Source of the DNA: an uncultured Spirochaetota bacterium | Lineage (GTDB): Bacteria > Spirochaetota > B62-G9 > CAZFGQ01 | Length of the DNA: 64,000 bases | Assembly (NCBI GenBank): GCA_964518675.1 | Contig: CAZFGQ010000003.1 | Span: 759 to 64,758, forward strand | Reading direction: 5' to 3' | Part shown: piece after piece, positions 1-64,000 of the stretch | How positions within the stretch are numbered: position 1 is the stretch's first letter | Layout: every line of letters starts with the position of its first letter | The notes under the pieces: generated by a model | Told to the model about the DNA's origin: nothing | Database searches by the model: none | What the model saw: the letters and a program-made list of their open reading frames with translations, nothing else | Translations under genes and position numbers: made by a program

Positions 1-199
1 GAACGACACAGGCAATTATAACATCCGAAATATCTTCAAATGCGAATCCCCTATCAGCCATAATGGATTTTATTAACATTGCATATTCATCCGGCATCTT
101 CTCTGAAACTGTTCTGAGTCTGAACTTTGCCCGCCATTCTCCTTTTTCCCATAACCCTATCACAATATTTGTATTTCCTATATCAATACAGCACAGCAT
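1..199 (-). CDS. coaX: Type III pantothenate kinase, N-terminal part (runs off the window edge; not in the supplied ORF track)
   Basis: Manual translation from ATG at 199 (GGAGG 8 nt upstream) gives MLCCIDIGNTNIVIGLWEKGEWRAKFRLRTVSEKMPDEYAMLIK, with the CoaX IDIGNTN and T.DEY motifs. Confidence 0.88.
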   Translation of the reverse strand, partial: MLCCIDIGNTNIVIGLWEKGEWRAKFRLRTVSEKMPDEYAMLIKSIMADRGFAFEDISDVIIACVV

Positions 200-218
200 A
201 CGACACACCTCCCTAACT

Positions 219-773
219 CTATATTTTTGGACCTCCCTTTTTCCTCTCAATCCCAAAGAAAACAGAAACTACCGCTGTAACAATAACAGCAGCAACACCA
301 CTCTCGGGGAGTCCATTAACACCGGCAATAATAAGAATTGTATTCCAGGGAAGTTTTTTCAAAAGGCCAAGGATAGAAAGGACAAGAATAGTATTCGTTA
401 GAGAACCGCTTATACCCGCAGCTGCTGCTGCAAAATGCCTGCTCAAATTGCTTAAAGGCCTGTACACCAGCCATGCAATTACACCAATCCATAGTCTGGG
501 AAAAATTGAAACAAGTGGATTAACAAACCAGACATCAGCAGGCCCGGTTGGAGCAATAGCAGCCTGAATAAGGCTGAACAGACCAAATATGAATCCTGTT
601 ACTAAACCAACCACGGGCCCTTCAAGAACGGCACCTATAATTACGGGTACGTGCATTATCGTGAGGGAAACTCCGGCAAACCATGGGATAAAACCCAGTC
701 TCGTTGCACCGAGAATAACAGAAATTGCCCCCATACTTCCCGCAATAACAATTTTCCTCGTTTTTGGATTCAT
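219..773 (-). CDS. panT: ECF transporter S component, probably pantothenate-specific (PanT family)
   Basis: Hydrophobic 184-aa protein with LGFIP...TIMHVPVIIGAVLEGPVVG. It lies between ecfT and coaX, which supports the substrate call. Confidence 0.75.
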   Translation of the reverse strand: MNPKTRKIVIAGSMGAISVILGATRLGFIPWFAGVSLTIMHVPVIIGAVLEGPVVGLVTGFIFGLFSLIQAAIAPTGPADVWFVNPLVSIFPRLWIGVIAWLVYRPLSNLSRHFAAAAAGISGSLTNTILVLSILGLLKKLPWNTILIIAGVNGLPESGVAAVIVTAVVSVFFGIERKKGGPKI

Positions 774-808
774 CCGGTTCCTCCTTGATAATTTTTGATA
801 TTTATTAA

Positions 809-974
809 TAGGGCGAACTTCGAGTTTTCATTATTAGACGCAAATTATTGCTGCAAAATAAAAAAAATCAACAGATATTTGTATAAATTGTTCGAAGTTC
901 GCCGGCACTGCTACATTTTTGGTACTATTTTGCATTAAGATTTCTATTTTTCAGAAAACTCGACATTCGTTCTA
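809..974. repeat. MITE-like element, copy 1 (imperfect terminal inverted repeats, TA at both ends)
   Basis: Left end TAGGGCGAACTTCGAGTTTTC versus right end GAAAACTCGACATTCGTTCTA (17/21 complementary). Colinear with a second copy at 5292-5454. Confidence 0.7.
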
Positions 975-995
975 ATATCAAAGCATAAAGTTAAA

Positions 996-1871
996 TCAAC
1001 CCTTGAAAACTAACCCCCAGCATCCTGCGTCGATCCCGGAAGCCACGATCCCTGCTACTGCGACCATTACAACCAGTGCAAAAAATAAAAAAATATAATC
1101 ACCCGAATTTCTTTCTGGTCTGTAATAAAAACTCCTGGGACCCATACCATAACATCTTGCCTCCATCGCAATTGCAAGTGTGTAGCTATCCCTAATTGTT
1201 TTTACAAAAACCGGTACAAAAAGAGGGAGCAAATTCTTTGCTTTCTTCAGGGGATTTTTAACCCTGGAATCAATTTCTGCACCCCTGGAGATCTGAGCCC
1301 TCATCAGCTTCTGTGTATCATAGATAAGTACCGGGATAAACCTCAGTGCAATAGTAAAAACCATAATTAGATCATCAACAGGAGCTTTAAGTTTTTTAAG
1401 GGGTTTCAAAACTGTATAAAGTCCCTTCAGGCTCTGCCCAGAAGTCGTTGTAAGGAAATAAATACTCACAAGATATACGAGGAAAATAAACCTCACCAGA
1501 AGAAGGTATCCGCTTATTAGTCCCCTGTCGGTAAGAACCACAAAGCGCCAGCTCCAGATTATTATCGCTCCCGATCTGAGAGATGGAATAGCAAAAACCT
1601 GTATCAGCAGGATCACAATTATAAATGGAGAGATTTTAAATATTCCTTTCAGTATATTTACAGCTCTTGTTCTTGAAATCCAAATGAGAATTATATCTGC
1701 AAAAAATAAAATCACAGTTGAAGGTATACCCTTTGAGATAAGAATCCCTGCAAAAAAAAGAAGAAAAGCAATAATTTTTATCTCAGGTGAACATCTGTGC
1801 AAATAGCTTCTTTTCTTTATATATTCAATCCCAAATCCGGGAATCAAACCACCAGAAGGTTTTCTCTTCAT
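996..1871 (-). CDS. ecfT: ECF transporter transmembrane component T
   Basis: LHRCSPEIK N-terminus, TIALRFIPVL, AQISRGA and LAIAMEARCY motifs of EcfT/CbiQ. Confidence 0.93.
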   Translation of the reverse strand: MKRKPSGGLIPGFGIEYIKKRSYLHRCSPEIKIIAFLLFFAGILISKGIPSTVILFFADIILIWISRTRAVNILKGIFKISPFIIVILLIQVFAIPSLRSGAIIIWSWRFVVLTDRGLISGYLLLVRFIFLVYLVSIYFLTTTSGQSLKGLYTVLKPLKKLKAPVDDLIMVFTIALRFIPVLIYDTQKLMRAQISRGAEIDSRVKNPLKKAKNLLPLFVPVFVKTIRDSYTLAIAMEARCYGMGPRSFYYRPERNSGDYIFLFFALVVMVAVAGIVASGIDAGCWGLVFKG

Positions 1872-1890
1872 TTTGGAACCTCTTATAACC

Positions 1891-2736
1891 TCACCTTAAA
1901 ATCTCATCTAGTGCATCTAATAACTGCCCAACATTAATAATACCATCCCCCAACGGCAACCCAGCTTTCCGCATGGAAAAGGCAAGCTCGGAGACTACCG
2001 GAGGCTCAAAACCATGTTTAGCCAATGTATCAGGATTATTGCACAGATCCTCAACCCGGCCTGTATAGACTACCCTGCCCTCATCAAGGATATAAACTCT
2101 CTGGCAAACATCCACCACATCCTCGATACGGTGAGAAACCAGAATTATTGATATTCCCCCGGCTCTGAGCCTTCTAAGCATCTCAAGGACTCTTCTTCTC
2201 GTAAGAGGATCGAGCCCGGATGTGGGTTCATCAAGAACAAGCACTTCAGGCTCAAGTGCCAGAACCCCTGCTATGGCACCCAGCCTCTTCTGTCCGAAAC
2301 TGAGTTTTGTGATAAACCTATCCTTTAAGCTCCTGTCAAGCCCCACCATATTCATCACTCTGAAAACAATTTCTCTTGCCTCCTCAATTGTTTTCCCATA
2401 TTTCAACGGGCCAAAGGCAATATCATCCCCAAGGTACCTCTCAAAAAGCTGATCCTCCGGGTTCTGAAAAACAATGCCAATGCGTTTTCTGATTTTATGG
2501 AGGTTTACATCTCCGGAATTAATATCAACTCCGAAGACCCTAACAGAACCCGAAGACGGGCTAAGCAACCCATTCAGATGATACAGAAAAGTTGATTTCC
2601 CTGAGCCAGTTTTCCCAATTATTCCCACAGATTCTCCTGCCTCGAGATAAAAATCAACATCCTTCAGTACGTGAAGTTGATTTTTCGTACCGTAATTGTA
2701 GAAAAAGTTCAATTTATCTATCTCCACTACCTTCAT
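1891..2736 (-). CDS. ecfA2: ECF transporter ATPase A2
   Basis: Walker A GKTGSGKST, VFQNPEDQLF, LSFGQKR, VLDEPTSGLDP. Confidence 0.92.
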   Translation of the reverse strand: MKVVEIDKLNFFYNYGTKNQLHVLKDVDFYLEAGESVGIIGKTGSGKSTFLYHLNGLLSPSSGSVRVFGVDINSGDVNLHKIRKRIGIVFQNPEDQLFERYLGDDIAFGPLKYGKTIEEAREIVFRVMNMVGLDRSLKDRFITKLSFGQKRLGAIAGVLALEPEVLVLDEPTSGLDPLTRRRVLEMLRRLRAGGISIILVSHRIEDVVDVCQRVYILDEGRVVYTGRVEDLCNNPDTLAKHGFEPPVVSELAFSMRKAGLPLGDGIINVGQLLDALDEILR

Positions 2737-2909
2737 AACATTCCCCTAACACTCTATATTTCATCCTTTTTACCTAATACACTTATAACCTCTCATCATT
2801 ACATCTATCTGAGCTTTTCTCAAGTAATAGCATTCATCGACGTTTTCCAGTGTTATTCGTTCTGGAGTAATGCTTACTTTAGACTCTGCCATTTCTCCAT
2901 CAATATGAT

Positions 2910-3779
2910 TCATGAACTATTTCCATGTATCTGCTTGAGCACGTCCTCGATAAGTTCAGTTTTGCTCCTGTAAAAATCTTTTAAACCTTTCCAGTATTTT
3001 TTGAGCTCCCTGGCAAGAACCAGCACCTCAGGCAATTCAAGATTTGATAGGTATATCTCGTTACCTGAAAAAACAATCTGAGGTACATCGTTAACCAGAA
3101 TCACTCCGTCCTTAAGCACTACAATTCTATCAGCAATTAAAGCCTCTTCCATTGAATGTGTAGCCAGAATAATCCCCATACCTGCATGCCACAATTCAAG
3201 CACAAGTTCAAATACCATCTTTTTTGATTCGGGATCAAGCATGGAAGTGGGTTCATCCAGCAGGAGCCATCGCGGTTTCATTGTAACAGCAGATCCAATC
3301 GCCAGCATCTGTTTCTGCCCACCTGAGAGAGTATGAGAATCTCTCTCCTTTAAATCCCAGATACCAACTTTTTTTGAAGCTTCCTCAATTCTTTTCTCTA
3401 TCTCATCGTATGGAAGACCCAGATTCTCTGGTCCGAAGGCAAGGTCCTCTTCAACGGTTGTTCCAACTATCTGAGCTTCTGGAACCTGAAATACCATCTG
3501 AACCCATTGCCTTATCCTAATCAGCTTATCAGGATCAGATGTAGCAAGCCCATCGACAAGAACACTTCCTCTATCTGGAAGAAGTAGACCATTTAAAATT
3601 TTTAGAAGGGTCGATTTACCAGATCCATTTGCTCCAACAATAGCAATAAACTCACCCTCCCAGGCCTGTAGATTTATATCCTTTAGAACCCATTTATTAT
3701 CATTCAAATTATCATAACGAAAATATACGCCATCCACCTTTATCAACCCTTTACTTTTCTTAAAACCCACCGGTTTCAT
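2910..3779 (-). CDS. ecfA1: ECF transporter ATPase A1
   Basis: GANGSGKST, VFQVPEAQIVGTTVEEDLAFGPENLG, LSGGQKQ, LLDEPTSMLDP. Confidence 0.92.
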   Translation of the reverse strand: MKPVGFKKSKGLIKVDGVYFRYDNLNDNKWVLKDINLQAWEGEFIAIVGANGSGKSTLLKILNGLLLPDRGSVLVDGLATSDPDKLIRIRQWVQMVFQVPEAQIVGTTVEEDLAFGPENLGLPYDEIEKRIEEASKKVGIWDLKERDSHTLSGGQKQMLAIGSAVTMKPRWLLLDEPTSMLDPESKKMVFELVLELWHAGMGIILATHSMEEALIADRIVVLKDGVILVNDVPQIVFSGNEIYLSNLELPEVLVLARELKKYWKGLKDFYRSKTELIEDVLKQIHGNSS

Positions 3780-3917
3780 ATCTTCAGATCCTTTAAGGGT
3801 ATAATGGATATACCAGCATGCAGAAACTTAAAATCAGACGTTACTACTCTTTACTTTTATAACTATGTTTACTTAAAAATTTTTTTACCACTGAGCTGTT
3901 TTATCCAACAGTCAAGC

Positions 3918-3999
3918 GAGACAAATCGGGAAGATACAACCTGGAAAGAAAAATAAATTACTCTTAAAGGCAGGTTGTTTGCTCCATCCCGGTTGTCTC
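3918..3999 (-). promoter_or_regulatory. Long imperfect hairpin in the putative 5' leader of the ecfA1-ecfA2-ecfT-panT-coaX operon
   Basis: Paired arms GAGACAA/TTGTCTC, CGGG/CCCG and ACAACCTG/CAGGTTGT. A possible sigma70 promoter (TTGTAA-N18-TATAAC, extended -10) lies at 4083-4112 on the minus strand. Confidence 0.4.
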
Positions 4000-4230
4000 G
4001 GTCTTCTTAAAGATCCAAGCAACCTTTCCTCCTCTCAGAGCAAATTTCAAATTAATAAAAAATCTTTTATTAAAGTGTGAAGGTTATAACATCCTAAAAA
4101 TATTTTTTACAAATATCAATGTACTATAATAATCAATATTTTGAAAAATACAAGTACAAAATTATCTCCCGTTCATCACAAACCCTACAACTGCAAACCA
4201 CAACGGTTAAAGCTGAATTAATATATAAAT

Positions 4231-5181
4231 TCAATGATAATTTAAAACTTTTTCTGCAGTATTTTCATCGGTTATAGTAACATTAATATGTTTTCCTCTC
4301 AGTGCTCCTACCAGAGGTTCAACCTTATTATCTCCACATGCTACACCAATTCTGATGCTTATATACCTGAGATTTTCCAGAGCAAAAGAAATGATTCTTT
4401 CACTCAACTCTGATTTTACAGGTTTCCCCTCTATATCAAAATGGCAACCCATAACATCTCCAACAGCACCTAGAGCTTTGAGCATTTTCATATCCCTGTC
4501 AGAGAGTGAACCACCAATTAAAAGAGAGGAGGAAGGCCCTAGATCACCTACCCCGAGAAGAGCTATACGGCAGTTTTTAGCGGTTTCAATAACCTGCCTT
4601 ATACTGCTCTCGGTTAACAGTGCTTTTTTTATCTCAGGAGATTCTACCACAGCAGGGGTATTCAGCCATAGGCCCCTTGCACCCAGTTTCGATGCTATCA
4701 GTTTGACTATCTCCTGGGGGTTCAACTCCTGACCGGCGTTCATTCCACCTATAAGCTGGATAACAGTCAGATCCTTGAATTTATTGAAATGGATCTGTTT
4801 TCCTACCTCATAAACTGTTGTTCCCCAGCTAACGCCTATTACATCTCCATTTCTCAAGATTTTCTCCAGATACTGAACAGCCGCCTTACCTACCGCATGT
4901 TTCGTAGCTTCAAGATCATCTGCCGAAGGAACAACTATAGCTTCCCGGAGATCAAATATATCCTTGAGCCTTTTCTCCTTTTCTATACAGGCGCTCCTGG
5001 TTATGGAGACCTTTACTATACCTTCATCACGAGCCCTGGCAAGTAGCCTGACAACCTTTGAACGCGAAAAACCAAGTTTTTCTCCTATCTCGGCCTGGGT
5101 CATCCCTTCTTCATAGTAGTACCACGAAACCCTTGCCATTAACTCTTCATCATCACTCCAGCTTACCGTCACCTCTTCCAC
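4231..5181 (-). CDS. Sugar-binding transcriptional regulator, SorC/DeoR(Bacillus)/LsrR family
   Basis: N-terminal HTH (ARVSWYYYEEGMTQAEIGEKLGFSRSKVVRLLARARDEGIVKV) plus sugar-binding domain (IGVSWGTT, GAVGDVMGCHFD, ALRGKHINVTITDE). Confidence 0.9.
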   Translation of the reverse strand: MEEVTVSWSDDEELMARVSWYYYEEGMTQAEIGEKLGFSRSKVVRLLARARDEGIVKVSITRSACIEKEKRLKDIFDLREAIVVPSADDLEATKHAVGKAAVQYLEKILRNGDVIGVSWGTTVYEVGKQIHFNKFKDLTVIQLIGGMNAGQELNPQEIVKLIASKLGARGLWLNTPAVVESPEIKKALLTESSIRQVIETAKNCRIALLGVGDLGPSSSLLIGGSLSDRDMKMLKALGAVGDVMGCHFDIEGKPVKSELSERIISFALENLRYISIRIGVACGDNKVEPLVGALRGKHINVTITDENTAEKVLNYH

Positions 5182-5291
5182 CCTTTATGATATATACATG
5201 CATCTACTCAGTAGCATTAAATTAAAATTGTTTACATTTTGCCTCTAATTTTCTACTTTTCCTAAAGCCTTATACTGGAAAATTGAATTAC

Positions 5292-5454
5292 TAGGGCGAA
5301 CTTCGAGTTTTCATTTTAAAAAGCAAATTATTAATACAAAGTAAAGAAATCGACAAATATTTATTTAGATTGTTTGAAGTTCTCCGGCACTGCAATACTT
5401 CTAATTTTATTATGCATTAAGATTTCTATATTTCAGGAAACTCGACGTTCGCTA
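5292..5454. repeat. MITE-like element, copy 2
   Basis: First 24 nt identical to copy 1. Shared internal blocks GCAAATTATT, CCGGCACTGC and TGCATTAAGATTTCTAT. Right end GAAACTCGACGTTCGCTA. Confidence 0.7.
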
Positions 5455-5484
5455 TTTTATCTAAAATAATATAAAAAAATGTAC

Positions 5485-5502
5485 ATTACAAATATTTGTA
5501 AT
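5485..5502. promoter_or_regulatory. Perfect 18-bp palindrome, candidate operator upstream of add
   Basis: ATTACAAATATTTGTAAT, in the divergent intergenic region between the SorC-family regulator and add. Confidence 0.45.
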
Positions 5503-5573
5503 ACTAAATGAAGATAATCATTCTAAAGAATTACTCTGGCTATCTTTCTCATCGAGAACGGGAGGTGTAAATA

Positions 5574-6707
5574 TTGATTAAAAAACCAGCAATAGATATA
5601 GAAGAAATCCGAAAGCTTCCCAAGGTACTCTTACACGACCATTTAGATGGAGGCCTGAGAACAGAAACAATAGTGGATCTGGCAAAAAACGAAAAAATAG
5701 ACCTCCCAACAAATGATCCAGGAGAACTCAGAAAATGGTTTTTCAGAGGAGCCAACAGAGGAAATCTAAGAGAATACCTCAGGGGATTTGAAATAACAAC
5801 GGCAGTCCTGCAAACTGAAGAAGCTCTGTACAGAGTGGCTTATGAAATGATGGAGGATATGAAAAATGATGGAGTCATATATATTGAGACAAGATTCTCC
5901 CCACTTTTTCATACAAAAAGAGGGCTTGGATACGACCAGATTGTAGAAGGTGTACTGAGGGGTTTGAAGGATGGAAGCAGAAAGTTCGGGGTTCAATTTG
6001 GGTTGATAATATGTGCAATGAGAAACATGGACCCATCAAAATCCCTCGAGATGGCCGAGTTAGCAGTCCGGTACAGAGAGCAGGGAGTGGTTGGGTTTGA
6101 CCTGGCCGGGGATGAGATAGGGTATCCTCCAAAAGAACATCTAAATGCCTTTTATTATATTCAGAGACACAATTTCTACATAACCATTCATGCAGGAGAG
6201 GCATTTGGAAAAGAATCCATATGGCAGGCGCTACAGTACTGTGGGACTCACAGAATCGGACACGGAATCCATCTCAAGGATGACATAATAACTGAAGGAG
6301 ATGAGATCATTGAGATGGGATATCTTGCCCAGTACGTCAGGGATAGAAGGATCCCACTTGAGATGTGTCTGTCAAGCAATCTTCATACAGGTTCAGTGCC
6401 CGACCTGAGGTACCATCCCTTCCCCATCTTTTACAGGCATGGGTTCAGAGTCACATTAAATACTGATAATCGACTCATGTCAGATACAACCCTCAGTAAG
6501 GAGTTCTATCTTGCATCAAAACACTATGGACTCGATCTTGAAGATATCGAGAAAATCACAATAAACAGCATGAAAAGTGCCTTTGTTCACTTTCCTCAAA
6601 GATTGGAATTAATATACAATAAAATAAAGCCTGGATTTGCCCGTTTCAGGAAGGGGCTCGAAATGGGCAGGGCTAAACAAGAAAAACTAAGAGGTAAGAA
6701 ACAATGA
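5574..6707 (+). CDS. add: Adenosine deaminase
   Basis: LPKVLLHDHLDGG, GFDLAGDE, TIHAGE, HRIGHG, LEMCLSSN and TLNTDN motifs. TTG start after GGAGGT. Confidence 0.93.
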   Translation: MIKKPAIDIEEIRKLPKVLLHDHLDGGLRTETIVDLAKNEKIDLPTNDPGELRKWFFRGANRGNLREYLRGFEITTAVLQTEEALYRVAYEMMEDMKNDGVIYIETRFSPLFHTKRGLGYDQIVEGVLRGLKDGSRKFGVQFGLIICAMRNMDPSKSLEMAELAVRYREQGVVGFDLAGDEIGYPPKEHLNAFYYIQRHNFYITIHAGEAFGKESIWQALQYCGTHRIGHGIHLKDDIITEGDEIIEMGYLAQYVRDRRIPLEMCLSSNLHTGSVPDLRYHPFPIFYRHGFRVTLNTDNRLMSDTTLSKEFYLASKHYGLDLEDIEKITINSMKSAFVHFPQRLELIYNKIKPGFARFRKGLEMGRAKQEKLRGKKQ

Positions 6708-7684
6708 AGGTCGATGTATTTGGATTGGGAAACCCTATCATTGACATTCTCGTTCATGTGGAGGGCGGTTTTATCGAAGAGCTGGGTCTCACAAAAGGAG
6801 CAATGCACCTTATAACTGAAAAGGATAAAAACGAATTACTTAATAGATTAGGTAAACAAAAACTTGAGGTAGAAGCAGGAGGTTCAGCACCAAATACAAT
6901 GGCTACCCTATCATTACTGGGCATCAATACGGGCATTGCCGGAAAAATAGGAAAAGACGAACTTGGAGATAAGTATCTAAGTATAATTGGCTCCAAAAAT
7001 GTAAAAAGTTATCTGAAAAGAGGCACCAGTGAAACAGGTACCAGTATAATTCTGATAACACCGGACAAAGAACGAACGATGAACACCTATCTAGGGGCCT
7101 GCAAGGAGTTTGGTCCGGAGGATTTACCTCCTGATTCCATAGAAGAAGCGAAGATTTTTTATTTTACGGGGTACATGTGGGACACCGAAAATCAGAAATC
7201 TGCCACAATGGAAGGCATAAAACGAGCAAAAAAGGCAGGTACACAGGTTGTTTTTGATGTGGCGGACCCTCTTGCTGTAGAAAGATACCGGGAGGATTTT
7301 CTAAACCTTATCGAAAACCACGTTGATATTCTTTTTGCAAATGCTGCTGAAGCAAAAATGTTAATGGAAAAAGAGCTGAATATGGCAGTAAAGGAGCTTT
7401 CCAAAATATGTAAGCTGGGGGTTATAAAGAACGGCGAAAAGAACAGTTTTATTTTTAATGAAGGAGAGATTATTGAAGTTCAGAGCTTTAAAACAGATGT
7501 GGTTGATACTACAGGAGCCGGTGATAACTACGCCGCAGGATTTCTTTACGGAATTCTTAAAGGATACTCTCTGAGAAAGTGTGGTGAAATTGCATCCTTT
7601 ATAGCATCAAAAACAATCGAAAAAGTTGGAGCTCATGCACCAGGCAACATAGCAAAACTGGTAAAAATATTACTCGGGAAATAA
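6704..7684 (+). CDS. PfkB-family kinase (adenosine/inosine kinase-like)
   Basis: GLGNPIIDI, AGGSAPNT, ERTMNTYLGA and C-terminal VDTTGAGDNYAAGFLYG signature. Overlaps the add stop codon. Confidence 0.88.
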   Translation: MKVDVFGLGNPIIDILVHVEGGFIEELGLTKGAMHLITEKDKNELLNRLGKQKLEVEAGGSAPNTMATLSLLGINTGIAGKIGKDELGDKYLSIIGSKNVKSYLKRGTSETGTSIILITPDKERTMNTYLGACKEFGPEDLPPDSIEEAKIFYFTGYMWDTENQKSATMEGIKRAKKAGTQVVFDVADPLAVERYREDFLNLIENHVDILFANAAEAKMLMEKELNMAVKELSKICKLGVIKNGEKNSFIFNEGEIIEVQSFKTDVVDTTGAGDNYAAGFLYGILKGYSLRKCGEIASFIASKTIEKVGAHAPGNIAKLVKILLGK

Positions 7685-7699
7685 AACCCAGAAAATAAA

Positions 7700-8425
7700 A
7701 TGTTTTCTCCAACACCTTATTTTAAAAACAAAGAAATACAGAGTTTGCTGAATACATCAAAACTAGTGTCCCTTGACCTGAATGGTTTGATAGTAGACGA
7801 CGAACCTGTACAGGTAATGGCTACAAATAAAGTATTCTCTCCCTATGGGGTTACCATCAACAATGAGTACTGGATCACTAATTGTGTTGGAAAAAATGCC
7901 CATAAATTCTTCGAAAAAATAATAAAAGATTTTAACATTGATAATCATCCAGAAATTAAACCTGTAAAAGAACTTGTAAGTTTAAAGAACAGGTATTATA
8001 TAGAACTCATCAAAGAAAAACTCAGTACAATTGTAAGGGAGGGAGTTTTAGAGTTCATCGATTATATTAATAGTAAAGTTTTTTTCAGAAAAGCAATAGT
8101 AACATCAGCTGAACCCGAAGAACTTGAAGCAATAGCTGGAGAAAAAGGTCTGAATATCACCGGTCTTTTTGATATCCTCATCACAGGGGCGGACGTAAAA
8201 AAAAGCAAACCTGATCCAGAAATTTATCTTAAACTCATAGAGAAAAGTAGAACAGCACCTGAGTTTATTATTGCATTCGAAGACAGCGAGGCCGGAGTAA
8301 AATCTGCTACAAAAGCAGGTATAAGATGCATAGCAGTTCCGAATAGGTTTACCAAACTTCAGGACTTCAGTTCTGCAACACTTGTTATCTCAAATCTTAC
8401 CCAAGATGCTGAGATCATAAGATAG
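7700..8425 (+). CDS. HAD-superfamily hydrolase (beta-PGM/CbbY-like)
   Basis: Motif I DLNGLIVDDEP, SKPDPEIY, AFEDSEAGVKSATKAG. Confidence 0.82.
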   Translation: MFSPTPYFKNKEIQSLLNTSKLVSLDLNGLIVDDEPVQVMATNKVFSPYGVTINNEYWITNCVGKNAHKFFEKIIKDFNIDNHPEIKPVKELVSLKNRYYIELIKEKLSTIVREGVLEFIDYINSKVFFRKAIVTSAEPEELEAIAGEKGLNITGLFDILITGADVKKSKPDPEIYLKLIEKSRTAPEFIIAFEDSEAGVKSATKAGIRCIAVPNRFTKLQDFSSATLVISNLTQDAEIIR

Positions 8426-8473
8426 AACAACCTTGTTATCACACGGATAAAAGCACAGAAAAGGAGCAATAAA

Positions 8474-9487
8474 TTGAGAGAAATAGAAAAATTAATGGCC
8501 AAGGGTAATAAATTTTTATCCACCAGGGTCCCAATCATGTGTGGGGCAATGACCTGGGTAAGTGATGTGCATCTAGTGAGGGCCGTAAACAGAGCAGGAG
8601 CCTTTGGAGTACTCGCCAGTGGAAATATGCCGCCAGAGCAATTGGAATCCAATATCGATGAACTAAAAAAAACCGATAAGATATTTGGTGTAAACCTCAT
8701 AACAATAGCTCCAAACTTTCAGAATCACTTGGAGATTGTATGCAGGAAAAAAGTAAGTCATATCATTTTTGCGGGTAGTTATCCCAAAGCTTCAGAGGTA
8801 AAAAAAGCCAAGGATAGCGGAGCAAAGGTACTCTGTTTTGCCCCAACCCAGCAGATTGCAGACAGGATGGTCAGCTTCGGTGCAGATGGAATCATTCTGG
8901 AAGGTTCAGAAGCAGGAGGACACATCGGACCGGTTTCCACAGTAGTTCTCATCCAGCAATTTCTATTTGAAATGAGAGAAATCCCAATATTTATTGCAGG
9001 CGGTATCGCCTCGGGGAAAATGGTTCTGCATCTTCTGCTGATGGGGGCAGCAGGTGTCCAAATGGGAACAAGATTTGTCCTTTCAAAGGAATGTACTGCA
9101 CATCAAAAATTTAAAGAAGCATTCATCCGCGCGCAGGCCAGAGATGCCATGGCTACCCCGCAATTCGATTCAGCTTTACCCGTTATTCCGGTAAGAGCTC
9201 TAAAAAATAAAGGGATGAAGAACTTTGCAAAACTCCAATTAGAGCTGCTTAAAAAACTTGAGGAAGGTAAGATAGATAGAACCCAGGCCCAGTATGAGGT
9301 AGAGAAATACTGGGTTGGTTCACTTCTAAGGGCTGTTCAGGAAGGGGATGTGGAGTTTGGATCACTTATGGCAGGCCAGAGTGTTGGTCTTGTTAAAGAA
9401 ATCAAATCTGTTAAAGAAATAATAGATGAAATTCTAAATGATATGGAAGAAGAGTTGGTAAAGGTCAAAAAAATGCTGGGAAACTAA
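8474..9487 (+). CDS. Nitronate monooxygenase / enoyl-ACP reductase II (FabK-like) flavoprotein
   Basis: PIMCGAMTWVS, EGSEAGGHIG, IAGGIASG, GVQMGTRF, GSLMAGQSVGLVKEI. Confidence 0.85.
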   Translation: MREIEKLMAKGNKFLSTRVPIMCGAMTWVSDVHLVRAVNRAGAFGVLASGNMPPEQLESNIDELKKTDKIFGVNLITIAPNFQNHLEIVCRKKVSHIIFAGSYPKASEVKKAKDSGAKVLCFAPTQQIADRMVSFGADGIILEGSEAGGHIGPVSTVVLIQQFLFEMREIPIFIAGGIASGKMVLHLLLMGAAGVQMGTRFVLSKECTAHQKFKEAFIRAQARDAMATPQFDSALPVIPVRALKNKGMKNFAKLQLELLKKLEEGKIDRTQAQYEVEKYWVGSLLRAVQEGDVEFGSLMAGQSVGLVKEIKSVKEIIDEILNDMEEELVKVKKMLGN

Positions 9488-9540
9488 GATAAAATCCTGG
9501 TAAAGATGCGACAGGAAGTTTTTCTCAAAATGTGAAACAA

Positions 9541-10464
9541 TCAATTTCTCTTGTCAAGAATTCCTCTTAATTCACTATAAAGGGTAAACAGTACTTGTGG
9601 AGGCAATTCCTCTGCTCTTGTATTAATCCTGCCTGAAACTTTAACAATAGCTTTTTTCAATTTATCCTCATCCACATAAAATCCTGCAAGAATGTTTTTA
9701 ATAATCCCCTTTCTCCGCTGGGAAAATGCCGTTTTAACAAAATCCGCAAATCCGATCAGTGTACTCCGATCAATCTTCTTTTTTTTAACCAATCTTATAA
9801 CTGCGCTCCTCACAGCCGGCTGGGGAAAAAAATTACCAGGTGAAATTGACTTTTTTAATACCTCAATCTCAGATGCAATCTGAACAATAACAGAAAGAAC
9901 AGAATAATCTTTCGTTCCTGGTCTTGCAGAAATCCTTTCAGCTGATTCATGCTGTACCATCCCCACAATTAACTGAACATTATCCAGATATAGAATGGTC
10001 TCGAGAATAGCCCGATTTGAAATACTGTACGGGAAATTTGAAACCATCTTATTTGCACCTTGAATCAAGTCCAATCCTCCAACTTTGCCCCTGCAAATCT
10101 CCATAAAATCCGCATTGAGAAGTTCAACATTTTTTATTCCATATTCAGATAGCAGATTTGAAAGATACCTGTAAAACCCTCCATCAATCTCAATTGATAT
10201 TACCTGTTTCGAATAAAGTGAAAGATATACTGTAAGAACTCCAATACCTGGCCCTACCTCAATAACTACATCATTTTCACCCAATTCTGACCACTCAACC
10301 AGCCTTTCGAGAAGATTTCTATTTATCAAAAAATGCTGGCCAAACCTTTTTTTAAATGAGAATCCGCAGGATTTCAACGATTCAGCTATATATGAAGGCG
10401 AGGATAAACGATCGATCAAATTAAAAATAGCAGTTCTCTGGTTTTCTTTTATATCATTTTTCAT
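9541..10464 (-). CDS. rsmA: 16S rRNA m6,2A dimethyltransferase RsmA/KsgA
   Basis: KKRFGQHFL, VIEVGPGIGVLT, VSNFPYSIS, FFPQPAVRSAVI, FSQRRK, RAEEL. Confidence 0.93.
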   Translation of the reverse strand: MKNDIKENQRTAIFNLIDRLSSPSYIAESLKSCGFSFKKRFGQHFLINRNLLERLVEWSELGENDVVIEVGPGIGVLTVYLSLYSKQVISIEIDGGFYRYLSNLLSEYGIKNVELLNADFMEICRGKVGGLDLIQGANKMVSNFPYSISNRAILETILYLDNVQLIVGMVQHESAERISARPGTKDYSVLSVIVQIASEIEVLKKSISPGNFFPQPAVRSAVIRLVKKKKIDRSTLIGFADFVKTAFSQRRKGIIKNILAGFYVDEDKLKKAIVKVSGRINTRAEELPPQVLFTLYSELRGILDKRN

Positions 10465-10491
10465 TTAATCGCTTTTGAAAGTGAATACCTT

Positions 10492-11853
10492 TCAGGCTGG
10501 GATATTATGGAGAAGTTTCGTCAATTCTTCCTTGTCAATCAGATCAATTGGCCTTATCTGGGCAAACTCAACGGCACTTTTTGTAAAGCGTGAAGCTGTC
10601 ACACATATACCTCTCATAGCATTATCCCGTCTCATCTGATCATACAGACTTCTTATCACATCGTAACCAATAGGGTCCGGGCTTCTGAATATTTTTACAA
10701 TTGTCGGAGCTTTTTTAGCGTTTCTCCACTTACTCTGGGTTTCGAGTGCATTTATTTCAACAAGATCCGAGTTTCTTAAAAATACATCCTGAACCTCCAG
10801 CCCCATAAACTTAACAAGCTCTTCACAATATTTCTGAAACTTCGCATTATTTGCTGTGATAAAATCTTTGAGCCTATCGTCAGTTCTCAACTCACTGTAC
10901 ATTGCAAGTTTTTCAGCCACATCTTTATATTTAGGATTTTTTTTGTAGATCTTCTCCCATAGAGCAACAGCCCTTTCAAGATTTCTATTTGTTTCATAAC
11001 ATTTAGCCAGCAGGTATCTTATTGCCTGGATGACGGGCAAATCCTCTTCTCCCAGCTTCTCAGCCCTTTCGAGCTCCTGAATCGCTTTTTCTATATTTCC
11101 TTTTATGGCGAATATCGAACCCCTCTCAAACAAACACCTCTGCTTGACCTCTGGATCTTTCATTGCTTTCTCAAATTGTGTTAAAGCAGAAGCCGTATCG
11201 CCGAGAGCCTTTGATATCAGGCCAAGATAATAGTAGGATTTGTAATTCTGCTGATCATACTTAAGAGCTGTAATAAAAGCCTTTTTTGCCTCGGGGAAAA
11301 CCCTCTTTTTGTACAGTATAACACCAATTCTGAAATAAGAGTCAGCATGCTGGGGGTTTATGGTAATAACTTTTTTATAGTTTCTCAATGCCGAATCGGT
11401 ATAATTTCTCTCTTCAAATAATTTTGCTACCTGATAATGATAATGAAAGTTCTGAGGATCGATCTTCGTAAGTAAAATCCATTCCTTCTGACTCTCATCA
11501 AGCTGCCCCAACTTATAGTAAGCATCTGCAAGCCTCTCCCTTACTTTAACTTCAGTAGCTATTGGTGTAAACTTACCGGTATTAACAATATATCTGTACT
11601 CTGCAACTGCAAGATCTGGTCTTCCTTCTGCAAGATAACATTCTCCAAGATACCAGTGGGCATCAGGATTTTTTTCGTTTCTGGCAAGGAGGGCTTTTGC
11701 ATGTCTTAGAGCAGGTTTCGTATTGCCTTTTTTTAGTTCTTCCTCTATTACAGAAAATTTTTTCGGAGTAACCATGGTTTTGAGTAACAACGAGATAAAA
11801 ACAACAAATCCTGCACCGCCAAAAACTGCTAAAAATACAATAAGACTACCCAT
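10492..11853 (-). CDS. Membrane-anchored TPR protein with C-terminal Mrr-like (restriction endonuclease fold) domain
   Basis: N-terminal TM helix, multiple TPRs, and C-terminal RGICVTASRFTKSAVEFAQIRPIDLIDKEELTKLL typical of Mrr_cat. Confidence 0.78.
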   Translation of the reverse strand: MGSLIVFLAVFGGAGFVVFISLLLKTMVTPKKFSVIEEELKKGNTKPALRHAKALLARNEKNPDAHWYLGECYLAEGRPDLAVAEYRYIVNTGKFTPIATEVKVRERLADAYYKLGQLDESQKEWILLTKIDPQNFHYHYQVAKLFEERNYTDSALRNYKKVITINPQHADSYFRIGVILYKKRVFPEAKKAFITALKYDQQNYKSYYYLGLISKALGDTASALTQFEKAMKDPEVKQRCLFERGSIFAIKGNIEKAIQELERAEKLGEEDLPVIQAIRYLLAKCYETNRNLERAVALWEKIYKKNPKYKDVAEKLAMYSELRTDDRLKDFITANNAKFQKYCEELVKFMGLEVQDVFLRNSDLVEINALETQSKWRNAKKAPTIVKIFRSPDPIGYDVIRSLYDQMRRDNAMRGICVTASRFTKSAVEFAQIRPIDLIDKEELTKLLHNIPA

Positions 11854-11935
11854 TTATTGCCTCTTTTTTTAAAACACTTAACATTATCTGCACTAATACG
11901 ATACTTTATTATAGATATAATAGTCAAAAGAAATA

Positions 11936-12673
11936 ATGATTATTAATTTAAAAGTGATGAAGAAAAAGCTTCAATTTTTAATAATAATCTCCATTATTAC
12001 TCTATTTGTCGGCAGTTACGGTGCCGAAAATGAGCTATTCAAAAAAGGAATAGAGTACTACCAGAAACAGAATTACGAACTTGCGATAGCTCACCTCGAA
12101 GAGGCAAAAAAACTCGAGCCAGAAAACTCACTTGTATACTTTTACCTCGGAAACTGTTATTACGAAACAGGCGACCTTGATCAGGCCATACTTAATTTTA
12201 CCAAAGGATTAAACTATACTGACGAAAAAGCACCATTTTTCTATAACCTTGGAAACTGCTACTTCCTGAAAGGAAATTACAACTTTGCCATCGAAATGTA
12301 TATCAAAGCACAGGTCTATAACCCCGAACTATACGGTGCATACCTCAATGCTGGTAACGCCTACTACAAAAGTGGTGATTATCAGAAAACTATAACACAG
12401 TGGGAGACATATCTACAGAAATATCCTGAAACACCTCAGTATAAAAATATAGAAAAAGCAATAGCATACCTAAAAGAAGAATTATCGAAACCGAAACAAA
12501 CAGAACCACCACCGCAGGAAAAACTCAAACTGGATGAAAAAACAGGTCTGGATATTGATCTGCTTAGCGAAGTATTAGGAGATCTTGAAGAGATTATAAA
12601 TGAAACGGAAAACGTGCTTGAAAGTAGTGCAAAACCACAGGATGATCTTTCGATCGAAGAACTGGATAAATAG
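11936..12673 (+). CDS. Exported TPR protein
   Basis: Signal peptide followed by about 4 TPRs (YFYLGNCYY, FYNLGNCYF, YLNAGNAYY) and an acidic tail. Confidence 0.82.
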   Translation: MIINLKVMKKKLQFLIIISIITLFVGSYGAENELFKKGIEYYQKQNYELAIAHLEEAKKLEPENSLVYFYLGNCYYETGDLDQAILNFTKGLNYTDEKAPFFYNLGNCYFLKGNYNFAIEMYIKAQVYNPELYGAYLNAGNAYYKSGDYQKTITQWETYLQKYPETPQYKNIEKAIAYLKEELSKPKQTEPPPQEKLKLDEKTGLDIDLLSEVLGDLEEIINETENVLESSAKPQDDLSIEELDK

Positions 12674-12721
12674 AATGAATGGTGAATTTTCCAAAAAATA
12701 GCGCACCAGAGGTAACTCAAA

Positions 12722-14626
12722 ATGAATTTCAAAAAACTTATTCCAATAATTATAGTAATACTTATCCTGCTCTTGGGAGGAGGAATATATCTGACAAAAT
12801 ATACAGGAAAGCGGAAAGTATCTGAGAAAATAACAGAAAAAATACCACCCTCACCAGAAAAACAGGTAGAGCAACCCGAAGCAAAACCTGAAACTGAAAA
12901 GCTAACCCTTCAAAAAGAAATCAACAATATGCTGAAACTTGCAAAATACTATATGGAAAGAAAAGAGTATGATCTGGCAAGAGGTCAGCTTGAACAGATT
13001 TTAATAAGAGATCCTGAAAATAGTGAAGCACTAAAACTCCTTGATGAAGCACTCAAAAAGAAAAAAGAGGAGGAGCTTAAAAAACAGAAAAAAGAAGAAC
13101 AAAAACTAACCAAGGTTGTAAAAAAGCTAAAAGAAGCGACACCGCCCCCACCTCCTCCTGAAAAGACCACACAAAAACCAGAGGAAAAACAAATCGATCT
13201 GGAAAAGGAGAGAAAACTCAGGGAGCAAAAAGCTGAGGAATATTTCAGAATTGGAAAGGAAAACTTTGAAAGGAAAAAATATGATGAGGCAATAAAAAAC
13301 CTCCAGAAATCTCTAGAATTTAAACCAAATCATGCCAAGGCACTTGCATACCTGGGTGCCAGCTACTACGCACAGAATGAAAATTCCCAGGAAAACATCA
13401 GAAATGCAATCGAAGCAAGTAAAAAAGCCATAAATCTCGATTCCACAATGCCTCTTCCCCACTTTACTCTGGCACAGATCTATGATTCGCAACAACTTTA
13501 TGCAAGTGCTGTTGCTGAATATAAAAAGACCCTTGAACTTGACCCAAATAACGGTATGGCTTATTACAAACTTGGAATAATTCAATACTTACAGCGCAGG
13601 TATGAAGAGGCATACATAAGTTTCTCAAAAGCAGCCTCACTCCTTAAAACATTTCCAAAAGCCTATTATAACCTCGGTCTGACGGCGCAGAAATTAGCCA
13701 GGGATAATGACGCCGCCAGGGCATATGCCAAAGCAATAGAGCTGGATCCGGCTTATACAAAAGCTATGATTAACCTGGGGGTTCTTTACTTTGAAAATGA
13801 ATTGTACGATAAAGCCATAGATCTCTATAAAAGGGCAATAAAAGTAAATCCGAATAATGTAAAGGCTCACATAAAGTTGGGTGACGCATACAGAGCGAAA
13901 AAAATGTTTGATAAAGCCAAAAAAGAGTACGAAACAGCTATAAATCTGGATTCTAAATCCGATATCACTCACTACAATCTTTCAATTTTATATGAGATGG
14001 AAGGCAAATATGAAAAAGCCATTGAAGAACTTCAAAAAGCAATCCAATTAAATGATAAGGATAAACGCTATTATTATAACCTTGGAAACAATTATGCCAA
14101 GATAGAAAAATATAATGAAGCAATCACGGCATATGAAAAATCTATCAAACTTGATCCCAATTATATGGAAGCGTACAATAATATCAGTGATATATACATA
14201 AAGAGCAACCTTTATGAAAAAGCACTGGCTACACTGAGAAAGGCAATCTCATTGAACCCAAAATCCATTGCAGCGAGAATTAATTATGGCAATGTGCTTC
14301 TGAAAAATGAACTTTACCAGGAAGCCGGTGAGCAGTTCAAAAAAGCTCTTGAATTGGACCCACTATCCCCAGAAGCGCATTTTGGCTTGGCATCGGTTTA
14401 TCTAAAATTGGGCGATGAAAATAGAGCAATTGCCGAATTCCTCAGAGTAATCAAATCTGATAAGAACTTCATCAAAGCGTATGAACCCTTGGGAGATCTT
14501 CTTTTAAAGCAGGGTAAGAAAAAGGATGCTCTGACAATCTACAAAACACTTTTAAAGCTTGCACCTGACCATCCGGATAGAAAAAAAATTGAGTCGGTAA
14601 TCAAACAACTTGAATCTTCCGTTTGA
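12722..14626 (+). CDS. Large membrane-anchored TPR protein
   Basis: N-terminal TM, K/E/P-rich linker, then more than 10 TPRs (AYYKLG, AYYNLG, AMINLG, AHIKLG and so on). Confidence 0.85.
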   Translation: MNFKKLIPIIIVILILLLGGGIYLTKYTGKRKVSEKITEKIPPSPEKQVEQPEAKPETEKLTLQKEINNMLKLAKYYMERKEYDLARGQLEQILIRDPENSEALKLLDEALKKKKEEELKKQKKEEQKLTKVVKKLKEATPPPPPPEKTTQKPEEKQIDLEKERKLREQKAEEYFRIGKENFERKKYDEAIKNLQKSLEFKPNHAKALAYLGASYYAQNENSQENIRNAIEASKKAINLDSTMPLPHFTLAQIYDSQQLYASAVAEYKKTLELDPNNGMAYYKLGIIQYLQRRYEEAYISFSKAASLLKTFPKAYYNLGLTAQKLARDNDAARAYAKAIELDPAYTKAMINLGVLYFENELYDKAIDLYKRAIKVNPNNVKAHIKLGDAYRAKKMFDKAKKEYETAINLDSKSDITHYNLSILYEMEGKYEKAIEELQKAIQLNDKDKRYYYNLGNNYAKIEKYNEAITAYEKSIKLDPNYMEAYNNISDIYIKSNLYEKALATLRKAISLNPKSIAARINYGNVLLKNELYQEAGEQFKKALELDPLSPEAHFGLASVYLKLGDENRAIAEFLRVIKSDKNFIKAYEPLGDLLLKQGKKKDALTIYKTLLKLAPDHPDRKKIESVIKQLESSV

Positions 14627-14674
14627 TCTAAATAACTTTTAAAATCCAAAATTCAGTATTCAGGGAGAAATGGT

Positions 14675-14968
14675 ATGGGAGAAAAAGACCTGTACCAGCT
14701 TCATATGTTTGTATCAGGCAGAGTACAGGGTGTAGGATTTAGGTTTTACACTATAGAAAAAGCGCGCAAATACGGTATAAAAGGCTGGGTAAAAAATCTC
14801 TATGACGGAAGAGTTGAGATACTCGCAGAAGGTCCGAAACAAAACCTTTTATTATTCAGGCAGGACATTAAACTCGGTCCTTCAATGGCATATGTTTCCG
14901 AAATATCTGAACACTGGGAAGAAATTAAATCCTATACCTTTGATGATTTTTACATTAAATACTATTGA
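14675..14968 (+). CDS. acyP: Acylphosphatase
   Basis: VSGRVQGVGFR and GWVKNLYDGRVEILAEG signatures. Confidence 0.95.
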   Translation: MGEKDLYQLHMFVSGRVQGVGFRFYTIEKARKYGIKGWVKNLYDGRVEILAEGPKQNLLLFRQDIKLGPSMAYVSEISEHWEEIKSYTFDDFYIKYY

Positions 14969-14992
14969 ACAAAATTATAAAAGGATCTGAAA

Positions 14993-15451
14993 TTGAAGTC
15001 GTTATCGAGCAACCAAAACAGCGACATTCAATCCCCTGAAAAAGAACTCTCTATTTTTGAAATATTTTTTATTACTATAAGACCATTTGCCCTACCCGCC
15101 TCTGTAATTCCCGTTATTTTTGGAACTCTCCTAGTGGTAACTATCGGGAAAATGCCTTTAAAACCCTTAAACTTCATACTTGCTCTAGTCGGTATGATGC
15201 TCTTACACTCAGGCGCCAATGTGCTAAGTGATATCAATGATTATAAAACAGGCCTCGATAAAACCCCCACCCCAGCAAGTGGTGGAATCGTCAGGGGACT
15301 CATTACCACCAGACAGGCATTTTTTATATCCCTTGTACTATTTCTTCTGGGTACAATTTGCGGGATTATACTTGTAATTTTATCAGATATCTTTCTCCTA
15401 CCTTGCAATATAGCCCTCATTATTGACCTTTCGATGAAAAAGCTGGTCTGA
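14993..15451 (+). pseudogene. Truncated UbiA/MenA-family prenyltransferase
   Basis: IRPFALPASVIPV and LHSGANVLSDINDYKTGLD are MenA-like. The reading frame ends after about 3 TM helices (152 aa versus about 300 expected). Confidence 0.7.
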
Positions 15452-15732
15452 TGCCTGAAGATAAAAAAGTAAAAACCAGCCATAAGGCACTATTCTTTAT
15501 AACTGGTGTTACCCTACTCATGATGTCACCAATCTTCTTTTTCAAACAAATTTGCTTTTATCCTGTTACCATTTCGGTAAATTCAAAATTCAGAATTTCT
15601 TACCTGATTTTTCTCAAAATTCTTCATTATTTAATCCACAAATTGGAAATTCGGAGTCATATGACTTATATTTGAGTTATAAAAATACAAAATTGTATTT
15701 GCTCTTTTTACCATAAAACAAAAGACATTATA

Positions 15733-18700
15733 ATGGCAAAATTATTGAAGCAGACAACCAGTGACGAAAGATTTCTGAACAATATTTTTCTTCAGAATAT
15801 AATAGACGCAATTCAGGATGGGGTCACCATACTCGATCCGGACCTAAATATTCTTAAAGTAAATAAACAACAAAACATTATCTATGAAAAATACAAACCG
15901 CTCATAGGGAAAAAGTGCTACAAAGTTTTTCACCAGAGAAATACCCCATGCCCTGCATGCCCTACAATTAAGGTCTTAAAAACCGGGAAACAGCAAATAG
16001 AGACCATTCATTATGTCAAAGAGAATGGATATACTGGATGGATTGAACTAACCTCTTACCCCGTAAAAAACCAGGAAGGTAAAATAGTCTACATAATAGA
16101 ACATTCAAAAGATATTACCGAAAGAAAAAAGCTGGAAGAGAAACTCAATCTTCTATACCGAACATTAAATGTAATCAGGTACATTGATCAATTGATAATC
16201 AATGCAGCTGATCAGAAAGTATTATTCGAAAATACATGCAACATACTTGTGAAGAATAAAGAATATACATATGCATGCGCACTACTGGTGGATGACAATC
16301 TCGACATAAAAGAGGTATATTCAGCTGGGATCGATTTTGATACAGGAGAATTAATAACAAAAATTTCCACCGAAAAAAACTAAGATGGAAGAAATCTCAG
16401 AGAAAAATTAAAATCATTTATACATAAAAAATCATTAAAAAAATCCCCCATATTAGTAAAAGAAGACTACGAAGGGATCTGTTTAAAGTATATTGAAGGA
16501 AAAGCAGAACCATGCAATCAGATAATAGCAATTCTGGAGTATTCAAAAAAACTGTACGGTATATTAATTATTGGGATCTCACTAGAGCTCCAGCTTGATA
16601 AGGATGAGTTAGAAATTATTGGCGAACTGGCAAATGATCTTGCCTTTGCACTGTACAACATAGAATTAAGAAAATCGAAAGAAGATGAAGAAAAGCTACT
16701 GAGAAGTATAATAGACCACTCACTGACAGGACTGCTGATCATCGATAATAATTTTCGGTTTACATTTGTTAATAAAAAATGCTGTGATTTTCTCAATACA
16801 AGTAGAGAAGATATGATAGGACATGATTTCAGGGAGCTTTTACCGGAAGAAACCAGAGACATGGTTGTGGATAGATATCTCAGGAGACATAGGGGTGAGA
16901 ATCCACCGGAAAGGTACGAAGCAGGTGTTCTGACAAAGAATGGAGAAATAATCAGAATGGATATTTCAACAAATATAATACATAATTCAAAAGGAGATAA
17001 ATACAGCGTTTCGCACATTATTGACGTAACAGAAAACCGCCTCAGAGAATGTATTCATAAAATCCTCCACAGTATCACAATGTCGAGTAAATCATTTTCA
17101 GAAAAAGGTTTCTTTGAAGATCTCGGATTTGACAAATTATCAGAATTGTTCCTCATAGACAAAATTGAACTTGTTCTTTATGACGAAAAAAAAGAGCGTT
17201 TTATGCCTGTTTATAAAAAAAGCAAAAACGATACAATTACAACCAAGACTGAAAATCTGAAACCAGTCTTTGAAAATATCTTAAAAAAAGCTTTTCATGA
17301 TAAAAAAACAAAACTAATCACCAAGGGCGAAATCATTAAATCCATTTCAAAGAATGACCCCGAATTAGAAAAATTAATCCCTGAGTCATGGCTGTTGATA
17401 CCTCTTGTTTCAGATAATAGAACAATAGGATTTCTCAATCTTTACAGTAAAAAAAGAAAAATGCATTTTCGGAATTCAATCATAAAAATAATGGAAGAAT
17501 TCGCAACAGAACTTGCAACCTATATTCTACATAAAAAAATCGAGGATGAGACAAAACGACTGGCAATCGCCATAGAATCCGCAGCAGAATATATTATAGT
17601 AACAGACCCCAATGGAAATATTCAGTATGTAAATCCGGCATTTGAAAAGATCACTGGATACAAAAGAGAAGAGGTCATTGGGGAAAACCCAAGGATCCTG
17701 AAGAGTGGAAGACACAATCAAAACTTTTACAGAAATCTCTGGAATACAATCAAATCGGGTAGAACATGGAGAGGGGAATTTATAAATCGAAAAAAGGATG
17801 GAACTATCTACTATGAGGAAGCAGTGATTTCTCCAGTATTCGATAAAAGTGGAACCATAACCAGTTTTGTTGCGGTAAAACACGACGTTACAGAAAAAAA
17901 GAATCTGGAAGACCAGTATATGCAGGCACAAAAAATGGAAGCAATAGGAAGGCTGGCAGGTGGAATAGCACATGACTTCAACAATATGTTAAGCGTAATA
18001 ATGGGATATTCAGAACTTATTCTCAACAAGTTAGACAAAAACAGTGAAATTTATAGTGAAATAGAAGAGATATATAAAGCAGGTCTTAGATCATCTGAGC
18101 TTACAGCCCAGCTTCTGGCATTTGCCAGGAAACAAACGGTTAAACCCAAAATAATTGATTTAAATGATGAGATAAGCACCCATCTTAAGATGTTAAGGAG
18201 ACTTATTGGAGAAAACATTAAACTCCACTGGATACCAGGAGAACCTCTCTGGAAAGTAAAACTTGATCCAGGGCAACTTTCACAGATTTTGAATAATCTC
18301 TGCATAAACGCACGCGATGCAATTAATGATGTTGGAAACATAACCATCGAAACCAAAAATATGACAATTGACAGCTCTTATCATAAACTTCACCCGTTTG
18401 TAAAAGAAGGCGAATATGTTATGGTTGCAGTCACTGATGATGGAAAAGGAATGGATGAACATGTAAAGTTCCATATATTCGAACCTTTCTTTACAACGAA
18501 AACCATCGGGGAGGGAACAGGTCTTGGACTATCCTCTGTATACGGAGCCGTAAAACAGAACAATGGATTTATCCTTGTCTACAGTGAACCGGGTAAAGGG
18601 ACAACATTTAAGATATATTTCCCCCGCTATACTGGCACGGATGAGACAGCCGAGAACAATAAACACGCAATTAAAAAAGGAAAGGGGGAAGTTGTCCTCC

Positions 18701-19050
18701 TTGTGGAAGACGAAACACAGATTCTTGAGATAACAAAGAAAATGATTGAAAACATAGGTTATAAAGTTTTACCGGCAAACAATCCAAATGAAGCATTGGA
18801 AATTGTCAAAATTTACAGTGGTAAAATAAATCTCCTGATTACAGATGTGGTCATGCCAGACATGAACGGTCTTCTTCTTGCCAGAAAGATCAAATCAATC
18901 TATCCTGATCTAAAAGTTATTTTCATGTCTGGATACACAACAAACGTAATCAATCATGAAGGTGTTATAGATAAGGAGTATTACTATCTGCAGAAACCAT
19001 TTGATATAGCAACCCTTTCAGAAAAAATCCACCAAGTCCTGGGAAAATAA
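15733..19050 (+). pseudogene. PAS/GAF hybrid histidine kinase-receiver, split by one in-frame TAA at 16381-16383
   Basis: ORFs 15733-16383 and 16813-19050 share a frame. The intervening codons are open (…YGILIIG…ELANDLAFALYNIE…, GAF-like). H-box AGGIAHDFNN, GTGLGL and receiver LLITDVVMP are present. Confidence 0.8.
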
Positions 19051-19344
19051 GTAACTCCTCTTTACTGGATTTGTAAACAATCCTTTCTCATATTATTTTG
19101 TTTTTCACATCATGCTCACATCATTTATATGCTCATCGCGTACCGTCACTATTTATGTGGCCAGTCTTATTGCAGCCCTCATATGAGTTTCTCTTGGAGA
19201 ATATTTTGGAGTTATTCCACATTTTCCATTTCTCACAGGGAATCTATAAGAATAGAAGTATTAAAAAAGACATGGTGTTTTTCTATTTCCAATCTTCATT
19301 CCCTTCTTTCTCCACATCTCTATTCGCAAATATCTTTCCAACCT

Positions 19345-19556
19345 CTCCCCTTTGAGTTCGATACGATGAGAGTTACGAATTATCCTGTCGCAGATAGCAT
19401 TTGCAATTGTGGGGCCTCCGATTACCTGGTGCCATTTGTTTATTGGAATCTGAGAGACAACGATTGAGGATTTTCTACCAATCCTATCCTCCAGGATTTC
19501 TAATAAACCCAAACAATTTGATGCATCAAAAGGTTCCAGCCCCAAATCATCTATTT
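19345..19556 (-). mobile_element. IS21-family istB C-terminal fragment
   Basis: IDDLGLEP…LLEILEDRIGRKSSIVVSQIPINKWHQVIGGPTIANAICDRIIRNSHRIELKGE. Confidence 0.85.
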
Positions 19557-19572
19557 ATTTTGAGCTCAACAC

Positions 19573-19820
19573 AAATAGATGAGCTGGAATACACTCCTCT
19601 AAGCCCAGAGGATGCTAATTTATTTTTTCAGCTGGTATCCCGTAAATATGAGAAGACCTCTATCGTTATTACTTCTAATAGGAACTTCAAGTATTGGGGC
19701 TCAATATTTAACGATGAAGTAATAGCTGCTGCGATAATTGACATACTGTTCCATCATTCACATTTATTTGTTATAAATGGCCCCAGTTACAGGATTAAGG
19801 ATAAGGTTGTAAAGGAAAAA
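19573..19820 (+). mobile_element. Second IS21-family istB C-terminal fragment, opposite orientation
   Basis: IDELEYTP…LFFQLVSRKYEKTSIVITSNRNFKYWGSIFNDEVIAAAIIDILFHHSHLFVINGPSYRIKD. Confidence 0.85.
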
Positions 19821-19832
19821 CTTAATTTACAC

Positions 19833-20669
19833 CCAGGTCTCATCATAGCAAGCGTACCAGGAATCTTTCCCATTAATTTGATCATTTTACCCGTTCCCAT
19901 GGGCATTGCATCCATAAGTTCTGGAAGCATTAACTTCATTAAATCGGCAAAACCCTGTGGAGTCATAAGAGCGATCATGGCTTTAAATACTGCTTGCTGT
20001 TTCGTATCCTCGGGATTCGGATCTAGCATATCATACCTAAGTGCCTTAGCTACATAGTGCGCAAGGTCCTGCACCTCTATATCCAATCTTTTTTGTGCAG
20101 AAACCTTCAGATGAAACTCGCAGCACGGGCACAACGCCAGGACTTTTTTTGTACCCACCTCGTGGCCAAACCCATATCATTTTCCACATAACTCGCCGTA
20201 CATCCTGCAAAATAAACCACGGAAGATTCCGCGTCAGGACCCTATTTCTCGATTAAATCTTCGGGGAACCAATCACTTTTGTTTTTCCTGGATCCAGCCC
20301 ATATATTACCCTCTTTCCGGGGAGCAGCTGCCATCATCTCAAAGGGCGGAAATGTCATTTTTTTATTTTCATGGATCTCATTAACCTCCGAGTTTCATAC
20401 AGGAGGATTCAATTGTTCACATTCCTCAACACAGAAACCGTATTGAGAACAACTGTATGCATACCATGCAATATCAGCAGGTATTCCTCTTGTATCCTTT
20501 TCAAATCTTTATCCAATCCGGGCACTTACCCTATTCCCAAGAGAACGAAGAAATGGCTCAAACTTTCTCCTGCTATACTTACCGATATTCCAACAACTCC
20601 CGAGTTTATCACCTTTCTGGGATTCATAATACCAAACTCATCTTCTGACTTCTTGAAATCGCCCAATTT
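19833..20669 (-). pseudogene. Highly fragmented FAD-binding/(Fe-S)-binding CCG-domain oxidoreductase remnant
   Basis: Colinear pieces in different frames: FGIMNPRKVI, IAWYAYSCSQYGFCVEEC, MTFPPFEMMAAA…EK*…VYFAGCTASYVEND, VLALCPCCEFHL…MDAMPMGTGKM. Confidence 0.7.
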
Positions 20670-22136
20670 TTAAATGTTTTTTATTCCAATATGAACTGGA
20701 TGGATCTTAAGCATATTGGTAGGCTCTTTCGTTGTTACAGGAACACCGCTGACGAGAAGTACCCTCTCACCCTCTTTACATATACCCCTGTTCACAAGAA
20801 TACTTTCAGCCTCATTAAGAAGCTCCTCTGTTGACGAGACCTCTTTTATATATTCAGACCTTACGCCCCAATATATTGAAAGGCGATGTAAAACTCTTTT
20901 ATTTGGAGAAAGGGCAATTATCGGCACAGGAGGTCTGTACTTACTGAGAAAGTGGGCTGTTCTACCAGAAAGTGTAAATCCAACTATATAAGAGATTGGT
21001 ACTATTTCTGTAATTTTCATGGCAGAATAACATATGGATTCTGGTACTATATCAGTACTGCATTTTAACTGCGCTAGAATTCTATCCACTTTCCTGTGAA
21101 GAATATCATTTCCATTTCTCTTTATTTCAGCTTCGGCTCTTTGAATAATCTCAGACATGACCTTTACCGTCACAACTGGATAAGCCCCCATTGCCGTCTC
21201 GCCCGAGAGCATGACAGCATCCGTACCATCAAATATCGCATTCGCAACATCGGAAGCCTCAGCTCTGGTTGGCCTTGGATGATGTATCATCGATTCGAGC
21301 ATCTGGGTTGCCGTAATAACCGGCTTCCCCGCAATATTACATTTCTCAATTATCATCTTCTGGAGTATTGGAACTTCCTGGGGCGATGTTTCAGCCCCAA
21401 GATCTCCTCTCGCTACCATTATTCCGTCAGTTACCATGATGATCTCATCAATATTCTTAACTGCTTCCGGCTTTTCAATCTTCGTTATAACGGGAGTATC
21501 TGAGCCCTTACCATTAATCAATTCCTTTAATCTTTCCACATCCTGTGCCTTTCTAACAAAAGATAGAGCTACAAAATCCACCCCCTCGGTAATACCAAAC
21601 TCTAGGTCTCTCATGTCCTTTTCGGTAATTGAAGGAATGCTGAGTGAGGTATCGGGTAAATTGACACCTCTATAACTTCTTATAATTCCACCATTTATAA
21701 TCCTGCAAACTACCTCTCTTTCCCTTACTTCCAGAACTTTCAATTCTATATTACCATCATCAAGAAGTATCCTGTCACCAGGCTCTGCCTCGGTTACGAG
21801 CCCTCTGTAATTAACGCTCAATATATTCCAATCCCCCGGTACATCATCTATCGTTAGAGTCAGGGTATCCCCTTCATTTAATACAACCGTTTCTTTCTTA
21901 AGCTTACCCGTTCTTATCTTTGGTCCCTGAAGGTCTATCAATACACCAATGTGCCTGTTGTATTCCTCAGATAGCTCTCTTACCAGTTTAATGGTTTTCC
22001 TATGAAATTCGTAGTCTCCATGCGACATGTTCATTCTGGCCACATCCATGCCATTTTCTATCATTCTTGCCAGTACTTTCCTATCCTGACTGCTGGGACC
22101 TATTGTACATATTATCTTGGTGGATTTCATATTCAC
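20670..22136 (-). CDS. pyk: Pyruvate kinase
   Basis: TKIICTIGP, DLQGPKIR, GIMVARGDLG, TATQMLESM, DAVMLSGETA. Confidence 0.97.
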   Translation of the reverse strand: MNMKSTKIICTIGPSSQDRKVLARMIENGMDVARMNMSHGDYEFHRKTIKLVRELSEEYNRHIGVLIDLQGPKIRTGKLKKETVVLNEGDTLTLTIDDVPGDWNILSVNYRGLVTEAEPGDRILLDDGNIELKVLEVREREVVCRIINGGIIRSYRGVNLPDTSLSIPSITEKDMRDLEFGITEGVDFVALSFVRKAQDVERLKELINGKGSDTPVITKIEKPEAVKNIDEIIMVTDGIMVARGDLGAETSPQEVPILQKMIIEKCNIAGKPVITATQMLESMIHHPRPTRAEASDVANAIFDGTDAVMLSGETAMGAYPVVTVKVMSEIIQRAEAEIKRNGNDILHRKVDRILAQLKCSTDIVPESICYSAMKITEIVPISYIVGFTLSGRTAHFLSKYRPPVPIIALSPNKRVLHRLSIYWGVRSEYIKEVSSTEELLNEAESILVNRGICKEGERVLLVSGVPVTTKEPTNMLKIHPVHIGIKNI

Positions 22137-22202
22137 AAACCTTCTATGAATTCGTAAACCACATGTTTATAATAATTCATTTAATAGAAATGAATTAATA
22201 CA

Positions 22203-23312
22203 TTATCTCACTGCCATATTCGTCTGCGTAAGCGGATCTATTACCCTGCTTTTATGCCAGACCTCAAAATGTAGATGTGGTCCTGTAGAACGCCCTGAAT
22301 TACCAGAAAAACCTATTATCTGAGCTCTTCTCACCCTTTGACCCCTAGATACTCTTATTCCTGAAAGATGAGCATACACAGTTTTATAACCGAACCTGTG
22401 TTGAAGAATAATAACCCTCCCGTAACCTATCCTGTAACCCGCATACAGCACCACACCATCCTGGGCAGCATAAACAGGACTGCCACAACGACAGGCAATA
22501 TCGATTCCCGTGTGAAAGGAATGCTTTCCCGAAAATGGATCCCGTCTATAGCCAAACCTGGAAGTTATCCACCCTCTTACGGGTTTATCAAAGGCCTCCC
22601 CAAGCACATAGGCTCTTTCGATGTTATTGTACCTGACACCTGGAAGGAATATCTTCATACCAGGTGTAAGTTCGTTGGTTTCAAGCTCATTAACCTCCAT
22701 AATCAGGTCAGTGGGAACCTTATACTTGGAGGTATATTTAAATATTGTATCACCTTCCTGAACATTGATAAATATGCCTCTCATATTTGGAAGATATATA
22801 ACATCACCCTCATGAATCATATGAACATTTGAAAAAGTATTACAGCTTATAATACTATCAGGATCTATATCGAACTTTCTTGCAATACTCCAGAGGGTAT
22901 CACCCCTTTTAACCCTGTATTCAATCAACCTGAGTTTGGGTATGTAATTTTCAAGACCTCCACGAGCTTCACCCGATTCTCCGGGAGAAAGCCTTATGCT
23001 TATGGGACTATTCCACGAAAAATCACCATAGAATGGAAGCTCTTCTTTAAAAAATGAGAAAGGGCTGGGAACCAAGAATAGTATAAAATCCAGAACCAAT
23101 ACTAAAATTGTGAGTTTTATGTAATGGACAATTCTGTACCTGCTTATAAATCTTTTACCAGCAAAAATTAAATATCGAACTCTTCTCACAGCTCGCCAGT
23201 AAAAATCCGATATAAATTGTCCTACCAACAATCCTGTAAAAGATAGGCTCTTTTTTAGCCTGATTAATAAACCATTCAGTTTAGAATCATTTGATATGAT
23301 CTTCGATGGCAT
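22203..23312 (-). CDS. LysM + M23 metallopeptidase
   Basis: YRVKRGDTLWSIA LysM, HTGIDIA and STGPHLHFEV M23 motifs. Confidence 0.9.
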   Translation of the reverse strand: MPSKIISNDSKLNGLLIRLKKSLSFTGLLVGQFISDFYWRAVRRVRYLIFAGKRFISRYRIVHYIKLTILVLVLDFILFLVPSPFSFFKEELPFYGDFSWNSPISIRLSPGESGEARGGLENYIPKLRLIEYRVKRGDTLWSIARKFDIDPDSIISCNTFSNVHMIHEGDVIYLPNMRGIFINVQEGDTIFKYTSKYKVPTDLIMEVNELETNELTPGMKIFLPGVRYNNIERAYVLGEAFDKPVRGWITSRFGYRRDPFSGKHSFHTGIDIACRCGSPVYAAQDGVVLYAGYRIGYGRVIILQHRFGYKTVYAHLSGIRVSRGQRVRRAQIIGFSGNSGRSTGPHLHFEVWHKSRVIDPLTQTNMAVR

Positions 23313-23500
23313 TTAATACCTTAACCCGTTGCGTATCTATAATTTTTGATTATAAATAAATGAAATTATATTTCAACCCCATTTTCCTAATTTAAACTGT
23401 TATAAGATTTATTCAGTCTCTTTTAAATCAATTAAAATCGAAGAGGTAGCAATATATTCCCTTGAGATCAGGATTGGTTAATACGACTAAAACCATAATT

Positions 23501-24649
23501 TTACCGAAGTTTTGTAAGTTTCAATGGATTGATTATCTTTCTTCCATGATGTACTTCAAAATGCAGATGAGGCCCGGTTGACCTTCCCGTATTTCCCATC
23601 AACGCTATTTTCTGGCCCTGAGTAACATATCTTCCACGTTTTGTATATATCTTATAGAGATGTGCATAAAGGGTCTTATATCCGTTTGGATGCTGGATAA
23701 TCACCGTCCTACCATAACTTCCGTAATAACCTGCGTATATTACCTTTCCTCTCTGTGCAGCATAGACTGGGGTCCCCTGGGCATTTGCTATATCAATCCC
23801 AGCATGGAATGCAATTTTGCCCGTAAATGGATCTTTCCTGAAACCAAAAGTTGATGTTAATCTTCCATAAGCAGGCCTTCTAAAAACCTCCCCAAGAGCA
23901 ACAGCCCTGTCCCAATCAGAGAGTTTCCCTCCGGGGATAAAAATCTTTTGCCCAACAACAATCTTCGAAGATGATAAATCATTGATATCAGCTATCCTGG
24001 TTATACTGACCCCGTACTTTTTTGAGATTGAATATAAACTGTCTCCCCTCTTGACTGTATAAAAAATCCCGCTAATATTAGGTATTCTTAATGTTTTGCC
24101 AACCTTAAGTGAGGCTCCATTTTTTATTTCATTTGCTGTTATTATTGTATCAACAGTAATTCTGAATGACCTTGCAATTCTGTAGAGAGAATCTCCTTTT
24201 TTAACTGTATAATTTATGACTTTCAAAAGGGGAAGATTGGTATAATCCCCTCCTGTATCATTTACCCCGCTCTCAATACTTTTAATCAGCTTTTGCTTAT
24301 AATAAGCCTCTGTTAATGGATCCTCTTCATAGAAGAACTTTCTATTCTTCTCCCAGGAAATGGTTGAAATGTTTATATAAAATGGAATAAAAGAGAAAAA
24401 TGCCACCATAAAAATTACAACAAGCAGAACAATTCGCTTGAGAGGAAAAACCTGCTTTACCAGAAATAAAAAAGGCCTGTTATCCAGCGGTGAAAATCCA
24501 CCAATTTTCTTTGACCTCTCCTGAGAGTGCTTAATGCACCTTTTTTTAACTATCTCCTGGTTTTCAAGAACTCTTCTTTTGATATCATTTTTGTTTTGAA
24601 GCCTGGCTACTTCTCTAGATTTTTCTATAAAGATCTCTGTAACTGGCAT
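23501..24649 (-). CDS. LysM(x2) + M23 metallopeptidase
   Basis: Two LysM repeats (YTVKKGDSL, YTVKRGDSL), HAGIDIA, STGPHLHFEV. Confidence 0.9.
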   Translation of the reverse strand: MPVTEIFIEKSREVARLQNKNDIKRRVLENQEIVKKRCIKHSQERSKKIGGFSPLDNRPFLFLVKQVFPLKRIVLLVVIFMVAFFSFIPFYINISTISWEKNRKFFYEEDPLTEAYYKQKLIKSIESGVNDTGGDYTNLPLLKVINYTVKKGDSLYRIARSFRITVDTIITANEIKNGASLKVGKTLRIPNISGIFYTVKRGDSLYSISKKYGVSITRIADINDLSSSKIVVGQKIFIPGGKLSDWDRAVALGEVFRRPAYGRLTSTFGFRKDPFTGKIAFHAGIDIANAQGTPVYAAQRGKVIYAGYYGSYGRTVIIQHPNGYKTLYAHLYKIYTKRGRYVTQGQKIALMGNTGRSTGPHLHFEVHHGRKIINPLKLTKLR

Positions 24650-24872
24650 TCCATCTTCCCCTGTACAACCTATTTTTCGACAAAAATAGCTTTTATTTGA
24701 GAAATAAAGATTATAACTTAATAGAACAATTCGTTTAACTTCTGGACCAAAACTATTTACTCTTAAATAAAAACAGACCGGTCAGGGAATATATTTATTT
24801 ATTTAGTAGTAATAATAAACAAAGGCATACGAAAAGATAAATATTGATATTATTAAAAATTGGAGACTTAAA

Positions 24873-25907
24873 ATGATGAGAAAAAAGAGCTTTGCCAGTG
24901 ACAATAACTCTGGTATACACCCTTCAGTCCTGGATGCAATAATCAGAGCAAATGAGGGTCATTGCATAGGTTATGGTGATGACCCTTATACCAATAAGGC
25001 AATCAAAGCGTTCAAAAAAACATTTGGCGAGAACTGTGACATTTATTTTGTGCTGAATGGGACAGGAGCAAATGTACTTGGACTAAAAGCTGTAACAAAA
25101 CCATTTCAGGCAATCATATGCACAGATGTTTCTCACCTCAACATGGACGAATGTGGAGCTCCAGAAAGTCTTATCGGGGCAAAACTACTTCAGGTTAAAA
25201 ACACAAATGGCAAGCTTTCAATAGAGCAACTGGAAGACTTTCTATCCTACAAAGGAAATGAACACCACGCACAACCAAGGATTGTATCAATAACACAGGC
25301 AACAGAACTTGGGACTGTATATACACCAGATGAAATATTCAAAATTTCAGAGTTTGTGCACAAAAATAATATGCTACTTCACATGGATGGAGCGAGAGTT
25401 TCAAATGCAGCTGCGTATCTAGGGACAACTCTTAAAGAAATTACGGGCGATGTAGGGGTAGATATTCTATCATTTGGCGGTACAAAAAATGGTCTTATGA
25501 TGGCAGAGGCCGTCGTATTTTTTGATAGATTACTATCAAAAGAGTTTAAATATATAAGAAAACAGGGCCTGCATCTTGTATCAAAAATGAGATATGTGTC
25601 AGCACAGTTTGAGCCGTATCTTAATGAAAATCTCTGGCTCATGAATGCCCAGAAAGCTAACAAAATGGCCACAATGCTTAAAGAAAAACTGTCAACTCTT
25701 TCATTCTGTAAAATAGTTTATCCTGTTCAGTCGAATGCGGTATTTTTAACCCTCCCCCATTCAGTGGCTGAAAAACTCAGAAAAGAGTATTTTTTCTATT
25801 ACTGGGATGAGAAAAAACCCATTATCAGATTAATGACCTCTTTTGACACTGAAGAAAAGGACATAGAGGAATTTGTACAAACTCTCAAAAACCTCTCAGA
25901 GAGTTAA
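24873..25907 (+). CDS. ltaE: Low-specificity L-threonine aldolase (PLP)
   Basis: SFASDNNSG, YGDDPYT, NGTGAN, LHMDGARVSNA, LSFGGTKNG. Confidence 0.88.
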   Translation: MMRKKSFASDNNSGIHPSVLDAIIRANEGHCIGYGDDPYTNKAIKAFKKTFGENCDIYFVLNGTGANVLGLKAVTKPFQAIICTDVSHLNMDECGAPESLIGAKLLQVKNTNGKLSIEQLEDFLSYKGNEHHAQPRIVSITQATELGTVYTPDEIFKISEFVHKNNMLLHMDGARVSNAAAYLGTTLKEITGDVGVDILSFGGTKNGLMMAEAVVFFDRLLSKEFKYIRKQGLHLVSKMRYVSAQFEPYLNENLWLMNAQKANKMATMLKEKLSTLSFCKIVYPVQSNAVFLTLPHSVAEKLRKEYFFYYWDEKKPIIRLMTSFDTEEKDIEEFVQTLKNLSES

Positions 25908-25910
25908 GCC

Positions 25911-27506
25911 ATGAATAGTATAGATATATCTGAGAATAAAACTAATTCTAAGAAAGAAGAAATTAAAGAATTGACTCTCCTACTGGAAATAAGCAGGATT
26001 CTCGATTCAAGTATCGATCTGAGAGATATTCTAAAACCGGTTTTAGAAACACTGGCCAGACATACCGGTATCCTCAGAGGAATAATCACGCTATACGATC
26101 GTCAAAGGGACGAGATAACCATAGAAACAGCCTTTGGCCTTACAAACAGTGAGAAAAAAAGGGGCAGGTACAAACCCGGGGAAGGGATTACAGGAAGGGT
26201 TTTCAAAACTGGCAGAGCTGCAGTAATAAAAAGAATTTCAGATGAACCTGAGTTTCTCGATAAAACAGGTTCGAGAAGAAGAAAGGAAAGCGAAATATCA
26301 TTTATATGTGTACCCATAAAACTTGAAAATAGGGTTATAGGAACACTTAGTATCGATGTACCGGTCTCTCCGGAAGAGAAGCTCGAAGAATTGAAAAGGC
26401 TATGTACAATAATTTGTTCAATGATAAGTCAGGCTGTAAAACTGAGGCAATTCGCAATTGAAGAAAGAGAAAAGCTCCTTGAGGAAAACAAAAGGCTTCA
26501 GGAAGAACTGCAGGAAAGATACAATCTTAAAAACATCATAGGTAATTCAAATGAAATGCATGAGGTTTACAGATTAATAAATCAGGTATCAAGGTCCGAT
26601 ACCACCGTTCTTATAAGGGGAGAAAGTGGGACGGGAAAGGAACTCGTGGCACATGCCATTCATTTCTCCAGCTTAAGGGCACATAAACCTTTTATAAAGG
26701 TCAATTGTGCTTCTCTTCCCGAATCTCTGATCGAAAGTGAGCTCTTTGGCCACGAAAAGGGAGCCTTTACAGGTGCAGTTACAATGCGAAAGGGAAGATT
26801 TGAACTGGCCGATGGAGGTACCATTTTCCTCGATGAAATAGGTGATCTCTCCCCGAATCTACAGGCAAAACTACTCAGGGTCCTCCAGGAAAAAGAGTTC
26901 GAGAGAGTTGGAGGAACCAGGACAATCAGGGTAGATGTTAGAGTTATTGCTGCCACAAACAGGAACCTGGAAGAAATGATAGAAAAAAAATTGTTTAGAG
27001 AAGATCTGTATTATAGATTAAATGTTTTCCCAATTCACCTCCCACCTTTACGGGAGAGAAAATCTGATATTCTGCTTCTGGCAGATTTCTTTGTGGAAAA
27101 ATACAGCAAAATTCACAGAAAAAATATTAAAAGAATATCCACTCCCGCAATTGATATGATGATGAGCTACCACTGGCCAGGGAATGTAAGAGAACTCGAA
27201 AACTGCATCGAAAGAGCTGTGCTTCTAAGTGAAGACGGAGTTATTCACGGACATCACCTTCCACCCACTCTCCAAACAGCTGAGGAAAGTGGAACCACCC
27301 TGAAGGGAACACTGAAAGAAACTCTCGAAAGGGTTGAAAAAGAGATGATAATGGAAGCATTAAAATCATCCAGGGGAAACATGGCCGAGGCATCACGAAT
27401 ACTTGGAATCACTGAAAGAATAATGGGATTGAGAGTTAAAAAATACAGAATCGATCCATCAAGATTTAAGATCCGAATATCTAAATCAAATATTAAATTC
27501 CGATAG
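25911..27506 (+). CDS. NifA-like GAF/sigma54-dependent transcriptional activator
   Basis: N-terminal GAF ([11 protein letters not shown]), [34 protein letters not shown]-terminal Fis HTH. Confidence 0.92.
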
Positions 27507-27555
27507 AACAGATCAAATAAACCTTACATCTGAAATAACATATATGATAAATAAG

Positions 27556-29436
27556 TCACTTCAAAGATTCAGGCGAAATGTAATCACCGTATTTTTCTCT
27601 GGCCTTCAGTAACCTTTCCTTTTGCTGATCGAGAACCTCAAACAATTCAGGAGGAATATCAGATATATTTTCTCTAAAGTATTTCTTCACCCTATCGACC
27701 TTTGCGATATTTTCCGGAACCCTTATTGTAAACTGCTTTATATAATCATCAATAGAATATTCCTTCCTGTGAACCTCCTGAAAAAGACGCTTTAGATCTT
27801 CGTACCTCGGAATTAAACCTGTAGGAGATCCAATAGCATCGGCCTCACCATGAACCCTAAGTTCCATCCATTTAATCCATATATGTTTATCCCTAATCTC
27901 ATTAACAAATTTTCCATTTTCATCCCGTAAAAAGTAATTCACACCAAATACGAGAGGTTGTTTTTTTAACTTTCTACCAAACTCGATATAATTCTGCAAA
28001 TACTTTCCAAGGGAAATTGATACAAAATCCTGAATGCTCATAATATTTATCTCAGGAACACCCTCTTTACCTATTGTTGCGAACGTTGTTTCTGTTTCAA
28101 GTGCAGCTCCATAAGCTATAATCCCATGCACCCAGTCAAATCCTTGCTGTACAGGAACATAAGCTCTAGCATCCCTCCCACCAAACATTATTCCACCGAG
28201 TTCAACGCCCTCAGGATTATCAAGCTCAGGATCAACATTCTCAAGGGCTTTAAGTGAAACAGTGTATCTTGCATTCTTATGGGCCGGTGGAATCTCATTT
28301 CCATTTTCATCTTTCTTACCTTCATACCACTGACCAGAGAAATTTATACCATCTTTGGGCAACTCACAACCCATACCAAGCCAGTAAGGCTTGCCATCTT
28401 TAACCAAAACATTTGAAAAAATGACCTCTCCAGGAGACGTCAACACCTTATATATAATTGGATCATCCTTAGGATTAACGTTCTGTATAATGCCAAAAAT
28501 ACCAGCTTCTGCATTTACAGCTTTTACAATACCATTGATATTTCTCAGATATGCAATATCATCTCCAACTATCCTCTCACCCGGAAGCATTGCAGTGGAG
28601 GTTTTCCCGCAGGCACTGGGAAAAGCACCTGTAAAATAGGTTTTTCTCCCGCCTGGCCCATGCACACCAACGAGAAGCATGTGTTCGGCAAGCCATCCCT
28701 CCGCATGTGCCTTTCTGATCGTAAGACGAAAAGCAAGTTTTTTAAAACCAACAGTGTTGCCAGCATACTGTGTGTTTACAGAATATATAACATTATTCGA
28801 ATAATCTATGTAAATTCTTCTTTTATCTGGATTTTTACTAACCATTCTTTCATCCAGTTCTCCAGCAGAATGCAATACACGAAATAGCTCTCCAGTGATA
28901 TCCTGATTCACAAACACATCATATGCGGGCCTGTAGAGTAAATCCTCACTGTGAGCTACATACCAGGAATCTGTACACTGGAGGCATGGTATACTGAAGA
29001 TTGAGTTTTTTGGACCAAGGGTAAGAAACCTTACAATCATTATCTTACCCTTCATGGAATCCTTCAGCAAATCCATAATCTCAGCAATTCCTTCATCCCT
29101 ATCTATCTGATTGAGAGCTTTGGGAAGCTGTTCTCCCTTTGGAACAAGATACTTGGTCGCCTTTCTGTCTCTTCCCTGGTCCTTGATTCCGTCAAAATGT
29201 ACTGTATGTCCTTTCATTGCCAGTGGAGTTTCCTCGCGGGTCTTAATCGCCATCTCCCTGACATACCCTACATCTTCAGGCGAATCACTACAGACAAAAA
29301 TACTATCAGGATTGCATATCTTCTCAGACTCAGCTATAAACTCTATTGCTTTCAGGCTTTTTATTGCTTTCAGTTTTTCATAATTCTCATCATCCAATTT
29401 TTGTCTCAGAGACTCAAGATACTCTTCTCTTTCCAT
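27556..29436 (-). CDS. pckG: GTP-dependent phosphoenolpyruvate carboxykinase
   Basis: GWLAEHM, GAFPSACGKTSTAM, VGDDIAY, HKNARYT motifs. Confidence 0.93.
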   Translation of the reverse strand: MEREEYLESLRQKLDDENYEKLKAIKSLKAIEFIAESEKICNPDSIFVCSDSPEDVGYVREMAIKTREETPLAMKGHTVHFDGIKDQGRDRKATKYLVPKGEQLPKALNQIDRDEGIAEIMDLLKDSMKGKIMIVRFLTLGPKNSIFSIPCLQCTDSWYVAHSEDLLYRPAYDVFVNQDITGELFRVLHSAGELDERMVSKNPDKRRIYIDYSNNVIYSVNTQYAGNTVGFKKLAFRLTIRKAHAEGWLAEHMLLVGVHGPGGRKTYFTGAFPSACGKTSTAMLPGERIVGDDIAYLRNINGIVKAVNAEAGIFGIIQNVNPKDDPIIYKVLTSPGEVIFSNVLVKDGKPYWLGMGCELPKDGINFSGQWYEGKKDENGNEIPPAHKNARYTVSLKALENVDPELDNPEGVELGGIMFGGRDARAYVPVQQGFDWVHGIIAYGAALETETTFATIGKEGVPEINIMSIQDFVSISLGKYLQNYIEFGRKLKKQPLVFGVNYFLRDENGKFVNEIRDKHIWIKWMELRVHGEADAIGSPTGLIPRYEDLKRLFQEVHRKEYSIDDYIKQFTIRVPENIAKVDRVKKYFRENISDIPPELFEVLDQQKERLLKAREKYGDYISPESLK

Positions 29437-29548
29437 AATAGATTACTCCTCTAAAGATTTAAATAAAGTATGGTGTACTTAATTTGATAAGCACATGAGC
29501 TCATTTATTTTTTTAAAAACAATAGGAAAACGAATCAATCATTAAAAT

Positions 29549-29650
29549 AAAAAAGCCAACATCCCCCCACATAATGGGGCTATAATCATCAAGATGTTGG
29601 CTTACCCCACAACAACCTCTCATGGTCCTATCACCAGAGGTCCCTGTCGG
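29549..29650 (-). ncRNA. Riboswitch-like aptamer with overlapping intrinsic terminator in the pckG 5' UTR (resembles the Na+-I/DUF1646 class)
   Basis: RNA CAGGGACCUCUGGUGAUAGGACCAUGAGAGGUUGUUGUGGGGUAAGCCAACAUCUUG. Its 3' segment AGCCAACAUC can alternatively pair with downstream GAUGUUGGCU, which is followed by a U-tract. The class assignment is from memory of the consensus. Confidence 0.6.
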
Positions 29651-29750
29651 GTCTTCCTGTTAATTAGATTTTATTAGAAAAATGTATCTATCTATCAAAA
29701 ACATATTAAACTCGGATATATATATTTATCCTTAAAAAGTCAAGGATTAA

Positions 29751-30134
29751 TTAAATAGAATCGCTTTCAATATTTCTATTTAAAACAAATATTATCACCC
29801 TTTCACCTGTCCTGGTGCTAATATCGGTATGTAGGCTCAGTACTTTTGCACCTACAATTTCAGAAATAGTATTTTCGAGTATCGCACGCGAAGTTTCCAG
29901 AAGTTCCATCCTCACCTTCTTTAACAACTCGATACCATTAAGAGTTTTCGCAAGCCTTTTTTCTGCCTTCGTCAGTACTCCCTTTAATCGTACAAAAACA
30001 ACATCCCTGAGAATATATGTTTTCGCTTCTTCAGGCCCTCTTCCCATATGTTCTTTTTCAAATCTAATCATAGCTTCACTTATTTCAGCTTCCATCTGAC
30101 CCTTAGTCTTATTTTTCATACCGTTAAAATACAT
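29751..30134 (-). CDS. DUF2294 / MpsC-like protein
   Basis: TKGQMEAEISEAMIRFEKEHMGRGPEEAKTYI, GVLTKAEKRL, LSLHTDISTRTGERVIIF. Confidence 0.85.
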   Translation of the reverse strand: MYFNGMKNKTKGQMEAEISEAMIRFEKEHMGRGPEEAKTYILRDVVFVRLKGVLTKAEKRLAKTLNGIELLKKVRMELLETSRAILENTISEIVGAKVLSLHTDISTRTGERVIIFVLNRNIESDSI

Positions 30135-30201
30135 GGATTATATCCTTAAAAAAAAGAAAATTCACACGGTAAATAAAAAACTAAAAATTACACTGTTACT
30201 C

Positions 30202-30327
30202 AATCCTACATTTTGGTAGGATTCAAATTAATTAAAATCGAAAAGAAATACCTCAATTTCCTGGGATTAATAATTAAACTACATTTCTGTAGGTCTTATA
30301 AATAAATCCTACATTATTGTAGGATTT
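30202..30327. promoter_or_regulatory. Three palindromic sites, consensus (AAT)CCTACA-N4-TGTAGG(ATT); candidate enhancer (UAS) for glnA
   Basis: 30202-30223 AATCCTACATTTTGGTAGGATT; 30275-30296 TAAACTACATTTCTGTAGGTCT; 30304-30327 AAATCCTACATTATTGTAGGATTT. Confidence 0.7.
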
Positions 30328-30418
30328 TCTCATACTCGCCAACATGGTTTAGGATAATTAATTCGCACTCATTCGTTTAATTATAATAATAAAAGGAATT
30401 ATAGCAACTTAAATTTTA

Positions 30419-30434
30419 TGGCATTAATATTGCT
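30419..30434 (+). promoter_or_regulatory. Sigma54 (-24/-12) promoter of glnA
   Basis: TGGCATTAATATTGCT matches TGGCAC-N5-TTGCW with the exact GG-N10-GC spacing. Confidence 0.82.
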
Positions 30435-30593
30435 TTTAATTAACGATTCAATTCATTAGCAGGCAAAATAGGTGACGGGAAAAATTTTGTAGTAAATCTG
30501 AATGAATGCATTAGAATAAGGAGTGGCGAAAGGGGCAATGTAGCTAGTGGCTAAAAATAAACAAAATTATAATTAAAATCAGGAGGTTTAATA

Positions 30594-31925
30594 ATGAAGG
30601 ATCAAACAATCGAGGATGTTCTGAAAATTGTAAGGGATAAGGGCGTAAAGTTTATACGTCTTTGGTTCACGGATGTACTTGGATTTTTAAAAAGTTTTAC
30701 AATAACAGATAGTGAACTGGAAGGGGCACTGGCAGAGGGTATGGGTTTTGACGGGTCATCAATTGAGGGATACGCAAGAATAGAGGAAAGTGACATGATT
30801 GCTATGCCAGATCCCTCAACCTTCACACTGCTTCCATTCTTTGAGCAGAATGGAATCCTGGTTGGTCGAATGTTCTGTGATATATTGAATCCAGATGGAA
30901 CACCGTATGAGGGCGATCCAAGATATGCACTCAAAAAAATCCTCAATAAGGCAAAAAAAATGGGCTACACCTTTTATGTTGGCCCAGAACTCGAGTACTT
31001 TTACTTTAAATCAGATAGAGAGCCAGAAACCCTGGATGCAGGAGGGTACTTCGACCTTACTCCACCTGACATCGCAGCAACAATGAGAAAAGATACTGTT
31101 ATTGCCCTTGAAAAAATGGGAATCAAAGTTGAGTTCACACACCACGAAGTTGCACCAAGTCAGCATGAAATTGATCTTAAATACATGGAAGCATTGAGAA
31201 TGGCCGATGCTTCTATGACCTATAGACTAACAGTGAAAGAAATAGCCCAGAAACATGGTGTGTATGCCACATTCATGCCCAAACCTCTTTTTGGACATAA
31301 TGGAAGTGGTATGCATACTCATCAATCTCTGTTTAAAGGAGAAGAAAATGCCTTTTTCGATCCGAATGATGAGTACCATCTTTCCAGTATAGCAAAACAT
31401 TACATAGCCGGCCTTCTCAAACACGCGCGGGAAATCTGCATAGTGGTAGCCCAGTGGGTAAACTCTTACAAAAGGCTCGTTCCGGGGTATGAAGCCCCTG
31501 TTTATGTATCCTGGGCCAGGCGGAATAGAAGCACTCTGGTAAGGGTTCCAATGTACAAGCCCGGCAAATCCAAAGCAACAAGGGCGGAGTTCAGATGCCC
31601 AGATCCTGCATGCAATCCATACCTCGCATTTGCTGTAATGCTTGCAGCAGGCCTGAAGGGTATCGAGGAAAAATACGAATTACCAGATCCAGTTGAAGAG
31701 GATATCTTCCACATGAGTGAAAAGGAAAGAGCAAGCAGAAATATCGAATCACTCCCGGGAAGTCTTGGAGAGGCAATAGCAGAGGCCGAAAAGAGCAGGC
31801 TTGTGAAAGAAACACTCGGAGATCATATATACGAAATGTTTCTTGCAAATAAAAAGATGGAGTGGGATAGTTACAGAACACATGTTAGTAAATTTGAAAT
31901 ACAGAAATATCTCCCGATCCTATAA
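30594..31925 (+). CDS. glnA: Glutamine synthetase type I
   Basis: GFDGSSIEG, VGPELEYF, HHEVAPSQHEID, ATFMPKP, GSGMHTHQS, RLVPGYEAP, EFRCPDPACNPYL. Confidence 0.97.
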   Translation: MKDQTIEDVLKIVRDKGVKFIRLWFTDVLGFLKSFTITDSELEGALAEGMGFDGSSIEGYARIEESDMIAMPDPSTFTLLPFFEQNGILVGRMFCDILNPDGTPYEGDPRYALKKILNKAKKMGYTFYVGPELEYFYFKSDREPETLDAGGYFDLTPPDIAATMRKDTVIALEKMGIKVEFTHHEVAPSQHEIDLKYMEALRMADASMTYRLTVKEIAQKHGVYATFMPKPLFGHNGSGMHTHQSLFKGEENAFFDPNDEYHLSSIAKHYIAGLLKHAREICIVVAQWVNSYKRLVPGYEAPVYVSWARRNRSTLVRVPMYKPGKSKATRAEFRCPDPACNPYLAFAVMLAAGLKGIEEKYELPDPVEEDIFHMSEKERASRNIESLPGSLGEAIAEAEKSRLVKETLGDHIYEMFLANKKMEWDSYRTHVSKFEIQKYLPIL

Positions 31926-31967
31926 AACAAAAAATGTGTATCTTTTATTCCTCCACTTAACAAACAG

Positions 31968-31998
31968 AAAAGGCTGCTCTTCAAAGAGCAGCCTTTTT
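31968..31998. terminator. Bidirectional intrinsic terminator between glnA and the convergent operon
   Basis: AAAAGGCTGCTCT-TCAA-AGAGCAGCCTTTT. Confidence 0.85.
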
Positions 31999-32128
31999 AT
32001 CTCAAATAATGGGTCTTTAACTTTAATTAACCAACTAACAAACTGAATTTTTATTATTTACCTTCCCATCTTGTTGTCCAGAACTCAAATCCATCTTGCT
32101 CTATACATAAACACAAACTCACTACCCT

Positions 32129-34186
32129 TTAGAAGAATGTGAATACTGTGTTCATTCCAAAACTATCGATTGGATCATATTCATCCGTTTCATCATTGTA
32201 TTTGAACGTTCTCTTATAATTGACAACCAGAGAAATTCCAGCACCAAGTTCATAGTATATCTCTGCATTCAAAACGGTGTCCTCGTTAAACGGATGCTTG
32301 AAAATATCCTCCAGATTATCTGTCCTATCGTAGCTCAGGTTACCGTAAACCTTAGGAATAAGGTCTTTTTCAACATTTACAAACATCGTACCCTTTCTGA
32401 CGGTTTCTGTCTGGGTACCTGTGGTTTTATCAAAATTCTCATATCCCAGACCAAACTCAAGCTTCTTGAATAATACCATACTTCCTTTGATAAGGAATCC
32501 TGCCTGGGTGGCATCTTTATAAGAATCCTCGTTTGTAATCAACTCCTCCATCTCGGCGGGATACTCAAGCCTTCTGTTTTCCCAGAGGTAATTGATGATC
32601 CCCGGTTCATAGTAGCCCAGTATATATCTATACTCAACTCTATAATTGAACACTTTTGCTATTGTTCCCATGAGTCCCATTCCGGTTCCGAGACCGTTTA
32701 GAAAATTGAACGTACCCGGGTCAACGTATCCGGAAAGAGTTGAAGGAACCTCTTTATATATATAACCAATCTTTGCCGCATCAGCATAAAGTTTCATGCT
32801 GAAAACTTTAAGCCTCAGTATTGGAAGATCCAGGTCTGCACCTGTAAATATTAACCGCGGCAGCTGATCAGTTTCTGTTGGATTTCCATTTATAGTAGCT
32901 GGCTCTGGTTTGTCATGTATACCAGTAACACCAATGGCAAGTGGGAAGCTCTTTCCAGCCGGACGTATGAAGAACCTTCCACCGAAAAGCTGAAGCCTTG
33001 AAAAATCCGCAACCATTGTCTCAAATCCAGCGGCACCAGCATCGATGTTGAGCTGCATTCCGACGGTCACCTCTTCGGGGAAATAAACCATATTCGAATA
33101 GTTATCCACTATAAATCCATGCCCGAGGAAGAAGTTGTCTATACTTCCTATTTTAAAATAAACTGGATCACCAAATGTTCCCCAACTTACATAGTAGAAC
33201 TTCGTTACAAAGTCGTGTAGACCATCTTTCCAATCCCTGAAGTCCCACTCATCATGGTTTTCCCAGTCTTTGAATCCAAAAATCCCAACATCGGGTGAAA
33301 AAACTGCGGGGAGGTATAAACCCATTCCCAGTTTGCCAAAATTCAACTCAGGGGTGAAAACCCACCTCGAATAAACCCTGTCTCCTATGGTAATTGTTCC
33401 AACATATGCATTCATTCTGAGAAACTTCTCTATAAAACTTTCTTTCTTGGGCTTTTTCTCTTCGGGTTTCTTTACTTCCTTCGGTGGTGCCGCCTCCTCA
33501 GCGGGTTTTGCTTCTTCAGCAGGTTTTTCTTCTTTTACAAATTTCTTGGCCTCTTCCTCCCATTCTTTTAGAACATCCTCTGGAATCGGTACAACGGGCT
33601 CTGGCAATCCACCCTCAGCCACAACGCCCATAAAACCTTCATTAAGAGTAATGGGCTCAAATAATCCCGTAATACTTGAAAGGGTTACCTGACCTTCGAA
33701 AACCAGAATCTGGGCTTTAATGCCATCGAACTTAACTCCAAATGAAGTTCCCCTGACTCCTGCTAATGCAGTTCCTGACACAATGCTAAACTCTGAATCC
33801 GAGGTTGTCAGCTTTTTGACCTTTGCCCTGACTCTACCAAAAGCCAGTGAAAACCTCTGTTTTTTTCTACCTGTCTGCCGGTCCATCTGCACTGTCTCTA
33901 TCTTGAAGGATGAGCTGCTCGATATCTTTATGGTACTTTCATCGGGCATTGTAATTTCGCACAAACCATCATCACCCGTTTTTATCACAGTACCAGGAGG
34001 TAAATCCATATCAAGCTCGGCGGGGATAAAATCCTCGATGCCATTTTCAGGTGTAATATCCACATCAACTGTGCCAACAATATAGGAAATATATGCAGGT
34101 TCCTCGGTCATTTCCTGGGCATACAGCACTCCCGTAAAAACGATGATTAAAAACGCCAGTATATATACTGTAATTCTCTTCATCAT
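32129..34186 (-). CDS. Exported FecR-domain protein with C-terminal predicted beta-barrel domain
   Basis: Signal peptide, FecR-like IKTGDDGLCEI…ALAGVRGTSF…ILVFEGQV, E/K/P linker, amphipathic beta-rich C-terminus ending VFTFF. Confidence 0.65.
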   Translation of the reverse strand: MMKRITVYILAFLIIVFTGVLYAQEMTEEPAYISYIVGTVDVDITPENGIEDFIPAELDMDLPPGTVIKTGDDGLCEITMPDESTIKISSSSSFKIETVQMDRQTGRKKQRFSLAFGRVRAKVKKLTTSDSEFSIVSGTALAGVRGTSFGVKFDGIKAQILVFEGQVTLSSITGLFEPITLNEGFMGVVAEGGLPEPVVPIPEDVLKEWEEEAKKFVKEEKPAEEAKPAEEAAPPKEVKKPEEKKPKKESFIEKFLRMNAYVGTITIGDRVYSRWVFTPELNFGKLGMGLYLPAVFSPDVGIFGFKDWENHDEWDFRDWKDGLHDFVTKFYYVSWGTFGDPVYFKIGSIDNFFLGHGFIVDNYSNMVYFPEEVTVGMQLNIDAGAAGFETMVADFSRLQLFGGRFFIRPAGKSFPLAIGVTGIHDKPEPATINGNPTETDQLPRLIFTGADLDLPILRLKVFSMKLYADAAKIGYIYKEVPSTLSGYVDPGTFNFLNGLGTGMGLMGTIAKVFNYRVEYRYILGYYEPGIINYLWENRRLEYPAEMEELITNEDSYKDATQAGFLIKGSMVLFKKLEFGLGYENFDKTTGTQTETVRKGTMFVNVEKDLIPKVYGNLSYDRTDNLEDIFKHPFNEDTVLNAEIYYELGAGISLVVNYKRTFKYNDETDEYDPIDSFGMNTVFTFF

Positions 34187-34203
34187 TCTACCCTCCCTTA
34201 GCT

Positions 34204-35553
34204 TTAAAATGAAAACTGTGTTTCAATGAACGTTTGATCCGTTGACTTACCAGAAGGTGTATACGTTCTCTTAAAGATGAACACTATCTTGGCCATACCG
34301 CTTACTTTATACCCAACCGTTAACTGCATAATGGTATCTGCACCACTGAAAAGATCCTTAAAATTATCTATATCCTTTTTATCAAAGGCAAAACTTGCAT
34401 CAATCTTTGGAATTGCACCCTCAACTGTGGAAAGTCCCGATTGAATCCTGGGACCCTCAGCATCATTAAATCCATCAGACCAGCTGAATTGAAACTGAAG
34501 AAGATTTAATATCGAAAAACCGGTCCCCAGCAGATATCCCATGTAAGAATCGGTAATTGTATCAAGTGAGTTATACTTCGTTGCCCTGTCAAGTTCGTAG
34601 TAAGGATCAAAATAGCTCATAACAAATTGCTTACCAAAAAATCTAAGCTGAGCAATAAACCTGAACCAGTCATAGGTCAGAGTGCTTCCTATGAGTCCTC
34701 CACTCCCCTTCCCGCCGATCTTGGCATAATCTGCGTACGAAATTATGCTGAGTTTACCTTTCTGCAAAAGTGGAACCTCTGTATCAATCCCGAACTCTTT
34801 GACCCTGTTATCTTTGCTATCAGGATTATCTTTCGGTGACCGGTACTTCTCATAATCAGGATTTGTCGGATCATTCACCTCAAGTGGATCCAGGTCAGTT
34901 ACAAATGAGGCACCAACCTTTAGCTGGTTTATTATTGGAACATCGAGTGACATCAAAGGTCTGGAATAAACACGAAGACCTATTATATCCCAGTCAAGAA
35001 CATCATCCACTATAGATTCAAACCCAATAAGAGGAAAATTAAAAAGAGAGCCATCCAGATCCACATTTAATCCAAGTTGATGTATCTGTGGATAAAAAAG
35101 TATATTGTTGTATCCTTCCATAATCAGGCCATGCCCCAGGGTGTATGTTTCTATGGCACCGGCCCTCACATAAAGTGGATCTCCTTTATGTCCGTATCGG
35201 ACATAGTATATCTTATAAAGATAATCCGTAAACTTTGTCCAGGTATCGGCTTTGCCGTCATTATCCAGATCTCTGAGTTTAAAATCCCCATCGAACTCAA
35301 AGGTCAGGTCCAGACCCACGCCGAGCTTGCCGTATGAAAACTCTGGAAAGAAACTGAATTTCTGAAAGGCTATCTGCTGACCACTGCTATCCTCATAACT
35401 TGAAAGACCAATATTAAGATTCATGTTGAATCCAAACTTTGGTTTTTCAGAGGATTTTTCATCATCGCCACTCTGTCCAAATGCTACTCCCACAATCCCA
35501 AAGCCAAAAGCAATCAGAAGCACCAGCATAATGACCAGAAACTTTTTTGCCAT
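34204..35553 (-). CDS. Exported predicted beta-barrel protein, paralogous to the C-terminal part of 32129-34186
   Basis: Signal peptide. Shared blocks PE..FGKLG.GL, K.YYV..G..GDP.Y and LGHG.I...Y.N. Ends TQFSF. Confidence 0.6.
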   Translation of the reverse strand: MAKKFLVIMLVLLIAFGFGIVGVAFGQSGDDEKSSEKPKFGFNMNLNIGLSSYEDSSGQQIAFQKFSFFPEFSYGKLGVGLDLTFEFDGDFKLRDLDNDGKADTWTKFTDYLYKIYYVRYGHKGDPLYVRAGAIETYTLGHGLIMEGYNNILFYPQIHQLGLNVDLDGSLFNFPLIGFESIVDDVLDWDIIGLRVYSRPLMSLDVPIINQLKVGASFVTDLDPLEVNDPTNPDYEKYRSPKDNPDSKDNRVKEFGIDTEVPLLQKGKLSIISYADYAKIGGKGSGGLIGSTLTYDWFRFIAQLRFFGKQFVMSYFDPYYELDRATKYNSLDTITDSYMGYLLGTGFSILNLLQFQFSWSDGFNDAEGPRIQSGLSTVEGAIPKIDASFAFDKKDIDNFKDLFSGADTIMQLTVGYKVSGMAKIVFIFKRTYTPSGKSTDQTFIETQFSF

Positions 35554-35613
35554 TTTTGTACCTCCTTACTTTACGTATAATTATTATATATCAATATCAA
35601 CCTTTTATCAATT

Positions 35614-38600
35614 TTAAAACAGAAATTTTATTCCCAAATCTAATTCAAATCCAGCTGAAGGCAATAAATTCCCCTTTTCAACGGGCGGAACAATCTTTTC
35701 CTCCACCCCTATAACAGATTTCGCCGTAACATAAAAACTCAAACTATCAGAAACTGAAAAATCTGTTCTGTGCTGAAATGTAAATCTAACAGGAATGTTG
35801 CTGAAAGCGCTTGCAAGTTCTCTGTCAGTAAAAGTATAGATATTTTCGATAGTAATTTTTTCAGAGTTTTTAAAATAGTATTCCTTCTCCTGATAGGGTA
35901 AAAGTTTGAACATGAAAGTCCTATATACAGGAATTTTCCATAACCACTCAACAGAAACAGTCGATGAAAGTTTATCTTCCCAGGGTTTCTGGGGAATTTC
36001 CTCGCTGGATTCAGGCTCATCGGGTATTAATGTAAGATTGGTACTTTCTCGCTTCTGTCTACTACGCTGATAACTCCCATTCCAGCCAACAGCAAATCCC
36101 CTATCAATTTCTTTTAAATCTCGATATTTAACTGAAGTCTCAAACCTGTTTTTTAAAACCCTTACTGTATAGTCTCGCTCATGGGTATATTTTAATGAAA
36201 AATCAATATCTTTTTCGTATAATTCATCACCTCTTTTCAGGTCAACTAGTTTTTCCAATCTTCCCTCATAGCCACGCATCTGTGTATACGAACCAGAACT
36301 CCTTTCAGTTTGGCCGTAGACAGAAACCCCAAAATTGGTTGGTAAAAACCAGACATCCCTGTTTAAACTGATGTCGAGATTATATTTGTTGTAAAGTTTA
36401 TTTTTCGTGTCTCCATAATTAAACAAATTTACCGCATTGTAATCCTTTTGCCTTCCCAAAGAAGGAAACGGACTTATGTAATACAGAGGAGGCATTAGAA
36501 TTGTTTTAAATAGATTAAATAAAATCTCATTTTCTGTTTTATTATAAGGGAATTTTTTATAATCCCCCGTCATGTACCGATCCATACTTCCAGTTACTTT
36601 CAGCAATTTAAAATTAACTGGTATCTGAATGTTCAAGGTACTGGTAGCTAAAAGATCTCTTATCCTCTCATCCTCGATAAAGTTTGACTCAGAATAGGTA
36701 AACCCGATGCTGGACGTAAAACCAACCACTTCCTCCGGTATATATTCAATATTAAAACTTCCATTATCTGTACTCGAAAACAGATATGCAGATTCAAGAG
36801 AAGCCGATGGTTTTGAAAAAATATCTCCAAAACGTTTTAGATAAGAATCATACCACTGAGAATAGTTCATAACACCGGAGCCGAGAAAGTCTCTATCCCT
36901 TGAAAAACCCAGACTTGTACTGAAACTCTCTATACCATATCCTATCGAGAAACGGTTTGAATGTTCCAGTTCTCCACTCTCCGTTCTCTGCAAAATATCA
37001 GGTGTGGATGAGGTTCTTTTTCCTTCAATTCTCTGTATCCATCCCCTGGCGAGTTGCCATGTTGTCCAGAGCCCAAATGGAGGGCTGTAATTAGTGTACA
37101 ATGTAAATCTATTTTCATATTCTTTTAAGATCGAATCCCTGAAGCCGAACTGCTCAAGCTCCATCTTTGATAAACTCTTTTCTGTGAAATCATATCTGTG
37201 CCCCACAACAGGGAACCAACTACTTTCCGGTGAATATTCAATGCTGCTTGATATTACCATCCTGCTCTCACTGGGAGATTCAAACTCCTCAATATCAACT
37301 TTTTCATCTGAACTTTTTTCATTCCACAGGATGCTAGCATCTATCTTAAATGCCTTTGCAACAGTGAAACCTGATTCAAGGAGCGTATTTTTCTCACTCC
37401 ATCCCCTTCCACTTGAAAAGGAACCAGATTTTTTTTCATATTCTCCGTTCAAAAAACAATCGCCAATTATGGGAAATCCCATGATATTGAACAAGTTTCC
37501 CCTGTAACCAAGCCTCGCTCCCGTAAAATATGCCACACTTTTGTAATTCTCGGGATTTGCCAGATGGATCTCATCAACCCACATGGTAAATCCACTTCCA
37601 ATTATCCCTGAATCTGGACGGACAACAAACTTAATCTCTGTGACATGCTTCAACACATCAAGTTGGGCCGTTTCTGTAAGTGAACCTGCATCTGTATCAT
37701 TCACATATATTTTCTTTTCACCAAAAAGCTGGAGACTAACTTCATTCCAGCCAGTTACAAAACTTGCGCCCTCAATCTCAGCCTGAAGAAACTGATCATC
37801 CGTCGATTTTATCCTTATTAAAATTGAGAAATTTTGAGGGATGGATTGCCCTTCGGGAAAATAAAGATAAACTTTCATGTCCCGGTAGCCTGAAAAATCC
37901 ATCTGTCCACCAAACAACACAGAAAAGGATGCCTCTGTGGTAATATCACCAATTGCTCGTACCACCAGAGTTTTTTCAACATGACCAGTTTGGCTCCTGT
38001 ATCTTTGAGATCCATGAAGATCCTCATATATAGCTGGATAACTTTCAGAAAACCTGTTACTGTAGACCTCAGCATCTTCATCAATCGATACCTCACTTAC
38101 CGATAGAAGATCAGGGGAATTATTCTTTATTCTGGATCCCGACAACCATAGCCCGTTAATCAGAACCAAACCATTAAGGGGCTGTGAAGTTCCCGTACCT
38201 GTCAGAGTAATCCTGATCGCAGTAACATACTGAAGGATATCGCTATAATTTTGAACAATATTGTGTAGAGGCACAGCAATTGTCTGCCAGTCTGTCTCAC
38301 CTGTATTGATTTCAGCCAGGTATTGAGTTCCATCTGGTCCGGGGATAATAACACCACTCTCTGTACTATCAAGAACCCCATTACCATTTATATCTTCAGA
38401 TTCCAAAGTACCATTACTTCCACCCTCTCGATCGGTACCCAGTTTTGTTTGTTGTCCTCCTAAAGGAACGATCATAAAACCATTATCATTCACAGATTTC
38501 TCTCCATCCAGCACACCATCTCCATCGAGGTCTTCATTATAATCCTTTAAAAACTCTACATATAGCCTTACCGGTCCACCTTCAATTTCTGTAGCTTTAA

Positions 38601-40818
38601 AAAGAATGTTAAAGGTATCATAAATAGAAAAGTCCTCCGGACCTACAGGGGTAACCATTGTAACATAATCATCTTCACCACCATCCGGAATCTCATACTC
38701 CATTACAAGGGAGTTTTCACTGGAATAATCCGGGTGGTTCGATGTATTGTAAGGTCCCGCCTTCTCGCTGTAGTCAAATACCTGATCCTGTGGAATCTCC
38801 CAGCTTAAATCCTCTAGCACTTCGCCTGAAAGGACGGTGCTTTTGTAGTAGTTTTTGTATAAGAGATCTCCCCTGGTAGTTAATTGAACACCGTTGTCCT
38901 CAAGAATCTGTGATTCAGAACCTATAATCCAGCTCTCAGCTTCATTGCTTACCCGAAATATTGCTTCTGAGGACTCCATATCATCTATAATGGCTTTTCC
39001 ATGGGGGTTTGGATTGGTCAAACCCAATCCAACTCCCGCCTGAGCTTCAAAATAAGCCCCCTCTTCATCCTCATTAGCCCCTATTTTGAAACCTATCTCT
39101 GTACTGTTGTAAATATCTCGTTTACCTTCAGCACCCAATTCAGGAGCTTCCCGAGTTCCCAGAGGAGACCGGTAAAGGGTAAGATTTTTCAGATCTATAA
39201 AATCATTTGAGTAAAAAAGGCCAAACTGTCCTACCAGTCCTTTATTACCACCCCCAAAACTCGTATATCTGTATTTTATCTCTATCTCGCTTGTTGGAGT
39301 TACAACACCTTCCCCGAAGGTTACCGTGCCAAATGAATAATCCACTTCATAATCACTTTCCTTCAGAACTTTCCCATCAACTACAATTTCCACACTTCCA
39401 GGTATAACATTAAAATCGAGAAAGAAAGTATCAGTATAAAAACTATACGAAAACTCAAGTTTATTAATCGATTTATCTACAGTGGGATATGAAAGACCTC
39501 CATATACTGGATTATCCTGATCAAAAGGGTTATTCTCGGTCGTTACAGGTGACGAATAAGGGGAAACACCGGGAAAAGGTCTTGGATAAAAATTGCCAGT
39601 ACCATCCGTAAAGTTAAAAAAAACCACTCCTCTTTCAGAATCGATACTGTACTGGTCTATAATATCATCATAATTACTGTTTGGACTTGAGTTTTCTGTG
39701 TAGAGGAGTCTCACTTCAAAGCTTGAAATCCCCGTCCCCTCATATGAGGGCAGAGGATATGCATTTCTCAACTCCCAGTAGCTATTAAAAGCCCTCTTTT
39801 TTAAATACAGAAACTCCCCACTGCTATCAAAATACTGAGGGAAACTGTTGGAGTTGAAATCAACCCTTACTCCACTTTCACCAATTATTGCACCAATCCC
39901 CAGCGAAGTAGAACCAACTGCCTGTCCGCCCTTCGTATAGTAACATACAAGTTCATCTTCACTGGCCAGAGAGTTTTCAAGGTATATAAATCCAGTTGAC
40001 GGATCAAAATCATAGTCAACACCTTCTATAAGAAGTCTAAAATCTTTATTATCCAGTGTAAGATCTACAGTTGTCGTAGATGAAACATAGAGCCTGAGAG
40101 AATCCGTGTCTATATCCTTATCAGGAATGAAAAAGTATGTTGACTTTATATAGTCCACATCATAAACTTCATCAACCACATCCCGCCTGTTTCCCTTGAA
40201 TACCTTAACTCCCTCATATCCAACATCATAGCGGAGAAGTGCATTAAAATATAATTGATCCCACCCTCCCAGTGCTCTCAGCGCAAAGCTATCTGGTGAG
40301 GCTTCATCCACTTTTACATACCTTCCACCTTCAACGCCAAGATACTTATTTCCCACCGTTACTTCTTTTAAAAACTCATCCTCTTTCCCTCTGTATTCAA
40401 CAGAGTAAATATTATTTTCCTCCAGCAAGCCTTCCTCCGTTCTCTCCGAATCGTAATCAAACTCAAAATGAATTCGATCTCCAATAGTACCATCTATCAA
40501 AAGTTTTTCCAGCATGTCATATTTTAATCCCCTATCTATTCCATAGGACCCTTCTCCAACGGTAATGCCCTTTTTCAAGGGGAAAGTAAACCCATACCCA
40601 AGGTCGAGCTGAATTTGCCCTTCTATATTCAATTCAGTTTCAACAGAATAATCCTTTTTAAAATTGAATTTTTCCAATGGATTATGGAAAAAACCACCTG
40701 AATAAACTGGGAAGTAAAACGAGGCTTCTGAAGAAGGCACTATACTGGCAGGGAAAGATAAAAAAAGTGCGATGAAAATAAAAAGAGTTTTTGTTTTTGC
40801 ATATCTAAATATTTTCAC
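35614..40818 (-). CDS. Very large exported outer-membrane protein, SprA/Sov-like (T9SS translocon homologue)
   Basis: Signal peptide, colinear SprA-like blocks (IDGTIGDRIHFEFDYDSE…VEYRGKEDEFLKEVTVGN; NVIPGSVEIVVDGKVL…DYEVDYSFGTVTF; AIIDDMESS), and a beta-rich C-terminal third ending GIKFLF. Confidence 0.65.
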   Translation of the reverse strand: MKIFRYAKTKTLFIFIALFLSFPASIVPSSEASFYFPVYSGGFFHNPLEKFNFKKDYSVETELNIEGQIQLDLGYGFTFPLKKGITVGEGSYGIDRGLKYDMLEKLLIDGTIGDRIHFEFDYDSERTEEGLLEENNIYSVEYRGKEDEFLKEVTVGNKYLGVEGGRYVKVDEASPDSFALRALGGWDQLYFNALLRYDVGYEGVKVFKGNRRDVVDEVYDVDYIKSTYFFIPDKDIDTDSLRLYVSSTTTVDLTLDNKDFRLLIEGVDYDFDPSTGFIYLENSLASEDELVCYYTKGGQAVGSTSLGIGAIIGESGVRVDFNSNSFPQYFDSSGEFLYLKKRAFNSYWELRNAYPLPSYEGTGISSFEVRLLYTENSSPNSNYDDIIDQYSIDSERGVVFFNFTDGTGNFYPRPFPGVSPYSSPVTTENNPFDQDNPVYGGLSYPTVDKSINKLEFSYSFYTDTFFLDFNVIPGSVEIVVDGKVLKESDYEVDYSFGTVTFGEGVVTPTSEIEIKYRYTSFGGGNKGLVGQFGLFYSNDFIDLKNLTLYRSPLGTREAPELGAEGKRDIYNSTEIGFKIGANEDEEGAYFEAQAGVGLGLTNPNPHGKAIIDDMESSEAIFRVSNEAESWIIGSESQILEDNGVQLTTRGDLLYKNYYKSTVLSGEVLEDLSWEIPQDQVFDYSEKAGPYNTSNHPDYSSENSLVMEYEIPDGGEDDYVTMVTPVGPEDFSIYDTFNILFKATEIEGGPVRLYVEFLKDYNEDLDGDGVLDGEKSVNDNGFMIVPLGGQQTKLGTDREGGSNGTLESEDINGNGVLDSTESGVIIPGPDGTQYLAEINTGETDWQTIAVPLHNIVQNYSDILQYVTAIRITLTGTGTSQPLNGLVLINGLWLSGSRIKNNSPDLLSVSEVSIDEDAEVYSNRFSESYPAIYEDLHGSQRYRSQTGHVEKTLVVRAIGDITTEASFSVLFGGQMDFSGYRDMKVYLYFPEGQSIPQNFSILIRIKSTDDQFLQAEIEGASFVTGWNEVSLQLFGEKKIYVNDTDAGSLTETAQLDVLKHVTEIKFVVRPDSGIIGSGFTMWVDEIHLANPENYKSVAYFTGARLGYRGNLFNIMGFPIIGDCFLNGEYEKKSGSFSSGRGWSEKNTLLESGFTVAKAFKIDASILWNEKSSDEKVDIEEFESPSESRMVISSSIEYSPESSWFPVVGHRYDFTEKSLSKMELEQFGFRDSILKEYENRFTLYTNYSPPFGLWTTWQLARGWIQRIEGKRTSSTPDILQRTESGELEHSNRFSIGYGIESFSTSLGFSRDRDFLGSGVMNYSQWYDSYLKRFGDIFSKPSASLESAYLFSSTDNGSFNIEYIPEEVVGFTSSIGFTYSESNFIEDERIRDLLATSTLNIQIPVNFKLLKVTGSMDRYMTGDYKKFPYNKTENEILFNLFKTILMPPLYYISPFPSLGRQKDYNAVNLFNYGDTKNKLYNKYNLDISLNRDVWFLPTNFGVSVYGQTERSSGSYTQMRGYEGRLEKLVDLKRGDELYEKDIDFSLKYTHERDYTVRVLKNRFETSVKYRDLKEIDRGFAVGWNGSYQRSRQKRESTNLTLIPDEPESSEEIPQKPWEDKLSSTVSVEWLWKIPVYRTFMFKLLPYQEKEYYFKNSEKITIENIYTFTDRELASAFSNIPVRFTFQHRTDFSVSDSLSFYVTAKSVIGVEEKIVPPVEKGNLLPSAGFELDLGIKFLF

Positions 40819-41206
40819 TTAGCTGTTTGTATATCAGTTTTCCTATACCTATCTGATCACTATTGGCAATTATCTTAGAATACTCTTCATATAACATATC
40901 ACTAAAAATATCTTTCGCAAGAGAATCTCCCATGAAGCCCGTTTCATTTATTGTTTTTCTCATACTCTTCAGCATGATGTTAATGAAAATGGCCTCCATC
41001 TGGTGGCAAACATCGAGGAGCTTTTTCTTGTACCTCTCTTTCTCGGGGGATTCAGTTTCATCCTTTGAGCATTCTCTCAGTTTCTCAGAAAGCATTTCGG
41101 AAAAAGTTTTAACCCGATTTAATCTCTCGGCTTCTGAGTTGTTACGAGAGATTTTACTTAACTCGTTGTAGTTTATAAGATTCAGGTCGATCGCTTTAAG
41201 CTCCAT
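40805..41206 (-). CDS. flgJ: Short FlgJ-like rod-binding protein (no muramidase domain)
   Basis: KLLDVCHQMEAIFINIMLKSMRKTI…IFSDMLYEEYSKIIA…IGIGKLIYKQL. Confidence 0.8.
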   Translation of the reverse strand: MELKAIDLNLINYNELSKISRNNSEAERLNRVKTFSEMLSEKLRECSKDETESPEKERYKKKLLDVCHQMEAIFINIMLKSMRKTINETGFMGDSLAKDIFSDMLYEEYSKIIANSDQIGIGKLIYKQLSENI

Positions 41207-41276
41207 AAGATCTGTGCCCCTTCATTGAATTAAAAAGGAGTTAACAAAAAATCTCCGATGAATAACTATTTAATAT

Positions 41277-42071
41277 CTATCGCTTAAGTGCATTCGCTGT
41301 AGCAAGCATAGAGTCAGATGTGATTATTGCCTTTGAATTGATCTCGTATGCCCTCTGGGCAACAATCATATTAACCATTTCTTCCACAACTTGGACATTT
41401 GACATCTCAAGAAAACCCTGGTGTACCTTTCCCATACCATAATATCCAGGTTTCCCGGCAATGGGGGGACCTGAAGCTGCAGTTGGTTTCACAAGGTTCT
41501 GGCCTATATTTTTCAACCCTGCTGGATTAACAAACCTGTAAAGTTGAATCTGTCCGACCTCGATTGGGATATCGCTTCCCGCAACTTTTACTGTAACAAG
41601 TCCATCCTGGCTTATCGATATATCAGTAAAAACAAAACCTTCAGGAAATATTATCTCGGGACTGAGCTTATACCCATTGCTATTAACAATCTGTCCGTTA
41701 GAATCAATCTTAAATGTTCCATCCCTGGTGTATCCGAATGTACCATCATAAAGCTGCACCCTGAAAAAACCCTCACCCTCAATGGCTATATCCAGCTTAT
41801 TTCCTGTATTCTGAAGACTACCCTGTGAGTACATCTTCTGGGTTGCAGCGGGTCTAACACCATGTCCAACCTGTATTCCCGTTGGAACCAGGGTGTCACG
41901 GGTAGCAGGAGTCCCGGCTGAGCGAATCGTCTGGTACAATAGATCCTCAAAATCTGCCCTGCTTTTTTTGTAACCAGCCGTATTTACATTGGCAAGATTA
42001 TGGGCAATTGTATCGATGTTGAATTGCTGCCCGATCATTCCACTTGCGGCCGTCCATAATGATCGCATCAT
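41277..42071 (-). CDS. flgG: Flagellar basal-body distal rod protein
   Basis: MMRSLWTAASGM, IAHNLANVNTAGYKK, QGFLEMSNVQVVEEMVNMIVAQRAYEINSK. Confidence 0.96.
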   Translation of the reverse strand: MMRSLWTAASGMIGQQFNIDTIAHNLANVNTAGYKKSRADFEDLLYQTIRSAGTPATRDTLVPTGIQVGHGVRPAATQKMYSQGSLQNTGNKLDIAIEGEGFFRVQLYDGTFGYTRDGTFKIDSNGQIVNSNGYKLSPEIIFPEGFVFTDISISQDGLVTVKVAGSDIPIEVGQIQLYRFVNPAGLKNIGQNLVKPTAASGPPIAGKPGYYGMGKVHQGFLEMSNVQVVEEMVNMIVAQRAYEINSKAIITSDSMLATANALKR

Positions 42072-42141
42072 CTTCTCTACCCTCGGTGTAAATTAATAAT
42101 TGTTAAAACTGAAAACAGGATCTTGGCCTTCATCGATCCTG

Positions 42142-42987
42142 TTAAACCTTCCCAACTTCATTTATCACCCTTCCCAGCATCTGGTCATGGCTCTGTATTG
42201 CCTTCTGGTTGGCCTCGTAGTTGCGATGAACCTCAATGAGCCTGACCATCTCAACTACAGGATTAACATTGGATGCCTCAATAAACCCCTGCCTCACCTT
42301 GGGCCTTCCCGTCTGGATAACAAAAGGAGTTCCGGAGTATTCGGTCTCCCTGTAGAGACTTTCACCAACCTTTTTTACATATCTAAGCTTCGGAAAATCA
42401 ATGATCTTCAGCCTGTCAACAAGGATCGTCTGATCCCATTCGTTCTCTGAAGGATCCACAAGCCTGTTTGGATCCTGCATATATCTTGCATTTATGAAAA
42501 CATTGCCATCTTCATCAACGATAAAATTATTCTTTTTAATCTGTATCGGACCATTTTCTCCAAGAACTCTGTAACCATCCTTGGTTACAAGATAGCCGTC
42601 TTTATCTACAAGAAAACTTCCATTTCGCGTATATCTCTCTCCATCTGGAGTTTGAACTGCAAAAAATCCTTTACCCTCCAGGGCAAGATCGAACTGGTTA
42701 TCCGTTCTGATAAAAGAACCCTGTGTAAACTGGGTATACACCTCATTAACCTCTACTCCCGTTCCAAGCTTACCAACTATCGGCATGAGGTCATAACTTC
42801 CAATTGGCAAAACCCTCACTCCGTCATCATTTATCCTGTGAATCAGCATCTCAGGAAACGATTTAAAAATTGTCAGATCCCTCTTGTACGATGGAGTATT
42901 GACATTTGCCAGGTTGTTTGATACCACGTCGATCCTTTTCATCTGGACAATCATTCCGCTTGCACCGGTATAGATCCCGCGAACCAT
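42142..42987 (-). CDS. flgF: Flagellar basal-body rod protein FlgF/FlhO
   Basis: MVRGIYTGASGM, VVSNNLANVNT, GERYTRNGSF, QGFIEASNVNPVVEMV. Confidence 0.85.
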   Translation of the reverse strand: MVRGIYTGASGMIVQMKRIDVVSNNLANVNTPSYKRDLTIFKSFPEMLIHRINDDGVRVLPIGSYDLMPIVGKLGTGVEVNEVYTQFTQGSFIRTDNQFDLALEGKGFFAVQTPDGERYTRNGSFLVDKDGYLVTKDGYRVLGENGPIQIKKNNFIVDEDGNVFINARYMQDPNRLVDPSENEWDQTILVDRLKIIDFPKLRYVKKVGESLYRETEYSGTPFVIQTGRPKVRQGFIEASNVNPVVEMVRLIEVHRNYEANQKAIQSHDQMLGRVINEVGKV

Positions 42988-43021
42988 ATTGACTTACCCC
43001 CAGAATAACACTTCATAAACA

Positions 43022-43048
43022 GTATCGACTTTATACAAAAAAATATTA
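43022..43048 (-). promoter_or_regulatory. Possible sigma28 (FliA/SigD) promoter for flgF
   Basis: TAAT-N15-GTCGATAC versus consensus TAAA-N15-GCCGATAA, about 35 nt upstream of the flgF ATG. Confidence 0.4.
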
Positions 43049-43124
43049 GAGTGGATTGGATTACAGGTTGCCTTCACCGATGTGGAGAAAGTATATTGAT
43101 TTAAAACTCTAATTGGGGGACTTG

Positions 43125-43448
43125 ATGGCAGAAATAGTACATACTTCAGATGCAAACTTTCAGACAGATATCTCTGAAGATAATAAACTTGTAATAGTAG
43201 ATATGTGGGCTGAGTGGTGTGGTCCATGCAAGATGATCGAACCCATCCTCGAAGAGGTTGCTAATGAATACTCTGATAAGGTTAAATTGGTTAAGTTAAA
43301 TATAGACCACAACCAGGAGACACCGGTAAAATACGGAGTTATGAATATTCCCACATTGTTGTTTTTTAAAAACGGGAAAGAAGTTGACAGGGTAATTGGA
43401 GCCATACCAAAACGTCAGTTCGTAAAAAAAATAGAAGAGCACCTGTAA
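43125..43448 (+). CDS. trxA: Thioredoxin
   Basis: WAEWCGPCKMI active site. ATG at 43125 after GGGGGA is preferred over the ORF-track start at 43113. Confidence 0.96.
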   Translation: MAEIVHTSDANFQTDISEDNKLVIVDMWAEWCGPCKMIEPILEEVANEYSDKVKLVKLNIDHNQETPVKYGVMNIPTLLFFKNGKEVDRVIGAIPKRQFVKKIEEHL

Positions 43449-43642
43449 ATTATTATCCAACGTTCAATTCCATGTTTTTCCATTTACGTTTTTTCAGTGC
43501 TTCATAACGCAACTTCAAAACTTAATTGAAGAAATGCGGGTAATCCGTCTGTTTTTCAAAATTTTTTTACAAAAATATTCAGGTTTTTTCAAAACACCCG
43601 ATAATATTAGCGGATCTGTTATGGTTAATGATCACCCAGAGG

Positions 43643-43674
43643 AAGGGGCCAGTACTTAACAGTACTGGCCTTTT
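43643..43674 (+). terminator. Intrinsic terminator
   Basis: GGCCAGTACT-TAAC-AGTACTGGCC followed by TTTT. Confidence 0.8.
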
Positions 43675-43730
43675 CGTATTTATTAATCCGTATTTATTAA
43701 TCAATGGTAAAACTTTTATTTGTAATACTT

Positions 43731-45317
43731 TTATTTTCTCCTCTCAACCATATCCTCATAGAACTCTCTGAAACTTATATGAGTATCTTCAAAAACATGT
43801 TCTTTGATCTTAATTCGGTTTTTAATCAGCTCACCAAGGTATAAAAGTTCTTCAGCCATCCCACATCCGGCAACTGCCCTTAAACGACCTCTCCGAAAAT
43901 AGCCTGCAATAAACTCTCCATCCTCCACACTTCCTCTGTACTTGATAGAATCAATTCTGCTTGCGTAACCAAAATATTTAATTGATTTGTCGCATTGATG
44001 TGTCCAGAAAAAAGGTACCTCAGAATATTTTTGTTTCTTCCCAACAATAACACGGGCTACATGAATTCCCTGATTCTGCGCTTCAACCCAGTGCTCAATT
44101 CTCCTCTTCTCTCTGGTAATTGGATCAGGTACTATGGCAATATCTCCAGCTGCATATATGTCATCAATCGGCGTCTCCAGAAATTGATTCACAATAACCC
44201 CATTGTTCTTTGTTATCCCGGTCCCCTCAAGGTAATCAACAGCAGGAATAACTCCCACGGCAGCTATAACTATAGAGGTTGAAATAAGAGTACCATCATC
44301 AAGAAGCACCTCTTTTACTTTCCCAACCCCCCTGATTTCCTGCACCGTCCTGCCAGAATGGTATATTGTCCCACTCTCTTTATGGAGATGCTTGATCCAC
44401 CCACCTATCCTCTCCCCAAATACTTTCCTCAGAGGAACCTCTGACCTGCCAACCAGTTCAACATCCACATCCTTTTCTCTCAAAGAAGATGCAATTTCAA
44501 GCCCAAGAAACCCATCACCGATAATAACAACCCTTTTACTCTTCTCCAGTGCCGAAAGAATAGCACTCGCATCTGACATACTCCTGAACAGGTAAAACCC
44601 TTGAGTATAAACACCGCTGATATCGGGTGTCCTGGGTATAGCACCTGTCGCAAGGACGAGCTTATCATATTCCATCTTTCCACCGCTTGCCAGGATAACT
44701 TTTTTATCCTTAAGATCTATTTCCATTACCTTTTCATTAAATACTATCTCTATCTCATTATCAGAATAGTAGTTTTCCGGGTGAAGGAACATCCACTCCT
44801 GTTTTACTTCCCCGGTTAGAAACTCCTTTGATAGATTAGGTCTGTCGTAGGGATAAGAAGATTCAGCCGTTATTATTCTAATCTTTCCATCATAACCTTC
44901 ATCCCGAAGAGCCTGGGCACATGCTGTCCCGGCACCCCCTGCCCCAATAATAACCACTGTTTCTCTTTTACCTGTAGAAGTAACTTTTCTAGTTTCAGTT
45001 CGTGTTTTCCTCACATATACTTTACCTTCTTCAATTTTTACCTCATATCTGGTAAGATTCTGAAGTGCAGGAGGAGCCGTTACCCTTCCATCCTCAATTT
45101 TGAACCTTGCAGCATGCCAGGGACAAACAACCTCATTACCAACAACAATACCCTCTTTAAGCGGAGCCCCATAGTGTGTGCATTTCGCAAGATTTGCATA
45201 AACCCTATTACCAATTCTAACCAGAAGAATATTCTTTTTACCAAGCTTTACAGCATATGGCCTGTTTTCTTCAAGCTCTGATAGTTCAGCAGCATATTCC
45301 CATTCATCAAAAGCCAT
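43731..45317 (-). CDS. Rieske [2Fe-2S]-FAD-dependent oxidoreductase fusion (AIF-like/ferredoxin reductase family)
   Basis: Rieske CTHYGAPL…CPWH, GAGGAG, YDRPNLSK, IYAAGDIA, RRIEHW, VPFFWT. Confidence 0.88.
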   Translation of the reverse strand: MAFDEWEYAAELSELEENRPYAVKLGKKNILLVRIGNRVYANLAKCTHYGAPLKEGIVVGNEVVCPWHAARFKIEDGRVTAPPALQNLTRYEVKIEEGKVYVRKTRTETRKVTSTGKRETVVIIGAGGAGTACAQALRDEGYDGKIRIITAESSYPYDRPNLSKEFLTGEVKQEWMFLHPENYYSDNEIEIVFNEKVMEIDLKDKKVILASGGKMEYDKLVLATGAIPRTPDISGVYTQGFYLFRSMSDASAILSALEKSKRVVIIGDGFLGLEIASSLREKDVDVELVGRSEVPLRKVFGERIGGWIKHLHKESGTIYHSGRTVQEIRGVGKVKEVLLDDGTLISTSIVIAAVGVIPAVDYLEGTGITKNNGVIVNQFLETPIDDIYAAGDIAIVPDPITREKRRIEHWVEAQNQGIHVARVIVGKKQKYSEVPFFWTHQCDKSIKYFGYASRIDSIKYRGSVEDGEFIAGYFRRGRLRAVAGCGMAEELLYLGELIKNRIKIKEHVFEDTHISFREFYEDMVERRK

Positions 45318-45342
45318 AATTCCTCCTTAAACTTACAATTGA

Positions 45343-45364
45343 TTTTTACATAATTATGTAAAAA
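45343..45364. promoter_or_regulatory. Perfect 22-bp palindrome, candidate operator
   Basis: TTTTTACATAATTATGTAAAAA, about 25 nt upstream of the Rieske-oxidoreductase start codon. Confidence 0.5.
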
Positions 45365-45526
45365 CATTGTTCAAAAGCACTTCCTTAGAAAATTCTGAAT
45401 GCCCTATACAAGAAACTATAATCTCTTTCACATTATAGCGAATTTCAAATTTTTTAAAAAATAGAAATTAAAGAAAAAACATACGTTAAAATGAGTTTAC
45501 CCCAGAGACCATTGAGCAATTCAAAA

Positions 45527-47188
45527 TCAACTTTCTATAACAATGGGGACAATCAGGGGAGGGCTGACAGTTTGCTGGCTGAAAAAAGTTTTCAGTTTCT
45601 TCTTTATCTCATCCCTGAATGTATCCCAGTTTTTATCAACATGTGAAAGGTATGCTTTCATCTCATTAAAAACCATTTCTCTTGCTTTTTCAATAAGCTC
45701 TTCATCCTGATCAGTCCCAATCACCCCCCTGGCAAACACCTCAGGATATAATACGGAGTTCTCTTCAATACTGACTGGCATAACTATAACAAAAATTCCG
45801 GTTTCTGAGAGTCGATTTCGTTCTATAAGAGTTTTCGTTTCAATTTTTCCAATAAAACTCCCGTCTACATATATATTTTTTAACTCTATCCGATCTGTTT
45901 TCTTCACCCCGTCTTCATTGACTGTGATGATATCACCATTTTCCACTATTATAACCCTGTCCTCTGGATATCCCATCTCAGATGCAAGTTTTTTATAAGC
46001 TATGAGATGCTTATACTCACCGTGCAGTGGCAGGAGGTATCGAGGCCTTGTAATGGAAATCATCAGTTTTAGCTCTTCACTTGATCCATGCCCCGAAACA
46101 TGTATATCTTCAGAACCCTCATAATAAACCTCAGCTCCCTGCCTGAAAATTGAATTTATAATATTTGTTACTGTTTTCTCATTTCCAGGGATAATAGATG
46201 CTGAAAGGATCACGGTATCTCCCTTATTGATCTGAAAACCTCTGTACTTCCCGTTTACAATTCTCCATAAAGCACTCATCGGCTCGCCCTGGGTACCTGT
46301 TGTGAGTACCACCACATCTGAGGGCCGGAGATCCCTGCCAATCTCTGGAGACACAATTAGAGAAGGGTTAAAACTCAGGTATCCAAGTCTGGCAGCAATC
46401 TCGATGTTTTTCTCCATACTTCTTCCCAGAACCACCACTTTTTTACCAGCCTCACTGCAAATATCCAGAATGTGCTGGATTCTTACAACATTTGAGGAAA
46501 AAGTCCCAACATATATCCTGCCCTTTGATTTAGATATTACTCTTCTGAAATGATCCAGAAGGTTACTCTCTGAAGGAGTAAAACCCTTTACATCTGCATT
46601 TGTAGAGTCTGAAAGCAGCAGAATAACTCCTTCCTCACCATAACTGGCCAGCTTATAGAAGTCAATAGCATTACCAGCTGAGTCGCCATAGTCAAACTTG
46701 AAATCGGAGGTGTGGACAATCCGGCCAAATCCCGTTTTTAAACATATACCAAGAGAATCCACAACGCTGTGAGAAACACTGAAAAACTCGAACTCCATAC
46801 CGGCTATTGAAAGCTTATCTCTGGGTTTTATCTCAATAAGCTTCGTGCTATCAGAAAGTCCGAACTCCTCAATACGACTTCCTGCAAATCCGAGAGTAAG
46901 TTTTGACCCATAAACGGGGGCACTGACCTCGCGGAGAAGATACGGTAATGCACCAATATGATCCTCATGGGCATGGGTGAGAATAATCCCCTCAACTTTT
47001 TCCCTATTTTCAACAAGATAACTGAAATCAGGAAGCACCAGATCAATTCCCGGATGTTCTTCCTCTGGAAAAGAAATGCCTGCATCAATTACAACAAATC
47101 TGTTATCGTTTTCAAATACAAACATATTCCTACCAATCTCTCCAAAACCTCCAAGAGGCACTATCCTGATACTATCTTTGATCTCCAT
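45527..47188 (-). CDS. rnj: Ribonuclease J
   Basis: PLGGFGEIGRNM, LTHAHEDHIGA, GTQGEPMSAL, IPGNE, HVSGHG. Confidence 0.95.
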   Translation of the reverse strand: MEIKDSIRIVPLGGFGEIGRNMFVFENDNRFVVIDAGISFPEEEHPGIDLVLPDFSYLVENREKVEGIILTHAHEDHIGALPYLLREVSAPVYGSKLTLGFAGSRIEEFGLSDSTKLIEIKPRDKLSIAGMEFEFFSVSHSVVDSLGICLKTGFGRIVHTSDFKFDYGDSAGNAIDFYKLASYGEEGVILLLSDSTNADVKGFTPSESNLLDHFRRVISKSKGRIYVGTFSSNVVRIQHILDICSEAGKKVVVLGRSMEKNIEIAARLGYLSFNPSLIVSPEIGRDLRPSDVVVLTTGTQGEPMSALWRIVNGKYRGFQINKGDTVILSASIIPGNEKTVTNIINSIFRQGAEVYYEGSEDIHVSGHGSSEELKLMISITRPRYLLPLHGEYKHLIAYKKLASEMGYPEDRVIIVENGDIITVNEDGVKKTDRIELKNIYVDGSFIGKIETKTLIERNRLSETGIFVIVMPVSIEENSVLYPEVFARGVIGTDQDEELIEKAREMVFNEMKAYLSHVDKNWDTFRDEIKKKLKTFFSQQTVSPPLIVPIVIES

Positions 47189-47234
47189 CCTTCAGCTCCA
47201 ATTATTGATTATGAATTATTTTTTTCAGGAGAAC

Positions 47235-47678
47235 CTATATGCCCGTATGTCCAAACCCGCCCTCACTCCTATTAGTCTCATTAAGTTCTTCGGCCATTTC
47301 CACTTCCTCAATCTCCGCATGAACAACCCTGGTTATTACAAGCTGGGCAATTCTCATTCCCTTTTTAACCTTAAAGGGTTCCCCGCCATGGTTTATCATA
47401 ATTACCTTAATCTCTCCTCTATAATCTGAATCAACCGTTCCTGGGGAGTTTAGGAGAGTAACCCCGTACTTATAAGCAAGTCCACTTCTAGGTCTAATCT
47501 GCGCCTCATAACCAGTGGGAATCTCTATCTTTATACCTGTCGGTATTAATGCATATCCTCCTGGTTGAATTATAACATCTGTATCTATCGAAGCAAATAG
47601 ATCCATCCCACTGGAATGCTCGGTCATGTATCGCGGTAGAGGCAGGGTCTTATTTATTCTGTATATCTTCAACCTCAT
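47235..47678 (-). CDS. dut: dUTP diphosphatase
   Basis: [40 protein letters not shown]. Confidence 0.96.
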
Positions 47679-47782
47679 AAATTACCATCCAGATTTATTA
47701 GGTTACTATTTTAATAATAAATATTGAGTACTTTGAAAAAAATATCTGCTAAAAACACCGTTAAAAAAAGTCCCTTCAAATC

Positions 47783-49054
47783 TCAATTTATAAAAAACCC
47801 TTCTCCTGCAAATATCTTTCCATGCCCCTTTGGACCTATACTTGCCACAACAAACCCCTTCTTTAGGATCGATTCCGCAAGTGACCTTACATCCTCAAGC
47901 TCAACTTCTTCTATTTTTTTAAGAGTCTCCTCATATGGTATGAGTCTTCCAAAGATAAGCTCCTGATAAGCCATTCTGGCCATTCTCCACTCGTTGCTCT
48001 CCTTTGCCAGGATATAATTACCTCTGAACTTCATTCTTGCACGCTCAAGCTCCTCTTCCCTTACACCATTCACAATAATATCACCCATCTCTTCTTTCAA
48101 AGCTTCAAGAAGAGACGAAAGATTTTTCCTAGATGTTGTAAAGCTTATAGAAAACTCACCGGTATCAGAAAATCCTGTATTTGAGGTTGAAATGGAATAA
48201 CAAAGACCCATCTTCTCCCTTATTTTCTGAAAAAATCTTGAACTGAAGCTGGCACCAAGGATAAGATTAAGAAGATACAGGGCATATCTCCTTTCGTCAT
48301 TTGATGGGACAGATTCTGTGCCAAGGATACAATAAATCTGTTCAATATCTCTGTTAACAACCGATACCGAGGGATGGAAAGAAGGCCTTTCCCGATTTTT
48401 CTTCTTTATATTCCTGGATTTAGATTTCAAGTGCAAATCAAAATACCTCTCGACCGAGTTCAGTATACTCTCCTTATTTATTCCACCTGCTATCGATAGA
48501 ATAACTTTTCCACTTGGGAAATATTGCTCATAGAATTTCCTTACCCTGTCAATTTTCGCATTGGAAACAGTTTTTCTGGTACCTACAACCGGATTCCCCA
48601 GAGGATTATCACCCCACATTGTTCTGGAAAATAATTCATAAACAAAATCGTCTGGATTATCCTCTATCATTTCAATTTCATCGAGGATCACACTTCTTTC
48701 CTTTTCAAAATCCTCAACATTAAAATTGGGGCTGAAGAAAATATCCGATAGAATATCAAGTCCCGTCGTATGTGTTTCTGAAGAAACATTTACATAAAAA
48801 TATGTTTGTTCCTTATCGGTTACACCATTTATCTCACCCCCCGCAGTATCAATCTCAAGCGCTATATCATAATGGGACCTTCTATCAGTGCCTTTAAATA
48901 GCATATGTTCAACAAAATGACAGTAACCCATCTGATCTTTACCTTCATCCCTTGACCCCACATCTGCCCAGAGTCCAATGGAAAGGGTCTCACTTCCCGG
49001 CACCTCGTCGAAAAGGAGAATAAAAGATTTATCAATCTCCATGCGTTCTGGCAT
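47783..49054 (-). CDS. M16 family (pitrilysin-like) peptidase
   Basis: VGSRDE…HFVEHMLFKGT inverted zincin HxxEH motif; SRFFQKIREKMGLCYSI. Confidence 0.92.
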   Translation of the reverse strand: MPERMEIDKSFILLFDEVPGSETLSIGLWADVGSRDEGKDQMGYCHFVEHMLFKGTDRRSHYDIALEIDTAGGEINGVTDKEQTYFYVNVSSETHTTGLDILSDIFFSPNFNVEDFEKERSVILDEIEMIEDNPDDFVYELFSRTMWGDNPLGNPVVGTRKTVSNAKIDRVRKFYEQYFPSGKVILSIAGGINKESILNSVERYFDLHLKSKSRNIKKKNRERPSFHPSVSVVNRDIEQIYCILGTESVPSNDERRYALYLLNLILGASFSSRFFQKIREKMGLCYSISTSNTGFSDTGEFSISFTTSRKNLSSLLEALKEEMGDIIVNGVREEELERARMKFRGNYILAKESNEWRMARMAYQELIFGRLIPYEETLKKIEEVELEDVRSLAESILKKGFVVASIGPKGHGKIFAGEGFFIN

Positions 49055-49481
49055 TTTTCAGCTCTCCATCACCTCTCTCGCTATTGAGAATATATATCCT
49101 TAAAACCTAATTTTAAGCCAAATTTCAATTTCTAAAATTCTAAAAATCATACAGTAAATATATATCTGTAATTATGATGTTCAAAATGGGGATAACTTTT
49201 AGTTTTTCCTTACTGTTCACATATGCAACAATGATAAATTATGAAATTAATGGAATAACCCATAGTTGAAATTGTGAACGATTATGTGGGTAAGAGTAAT
49301 AGAGAAGATTATATTAATCAACATTATTTTTACATTACACTCGTTCAGGGTAAATTGTTATATTAAAACAGCTATCCTCTCAGGATAAATTCCTGAATAT
49401 AGTGCTATTTTTCAACAAAACTTTTTAATACTCAGACGTCTTTAATACTCAGGATTTTAAAATCTTTTTAAGATCTGATAA

Positions 49482-52181
49482 ATGGAGGATTTAATGTCTG
49501 ATAGCAACTTTGACAAAAATGAATTAAAAACGACCATTACGATAAACTCCAGGAGGTTTACATTTTACAGTCTGGAATCACTTGAGAAAAAAAATATATG
49601 TAATGTGTGCAAACTTCCATATACTCTTAGAATCATACTGGAATCAATCCTGAGAAACCTGGATGGTAAAGAGATAAAGCAAGACCATTTATTCAAAATA
49701 TCCAGCTTCCCTAAAAATTCAGCTGAAAGTTCAGAGCTTCCTTTTAAACCCACCAGGGTAATTATGCAGGATTTCACAGGAGTACCCGCAATAGTTGACC
49801 TTGCTGCTTTGAGAGAGGCATTACATGAGAGGGGATTTCGGCCAGCAAAGGTTAACCCAACAATACCTGTACATTTAATTGTTGACCATTCCATCCAGCT
49901 TGACAGGTTCGGATGTTCATCTGCTCTCGAATACAACGAGAAACTCGAGATAAAAAGAAACATCGAAAGATACAAACTGCTTAAATGGGCAGCTGGAAAT
50001 TTTAACAATTTTACTCTGATTCCACCCTCACGGGGTATCATTCATCAGATAAATCTCGAACATCTGGCATCTGTGGTTACTGCAAAAAGAGCGGGAGAAG
50101 AGTATGTTCTTTATCCCGACACACTGATAGGAACAGATTCTCATACACCAATGATAAATAGTATTGGTGTTTTAGGATGGGGAGTCGGGGGAATTGAAGC
50201 CGAAGCGGCCATACTGGGAAAATCACTATCGATTAAACTTCCCGAAATAGTTGGACTGAGAATTACTGGAGAGATGGCTGAAAATGTTACACCAACCGAT
50301 GTTGTATTGACCCTTGTCCATTTCCTTCGAGAAAAAAACGTTGTTGGAAAGTTCATAGAGTGTTTTGGAGAAGGTGTTGAAAAACTGTCATTAACGGACA
50401 GGGCACTCATATCCAATATGACACCAGAATATGGAGCAACAGTTACATTCTTCCCCGTAGATTCAAGAACAATATCATACCTGAAACTCACAGGACGGAC
50501 TGATGAACACATAGCCATTATAGAAGGCTATCTAAAAGCACAGGGGCTTTTCAGAGACCAGGCGGGAGAAACTCCGCAATACAGCGAAACTTTCGAATTT
50601 AATCTTTCAGAGGTTGAACCATGTATCGCCGGTCCAAAAAGACCTCAGGACAAAATACCTCTTAAAGAATCCACCAGCACCATAAAAAAAATATTCTCAA
50701 CATATAATTATCAAACTAAAGAGTGCGGAGAGAATCATCAGCTAAAATCCACTATTGATCACTGTCTCGTAAATGGATCGGTAGTCATAGCGGCAATAAC
50801 AAGCTGCACAAACACATCCAACCCATTCCTCATGTTCTCAGCAGCACTTCTTGCAAAAAATGCCGTCAAGAGGGGTCTGCGTATTCCCTGGTACGTTAAG
50901 ACCAGTCTGGCGCCTGGTTCCAGGGTTGTTTACAGGTATCTTGAGAAATCAGGACTCCTACCGTACCTGGAGGCCCTCGGGTTTCACCTGGTAGGATTTG
51001 GATGCACCACATGCATAGGGAACAGCGGTCCTCTCAGAAGAGAGGTGGAAGAAACAATAGTAAAAAACGATTTAAACGTGTGTAGTGTTATCTCTGGTAA
51101 TAGAAACTTTGAAGGAAGGATCCACCCCCTTGTCAAATCAAACTTTCTTGCCTCTCCTCCGCTTGTAATTGCTTATGCAATTGCTGGTAATATACAGAAA
51201 GATCTCCTTAATGAACCGATATCACTTGGCCCTAACGGTGAGGAGATATATCTGAAGGAATTGTGGCCTGAAAAAACAGAGGTTGAACGTTACATAAATA
51301 GTTTCGTAACACCGGATTTATTCAGGGAGGAGTATTCAAATATCACAATGGGAAACCGCCTGTGGGAGGAAATAGAAACTGATAAGGGTGAATTATTCAC
51401 ATGGAATGAGGAATCAACCTATATCAGAAAACCTCCTTTTTTTGAAAAAAAACACTACCCGGTAAAAACAAAGGGCAAAATCGAGAATGCCAGAATACTT
51501 GCCCTCTTTGGCGATTCAATAACCACTGATCACATATCCCCTGCAGGAAAAATTAGTGAAAAAAGTCCTGCAGGAAAGTGGCTCCTGGAACATGGCGTCC
51601 ACCCGGAAGATTTCCATACCTATGGAGCAAGAAGAGGAAACCATGAGGTTATGCTAAGGGGGACATTCTCAAACCCAAGACTCAGAAATCTCCTTGTGAA
51701 GGATAAAACAGGTGGTTATACAATATACTTCCCGGAAAATAAAATACTTACCATATACGAAGCTGCGATGAAGTACATGAAAGAGGAAACTCCTCTTGTG
51801 ATAATTGCGGGTAAGGAATACGGCACGGGCAGTTCAAGGGATTGGGCTGCGAAGGGTACAGCTCTACTGGGAATACGAGTTGTAATTGCCGAAAGCTTTG
51901 AACGGATACATCGAAGCAACCTCATCCAGATGGGCGTACTGCCGCTTCAATTCGAGGAAGGGGAGAACGCAGAGAAGTTGGGTCTTAATGGTTCTGAGAT
52001 GATAAGCATCGAGGAACCTGAAAGCCCAAGGCAGAGGGTTAAGATAACTGCAAGTAGAAATGGAAATAAAGAAACTATCTTCTATGCAATAGCAAGAATA
52101 GATACTCACGCAGAATTTTTATACTACAAAAATGGTGGAATTTTAAATACCGTGCTCCTTGAGCTTATGGAAAAGCAGTAA
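49482..52181 (+). CDS. acnA: Aconitate hydratase A
   Basis: MQDFTGVPAIVDLA, GTDSHT, AAITSCTNTSNP, GCTTCIGNSG, TTDHISPAG, GSSRDWAAKG. Confidence 0.96.
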   Translation: MEDLMSDSNFDKNELKTTITINSRRFTFYSLESLEKKNICNVCKLPYTLRIILESILRNLDGKEIKQDHLFKISSFPKNSAESSELPFKPTRVIMQDFTGVPAIVDLAALREALHERGFRPAKVNPTIPVHLIVDHSIQLDRFGCSSALEYNEKLEIKRNIERYKLLKWAAGNFNNFTLIPPSRGIIHQINLEHLASVVTAKRAGEEYVLYPDTLIGTDSHTPMINSIGVLGWGVGGIEAEAAILGKSLSIKLPEIVGLRITGEMAENVTPTDVVLTLVHFLREKNVVGKFIECFGEGVEKLSLTDRALISNMTPEYGATVTFFPVDSRTISYLKLTGRTDEHIAIIEGYLKAQGLFRDQAGETPQYSETFEFNLSEVEPCIAGPKRPQDKIPLKESTSTIKKIFSTYNYQTKECGENHQLKSTIDHCLVNGSVVIAAITSCTNTSNPFLMFSAALLAKNAVKRGLRIPWYVKTSLAPGSRVVYRYLEKSGLLPYLEALGFHLVGFGCTTCIGNSGPLRREVEETIVKNDLNVCSVISGNRNFEGRIHPLVKSNFLASPPLVIAYAIAGNIQKDLLNEPISLGPNGEEIYLKELWPEKTEVERYINSFVTPDLFREEYSNITMGNRLWEEIETDKGELFTWNEESTYIRKPPFFEKKHYPVKTKGKIENARILALFGDSITTDHISPAGKISEKSPAGKWLLEHGVHPEDFHTYGARRGNHEVMLRGTFSNPRLRNLLVKDKTGGYTIYFPENKILTIYEAAMKYMKEETPLVIIAGKEYGTGSSRDWAAKGTALLGIRVVIAESFERIHRSNLIQMGVLPLQFEEGENAEKLGLNGSEMISIEEPESPRQRVKITASRNGNKETIFYAIARIDTHAEFLYYKNGGILNTVLLELMEKQ

Positions 52182-52188
52182 TCCCAAA

Positions 52189-52800
52189 TTACTTTATGCT
52201 GTCCAGGATTTTTTTGATATTGGCAAAAACCACGCTTCTCTCTTCATCTCCTCTTATTTCGTGAAGGATTCCCTTCTTTCTGTAATACTCAATCAGAGGG
52301 CCAAATGTTTCATAGAATACTTTGAGCCTCTCTTTAATCGTCTCCTCATTGTCATCATCCCTCTTAAAAACCTCAACGCCCTCCGGAGGTGGATCAAAAT
52401 AGATATTGTATATTCTTCCGTCCTTCGTCATTCTTCTTCCTGTCAATCGCTTGATCAGGATATCATCATCACAGACCAGGTATATTACAGCATCAATTTT
52501 TGCTATCTCATCGAGCTTTCTTGCCTGCTCAATTGTTCTGGGAAATCCATCAAGTATATACCCATTTTTGCAATCATCCTCTGAAAGCCTCTTTTCTATC
52601 ATTCCAATGATTACATCATCGGGCACCAGTTTCCCACTATCCATATAAGATTTGGCAAGCTTTCCAAGTTCAGATTGCTTCTTGACCTCTTCCCTGAGGA
52701 TATCCCCCGTCGATATATGGGGAATTTTGTAGAGCTCTGATATATCCTTTGCGTGTGTCCCCTTTCCGGCTCCTGGAGCCCCCATCAGTATAATGTTCAA
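52189..52800 (-). CDS. adk: Adenylate kinase
   Basis: GAPGAGKGT, HISTGDILR, GYILDGFPRT, RDDD. Likely TTG start at 52800 after GGAGG. Confidence 0.94.
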   Translation of the reverse strand: MNIILMGAPGAGKGTHAKDISELYKIPHISTGDILREEVKKQSELGKLAKSYMDSGKLVPDDVIIGMIEKRLSEDDCKNGYILDGFPRTIEQARKLDEIAKIDAVIYLVCDDDILIKRLTGRRMTKDGRIYNIYFDPPPEGVEVFKRDDDNEETIKERLKVFYETFGPLIEYYRKKGILHEIRGDEERSVVFANIKKILDSIK

Positions 52801-52956
52801 TTCTCCACCTCCTGAATATTTTTCCAATAACATAATCATGAACTACCTGGTTTATCAAGAAATTATCAATTCTAAAAAAAGGCTTAAAAACATACCAATT
52901 AGCCAATGCTGGGGAAATACTTCCCCTCTTTTATTATTTATAAATCAACAAATGCC

Positions 52957-55386
52957 CTATTCATAGTTTAAAAAACAGACAGGAGCTATGAGCAAAACAA
53001 CCTCATTCTCAAAGAGTCTGTATACCTGACACAGTTCAATTAATTTAACGAGTTCATCCGGAAGACTATTCTCAACCACACAGGTAACAATATCGCCCGT
53101 TTTTAAAAAACTTGAGAATGGTTTTTCACCTCTCACTCTTATTATTTCAGGTTCTTCTTCTAATCCCAAAATATTTTTCATTAATTCAATTGATCTGGCC
53201 AATCCGCCAAGTTCATCCACCAGTCCTCTCTGCCTGGCCTGCTCACCTGTCCATAGCTTTCCCTGTGCAATATTTCTCACCTCATCAATGTCCATACTCC
53301 TACCTTCAGCCACAACTCTGACAAATTTGTCATAAGTAGAACCCAGAAAATCCCTAATAATCTCTTTTTCCTCTTCAGTCATCTTCCTATAAATTGCTCC
53401 CATGTCCGAATGTTTTCCTCTCTTAATTGTTTCCCAGTTTATCCCAAGTTTTTTTGAGAGAACGGAGATGTTTGGAAAAACCGCCACAACACCAATTGAC
53501 CCTGTCAGGGTTACCGGCTCAGCAACTATCTTAGTGGCCGTTGAGCTAATATAGTAACCACCCGAAGCTGCCACACCACCCATTGATATAATCACTGGTT
53601 TTGGGTCACTTCCACCAACAGTTAATTTTATCTCTCTGGCAATTACATCCGAGGCAACCGCCGATCCCCCACCACTCGAAACGCGTATAATAATCCCTCC
53701 CACTGTTGGGTCATTCCTTGCTTTTCTGATGGCCCTAACCAGGGTTTCAGACCCAATCGAGGAGCCTTCTTTTCCCTCACCCGTATGGATTGGACCTATT
53801 GCATATATTATAGCTATACGTGAAGAAGAAGGTTTGCTCCAATCATATCTTATTTTCTCCGTAAACACATAACCACACATCTTCGTCCCAGGATAGAGAT
53901 TTTTGAGTTTATCTTTAAGTTGATCTGGATAGAGAATGCCATCTATTAATCCTTCCTCAAGAGCCCTTTCTGGCACAAGACAAGGTCCATCGTCTATTAT
54001 TTCTCTAATTGGCCTTTTTAATCTATCCTTTCTTCCAGATTCTATCATATCACACATGGAATTGTAGAGACTATCAATTACCAGATTTAATTGTGCCCTC
54101 TCTTCTTCAGTCATTCCCGACTCTGAATACATGTTGAATGAACTTTTATATGGATGACTCCTCATGTTCAGCACCTCTATACCCAGCATGTCAAGAAAAT
54201 CCTTCATATAAGGTGAAGCCATGGCAACACCAACCAGCGAGATATAACCCTGAGGTTGAAGGTAAATCTCATCGGCCACAGAAGCCGCGAGAGCATAATT
54301 CAGGTTACTCACCTCCTGATAATAGAATATGACCTTCTTTCCAGACTCCTTAAAACTTTTCAATGCCTGACTTATCTCCATATAATTCGCAAATGAAGCC
54401 CGAAAATTCTGATTCATCATCACAATCCCATATACAGACCCATCTTTTTCAAGCTTTTTAATCTCTTCAATTATCTGAAGGATATCTTTCCCCGGTTGTA
54501 TCACATTAAAATAAGAGGACTTCACAGGATTTTTTATCTCGACGACTCTTTCACCAATCTGGTAATTGATAAAGCGTTTATTTTTTTTCTTTGCCACGGA
54601 TCGAAACTCCTTACCAGATATGAAAACAAAACCACCGGCAGACTGGATTTTGGATCCATTAATGAAAATGGCCGTAGAACCTATCCTGACAAATGGAAAT
54701 GTAAAAGCTAACTCAACCCCAGCAGAGTTATCTTCCATATTCAAGCTTCCCCTGGCAAAAAATCCATCAAACAATTCTGTTTCAACTGAAAACATTGGAT
54801 TGTTAACATCTCTACCCCGCAAGGTTAAATCAATTGCTCCCGTGATTCTATTTCCAAGATAAGATGAAAAAAACAACGGTCTAAACCCAACACCAAACCG
54901 ATAAACTGGTTTATCAGAATGTAAAAACCGGGCATTAGCTCCAAGTGAAACAAAATCAGCGGGTCTTGATAGAAATGAAAGAATATAATCCGGTGTTTTC
55001 CAGGATTTTTCCCTCCAGCTTAAACCAAACCCAAAATAATTATTCAGACTAATACCAAAACCAGTACCAATACTATGAAAGTACACACCGTCTTTTCTTT
55101 CAAGGAAATACCCAAAATTGGGTATCCCTACTGAAAATGAGAAAGTATCCAGATAACTCCCAGAGATATCCCCAGAGCTTTCATTTATATAAGTGCCTGA
55201 AAAACCGAGACCAACATTATTTCCGAATCCCAGTGCTGCAGGATTGATCTTAGGAGAAACAAACCCATCCTCTGTAGCAACTGAATGCGGAGCATATGAA
55301 TAAGATTCTGCTGAAATACTGAATGAGGGTGAGATTAATAATACTAACCAGATAAAACAAATAATTTGTTTTACATTTATGCTCAT
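52957..55386 (-). CDS. sppA: Signal peptide peptidase SppA (two S49 domains) with N-terminal predicted beta-barrel extension
   Basis: RVSSGGGS, SMGGVAASGGYYI, TGSIGV, AQGKLWTG, GLVDELGG. ATG at 55386 after GGAGGT. About 270-aa beta-rich N-terminal region. Confidence 0.85.
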   Translation of the reverse strand: MSINVKQIICFIWLVLLISPSFSISAESYSYAPHSVATEDGFVSPKINPAALGFGNNVGLGFSGTYINESSGDISGSYLDTFSFSVGIPNFGYFLERKDGVYFHSIGTGFGISLNNYFGFGLSWREKSWKTPDYILSFLSRPADFVSLGANARFLHSDKPVYRFGVGFRPLFFSSYLGNRITGAIDLTLRGRDVNNPMFSVETELFDGFFARGSLNMEDNSAGVELAFTFPFVRIGSTAIFINGSKIQSAGGFVFISGKEFRSVAKKKNKRFINYQIGERVVEIKNPVKSSYFNVIQPGKDILQIIEEIKKLEKDGSVYGIVMMNQNFRASFANYMEISQALKSFKESGKKVIFYYQEVSNLNYALAASVADEIYLQPQGYISLVGVAMASPYMKDFLDMLGIEVLNMRSHPYKSSFNMYSESGMTEEERAQLNLVIDSLYNSMCDMIESGRKDRLKRPIREIIDDGPCLVPERALEEGLIDGILYPDQLKDKLKNLYPGTKMCGYVFTEKIRYDWSKPSSSRIAIIYAIGPIHTGEGKEGSSIGSETLVRAIRKARNDPTVGGIIIRVSSGGGSAVASDVIAREIKLTVGGSDPKPVIISMGGVAASGGYYISSTATKIVAEPVTLTGSIGVVAVFPNISVLSKKLGINWETIKRGKHSDMGAIYRKMTEEEKEIIRDFLGSTYDKFVRVVAEGRSMDIDEVRNIAQGKLWTGEQARQRGLVDELGGLARSIELMKNILGLEEEPEIIRVRGEKPFSSFLKTGDIVTCVVENSLPDELVKLIELCQVYRLFENEVVLLIAPVCFLNYE

Positions 55387-55551
55387 AATAACCTCCAATA
55401 TTTGGTGTACTGACAATTCCAATTATAACATATCAGATCTATAGAACAATCAGTGATTCTTAAAAGAACCAGATTTTCAACTCAAGAGGTATACCAGCCA
55501 AAAGCCCAACAGCGATTTCACTTTAGAGATTCTAAAAAGTGAAATATAATA

Positions 55552-55580
55552 TTGACACTTTTACAACGATATGATATAAT
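55552..55580 (+). promoter_or_regulatory. Consensus sigma70 promoter of the iclR-TRAP operon
   Basis: TTGACA-N17-TATAAT with extended -10 TG. Confidence 0.8.
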
Positions 55581-55586
55581 TAATTT

Positions 55587-55610
55587 CGAACAGCGTTCGT
55601 ATTTACGAAC
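55587..55610. promoter_or_regulatory. Candidate IclR-family operator at the transcription start
   Basis: GTTCGTA-TT-TACGAAC (55595-55610) plus overlapping CGAAC-AGC-GTTCG. Confidence 0.55.
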
Positions 55611-55655
55611 ATCATTCAAAACAGTATATACATCATAAATAAAATATCAACTAAC

Positions 55656-56429
55656 ATGGTAAAGTCTGTCGATAGAGCAATCAGAATTCTGGAGCTTTTA
55701 AGCGAAAACAACAAAATGGGAATCACAGAAATAAGTAAAAAATTAAACCTGCCAAAGACCACAACTTTCGATATTGTCTCAACCCTCCATGAAAGAGGCA
55801 TACTGGAAAAGGACGAAGAAAATAACAGATACTTTCTCGGTCTTAAACTATTTGAACTTGGCGATGCAGCCAGAGCAAACTTTGAACTCAGAAAAATTGC
55901 AGTTCCATACCTTAAAGAATTAAACAGTAAACTAGATGAAACCGTACATCTTACGGTCCGTGACGACGATGAGGCATTGTACATTGAGTGTTTTGAATCT
56001 ACCAAGAGGTTGAGAACATACTCGGTAATTGGAGTAAGGGCACCGTTGTACTGTACAGCAGTGGGTAAAGCTCTTCTTGCGTTTTTGCCTGATGAAGAGA
56101 TAAAAAAAATTGTAAGGAAAAAGGGATTTATAAGATTCACACCCAATACAATAACCGATGAAAAAAGGCTCTTTGATGAAATAAAAAAAATAAGAGAGCT
56201 GGGTTATTCAATCGACGATGTTGAACATGAGGAAGGGGTACGATGCGTGGGGGCGCCAATCAGAGATCATACAGGTAGGGTTGTGGCATCAATAAGTGTT
56301 TCTGGCCCCACTCAAAGGGTTACAAAAAGTAAAGTACCACAGTTGGCAAAAATAGTAATGGCAACTGCTGAAGAAATATCAAGTAGACTCGGGTATAAAA
56401 AAACCAGTTTAAAAGTTGTCAGTAATTAA
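55656..56429 (+). CDS. IclR-family transcriptional regulator
   Basis: VKSVDRAIRILELL HTH, PLYCTAVGKALLA, GYSIDDVEHEEGVRCVGAPI. Confidence 0.94.
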   Translation: MVKSVDRAIRILELLSENNKMGITEISKKLNLPKTTTFDIVSTLHERGILEKDEENNRYFLGLKLFELGDAARANFELRKIAVPYLKELNSKLDETVHLTVRDDDEALYIECFESTKRLRTYSVIGVRAPLYCTAVGKALLAFLPDEEIKKIVRKKGFIRFTPNTITDEKRLFDEIKKIRELGYSIDDVEHEEGVRCVGAPIRDHTGRVVASISVSGPTQRVTKSKVPQLAKIVMATAEEISSRLGYKKTSLKVVSN

Positions 56430-56516
56430 ATCCAAAAAAAGGAGGTGATTCAAACCAATTAAACTACCGGTAAAGAAGGTATTAATAAAATAAAAAATCC
56501 AAGGAGGTATAGGGTC

Positions 56517-57533
56517 ATGAAAAAGTTTAAAGTACTAACAACGTTGATCCTTACAGCAGTTTTCATCTTCACGGTACTGGGGATAGCCACTGCAGCTGAC
56601 AAAACCTATGTATTGAGATTCAACACCGTTGCGGGTCCTAACGAGCCCCAAACCCTCTCCATGAAAAAGTTTGCCGAGGTAGTTTCAGAATTAAGTGGGG
56701 GCAAAATAAAGGTAAAGGTCTTTCATTCCGGGCAACTTGCAGACCAGAAAACCGGTATTCTCGGGGTAATGAGAGGCTCACTTGAAATGACAAGCGATGC
56801 TAGCCCCTCATGGTTTTCTGATCTGGCAAACTATCCAGAGATAGCCGTACTTGAGGCAGCTTACATCTATCGCGATCTTGACCACCTCTACAGGGTTCTC
56901 ACCGGCCCATTCGGACAGAAATACTGGGACACTCTGGCCAGAAAGTCCAACATTCGGGTTCTTGATATCTGGTACCTTGGCACAAGAGAGTTGAATTTAA
57001 CCAGAAAGGCTGGCGTCGTCAGAAGACCAGAGGACCTCAAGGGCATCAAACTAAGAATGCCAAATACAGAAGCATGGCTCGATGTGGGAAGAGCACTGGG
57101 TGCAAACCCAACGCCATTGGGTTTCGGTGAAGTATATATGGCTCTAAAAACCGGAACAATAGATGGTCAGGATAATCCTCTACCAACCGACTATTCAGAG
57201 AAGTTCTGTGAGGTTACCCACTATATCGTGCTCACTGACCACGTAATAGGATACATTACCCCAATAATCAACGAGAAACTATGGCAGAGCATGCCTGAAA
57301 ACTACAGATTCTACATTAAACAAGCAATGAGGGTTGCAAGGTTCTATCAGAACGAAATGGTTCTTGAACAGGAGGCTAAACTTCTTGGTATTTTCCAGAA
57401 AGAGTATGGAATGGAAATTATTGTTCCCGACAAGAAAGCTTTTATGGAACATGCAAGAAGGTTCTACAGCCAGCCAAAGTTCGACAGAAAATGGGGAAAG
57501 GGAATGTATGCCCGTATCCAGACCATGGAGTAA
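56517..57533 (+). CDS. TRAP transporter substrate-binding protein DctP
   Basis: Signal peptide, EDLKGIKLRMP, LGANPTPLGFGEVYMALKTGTIDGQDNP. Confidence 0.92.
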   Translation: MKKFKVLTTLILTAVFIFTVLGIATAADKTYVLRFNTVAGPNEPQTLSMKKFAEVVSELSGGKIKVKVFHSGQLADQKTGILGVMRGSLEMTSDASPSWFSDLANYPEIAVLEAAYIYRDLDHLYRVLTGPFGQKYWDTLARKSNIRVLDIWYLGTRELNLTRKAGVVRRPEDLKGIKLRMPNTEAWLDVGRALGANPTPLGFGEVYMALKTGTIDGQDNPLPTDYSEKFCEVTHYIVLTDHVIGYITPIINEKLWQSMPENYRFYIKQAMRVARFYQNEMVLEQEAKLLGIFQKEYGMEIIVPDKKAFMEHARRFYSQPKFDRKWGKGMYARIQTME

Positions 57534-57546
57534 TTATTGAAAAAAG

Positions 57547-57580
57547 ATGCTCCGGGAATGCTCTATTCCCGGAGCATTTT
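57547..57580 (+). terminator. Strong stem-loop after dctP (partial terminator or mRNA stabiliser)
   Basis: ATGCTCCGGGAAT-GCTCT-ATTCCCGGAGCAT then TTT. Confidence 0.7.
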
Positions 57581-57668
57581 GTTTACAAAGTAAATATCTG
57601 TAAAATATAATTGAAATACTATTACTTACAGCTATTCTTAATAAAGAGAAACCAGAGGGTATAGCAAG

Positions 57669-58190
57669 GTGAAAGATTCAAAGCTCACATTGAAGAAAAT
57701 ATATGATTTTCTGGAAATTCACCTGCCGAGCTATATTTTTATCCTGCTTATAATTACCATTGGCGTTGGAGTTTTCTCAAGATACGTACTAAATCATCCA
57801 ATACCTCAATTATTTGAGCTTTCGATCTATAGCTTTGTATGGGTTATATATCTTGGTGCGGCTCTTGCTAAAAGATACGATAAACACATAAGATTTGATA
57901 TACTCTACAGAAAATATTCCGAAAAAACAAGGCATGTGGTTGATATAGTTTTTGATATTATTACAAGTGTTGCATTTATACTTCTTCTAATACCAAGCGT
58001 AAGGTATACAATTATGAACTACAGTATTAAAGCTTCAGCACTGAGGATACCCTGGACATATCTTCTCATGTGTTTTCCAATTTTCATCATACTAATGCTT
58101 TTTCACATGATTACCTCCATCATTTTCAGTATTAAGTATATCTCAGGAAAAGAGGTCAGAATCGAAGAGGAGGTTCTTCCGTGGCAGTAA
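57669..58190 (+). CDS. TRAP transporter small permease DctQ
   Basis: 4 TM helices, VFSRYVLN, ELSIYSFVWVIYLGAA, HIRFD. Confidence 0.88.
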   Translation: MKDSKLTLKKIYDFLEIHLPSYIFILLIITIGVGVFSRYVLNHPIPQLFELSIYSFVWVIYLGAALAKRYDKHIRFDILYRKYSEKTRHVVDIVFDIITSVAFILLLIPSVRYTIMNYSIKASALRIPWTYLLMCFPIFIILMLFHMITSIIFSIKYISGKEVRIEEEVLPWQ

Positions 58191-59473
58191 TAGTCTGGGC
58201 ATTGGTGTTCGCGGCAGTATTTGCACTTGGATATCCAATTGCACTGGGAATGTTTGTGAGTTCAATTCTTTACCTGCTGATCTCACACATTGATCTTTTA
58301 ACAGTTATGGATTTAATGGTAATAAAGTTTGAAAACCAGTTTGTCCTGCTGGCAGTCCCGCTTTTCATATTCACGGCAAAGGTAATGAATGCTGGAAAAC
58401 TGACCGACCGATTGTTCGATTTCGCAAAGGTTATTGTTGGTCCTCTGAAAGGGGGACTTGGACATGTAAACATCGTTGCAAGTATTATATTTGCGGGGAT
58501 GTCCGGTTCCGAAATAGCAGACGTTGCGGGTTTGGGTACAGTAGAAATAAAAGCTATGAAGGATGCAGGATACGATGGGCCCTTTGCATGTGCAGTTACA
58601 TGTGCTTCAGCCACAATCGGGCCAATTATCCCACCCAGTATCCCGATGGTAATATATTCGATGTTATCCGGAGCTTCTGTGGGATACCTTTTCCTAGGAG
58701 GGATAATTCCCGGGCTTATCCTTGGTGCCACAGAAATGATACTTGTACTTATACTCTCTATAAAGAGGAACTATCCATCTGGTAAATGGGTTCCTTTCAA
58801 AGAGTTTATTAAAATTACGGCCGAGTCATTTCCAGTTATTCTGGCACCTGCAATTCTCCTTGGAGGAATATACGGAGGAATATTTACACCAACTGAAGCG
58901 GCGGGAATCGTGGGGATATACGTTGTAATCCTGAGCCTCTTTGTCTACAGATCTCTCGGCTTAAAATCACTCTACAAAGTGCTTATAGAATCGGTGGTAA
59001 GCACGGGGTTCATAAGCTTTATCGTTGCCGGTGCATTCCTGTTCGGATATGTTGTGGCAAGAGAAGAAATTCCCGCAATGATAACACAGGGCTTTGTAAA
59101 TCTCGGACTGATGCACAGCAAATGGACTGTTCTGCTTTCGCTTAATCTATTATTCCTGGCACTCGGATGTTTCATAGATGTTTCTGCAATACTTCTTATA
59201 ATAGTTCCAATTGTTCTTCCACTTGTTCAGGCGGCAGGAATCGATCTTGTTCACTTTGGTGTTGTTACGGTATTTAATCTGATGATTGCTCTGGATACAC
59301 CACCATATGGAGAAACCACATTCATAACAAGTGCAATTAGTGGTACTCCCCTGCCGGATGTACTGAGGGAGATGATCAAGTTTATAGCATTTGAATTAAT
59401 CGCACTATTTATTGTCACATATATTCCCGATACAGTACTTTGGATTCCAAGACTTGCGGGCTATCAGGGCTAA
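58181..59473 (+). CDS. TRAP transporter large permease DctM
   Basis: LAVPLFI, GGLGHVNI, SGSEIADVAGLG, IGPIIPPSIPM, GGIFTPTEAAG. Confidence 0.93.
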   Translation: MAVIVWALVFAAVFALGYPIALGMFVSSILYLLISHIDLLTVMDLMVIKFENQFVLLAVPLFIFTAKVMNAGKLTDRLFDFAKVIVGPLKGGLGHVNIVASIIFAGMSGSEIADVAGLGTVEIKAMKDAGYDGPFACAVTCASATIGPIIPPSIPMVIYSMLSGASVGYLFLGGIIPGLILGATEMILVLILSIKRNYPSGKWVPFKEFIKITAESFPVILAPAILLGGIYGGIFTPTEAAGIVGIYVVILSLFVYRSLGLKSLYKVLIESVVSTGFISFIVAGAFLFGYVVAREEIPAMITQGFVNLGLMHSKWTVLLSLNLLFLALGCFIDVSAILLIIVPIVLPLVQAAGIDLVHFGVVTVFNLMIALDTPPYGETTFITSAISGTPLPDVLREMIKFIAFELIALFIVTYIPDTVLWIPRLAGYQG

Positions 59474-59525
59474 AAACTCTGATACAGTTATTCAATACAA
59501 TCCACCACGAAAAGGGGTGATTTTA

Positions 59526-60767
59526 ATGAACACAATTGATGAAAAGTTTATCGAGAGTTTATATCAAGACCTGACTCCCGTTACCCGGAACCGGGTTGAT
59601 GATACAGTATCAAAAATTGTAAAAATAAAAGAAAAAGGGCAAAAAGTTGTTGTTATGATGGGAAGTGGACCCAATATTCACGAAGGAGTTACCACCCTTG
59701 TTTCAGAGCTGATAAAAAAACATATAATAGATGGAGTCATTACAAGCTCAGCTGTGATAGCCCATGAAATGGCCGGTAGCCTTGATAGAGTAAAAAGGGT
59801 AAATGGAATTGAACTGGGGATCAACAGTGGTATTTTACCCCGGGGCGATATTTTTGAAATAACCCTAATGGATGAAGATACACTGAAGAAAATTCAGGAG
59901 GAGATGATTATCGACAATGAGCTGATAAAAAAAGCGCTTACCATGCCAGGAAACTCTATTATAAAAGCTGCGGGTAATATGGCATATCCTATGGGTTTAA
60001 GGACTGAAAAATTAGCAGTAGAAGTAGAACTCATTTCAAAAATCACCGGCAAACCTTTTGAATACATAGCTGGACTTGGAGCTGATAACAGAACAATGAT
60101 AGGAGCCGGAGCCCAGAACAATGTTCCTGTGATAGTCTCTGTGCCACAGCTTGTGGGAGGAGGAATGGTAGGTCTGTGTATTGCCGATAGCATACCAATA
60201 AAAGAAAGGTCAAAAGCTCTTGCTGATCTTTTGGAAAGTGCAACCCTCATAATAGAATCTGCTGTTGCTCTAACACAGGAAATACACGATGGACCTTTTG
60301 AGACATACACGGGTCATGGTATATGGTCTGCATGGACCGGTATAAAAACCTATTCACTCAAAAACAAAAGCATAGTAAGAATTGATCTCGATCCAAATCT
60401 TGAAAAGGCATGGGAAGCTGAAAAGAAAGACAGAGCGGTCCAGGAGGCAGTTGATAGGGGACTGCCAAAAACAAAGATGCTAAAAGTCCCATTCAGAATG
60501 GAAATGTCAGGCTTCGCAAGGCTTGAGGATAGTATACCAATAGTCGGGGACATTGGGGTAATATGGCCCATAATAGCCCTTAAGGTTTCAAAAGCTTTAA
60601 ATGTGCAACTTGACTTTATATCTTATCCGCAGGAAAGTGAACCCGGCAAAGAAATGAGAGAATGGATTGTCAAAGAAGTAAAGATCCTCGACAGAAATCT
60701 GATGATAGAAAAAGCAACTGGAGGAAAGACATACGCCGCTGAAATCTCCAAATTAATTGAAACATAA
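59526..60767 (+). CDS. Hypothetical protein, deoxyhypusine-synthase-like fold suspected
   Basis: KVVVMMGSGPNIHEGVTTLVSELIKKHIIDGVITSSAVIAHEMAG and GAGAQNNVPVIVSVP resemble DHS-like NAD-binding segments. ATG at 59526 after AAAGGGGTGA. Confidence 0.45.
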   Translation: MNTIDEKFIESLYQDLTPVTRNRVDDTVSKIVKIKEKGQKVVVMMGSGPNIHEGVTTLVSELIKKHIIDGVITSSAVIAHEMAGSLDRVKRVNGIELGINSGILPRGDIFEITLMDEDTLKKIQEEMIIDNELIKKALTMPGNSIIKAAGNMAYPMGLRTEKLAVEVELISKITGKPFEYIAGLGADNRTMIGAGAQNNVPVIVSVPQLVGGGMVGLCIADSIPIKERSKALADLLESATLIIESAVALTQEIHDGPFETYTGHGIWSAWTGIKTYSLKNKSIVRIDLDPNLEKAWEAEKKDRAVQEAVDRGLPKTKMLKVPFRMEMSGFARLEDSIPIVGDIGVIWPIIALKVSKALNVQLDFISYPQESEPGKEMREWIVKEVKILDRNLMIEKATGGKTYAAEISKLIET

Positions 60768-60804
60768 TAACAGATTCAGATATTGACAGTAGGAGGCATG
60801 GATA

Positions 60805-61545
60805 ATGAGAGTTATAGGAGTAATACCAGCACGCTATCATTCAACTCGCCTTGAGGGAAAACCTTTAAAAGATATAAATGGCAAACCAATGGTTCAATGG
60901 GTGTATGAGGGAGTTATAAAATCAAAGATTCTGGATGATGTTATAGTGGCAACCGACGATGAGAGGATAATAGATATAGTCAAGAGCTTTAACGGCAAAG
61001 CGGTTATGACTTCAAAGGAACATGCTTCTGGAACAGACAGGGTAGCAGAAGTTGCGGAATCGATTGATGCGGATATCATCGTGAACATCCAGGGAGACGA
61101 GCCATTTGTCAACCCAGGAATGATAGATGAAGTGGCAAAACCCCTTATTGATGATCCTGAGATTATGATGGGAACCCTGATGCATCCCATAAAAAACGAA
61201 GCAGACTATGACAACCCAAATGTAGTTAAGGTCGTATGCGATAAATCAGGCTTTGCTCTGTATTTTTCAAGATCTCTCATACCTTATCCAAGACACAGAG
61301 AGGGTTTTGTGGCATATGAGCATATTGGTATATACTCTTACAGAAAAGATTTCCTGCTGATGCTAAGAAACCTGGAACAAACGTATCTTGAAAAAATAGA
61401 ATCTCTTGAACAGCTGAGAGTTCTTGAAAATGGTTATAAAATTAAAGTTGTTGAAACAAAACAGGAATACATACCTTTAAGTGTTGATACCGCAGAAGAC
61501 CTTGAAAAAGCACGTATTTTTGCAAAATCCCTTAAAGAAAGGTAA
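60805..61545 (+). CDS. kdsB: 3-deoxy-manno-octulosonate cytidylyltransferase (CMP-KDO synthetase)
   Basis: IPARYHSTRLEGKPL, SGTDRVAE, NIQGDEP, LYFSRSLIPY, HIGIYSYR, ESLEQLRVLENG. Confidence 0.9.
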   Translation: MRVIGVIPARYHSTRLEGKPLKDINGKPMVQWVYEGVIKSKILDDVIVATDDERIIDIVKSFNGKAVMTSKEHASGTDRVAEVAESIDADIIVNIQGDEPFVNPGMIDEVAKPLIDDPEIMMGTLMHPIKNEADYDNPNVVKVVCDKSGFALYFSRSLIPYPRHREGFVAYEHIGIYSYRKDFLLMLRNLEQTYLEKIESLEQLRVLENGYKIKVVETKQEYIPLSVDTAEDLEKARIFAKSLKER

Positions 61546-61566
61546 ACTGGAGATAAGGAGTGAAGG

Positions 61567-62457
61567 ATGGGAAACTGGAACGGTGTAATATCCGCAATCA
61601 TAACTCCCATGAAAGAAGATGGCAGTGCTATAGATACCGGGCCTGTAAAAGATTACTGTGACTTTATAATAGATAAAGGTGTAAGCGGGATATTTGCTAT
61701 GGGAACTACCGGTGAAGGGCCACTTCTTTCACTGGAAGAGAAAAAAATTATATCAAAAAAAATAGTGGATTCCGTAAATGGAAGAACCAGGGTCATTATT
61801 CAGAGTGGATGCATTACAACAGAAGAAACAATTCAGTTAACAAGATACTCAAAAGACATCGGAGCCGATGCAGCGGGAATACTTATTCCATATTATTATA
61901 ATCTTGACGAAGAGGCTATCTTTGAACACTTTGCACGGGTAGCAGAAGCTGTACCAGATTTTCCAATCTTCATATACAATATCCCACAGTGCACCTGCAA
62001 TAATCTAAGTGTGAAATTATTTGAAAGGCTAATCAATGAAATCGATACTATTGCAGGAATTAAAACGAGCAATCCTGATATATTTCAGATTATCGGTTTC
62101 GTTCGGGCTGCGAAAAATAAATGCTCGGTGTTTATCGGCAGCGATGGCCTGGTTCTTGCTGGACTGTCCTCTGGGGCGAGCGGCGTAGTGTCGGGAAATG
62201 CTTCTGTATTTCCGGAACCATTGATAGATCTGTATAATGCATTCAACCGGGGTGAAAGAGAGAAGTGCATCGAATATCAGCAACTCGTAGATAAAATGAG
62301 AACGGCTCTTGGTGACGGATACTATATCGATGCCTATAAAAAAACCCTTTCTATTCTGGGAATAGAGGTTGGGAAGCCCAGAAAACCGAACAGAGAACTT
62401 ACTAAAGAAGAGTTCGAGAGACTAAGGAAATCCCTATCAGAACTGGGATTCCTTTAA
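61567..62457 (+). CDS. DapA/NanA-family class I aldolase
   Basis: MGTTGEG, FIYNIP (catalytic Tyr), GIKTS (Schiff-base Lys). Confidence 0.88.
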   Translation: MGNWNGVISAIITPMKEDGSAIDTGPVKDYCDFIIDKGVSGIFAMGTTGEGPLLSLEEKKIISKKIVDSVNGRTRVIIQSGCITTEETIQLTRYSKDIGADAAGILIPYYYNLDEEAIFEHFARVAEAVPDFPIFIYNIPQCTCNNLSVKLFERLINEIDTIAGIKTSNPDIFQIIGFVRAAKNKCSVFIGSDGLVLAGLSSGASGVVSGNASVFPEPLIDLYNAFNRGEREKCIEYQQLVDKMRTALGDGYYIDAYKKTLSILGIEVGKPRKPNRELTKEEFERLRKSLSELGFL

Positions 62458-63201
62458 CAAAGGGATTTCATATGTACAGGGCAATCCCACAACACACTTG
62501 CCACAGACACTTGGTGAACCAAGATCGGTATAGAGTTCTCCATTTTCAAGGCACCTCTGCCAGCAACTAAACCTGTTAAATCCTGAAACCCTGAGGGAAT
62601 CATTTACACATTTCTCAACACAAACAGTGCAACTCTCATCCCTCTTATAAAGACAATACTCATCATCATCCCTTGGTGAAGGTTGCATTTCAAGATCTAT
62701 TATAATTGAACTTGTTCTTCCGGCACATCCAGATTTAGTTATCAGCATATTATTTAGTCCGAATTTACCTATACCAGCAATATATCCTGCATGTCTATGT
62801 GACCACCTGCTGACAAGTTTTTCTCTATCAAAATTATGTGTTGGAAGGATAACAGCACACTTAATATTTTTCTTTCTGAAGAACTCTTTCAGCATCTCCG
62901 AAATTTCAACAAGCAACTGGTTCGTTGCGATATAGGAATAAGCCCAGAATCTTGAAGCGGAATTTCCCAAGAGGTTGCTTTCCACAACTCTTTTATCAAA
63001 TGGTATGAAGAAAACGACAACTGTTTTTGCTTCTGGAAGAAGTTCCTCCGGAAGAAAATGACCGGGGTAGGTAACCTCTCTCAGTCTTTTAAAAAGTGAA
63101 TCAGATGCATCGGCATAACCCACAATGGGCTCACGCCATAAACCTTCACGGTTTTTACTTCTCACAAAATCTACTATAAGATTTCTGATTTTTTCTTCCA
63201 C
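62437..63201 (-). CDS. QueG-like (epoxyqueuosine reductase family) Fe-S protein
   Basis: KTVVVFFIPF, WSHRHAGYIAGIGKFGLNNMLIT, C-terminal CxxCxxxC and CGKC…PC clusters. Confidence 0.72.
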   Translation of the reverse strand: MEEKIRNLIVDFVRSKNREGLWREPIVGYADASDSLFKRLREVTYPGHFLPEELLPEAKTVVVFFIPFDKRVVESNLLGNSASRFWAYSYIATNQLLVEISEMLKEFFRKKNIKCAVILPTHNFDREKLVSRWSHRHAGYIAGIGKFGLNNMLITKSGCAGRTSSIIIDLEMQPSPRDDDEYCLYKRDESCTVCVEKCVNDSLRVSGFNRFSCWQRCLENGELYTDLGSPSVCGKCVVGLPCTYEIPLLKESQF

Positions 63202-63285
63202 CCCGAATGGCTCCCCGAAGAATTATAAATGCGAAAGACTTTTTCAACTCATTAATTATATTCTTAATTTTCCTGGATTGGTTAA

Positions 63286-63732
63286 TTAAAACGGCTCGAG
63301 GAGCTCAAATCCAGTTTCTGGATCTTTCACTCTTTTCGCATAACTTCCGGTAAGCTCGATTATTATAACTTCAGCAACAACCCAGGTTCTGACCCCTCTT
63401 CTTATGCAACCAGCCACAGCTTTCCTCCTTCGCCCAGCAGTCACATGAATATGTGAAACAATTTTTCCTTCCTCATTTTTGACCAGCGTTCCCAAACCCA
63501 CGATCTCATAAGCATTATTTAAAAAGGTTTCCATGGGTATAACTCTAGCGCCATAAGGTTTCTTTGGTCCCACTACAAGTCTGCTTCCTTTACCAGCGCC
63601 TCCAAGCAGAAAAACAAGACCTGCTGAAATATTTTTTTCCGCCGCAAAGCACTCTACAGTTTCATGTATTACATCCCCATCCTCAAGTCTCAGGATGAAC
63701 ACCCTCCCCAGACTGGCTTCTGAATATTTCAT
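63286..63732 (-). CDS. PPC domain (DUF296) putative DNA-binding protein
   Basis: GRVFILRLEDGDVIHE, EIVGLGTL, HIHVTAG, EVIIIE. Confidence 0.85.
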   Translation of the reverse strand: MKYSEASLGRVFILRLEDGDVIHETVECFAAEKNISAGLVFLLGGAGKGSRLVVGPKKPYGARVIPMETFLNNAYEIVGLGTLVKNEEGKIVSHIHVTAGRRRKAVAGCIRRGVRTWVVAEVIIIELTGSYAKRVKDPETGFELLEPF

Positions 63733-64000
63733 GGCGACAGACCCTTATTCTTGATATTACAGATAAAAAAGTTTTTACTCTCCCCTATTCATCCAGAAGA
63801 TCATTGAGCCCTATCTTACCTTAATTTTCCTGATATTTCTACAAGTCGATTCCAATTTTCTCATATTTTAATCTTTTAATCTACCCCTAAATCATCCCAA
63901 TAATCCGATATATCACATACCTGTTCTTAAGTTCTCCTCAGGTAACTGTAGATGGATTGAGATTATTATATTAAATTTTGTTGTGAAAGTTAAACCTCAT

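Follow-up and report, generated by a model that had tools for sequence, protein, structure and literature searches.

Within the window, the whole 64,000-nucleotide stretch of DNA analyzed here, a gene for a 1734-aa SprA-like giant outer-membrane protein (hereafter the giant) lies on the reverse strand, between a flgJ-like rod-binding protein gene upstream and the genes for two further exported proteins, OMP449 and FecR685, downstream (Table 1). The start of the giant gene, a GTG codon in the ORF list, overlaps the end of the flgJ-like gene by 14 nt, including its stop codon, and flgF and flgG apparently head the transcription unit to which the giant gene belongs. Two hairpins suggest the limits of this unit: a site just downstream of FecR685 would be its likely end, and one between a Rieske oxidoreductase gene and flgF its likely upstream boundary. 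Both hairpins are suggestive at most, and for the terminator-like one the number of such sites was not above chance.

Table 1. Features of the giant gene and its surroundings, in coordinates of the window.
Feature	Coordinates	Strand	Basis
Terminator-like hairpin, 13 pairs and a T tract, just downstream of FecR685	31968..31997	-	Consensus scan
FecR685, exported; N-terminal FecR/LipL45-type domain and C-terminal barrel	32129..34186	-	Pfam, NCBIfam, BLASTP, synteny
OMP449, exported beta-barrel of ~20 strands; conserved downstream candidate partner	34204..35553	-	AF2, Foldseek, synteny, homologues
Giant gene; SprA-like outer-membrane product of 1734 aa, from the type A subfamily of spirochaetes	35614..40818	-	ORF, homologues, hhalign, Foldseek
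C-terminal barrel region, residues 1078-1732	35623..37587	-	AF2 model pLDDT 84.5; invariant F1734
Central region, mixed beta domains, residues 641-1077	37588..38898	-	AF2 secondary structure; colinear SprA alignment
N-terminal SprA-homologous region, residues 88-640	38899..40557	-	hhalign; BLASTP HSPs to P0046/P0047; DSSP of model
Signal peptide, residues 1-32	40723..40818	-	Read from sequence
flgJ-like rod-binding protein gene, immediately upstream of the giant gene	40805..41206	-	Pfam Rod-binding 1.3e-14; junction sequence
flgG	41277..42071	-	Pfam; order conserved in type A loci and L068
flgF	42142..42987	-	Pfam; order conserved in type A loci and L068
15-pair hairpin between Rieske oxidoreductase gene and flgF	43642..43675	.	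Consensus scan

The N-terminus of the giant, MKIFRYAKTKTLFIFIALFLSFPASIVPSSEA, was read as a signal peptide of the Sec type, given its basic n-region, hydrophobic core and cleavage-like site between SEA and S; it contains no cysteine that could form a lipobox. The protein ends in GIKFLF, and its final residue (F1734) was found to be invariant in 40 homologues, which agrees with the exported 1734-aa product and C-terminal signal described in the earlier note. The blocks which that note had listed were all present in the translation, in the order given there: IEGQIQLDLG (residues 65-74), IDGTIGDRIHFEFDYDSE (108-125), SVEYRGKEDEFLKEVTVGN (139-157), DYIKSTYFFI (222-231), NVIPGSVEIVVDGKVLKESDYEVDYSFGTVTF (470-501), AIIDDMESS (609-617) and ESEDINGNGVLD (806-817). 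The N-terminal region contains the conserved blocks DRIHFEFDYDSE, DYEVDYSFGTVTF and IIDDMES, and the central region holds the acidic motif EDINGNGVLD and ends with the motif WVDEIHL. The giant has 44 mostly full-length homologues at 29-96% identity and an exhaustive search returned 511 representative clusters, so the reading frame is not a product of chance.

We then considered the hosts of this family. Among related loci in GTDB genomes, 25 of 26 were labelled Spirochaetota, Spirochaetes or with a spirochaete family, the remaining one being recorded as an uncultured bacterium, and we therefore take the window genome to be spirochaetal. All named members of the closer family carried the Spirochaetota label, including the cultured species Spirochaeta thermophila, in whose complete genome the family member Spith_0681 is annotated as a hypothetical protein. 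The giant gene was found in two alternative three-gene modules, type A as in the window and type B in a sister clade; each of 24 GTDB genomes possessed a single giant gene, and none contained both contexts. The earlier note had proposed to map homologues and synteny across Spirochaetota; neither the two module types nor the conserved downstream barrels, the putative partners, had been mentioned there.

The curated models TIGR04189 and PF14349, to which the earlier note had looked for verification, do not detect the giant: single-sequence Pfam and NCBIfam scans gave no match to either, even at E<=1. These null scans are not evidence against homology, because profile methods subsequently detected a relationship with SprA. 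A 40-sequence family profile matched 11 PF14349 proteins among 5.8e9 sequences (best E 1.3e-20), and hhalign aligned the giant family (A1) with 13 SprA_N proteins at probability 100 (E 8.9e-54, 1302 columns). The alignment is colinear, with residues 88-1485 of the giant running against 210-1933 of the bridging protein P0047 and the differences scattered over many small indels, and the blocks of the giant pair in the profile-profile alignment with the SprA blocks DRxHVxVDYDSEREF, VDYxxDYxxGxVTF, AYLDDFE and EDLNxDGxLD. The proteins that form this bridge are genuine members of TIGR04189, with scores of 485-1114 bits where the cutoff is 200; for one of them, P0046, the match to SprA of F. johnsoniae (6h3i) reaches E 3e-27. 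Intermediates were also encountered on both sides of that cutoff, namely P0177 (153 bits), P0180 (75), P0048 (100) and P0049 (207). Compared with PDB sequences, the family profile did not reach SprA and gave only a spurious tailspike match (E 2.3). From these profile comparisons, common ancestry of the giant with SprA over most of its length is solid.

An AF2 model was obtained for residues 535-1734 (1200 of 1734; pLDDT 84.5). Within these residues it contains 29 long barrel-type strands, of which 26 are consecutive at 1078-1732, ending in the conserved KFLF beta-signal, and three lie at 541-602 in the N-terminal region (DSSP of the model); the whole SprA barrel counts 36 strands. In Foldseek, strong matches of the model were confined to the SprA chains 8gl8_A, 8gl6_A, 6h3i_A and 6h3j_A, with E values from 1.5e-27 to 1.3e-21; the match after these stood at E 4e-6. 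TM-scores were low, at 0.37 and 0.23, since only a fragment whose sheet is open served as the query. In the modelled two thirds, the giant shows a SprA-like fold, that of a giant single-chain transmembrane beta-barrel. A match to SprA, on which the earlier note had made its idea depend, was obtained here from both profiles and structure, and its proposal that a spirochaete-like genome encodes a SprA homologue of reduced length is borne out by these comparisons and by the labels of the related loci. The central region may represent a cap or inserted domains; it also gave weak secondary Foldseek matches to CBM22 beta-sandwiches. An amphipathic-beta predictor applied to the N-terminal strands was discarded, as it recovered 3 of 26 known strands in calibration.

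In the type A module of the window, the giant gene is followed by the gene for the 449-aa barrel OMP449 and then by that for its FecR-fused paralogue FecR685. OMP449 is a beta-barrel of ~20 strands in its AF2 model (pLDDT 90.3, pTM 0.85), and it has 85 homologues, among them S. thermophila Spith_0680. FecR685 possesses a FecR/LipL45-type domain at residues 67-167 (Pfam FecR 6e-15; NCBIfam LipL45/Lsa33), and its C-terminal barrel of ~430 aa is an OMP449 paralogue (BLASTP E 7e-29). The pair was present in all type A loci whose downstream sequence reached 3 kb or more, except L007, where it was absent within 6.6 kb. The same trio of giant, OMP449 and FecR-barrel genes was found in S. thermophila. 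The association of OMP449 and FecR685 with the giant as its putative partners is one of synteny, since pair and giant also occur apart, as in L007 and in L032 and L033, which carry the pair without an adjacent giant gene.

Several candidate identities for OMP449 were tried and rejected. It gave no Pfam or NCBIfam match and no PDB sequence match as a homologue of PorV, PorQ or PorP, and its Foldseek matches were only generic barrels (porin, OprD, AlgE and usher), with no PorV or FadL structure among the top 50. The comparison of OMP449 with the spirochaete PorV/Q-like family by hhalign returned a probability of 1.5. OMP449 relatives in FCB phyla were considered as a bridge to the system of type IX secretion (T9SS), and the one context examined (P0152) contained no T9SS neighbours.

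The type B module was found in 18 loci. Here the gene for a PorV/PorQ-family barrel stands directly before the giant gene and is itself preceded by that for a Big_5 cargo bearing a T9SS type A sorting domain. The Big_5 protein precedes the barrel gene in the 12 loci where upstream sequence was available, and its extreme C-terminus matches TIGR04183 at 23.6 bits in L035 and at 17-20 bits in L013, L023 and L029 (cutoff 23); it also matches the PorU sorting domain. Three of five barrel orthologues tested passed NF033709 (102-112 bits against a cutoff of 90). The PorV/Q-like assignment comes from NCBIfam only: the barrel carries a central coiled-coil-like insertion in a length of about 470-550 aa, and the protein and its profile had only coiled-coil matches in the PDB, all to this insertion. 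Across the flanks of the type B loci, only the adjacent cargo carried a sorting domain, which suggests a dedicated single-cargo module and not a general secretion system.

Considering these observations together, we favor with moderate confidence a reading in which the giant is a deeply divergent SprA/Sov homologue that serves as an outer-membrane protein translocon and works with separate, non-PorV partner barrels. The giant is a Sec-exported giant beta-barrel of the outer membrane, where it would most likely act as a protein-conducting channel together with these barrels, on the model of SprA, at whose lateral opening PorV or PorP-type carrier barrels dock. In the sister clade the corresponding partners can be recognized as the PorV/PorQ-family barrel and the Big_5 cargo with its C-terminal sorting domain, encoded directly upstream; in the clade of the window, OMP449 and the version with a periplasmic FecR-type domain may take the carrier or gate role. 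The translocon reading proposed in the earlier note is independently supported by the sister clade, where the giant gene adjoins a PorV/PorQ-family gene and a sorting-domain cargo.

That note had also suggested a possibly differently energized system and reported no gldKLMN or porKLMN genes, and Pfam annotation of most of the larger ORFs of the 64-kb window found none either. Motor or ring genes were likewise not seen beside any of about 60 related loci. A further, more tentative proposal is that spirochaetes possess a SprA-type translocon that operates without GldKLMN/PorKLMN, either as a minimal set of cargo, PorV-like barrel and pore or, in the version of the window, with two novel ~20-strand barrels, one of them bearing a periplasmic FecR domain, in place of PorV.

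The giant could instead be the SprA of a complete canonical T9SS encoded elsewhere in the genome, in which case only the taxonomy would be new and OMP449 and the FecR-barrel protein would be unrelated neighbors. The parts of such a system would be GldK/L/M/N, SprE/PorW, PorV, PorU/Z and many sorting-domain cargos. The type B spirochaetes do possess PorV/PorQ-family and sorting-domain genes, and T9SS genes are normally scattered, SprA being a "loner" in the TXSScan model (PMC4793230). However, the TXSScan study, whose data set included spirochaete genomes, reports T9SS in Bacteroidetes only (PMC4793230), and reviews restrict the system to the FCB superphylum. Pfam annotation recovered no T9SS component in the window or in ~13 related contigs, and neither a PorV/PorQ-like gene (Pfam; HMM scans), nor a sorting-domain protein (HMM from type B cargos; Pfam), nor any further T9SS part turned up in the window or the flanks of any type A locus. 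No SprE, Plug or cargo genes were in view in the clade of the window, and the single-cargo character suggested for type B also points away from a general system. We consider a canonical T9SS elsewhere in these genomes unlikely.

It could also be asked whether the giant now serves a purpose other than protein export, acting with OMP449-type barrels in uptake, envelope biogenesis or a structural outer-membrane role. The type A loci lack a recognizable cargo or carrier, the sequence has diverged past the thresholds of the curated families, OMP449 comes nearest in fold to substrate-specific porins and exporters (OprD/Occ, AlgE), and FecR-type domains usually act in signaling or uptake. Yet the giant has kept conserved SprA motifs and can be aligned colinearly with SprA over about 80% of its length, no domain having been lost, and its closest subfamily sits in cargo-plus-carrier modules; we regard repurposing as improbable.

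The location of the giant gene raises the question of a flagellar function. All type A loci with sufficient sequence upstream keep the order flgG, flgJ-like gene and giant gene. It appears again, as flgF-flgG-flgA-flgI-rod-binding-giant, in L068, which is more distant; identity there is about 24% for the giant and 73% for FlgG. Neither the giant nor OMP449 nor FecR685 matched a flagellar family (Pfam for all three; NCBIfam for the giant and OMP449). A tie to the periplasmic flagellum, for instance as a component of the outer membrane or the sheath whose assembly accompanies that of the rod, draws on this order and on co-transcription with flgF, flgG and the flgJ-like gene as read from the overlapping start codon and the bracketing hairpins, but it is very improbable: no flagellar genes stand beside the giant gene in S. 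thermophila, the 18 type B loci, L027, L028 or L067, the synteny of the type A clade is kept well beyond the flagellar block and takes in M16 peptidase, dUTPase, RNase J and GlnA, so that inherited position explains the adjacency, and spirochaete flagella do not pass through the outer membrane. Flagellar adjacency was accordingly downgraded as proof of function.

If the translocon reading holds, these loci may show one way in which spirochaetes export proteins through their outer membrane, a process that is poorly understood. The SprA-like giant barrels amount to several hundred sequence clusters or more, and the named members are spirochaetal and include a cultured species. Curated models miss the family, whose members carry no annotation beyond "hypothetical protein", and the present result provides a handle for its annotation. 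The minimal modules of cargo, carrier and pore are a natural setting in which to ask what a SprA pore requires and how carrier release is powered, and the variant in the window adds two uncharacterized barrel proteins as testable partners. A motor-less SprA-type translocon, if real, would constitute a distinct and previously unrecognized system of export across the outer membrane in bacteria outside the FCB superphylum, and it might show the T9SS core as it was before the motor was acquired.

Compared with the type B giants (e.g. L029, L013, L023 and L035), the giant of the window belongs to the same family, at 27-31% identity over the full length, and shares with them the phylum label, the single copy per genome and a compact three-gene module with housekeeping genes on its flanks. 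The two types differ in their partners, which lie upstream and are recognizable T9SS parts (NF033709, TIGR04183) in type B, whereas they lie downstream in type A; OMP449, FecR-barrel and flagellar neighbors are all absent from the type B loci, and the GC content is 67-69% compared with 39% in the window. Like OMP449, PorV, the T9SS carrier barrel of the FadL family, is an outer-membrane beta-barrel encoded beside a SprA-type gene, and a lateral-partner role for OMP449 is conceivable by this analogy only (PMC10994853). The strand numbers differ, with ~20 predicted for OMP449 and 14 for PorV (cited in bioRxiv 10.1101/2025.01.03.631275). FecR685 shares its domain with the FecR/LipL45-type proteins (PF04773; NF033165), but the domain is fused to a barrel of ~430 aa where others carry an anti-sigma transmembrane segment or are lipoproteins. 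In S. thermophila, the FecR protein has an OMP449-type barrel that weakly matches Leptospira ImpL63 (NF047543; E 9.5e-6), at 24.5 bits and thus far below the model cutoff of 1000 bits.

The closest known system is SprA/Sov (TIGR04189; PF14349 SprA_N; 6H3I, 6H3J, 8GL6, 8GL8), with which the giant shares a signal peptide and a C-terminal beta-signal. The giant is smaller, with 1734 aa compared to about 2000-2400 aa in SprA, about 408 residues being missing as many small deletions. [quoted passage not shown] The curated family models score SprA and give the giant no score. A search of the literature for SprA or T9SS in Spirochaetota, or for the S. thermophila locus tags, returned nothing relevant. 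The T9SS with its SprA/Sov pore is regarded as a hallmark of the Bacteroidota and the FCB superphylum (PMC4793230, PMC10994853, PMC11205867), whereas the family of the giant is found in Spirochaetota.

The open reading frame proposed in the earlier note as a giant outer-membrane protein was found to be real, and all of the motif blocks quoted for it were recovered from its translation in the order given there. The sequence at its N-terminus looks like a Sec signal peptide and has no lipobox, and its C-terminus ends in GIKFLF, of which the final F is invariant in 40 homologues. The flgJ-like gene lies upstream, and its stop codon and the GTG start of the giant overlap by 14 nt. The flgF, flgG, flgJ-like, giant, 449-aa and 685-aa genes lie between two strong hairpins and likely form one transcription unit; the counts from the consensus scan were not above chance.

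Coordinates of the giant gene, its neighbors, related loci and other features of the window
Feature	Source	Coordinates	Strand	Length	Remarks
Giant gene	window	35614..40818	-	1734 aa	GTG start
OMP449	window	34204..35553		449 aa	type A; directly 3' of giant
FecR685	window	32129..34186		685 aa	type A; after OMP449
Hairpins	window	43642-43675; 31997-31968
TPR-Mrr_cat gene	window	10492-11853	-
Adjoining TPR genes	window	11936-12673; 12722-14626
IstB-like ORF	window	19401-20057	+		profile positions 159-236 of 238
LysM + M23 tandem pair	window	22203-24649	-	369 and 382 aa
ORFs with no Pfam family at E<=1e-5	window	59412-60767; 62437-63201	+; -	451 and 254 aa
Giant, N-terminal part	L026, CP070841.1	10001-11251			flgF/G/J upstream
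Giant, C-terminal part	L015, CP070841.1	9821-13672			OMP449 + FecR-barrel downstream
Type A exception	L007	15080-21671
S. thermophila FecR-barrel gene	L030	11355-13544			window counterpart FecR685
Barrel pairs after chemotaxis genes	L032; L033	10001-13476; 10001-13398
Intermediate P0177	L068	1671-11752		1918 aa
TP_0070-, LIC_12708-family genes	L027	15059-15472, 13101-14306
Type B loci	L029	1221-12217			also L013, L016, L020, L022, L023, L025, L035, L043-L045, L047, L049, L051, L058, L061, L064, L065

The protein had been taken for a shorter homologue of SprA (Sov), the T9SS outer-membrane translocon, and profile searches, hhalign and structure comparison all supported this. The curated models SprA_N (PF14349) and TIGR04189 gave no match to the giant in Pfam and NCBIfam scans, even at E<=1, whereas the family profile and hhalign revealed homology. 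A first database search returned 44 unannotated homologues (29-96% identity, most full-length) and two weak matches bearing PF14349, to both of which BLASTP aligned the giant in three colinear segments. With 485 and 728 bits (cutoff 200), these two are true members of TIGR04189, and one matched F. johnsoniae SprA (6h3i) at 3e-27. With A1, a 40-sequence profile of the giant's family, 11 PF14349 proteins were reached among 5.8 billion sequences (best E 1.3e-20), together with intermediates between the family and SprA; among PDB sequences, the family profile did not reach SprA. Aligned with 13 SprA_N proteins by hhalign, A1 gave a probability of 100, an E of 8.9e-54 and 1302 aligned columns, and a local rerun yielded a single colinear alignment of query 88-1485 to 210-1933 of the database protein P0047. 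SprA differs in ~408 extra residues, scattered as many small insertions, and in an N-terminus ~120 aa longer, and the unaligned C-terminal tails are almost equal (249 vs 242 aa). Judged from this colinearity, the small scattered insertions and the near-equal tails, the giant is a uniformly slimmed SprA, neither a fragment nor a domain fusion.

Residues 535-1734 were modeled with AF2 from the family alignment (mean pLDDT 84.5). The model contains 26 consecutive long beta-strands at residues 1078-1732 and three further long strands at 541-602, with mixed beta domains filling the stretch between. In Foldseek against the PDB, the top four matches were F. johnsoniae SprA chains (8gl8_A, 8gl6_A, 6h3i_A, 6h3j_A; E 1.5e-27 to 1.3e-21), followed by a match at 4e-6 and then 22-strand TonB-dependent barrels. 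The TM-scores to SprA were low (0.37 and 0.23) because the modeled part is a fragment whose sheet cannot close.

In GTDB species genomes we found 26 related loci, all labeled Spirochaetota/Spirochaetes or with a spirochaete family except one recorded as "uncultured bacterium" only, and the 24 MAGs carried one giant gene each. An exhaustive phmmer search with residues 1-1200 returned 511 representative clusters at E<=1e-3 (76 at E<=1e-30). The ~1600-aa class of giants is spirochaetal and includes the cultured Spirochaeta (Winmispira) thermophila, whose giants (Spith_0681 / WP_014624338.1 / G0GAJ5, and STHERM_c06670) are all annotated "hypothetical protein"; hhalign of A1 to the S. thermophila protein gave an E of 7.9e-39. 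A ~1900-2000-aa class scores below threshold on TIGR04189 (153 and 75 bits), so that the sequences form a continuum linking canonical SprA with the giants of spirochaetes. The nearest PF14349 match, among those whose cluster names were looked up, was P0051 (Candidatus Fermentibacter). The contig of the distant member P0045 (L027) carries TP_0070- and LIC_12708-family genes, the latter at 398 bits, which supports a spirochaetal origin of that lineage too. In L012, L020, L022 and L023 the giant gene appears as two or more overlapping ORF pieces; these frameshifts could represent either genuine decay or mistakes in sequencing or assembly, some of the MAGs being long-read.

When some 60 loci were scanned with HMMs, they fell cleanly into two contexts. 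In type A, that of the window's clade, the giant is followed by the barrels OMP449 and FecR685, and S. thermophila has the same trio. The pair was present in all type A loci with at least 3 kb downstream, except for L007 and a split gene in CP070841.1. In L007, the only intact exception, flgG, the flgJ-like gene and the giant are arranged as usual, and neither barrel was found within 6.6 kb downstream. In CP070841.1 ("Spirochaetota bacterium bin100", a chromosome-level MAG) the halves of the giant gene lie ~1.1 Mb apart, which could reflect a rearrangement, a pseudogene or misassembly.

Type B comprises 18 loci of a sister clade, flanked by housekeeping genes; their giants share 27-31% identity with the window protein. 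The gene directly 5' of the giant encodes a ~800-aa barrel with a central coiled-coil-like insertion of about 470-550 aa; three of five such proteins pass the PorV/PorQ-family model NF033709 (102-112 bits, cutoff 90), the remaining two reach 82-84, and all five also match PorQ. In the 12 loci with upstream sequence, this gene is preceded by one for a Big_5 protein. On TIGR04183, the model of type A sorting domains of the T9SS, the Big_5 C-terminal domain scored 23.6 bits in L035 (cutoff 23) and 17-20 in the others; it also matches the PorU sorting domain and carries the typical GxYF...K-hydrophobic-hydrophobic-basic ending. The scans found OMP449 in none of the 18 type B loci, and neither the PorV/Q-like gene nor the sorting domain in any type A locus. 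The type B module resembles a minimal T9SS-type unit for a single cargo, found in a phylum to which no T9SS is attributed.

OMP449 and FecR685 both have a signal peptide and a conserved C-terminal aromatic ending. In FecR685 the N-terminus is a FecR/LipL45-type domain, and the C-terminal ~430 aa are homologous to OMP449 (E 7e-29). The AF2 model of OMP449 (pLDDT 90.3, pTM 0.85) is a barrel of ~20 strands. Its identity as PorV was rejected, since the Foldseek matches were all generic barrels of the porin, OprD/Occ, AlgE and usher kinds (TM 0.2-0.4), PorV and FadL being absent from the top 50, and hhalign to the spirochaete PorV/Q-like family gave a probability of 1.5. The pair also occurs alone in other spirochaetes and so forms a unit by itself: in L032 and L033 it directly follows a chemotaxis operon, cheW-cheR-cheD-cheA-cheY, with no giant gene found within 10 kb. 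Weak OMP449 relatives were noted in Gemmatimonadota and Latescibacterota, and the one context examined from this set lacked T9SS genes. In S. thermophila, the FecR-barrel protein has a barrel domain that weakly matches Leptospira ImpL63 (NF047543, E 9.5e-6); if real, this may place ImpL63 in the OMP449-type family, at odds with its name "cytoplasmic membrane protein".

Pfam annotation, covering most of the larger window ORFs, gave housekeeping, transport and regulatory functions. T9SS components were not seen among these ORFs, in agreement with the earlier note that gldKLMN/porKLMN are missing from the window. That a canonical T9SS is encoded elsewhere in the genome seems unlikely. A long TPR array is fused to a C-terminal Mrr_cat restriction-endonuclease domain, an unusual architecture, beside two other TPR genes, and no evidence was seen linking this cluster to SprE/PorW. 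An ORF whose match to IstB, the IS21 helper ATPase, is confined to the C-terminal part of that protein is probably an insertion sequence remnant, and the LysM + M23 peptidases are likely peptidoglycan hydrolases.

The SprA of F. johnsoniae is a 36-strand barrel with a cap; the carrier barrel PorV sits in its lateral opening, the PorV loops bind the cargo sorting domain within the pore, and pulling the carrier-cargo complex away takes energy supplied by GldLM (PMC10994853). The type B modules encode exactly the three contacting parts of this mechanism, cargo, carrier and pore, and a translocon is therefore the best-supported reading of the family; that the barrel was repurposed and is no protein exporter is quite improbable. 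A flagellum-linked role is very doubtful: the giant's start overlaps the flgJ-like stop, and the more distant L068 again has rod genes followed by a rod-binding gene and then the giant, but this arrangement is absent from S. thermophila, type B and several other lineages. In L068, P0177 (below the TIGR04189 threshold) follows flgF-flgG-flgA-flgI and a rod-binding gene, with FlgG 73% identical, so the window's rod adjacency recurs there.

Returning to the translocon, the type A giant would have the same pore function, with OMP449- and FecR685-type barrels as partners. From synteny, we consider it rather probable that it is a pore with two OMP449-type partner barrels, because the contexts strictly alternate, each genome has one giant and the trio persists from the window's clade to S. 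thermophila. In the literature examined, the T9SS is restricted to the FCB superphylum or to Bacteroidota, and the spirochaete giant genes are not mentioned. Our verdict is that the giant is a member of the SprA superfamily and probably a translocon, outside the FCB superphylum, missed by the curated models and accompanied by novel barrels as its putative partners.

Follow-up and report, generated by a model that had tools for sequence, protein, structure and literature searches.

Deoxyhypusine synthase (DHS; PF01916, TIGR00321; PDB 8put, 7cmc and 1dhs) and the C-terminal domain of ArgZ/AgrE (PF21570; PDB 6juy, 6lrf and 6lrg, the last entitled as the AgrE domain with NAD+ and ornithine) are the described proteins closest in predicted fold to the protein studied here. 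The surroundings of its gene recall two known pathways. Sialic acid scavenging combines a SiaPQM TRAP transporter with NanA, NeuA/SiaB, a sialidase and YhcH, and the classical Kdo pathway runs from KdsD through KdsA, KdsC and KdsB to WaaA. Kdo is a hallmark sugar of LPS and is plentiful also in pectin (RG-II) and green-algal walls. A full-text search of the literature found no gene-level account of Kdo catabolism or salvage, nor of KdsB in LPS-less bacteria, and in the literature found, "Kdo aldolase" (EC 4.1.2.23) is only an activity without an assigned gene.

An unnamed gene in a sugar-acid operon

The window is a stretch of 64,000 nucleotides from an uncultured Spirochaetota bacterium. It holds the gene order iclR-dctPQM-X-kdsB-DHDPS-family aldolase, X being the gene under study, which agrees with the sugar-acid operon reported by the first-pass annotation. 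X (59526..60767, + strand) translates into a 413-aa protein, predicted to be cytoplasmic, with one terminal stop. As that annotation had placed it, it lies between the end of dctM (59473) and the start of kdsB (60805), and both quoted segments were located in the translation: GSGPNIHEG...HEMAG at residues 46-84 and GAGAQNNVPVIVSVP at residues 193-207. The ATG at 59526 follows a Shine-Dalgarno-like AAAGGGG; an alternative longer ORF from a TTG at 59412 overlaps the end of dctM. X is a real gene.

The operon's first gene (55656..56429, +) encodes an IclR-family transcriptional regulator (Pfam IclR_C 1.3e-59, HTH_IclR 2.6e-15) that is KdgR/BhcR-like by NCBIfam, with scores under the equivalog cut-offs. 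An iclR gene recurs at nine X loci. The genes of a TRAP transporter follow: the solute-binding protein DctP (56517..57533, +; Pfam DctP 6.4e-68), the small membrane subunit DctQ (57669..58190, +; Pfam DctQ 2.3e-24) and the large membrane subunit DctM (58181..59473, +; Pfam DctM 4.2e-98). DctP appears to be of a SiaP-like, ulosonic-acid type and is 68-79% identical to the DctP proteins of other X loci. Its best solved relatives are 4pf6 (1.3e-49), whose ligand may be Kdo, and then the sialic-acid binders SiaP (1e-48 to 1e-40); the structure model of the window protein was poor (pLDDT 55.5) and served only for fetching structure-entry titles. By these similarities, the sugar taken up is probably a Kdo-type acid, which may, but need not, be Kdo itself.

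Downstream of X, and preceded by the ribosome-binding site TAGGAGG, lies the gene for the CMP-Kdo synthetase KdsB (3-deoxy-manno-octulosonate cytidylyltransferase; 60805..61545, +), which scores 242.5 bits against TIGR00466 (cut-off 155.2) and 325 bits against NF003952. This copy is the single KdsB match over the cut-off in the window's genome. In the same genome, which is 94.5% complete, searches for KdsA, KdsC, KdsD and WaaA found none of them. The next gene (61567..62457, +) encodes a class I aldolase-type enzyme of the DHDPS/NanA family (Pfam DHDPS 2.4e-60). It reached none of the NCBIfam equivalog cut-offs for DapA, NanA, KDG aldolase or HpaI, and we regard it as a candidate Kdo aldolase (EC 4.1.2.23).

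Fold and conserved residues of the X family

X belongs to a family with more than 3,800 sequences at 56-70% identity, spread over more than 15 phyla and at least 588 species, so that the earlier label "orphan" was misleading for what is a very large and conserved group. The nearest homologue shows 98% identity (E 1e-259), and thousands of others align over the full length at 56-82%. A search of a representative set of 1.84 billion proteins returned 170 matches, all of them members of the X family and most of them fragments; full-length relatives went down to 35-39% identity in this search. No Pfam or NCBIfam model fits the family and a full-text literature search found no paper on it, while some sources call its members "deoxyhypusine synthase". 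All homologues listed are stand-alone proteins of about 400 aa. One called protein of 885 aa joins BNR_2, X and KdsB on a 3.7-kb contig, a single case and a possible gene-calling artefact. Two distant relatives, P0127 and P0144, adjoin an SDR epimerase rather than KdsB and have, by eye, an HldD-like N-terminus.

The structure model of X (pLDDT 87.8, pTM 0.90) matched the AgrE C-terminal domain best (6lrf_A; VIA-align Z 17.3, rmsd 3.0 over 218 residues). DHS came close (8put_A; Z 16.4, rmsd 3.8, 259/312 residues aligned; Foldseek probability 1.00), as did the LOR/SDH-like 3c2q (Z 16.2); sirtuins reached Z values of at most 11.7, and no glycosyltransferase fold was found among the Foldseek and VIA-align matches. 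The predicted fold is thus of the DHS/AgrE-C/LOR-SDH type, and the first-pass annotation, made from the letters alone, had recognized the DHS-like fold correctly.

The resemblance to DHS is real at the level of the fold and marginal at that of the sequence. The Pfam DS profile (PF01916) matched only residues 27-88 of X, through profile positions 19-80 of 288, at E 4.5e-4 and 20 bits against a cut-off of 27, and TIGR00321 only the N-terminal 60-70 residues (8e-6; 25.4 bits against a cut-off of 304). The ArgZ/AgrE C-terminal model PF21570 gave 17.1 bits (cut-off 27), and phmmer and profile searches of the PDB sequences with X gave only matches with E-values of 0.1-0.3. An hhalign comparison with nine true DHS homologues returned a probability of 1.4% and aligned only residues 41-221, in the N-terminal half of X.

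The first-pass annotation had also proposed checking the NAD-binding and catalytic lysine positions. The SWGK/WGK motif with the catalytic lysine and the GGGxPKNF motif are both present in 9/9 genuine bacterial DHS homologues and in 0/32 X sequences. The parts of X that resemble the DHS NAD site are restricted to the two N-terminal phosphate/ribose loops and the last-strand Asp, and the positions equivalent to the DHS GGG loop and Asp238 are replaced. X may bind NAD, CMP or CTP. By eye, the strand of X that corresponds to the GGGxPKNF loop is followed by an invariant ES[GA]VALTQEIHDG. Mean column identity across phyla is 61%, and 51 polar residues are invariant among the 32 sequences, including His/Glu/Asp pairs, an Asp-x-Asp and Lys/Arg clusters; residues 310-332 form an invariant flexible loop rich in Lys/Arg. 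This pattern is enzyme-like, and we infer from it that X is a catalyst.

An X-KdsB module that probably moves horizontally

KdsB is the immediate same-strand neighbour of X in 54 of 80 loci (28 downstream and 26 upstream) and lies one gene away in five further loci; in 15 loci there is no KdsB within 10 kb. Matches to KdsB over the cut-off were found in all 50 genomes that carry X, in contrast to 4 of 14 control genomes. The same cross-phylum clades occur in the trees of X and of KdsB, with support of at least 99% in both, and the X-adjacent KdsBs group separately from 11 second KdsB copies. In 34 X-adjacent KdsBs the catalytic motifs show no variation. Linkage and co-evolution indicate that X and KdsB form a module that has moved horizontally between phyla. 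A predicted KdsB-X complex scored 0.00, which gives no answer and carries no weight for or against.

Recurrent neighbours in a census of 84 X loci were KdsB, DHDPS, BNR_2, transporters and WaaA, and polyamine, eIF5A and EF-P genes were not among the recurrent neighbour clusters. YhcH-type sialic-acid accessory proteins also recur near X. Two types of locus were seen. The first is concerned with uptake and cleavage of Kdo-type acids and contains sialidase-like BNR_2 proteins, a TRAP, ABC or SSF importer and the DHDPS-family aldolase, a homologue of which is present in 26-31 of about 80 loci; gene orders include BNR_2-X-KdsB and TRAP-X-KdsB. The second, in Synergistota, reads lpxB-msbA-lpxK-kdsA-kdsD-waaA-X-kdsB, and WaaA paralogues adjoin X both there and in diderm Firmicutes. 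The genomic company of X is thus one of Kdo chemistry, with a link to KdsB far stronger than the first-pass annotation could see from one locus. The interpretation given there holds in part: its readings of the fold and of X as unrelated to polyamine transfer are supported, a nucleotide cofactor is a possibility, the proposed deacylation, redox or isomerase steps are guesses, and the orphan status falls.

Many hosts of the module lack the expected partners of KdsB. Among 50 X genomes, which are MAGs of uncertain completeness, WaaA was not found in 20 and LpxC not in 15, and KdsA was not found in 19 of the 20 WaaA-negative ones. KpsC/S-type Kdo transferases were not found in 17 of 21 WaaA-negative genomes (these 20 and the window's genome); the KpsC/KpsS search gave weak matches of 28-36 bits in four Chloroflexota. 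Since the X-KdsB pair occurs also where Kdo is neither made nor used for LPS, it points to an undescribed Kdo-handling step. In several Bacteroidota the only KdsB is the X-adjacent one, which must therefore serve LPS there. Among cultured bacteria, Acetomicrobium hydrogeniformans is a carrier of X. The taxon labels, which come from record titles, may be in error: a "Bifidobacteriaceae" bin (L053/G036) was not counted as monoderm because it had matches to LpxC and WaaA.

Possible roles of X and known systems

X is very probably an enzyme of Kdo metabolism that partners KdsB and is not a DHS. That it acts on CMP-Kdo is plausible, if a little short of an even chance, and the combined reading, a non-DHS partner of KdsB that acts on CMP-Kdo, strikes us as evenly balanced. 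We infer both the substrate and the chemistry. Where WaaA, KdsA and KpsC/S are absent, a consumer of CMP-Kdo is needed, and X is the only unlabelled enzyme always found with KdsB there, which suggests that X is this consumer. The family would have arisen from the DHS/AgrE-C/LOR-SDH branch of the DHS-like nucleotide-binding fold, with loss of the hypusine chemistry, and the module would insert into loci harvesting Kdo-type sugar acids or into a Kdo/lipid A operon. In the window, the TRAP system would bring in the sugar acid and KdsB would activate it with CTP. X would most likely bind the nucleotide of CMP-Kdo in its retained cleft and then transform or consume CMP-Kdo, and the aldolase would split the resulting or free 2-keto-3-deoxy acid into pyruvate and an aldose. 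There is an analogy to the Leloir pathway, where nucleotide activation prepares a sugar for conversion. Against CMP-Kdo as substrate speak the price of CTP activation for a fermenter and the lack of an evident CMP-sugar hydrolase or recycling step. Kdo could be split by a simple aldolase, which leaves it unexplained why catabolism should need CMP-Kdo, and the real consumer could be an unrecognised Kdo transferase elsewhere.

Other roles can be weighed against the same observations. X might act just before KdsB, on free Kdo, as an anomerase, ring-form isomerase or epimerase that delivers the minor beta-pyranose, the anomer that KdsB prefers. The module would then be a salvage system feeding CMP-Kdo to WaaA or to an unrecognised glycosyltransferase elsewhere, with the aldolase only trimming the excess, as in sialic acid scavenging by Haemophilus. 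Both types of locus are compatible with this role, and in the BNR_2-X-KdsB and TRAP-X-KdsB orders X comes after release or import and before activation; the sole X-adjacent KdsB of several Bacteroidota and the recurrent YhcH-type proteins also speak for it. However, it requires an unseen CMP-Kdo consumer in about 20 genomes without WaaA, KdsA and mostly KpsC/S. About 400 residues with some 50 invariant polar positions are also more than known mutarotases need, and bacteria with the classical pathway do without such an enzyme, so that we think this role unlikely, if worth serious attention. The missing consumer would be supplied in the WaaA-less hosts if X were itself a new CMP-Kdo-dependent transferase, placing Kdo on a non-LPS acceptor, or a hydrolase, with the Rossmann-like cleft holding the CMP-sugar donor. 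The position of X beside WaaA paralogues and its invariant Asp-x-Asp and Lys/Arg clusters fit such an activity, but the lack of a glycosyltransferase fold among the structural matches, a cytoplasmic and soluble protein without membrane or acceptor-related neighbours, and substrate-inducible uptake/aldolase operons, which fit catabolism better, make it distinctly improbable.

Two further roles have little in their favour. As X lies inside the kds operon of Synergistota and the window's genome lacks KdsA, KdsC and KdsD, X might stand in for one of these enzymes, which we judge very improbable. Loci that import a ready-made sugar acid need none of those steps, and the substitution was rejected because all five Synergistota genomes with waaA-X-kdsB have KdsA, KdsC and KdsD over the cut-off. 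That X is a true deoxyhypusine- or homospermidine-synthase-type polyamine enzyme, next to kdsB by chance, is scarcely credible. The DHS-like fold, the weak N-terminal DS and TIGR00321 matches and the database label would agree with it, but the DS match is below the cut-off and the hhalign alignment is confined to the N-terminal half. The role is already contradicted by the missing SWGK and GGGxPKNF motifs, by the gene neighbourhoods and by genuine DHS (DS) genes, which 20 of 50 carrier genomes have in addition to X. By its sequence and context, X does not appear to be a polyamine or hypusine enzyme.

A fuller version of the preferred reading, with X converting CMP-Kdo, is speculative, and we hold it at well below even. 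In LPS-less bacteria (Chloroflexota and many Spirochaetota) and in fermenters of other phyla, scavenged Kdo would be degraded after nucleotide activation, much as in the Leloir pathway. X, as a new class of enzyme with a DHS-like fold, would convert the CMP-Kdo supplied by KdsB; one example is an epimerisation through transient oxidation, whereby the D-arabinose moiety would become a pentose of central metabolism ahead of the aldol cleavage. The X of Synergistota and diderm Firmicutes would instead provide a modified Kdo for a WaaA paralogue dedicated to it.

A CMP-Kdo synthetase is unexpected in bacteria without KdsA, WaaA and often LpxC. Its presence there implies either an undescribed use of CMP-Kdo or a catabolic purpose of nucleotide activation. 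At the centre of this question stands X, which is conserved, unnamed and easy to express and assay. Knowledge of its reaction would allow thousands of genes to be annotated and give the DHS-like fold a new activity, and it could bring to light a new Kdo derivative or a route of carbon cycling in anoxic sediments, guts and digesters.

Compared with the known systems, X resembles DHS in its overall fold, in the alignable first two nucleotide-binding loops (GSGPN..., TSSA...HE) and VPV strand and, by eye, in a C-terminal strand where an invariant Asp precedes a Pro-hydrophobic pair. It differs in its identity of only about 11-16%, in the absence of the SWGK Lys, the GGGxPKNF/His motif and an Asp238 equivalent, in being some 60-100 residues longer, through an insertion around 86-175 and a helical part at the C-terminus, and in having no link to eIF5A or polyamines. 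With its best structural match, ArgZ/AgrE-C, X has in common the "IHxG" and "AxxxH[DE]" motifs of the two N-terminal loops; unlike ArgZ/AgrE it is not fused to an arginine dihydrolase, and its context is one of sugar acids rather than amino acids. The X loci are like sialic acid scavenging systems in their SiaP-like solute-binding protein, NanA-family aldolase, BNR sialidase-like proteins and YhcH, and their KdsB belongs to the same Pfam family of CMP-ulosonate synthetases as CMP-sialate synthetase. In contrast to those systems, the activating enzyme is of the KdsB rather than the NeuA type and is encoded within the uptake operon, and many hosts are without a known acceptor pathway; to our knowledge, the obligate extra enzyme X has no counterpart there. 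X is none of the five known steps of the classical Kdo pathway and replaces none, and the remainder of that pathway was not found in at least 20 X carriers, the window's genome included. KdsB is common to both, and in Synergistota X lies inside the classical operon itself.

Operon and fold of X

Translation of window positions 59526-60767 (+) yields X, a protein of 413 residues with no internal stops, and both segments quoted in the first-pass annotation are present in it. A purine-rich ribosome-binding site lies upstream of its ATG; an alternative longer frame, with a TTG start at 59412, would run into the end of dctM. X shares its strand with genes for an IclR regulator (55656-56429, +), DctP (56517-57533, +), DctQ (57669-58190, +), DctM (58181-59473, +), a KdsB cytidylyltransferase (60805-61545, +) and a DHDPS/NanA-family enzyme (61567-62457, +). 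KdsB, the CMP-Kdo synthetase, was identified at equivalog level (TIGR00466, 242.5 bits versus a cut-off of 155.2), and the DHDPS/NanA-family enzyme fell below every NCBIfam equivalog cut-off. The closest match of the window's TRAP SBP was 4pf6, which we take to be a Kdo complex, followed by SiaP sialic-acid binders, and because of these similarities its sequence would place it among ulosonic-acid receptors. Convergent with the operon end are a 254-aa ORF without a Pfam or NCBIfam match (62437-63201, -) and a PCC-domain protein (PF03479; 63286-63732, -). Just upstream of the operon is an unusually long SppA-type peptidase S49 (52957-55422, -; 821 aa) with two S49 stretches. Further away, a 1734-aa ORF (35614-40818, -) is the largest of that part of the window.

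Sequence searches with X gave only sub-threshold matches confined to its first ~90 residues: Pfam DS, the deoxyhypusine synthase (DHS) family (20 bits, cut-off 27), ArgZ-like_C_2nd (17 bits, cut-off 27) and the NCBIfam GSU2086 family (28 bits, cut-off 250). AlphaFold2, given 32 homologues, produced a confident model (pLDDT 87.8, pTM 0.90), in which one loop at ~residues 310-332 is invariant yet modeled at low confidence. Foldseek matched the model to LOR/SDH (3c2q), archaeal and human DHS, and ArgZ/AgrE. Across 48,161 chains, VIA-align ranked AgrE highest (Z 17.3), followed by DHS 8put (16.4, 259 residues aligned), 3c2q (16.2) and the remaining DHS entries (15-16); sirtuins were the next group, at 11.7 or less. 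On this ranking, X is a member of the DHS/AgrE-C/LOR-SDH branch of the DHS-like fold, so that the DHS resemblance first noticed in the sequence holds at the level of fold.

We aligned nine bacterial proteins that are true DS-family members, all encoded in genomes with X; each contained GGGxPKNF and SWGK, the latter with the catalytic lysine. Neither motif was found in any of 32 X sequences, and X is not a DHS. A profile-profile alignment with DHS, at a probability of 1.4%, paired only X residues 41-221; in it, the GSGPNIHEG loop and TSSAxxxHE of X fell on the first and second DHS nucleotide loops, and a hydrophobic residue replaced the NAD-contacting Asp of DHS (PAFSD). 'IHxG' and 'AxxxH[DE]' are common to X and ArgZ in alignment. 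X has invariant motifs of its own, including IIKAAGNMAYP, ESxVALTQEIHDGPFE, GHGIWSAW, RIDLDPN and GLPKTK...PFRMEMSGFxRLE, and 51 invariant polar residues in total; from this pattern we predict that X is enzymatic and its active site complex, with NAD, CMP or another nucleotide as candidate ligands.

Distribution of X and its pairing with KdsB

At E <= 1e-3, X matches over 3,800 clusters built at 90% identity, the top 120 of them over the full length at 59-98% identity. Source names are 'hypothetical' or 'deoxyhypusine synthase'. A library of representatives at 50% identity holds just 170 matching entries; almost all of them are fragments from within the family, and full-length relatives extend down to 35-39% identity. 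Among one-genome-per-species contigs, X is encoded at 588 loci at least, whose record titles name Spirochaetota, Aerophobetes, Atribacteria, Thermodesulfobacteriota, Synergistota, Chloroflexota, Bacteroidota, Ignavibacteria/Chlorobiota, Planctomycetota, Verrucomicrobiota/Victivallales, KSB1/Calditrichota, Nitrospirales and Bacillota. Its occurrence within the window's phylum is patchy: 7/301 sampled genomes have it, all of a single order. Taxon labels on some MAG records look unreliable, such as L019 (Bacillus sp.) and L053 (Bifidobacteriaceae), a 4.8 Mb bin with LpxC and WaaA matches.

ORFs called in 84 X loci were clustered, and KdsB was the commonest neighbor family after X itself. A tblastn recount at 80 loci, which sidesteps masking by shadow ORFs, placed KdsB directly adjacent on the same strand at 28 loci downstream and 26 upstream, and one gene away at five; six loci were truncated, and at 15 KdsB was not within reach. 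At the genome level, KdsB exceeded its curated cut-off in all 50 X-positive genomes searched and in 4/14 controls. The 34 X-adjacent KdsBs that we compared keep all catalytic motifs, at 47-71% identity between phyla. When 20 non-adjacent copies from X carriers were added to a tree of these, 11 of the added copies formed a separate supported clade, and the other main group held 32 of the 34 adjacent copies. For these 34 loci, the tree of X and that of its adjacent KdsB have groups in common: a mixed 12-member clade (99% support in each) of Bacteroidota, Planctomycetota, Ignavibacteria, Chlorobiota, Victivallales and 'Deferribacteres', as well as a Chloroflexota clade, a Synergistota clade and a TRAP-type group of the window with Spirochaetota, Aerophobetes and one Thermodesulfobacteriota genome. 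X and KdsB therefore evolve and move as one unit.

The most distant full-length relatives (L103:1682-2299 and L104:8215-9192) are followed by an SDR epimerase instead of KdsB, and the former has, by eye, an HldD-like N-terminus. These two may represent a sister subfamily whose nucleotide-sugar partner is a different one.

Kdo genes in X-carrying genomes

WaaA, the Kdo transferase, was not found in 20 of the 50 X-positive genomes, and LpxC not in 15. KdsA was not found over cut-off in 19 of the 20 WaaA-negative genomes, nor a KpsC/KpsS-type transferase in 17 of 21, these 20 plus the window's genome. The latter (94.5% complete) has LpxC (298.9 bits) and, over cut-off, none of KdsA, KdsC, KdsD and WaaA; its sole KdsB is the copy next to X. 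MAG incompleteness cannot easily explain the absence of several independent markers from ~20 genomes that all keep KdsB. In many hosts, therefore, KdsB has nothing but imported sugar to act on, and no consumer of its product is known. LpxC without WaaA also occurs in three related Spirochaetota and two Aerophobetes genomes; all of these genomes may follow a lipid A route that lacks the canonical Kdo transferase.

The neighborhoods bear out the sugar-acid context originally proposed for X, with KdsB, aldolase, sialidase-like proteins and importers recurring. For uptake and cleavage, DHDPS-family aldolases occur at 26-31 loci, BNR_2 sialidase-like proteins at 27, SSF symporters at 16 and TRAP transporters at ~15, besides ABC systems. 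BNR_2 proteins carry signal or lipoprotein leaders in Bacteroidota and Planctomycetota loci, which fits release of the monosaccharide outside the cell, and none in ABC-type loci, which fits import of oligosaccharides. A second recurrent group consists of accessory sugar enzymes (GFO/IDH/MocA oxidoreductases, SDR epimerases, AP_endonuc_2 isomerases, SIS proteins, PfkB kinases and YhcH), and a third of IclR, LacI, DeoR and hybrid two-component regulators.

Two neighbor clusters of ~390-400 aa without a Pfam match may be additional pathway enzymes: c24 (L017:3729-4931) adjoins a GFO/IDH/MocA oxidoreductase upstream of TRAP genes in Spirochaetota, and c23 (L076:5600-6766) lies beside the aldolase in Planctomycetota and in TRAP-type loci L013 and L015. 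An ELM1/Mito_fiss_Elm1 putative glycosyltransferase (c22), a candidate for a further Kdo-related transferase, directly adjoins X or KdsB in Synergistota and two unclassified bins (L054, L060, L063, L075, L082, L085). A nucleoside diphosphate kinase gene (c45) at three X loci (L014, L017, L055) could be linked to CTP regeneration.

Proposed role of X

X is the one unknown predicted enzyme that always accompanies KdsB, and we consider it very probably a KdsB-partner enzyme of Kdo metabolism rather than a DHS. The polyamine role that its fold might suggest had been doubted from the start; we rejected it as scarcely credible, since the DHS motifs are missing from all 32 X sequences. Replacement of KdsA, KdsC or KdsD would suit the hosts that lack them. 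Five Synergistota genomes argue against this: they encode lpxB-msbA-lpxK-kdsA-kdsD-waaA-X-kdsB-(ELM1-like)-rhodanese and possess all three enzymes. X therefore substitutes for none, and we rejected this reading, too, as very improbable.

That X acts on CMP-Kdo, we hold to be nearly an even prospect; it is the most economical reading because KdsB is a constant companion, the trees match and the nucleotide-binding fold is kept. Alternatively, X might be an anomerase or epimerase that readies free Kdo for KdsB, leaving CMP-Kdo to an unknown transferase; this seems rather doubtful to us. A new Kdo transferase or hydrolase activity of X itself would supply the consumer that many hosts lack, and we find it improbable.

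The fold of X is already known. Pfam and NCBIfam yielded no model covering the family, and full-text searches turned up no paper about the family or about Kdo catabolism at the gene level; in the papers found, a Kdo aldolase appears solely as an unassigned activity and salvage of Kdo solely as uptake followed by KdsB. We found no description of the family, of its obligate pairing with KdsB or of KdsB from Kdo-less bacteria. On the CMP-Kdo reading, X would transform or consume the product of KdsB; in Synergistota and diderm Firmicutes, this step would supply a WaaA paralogue, and WaaA paralogues do precede X in diderm Firmicutes-type bins. The proposed route would resemble the Leloir pathway, in which nucleotide activation enables sugar conversion.
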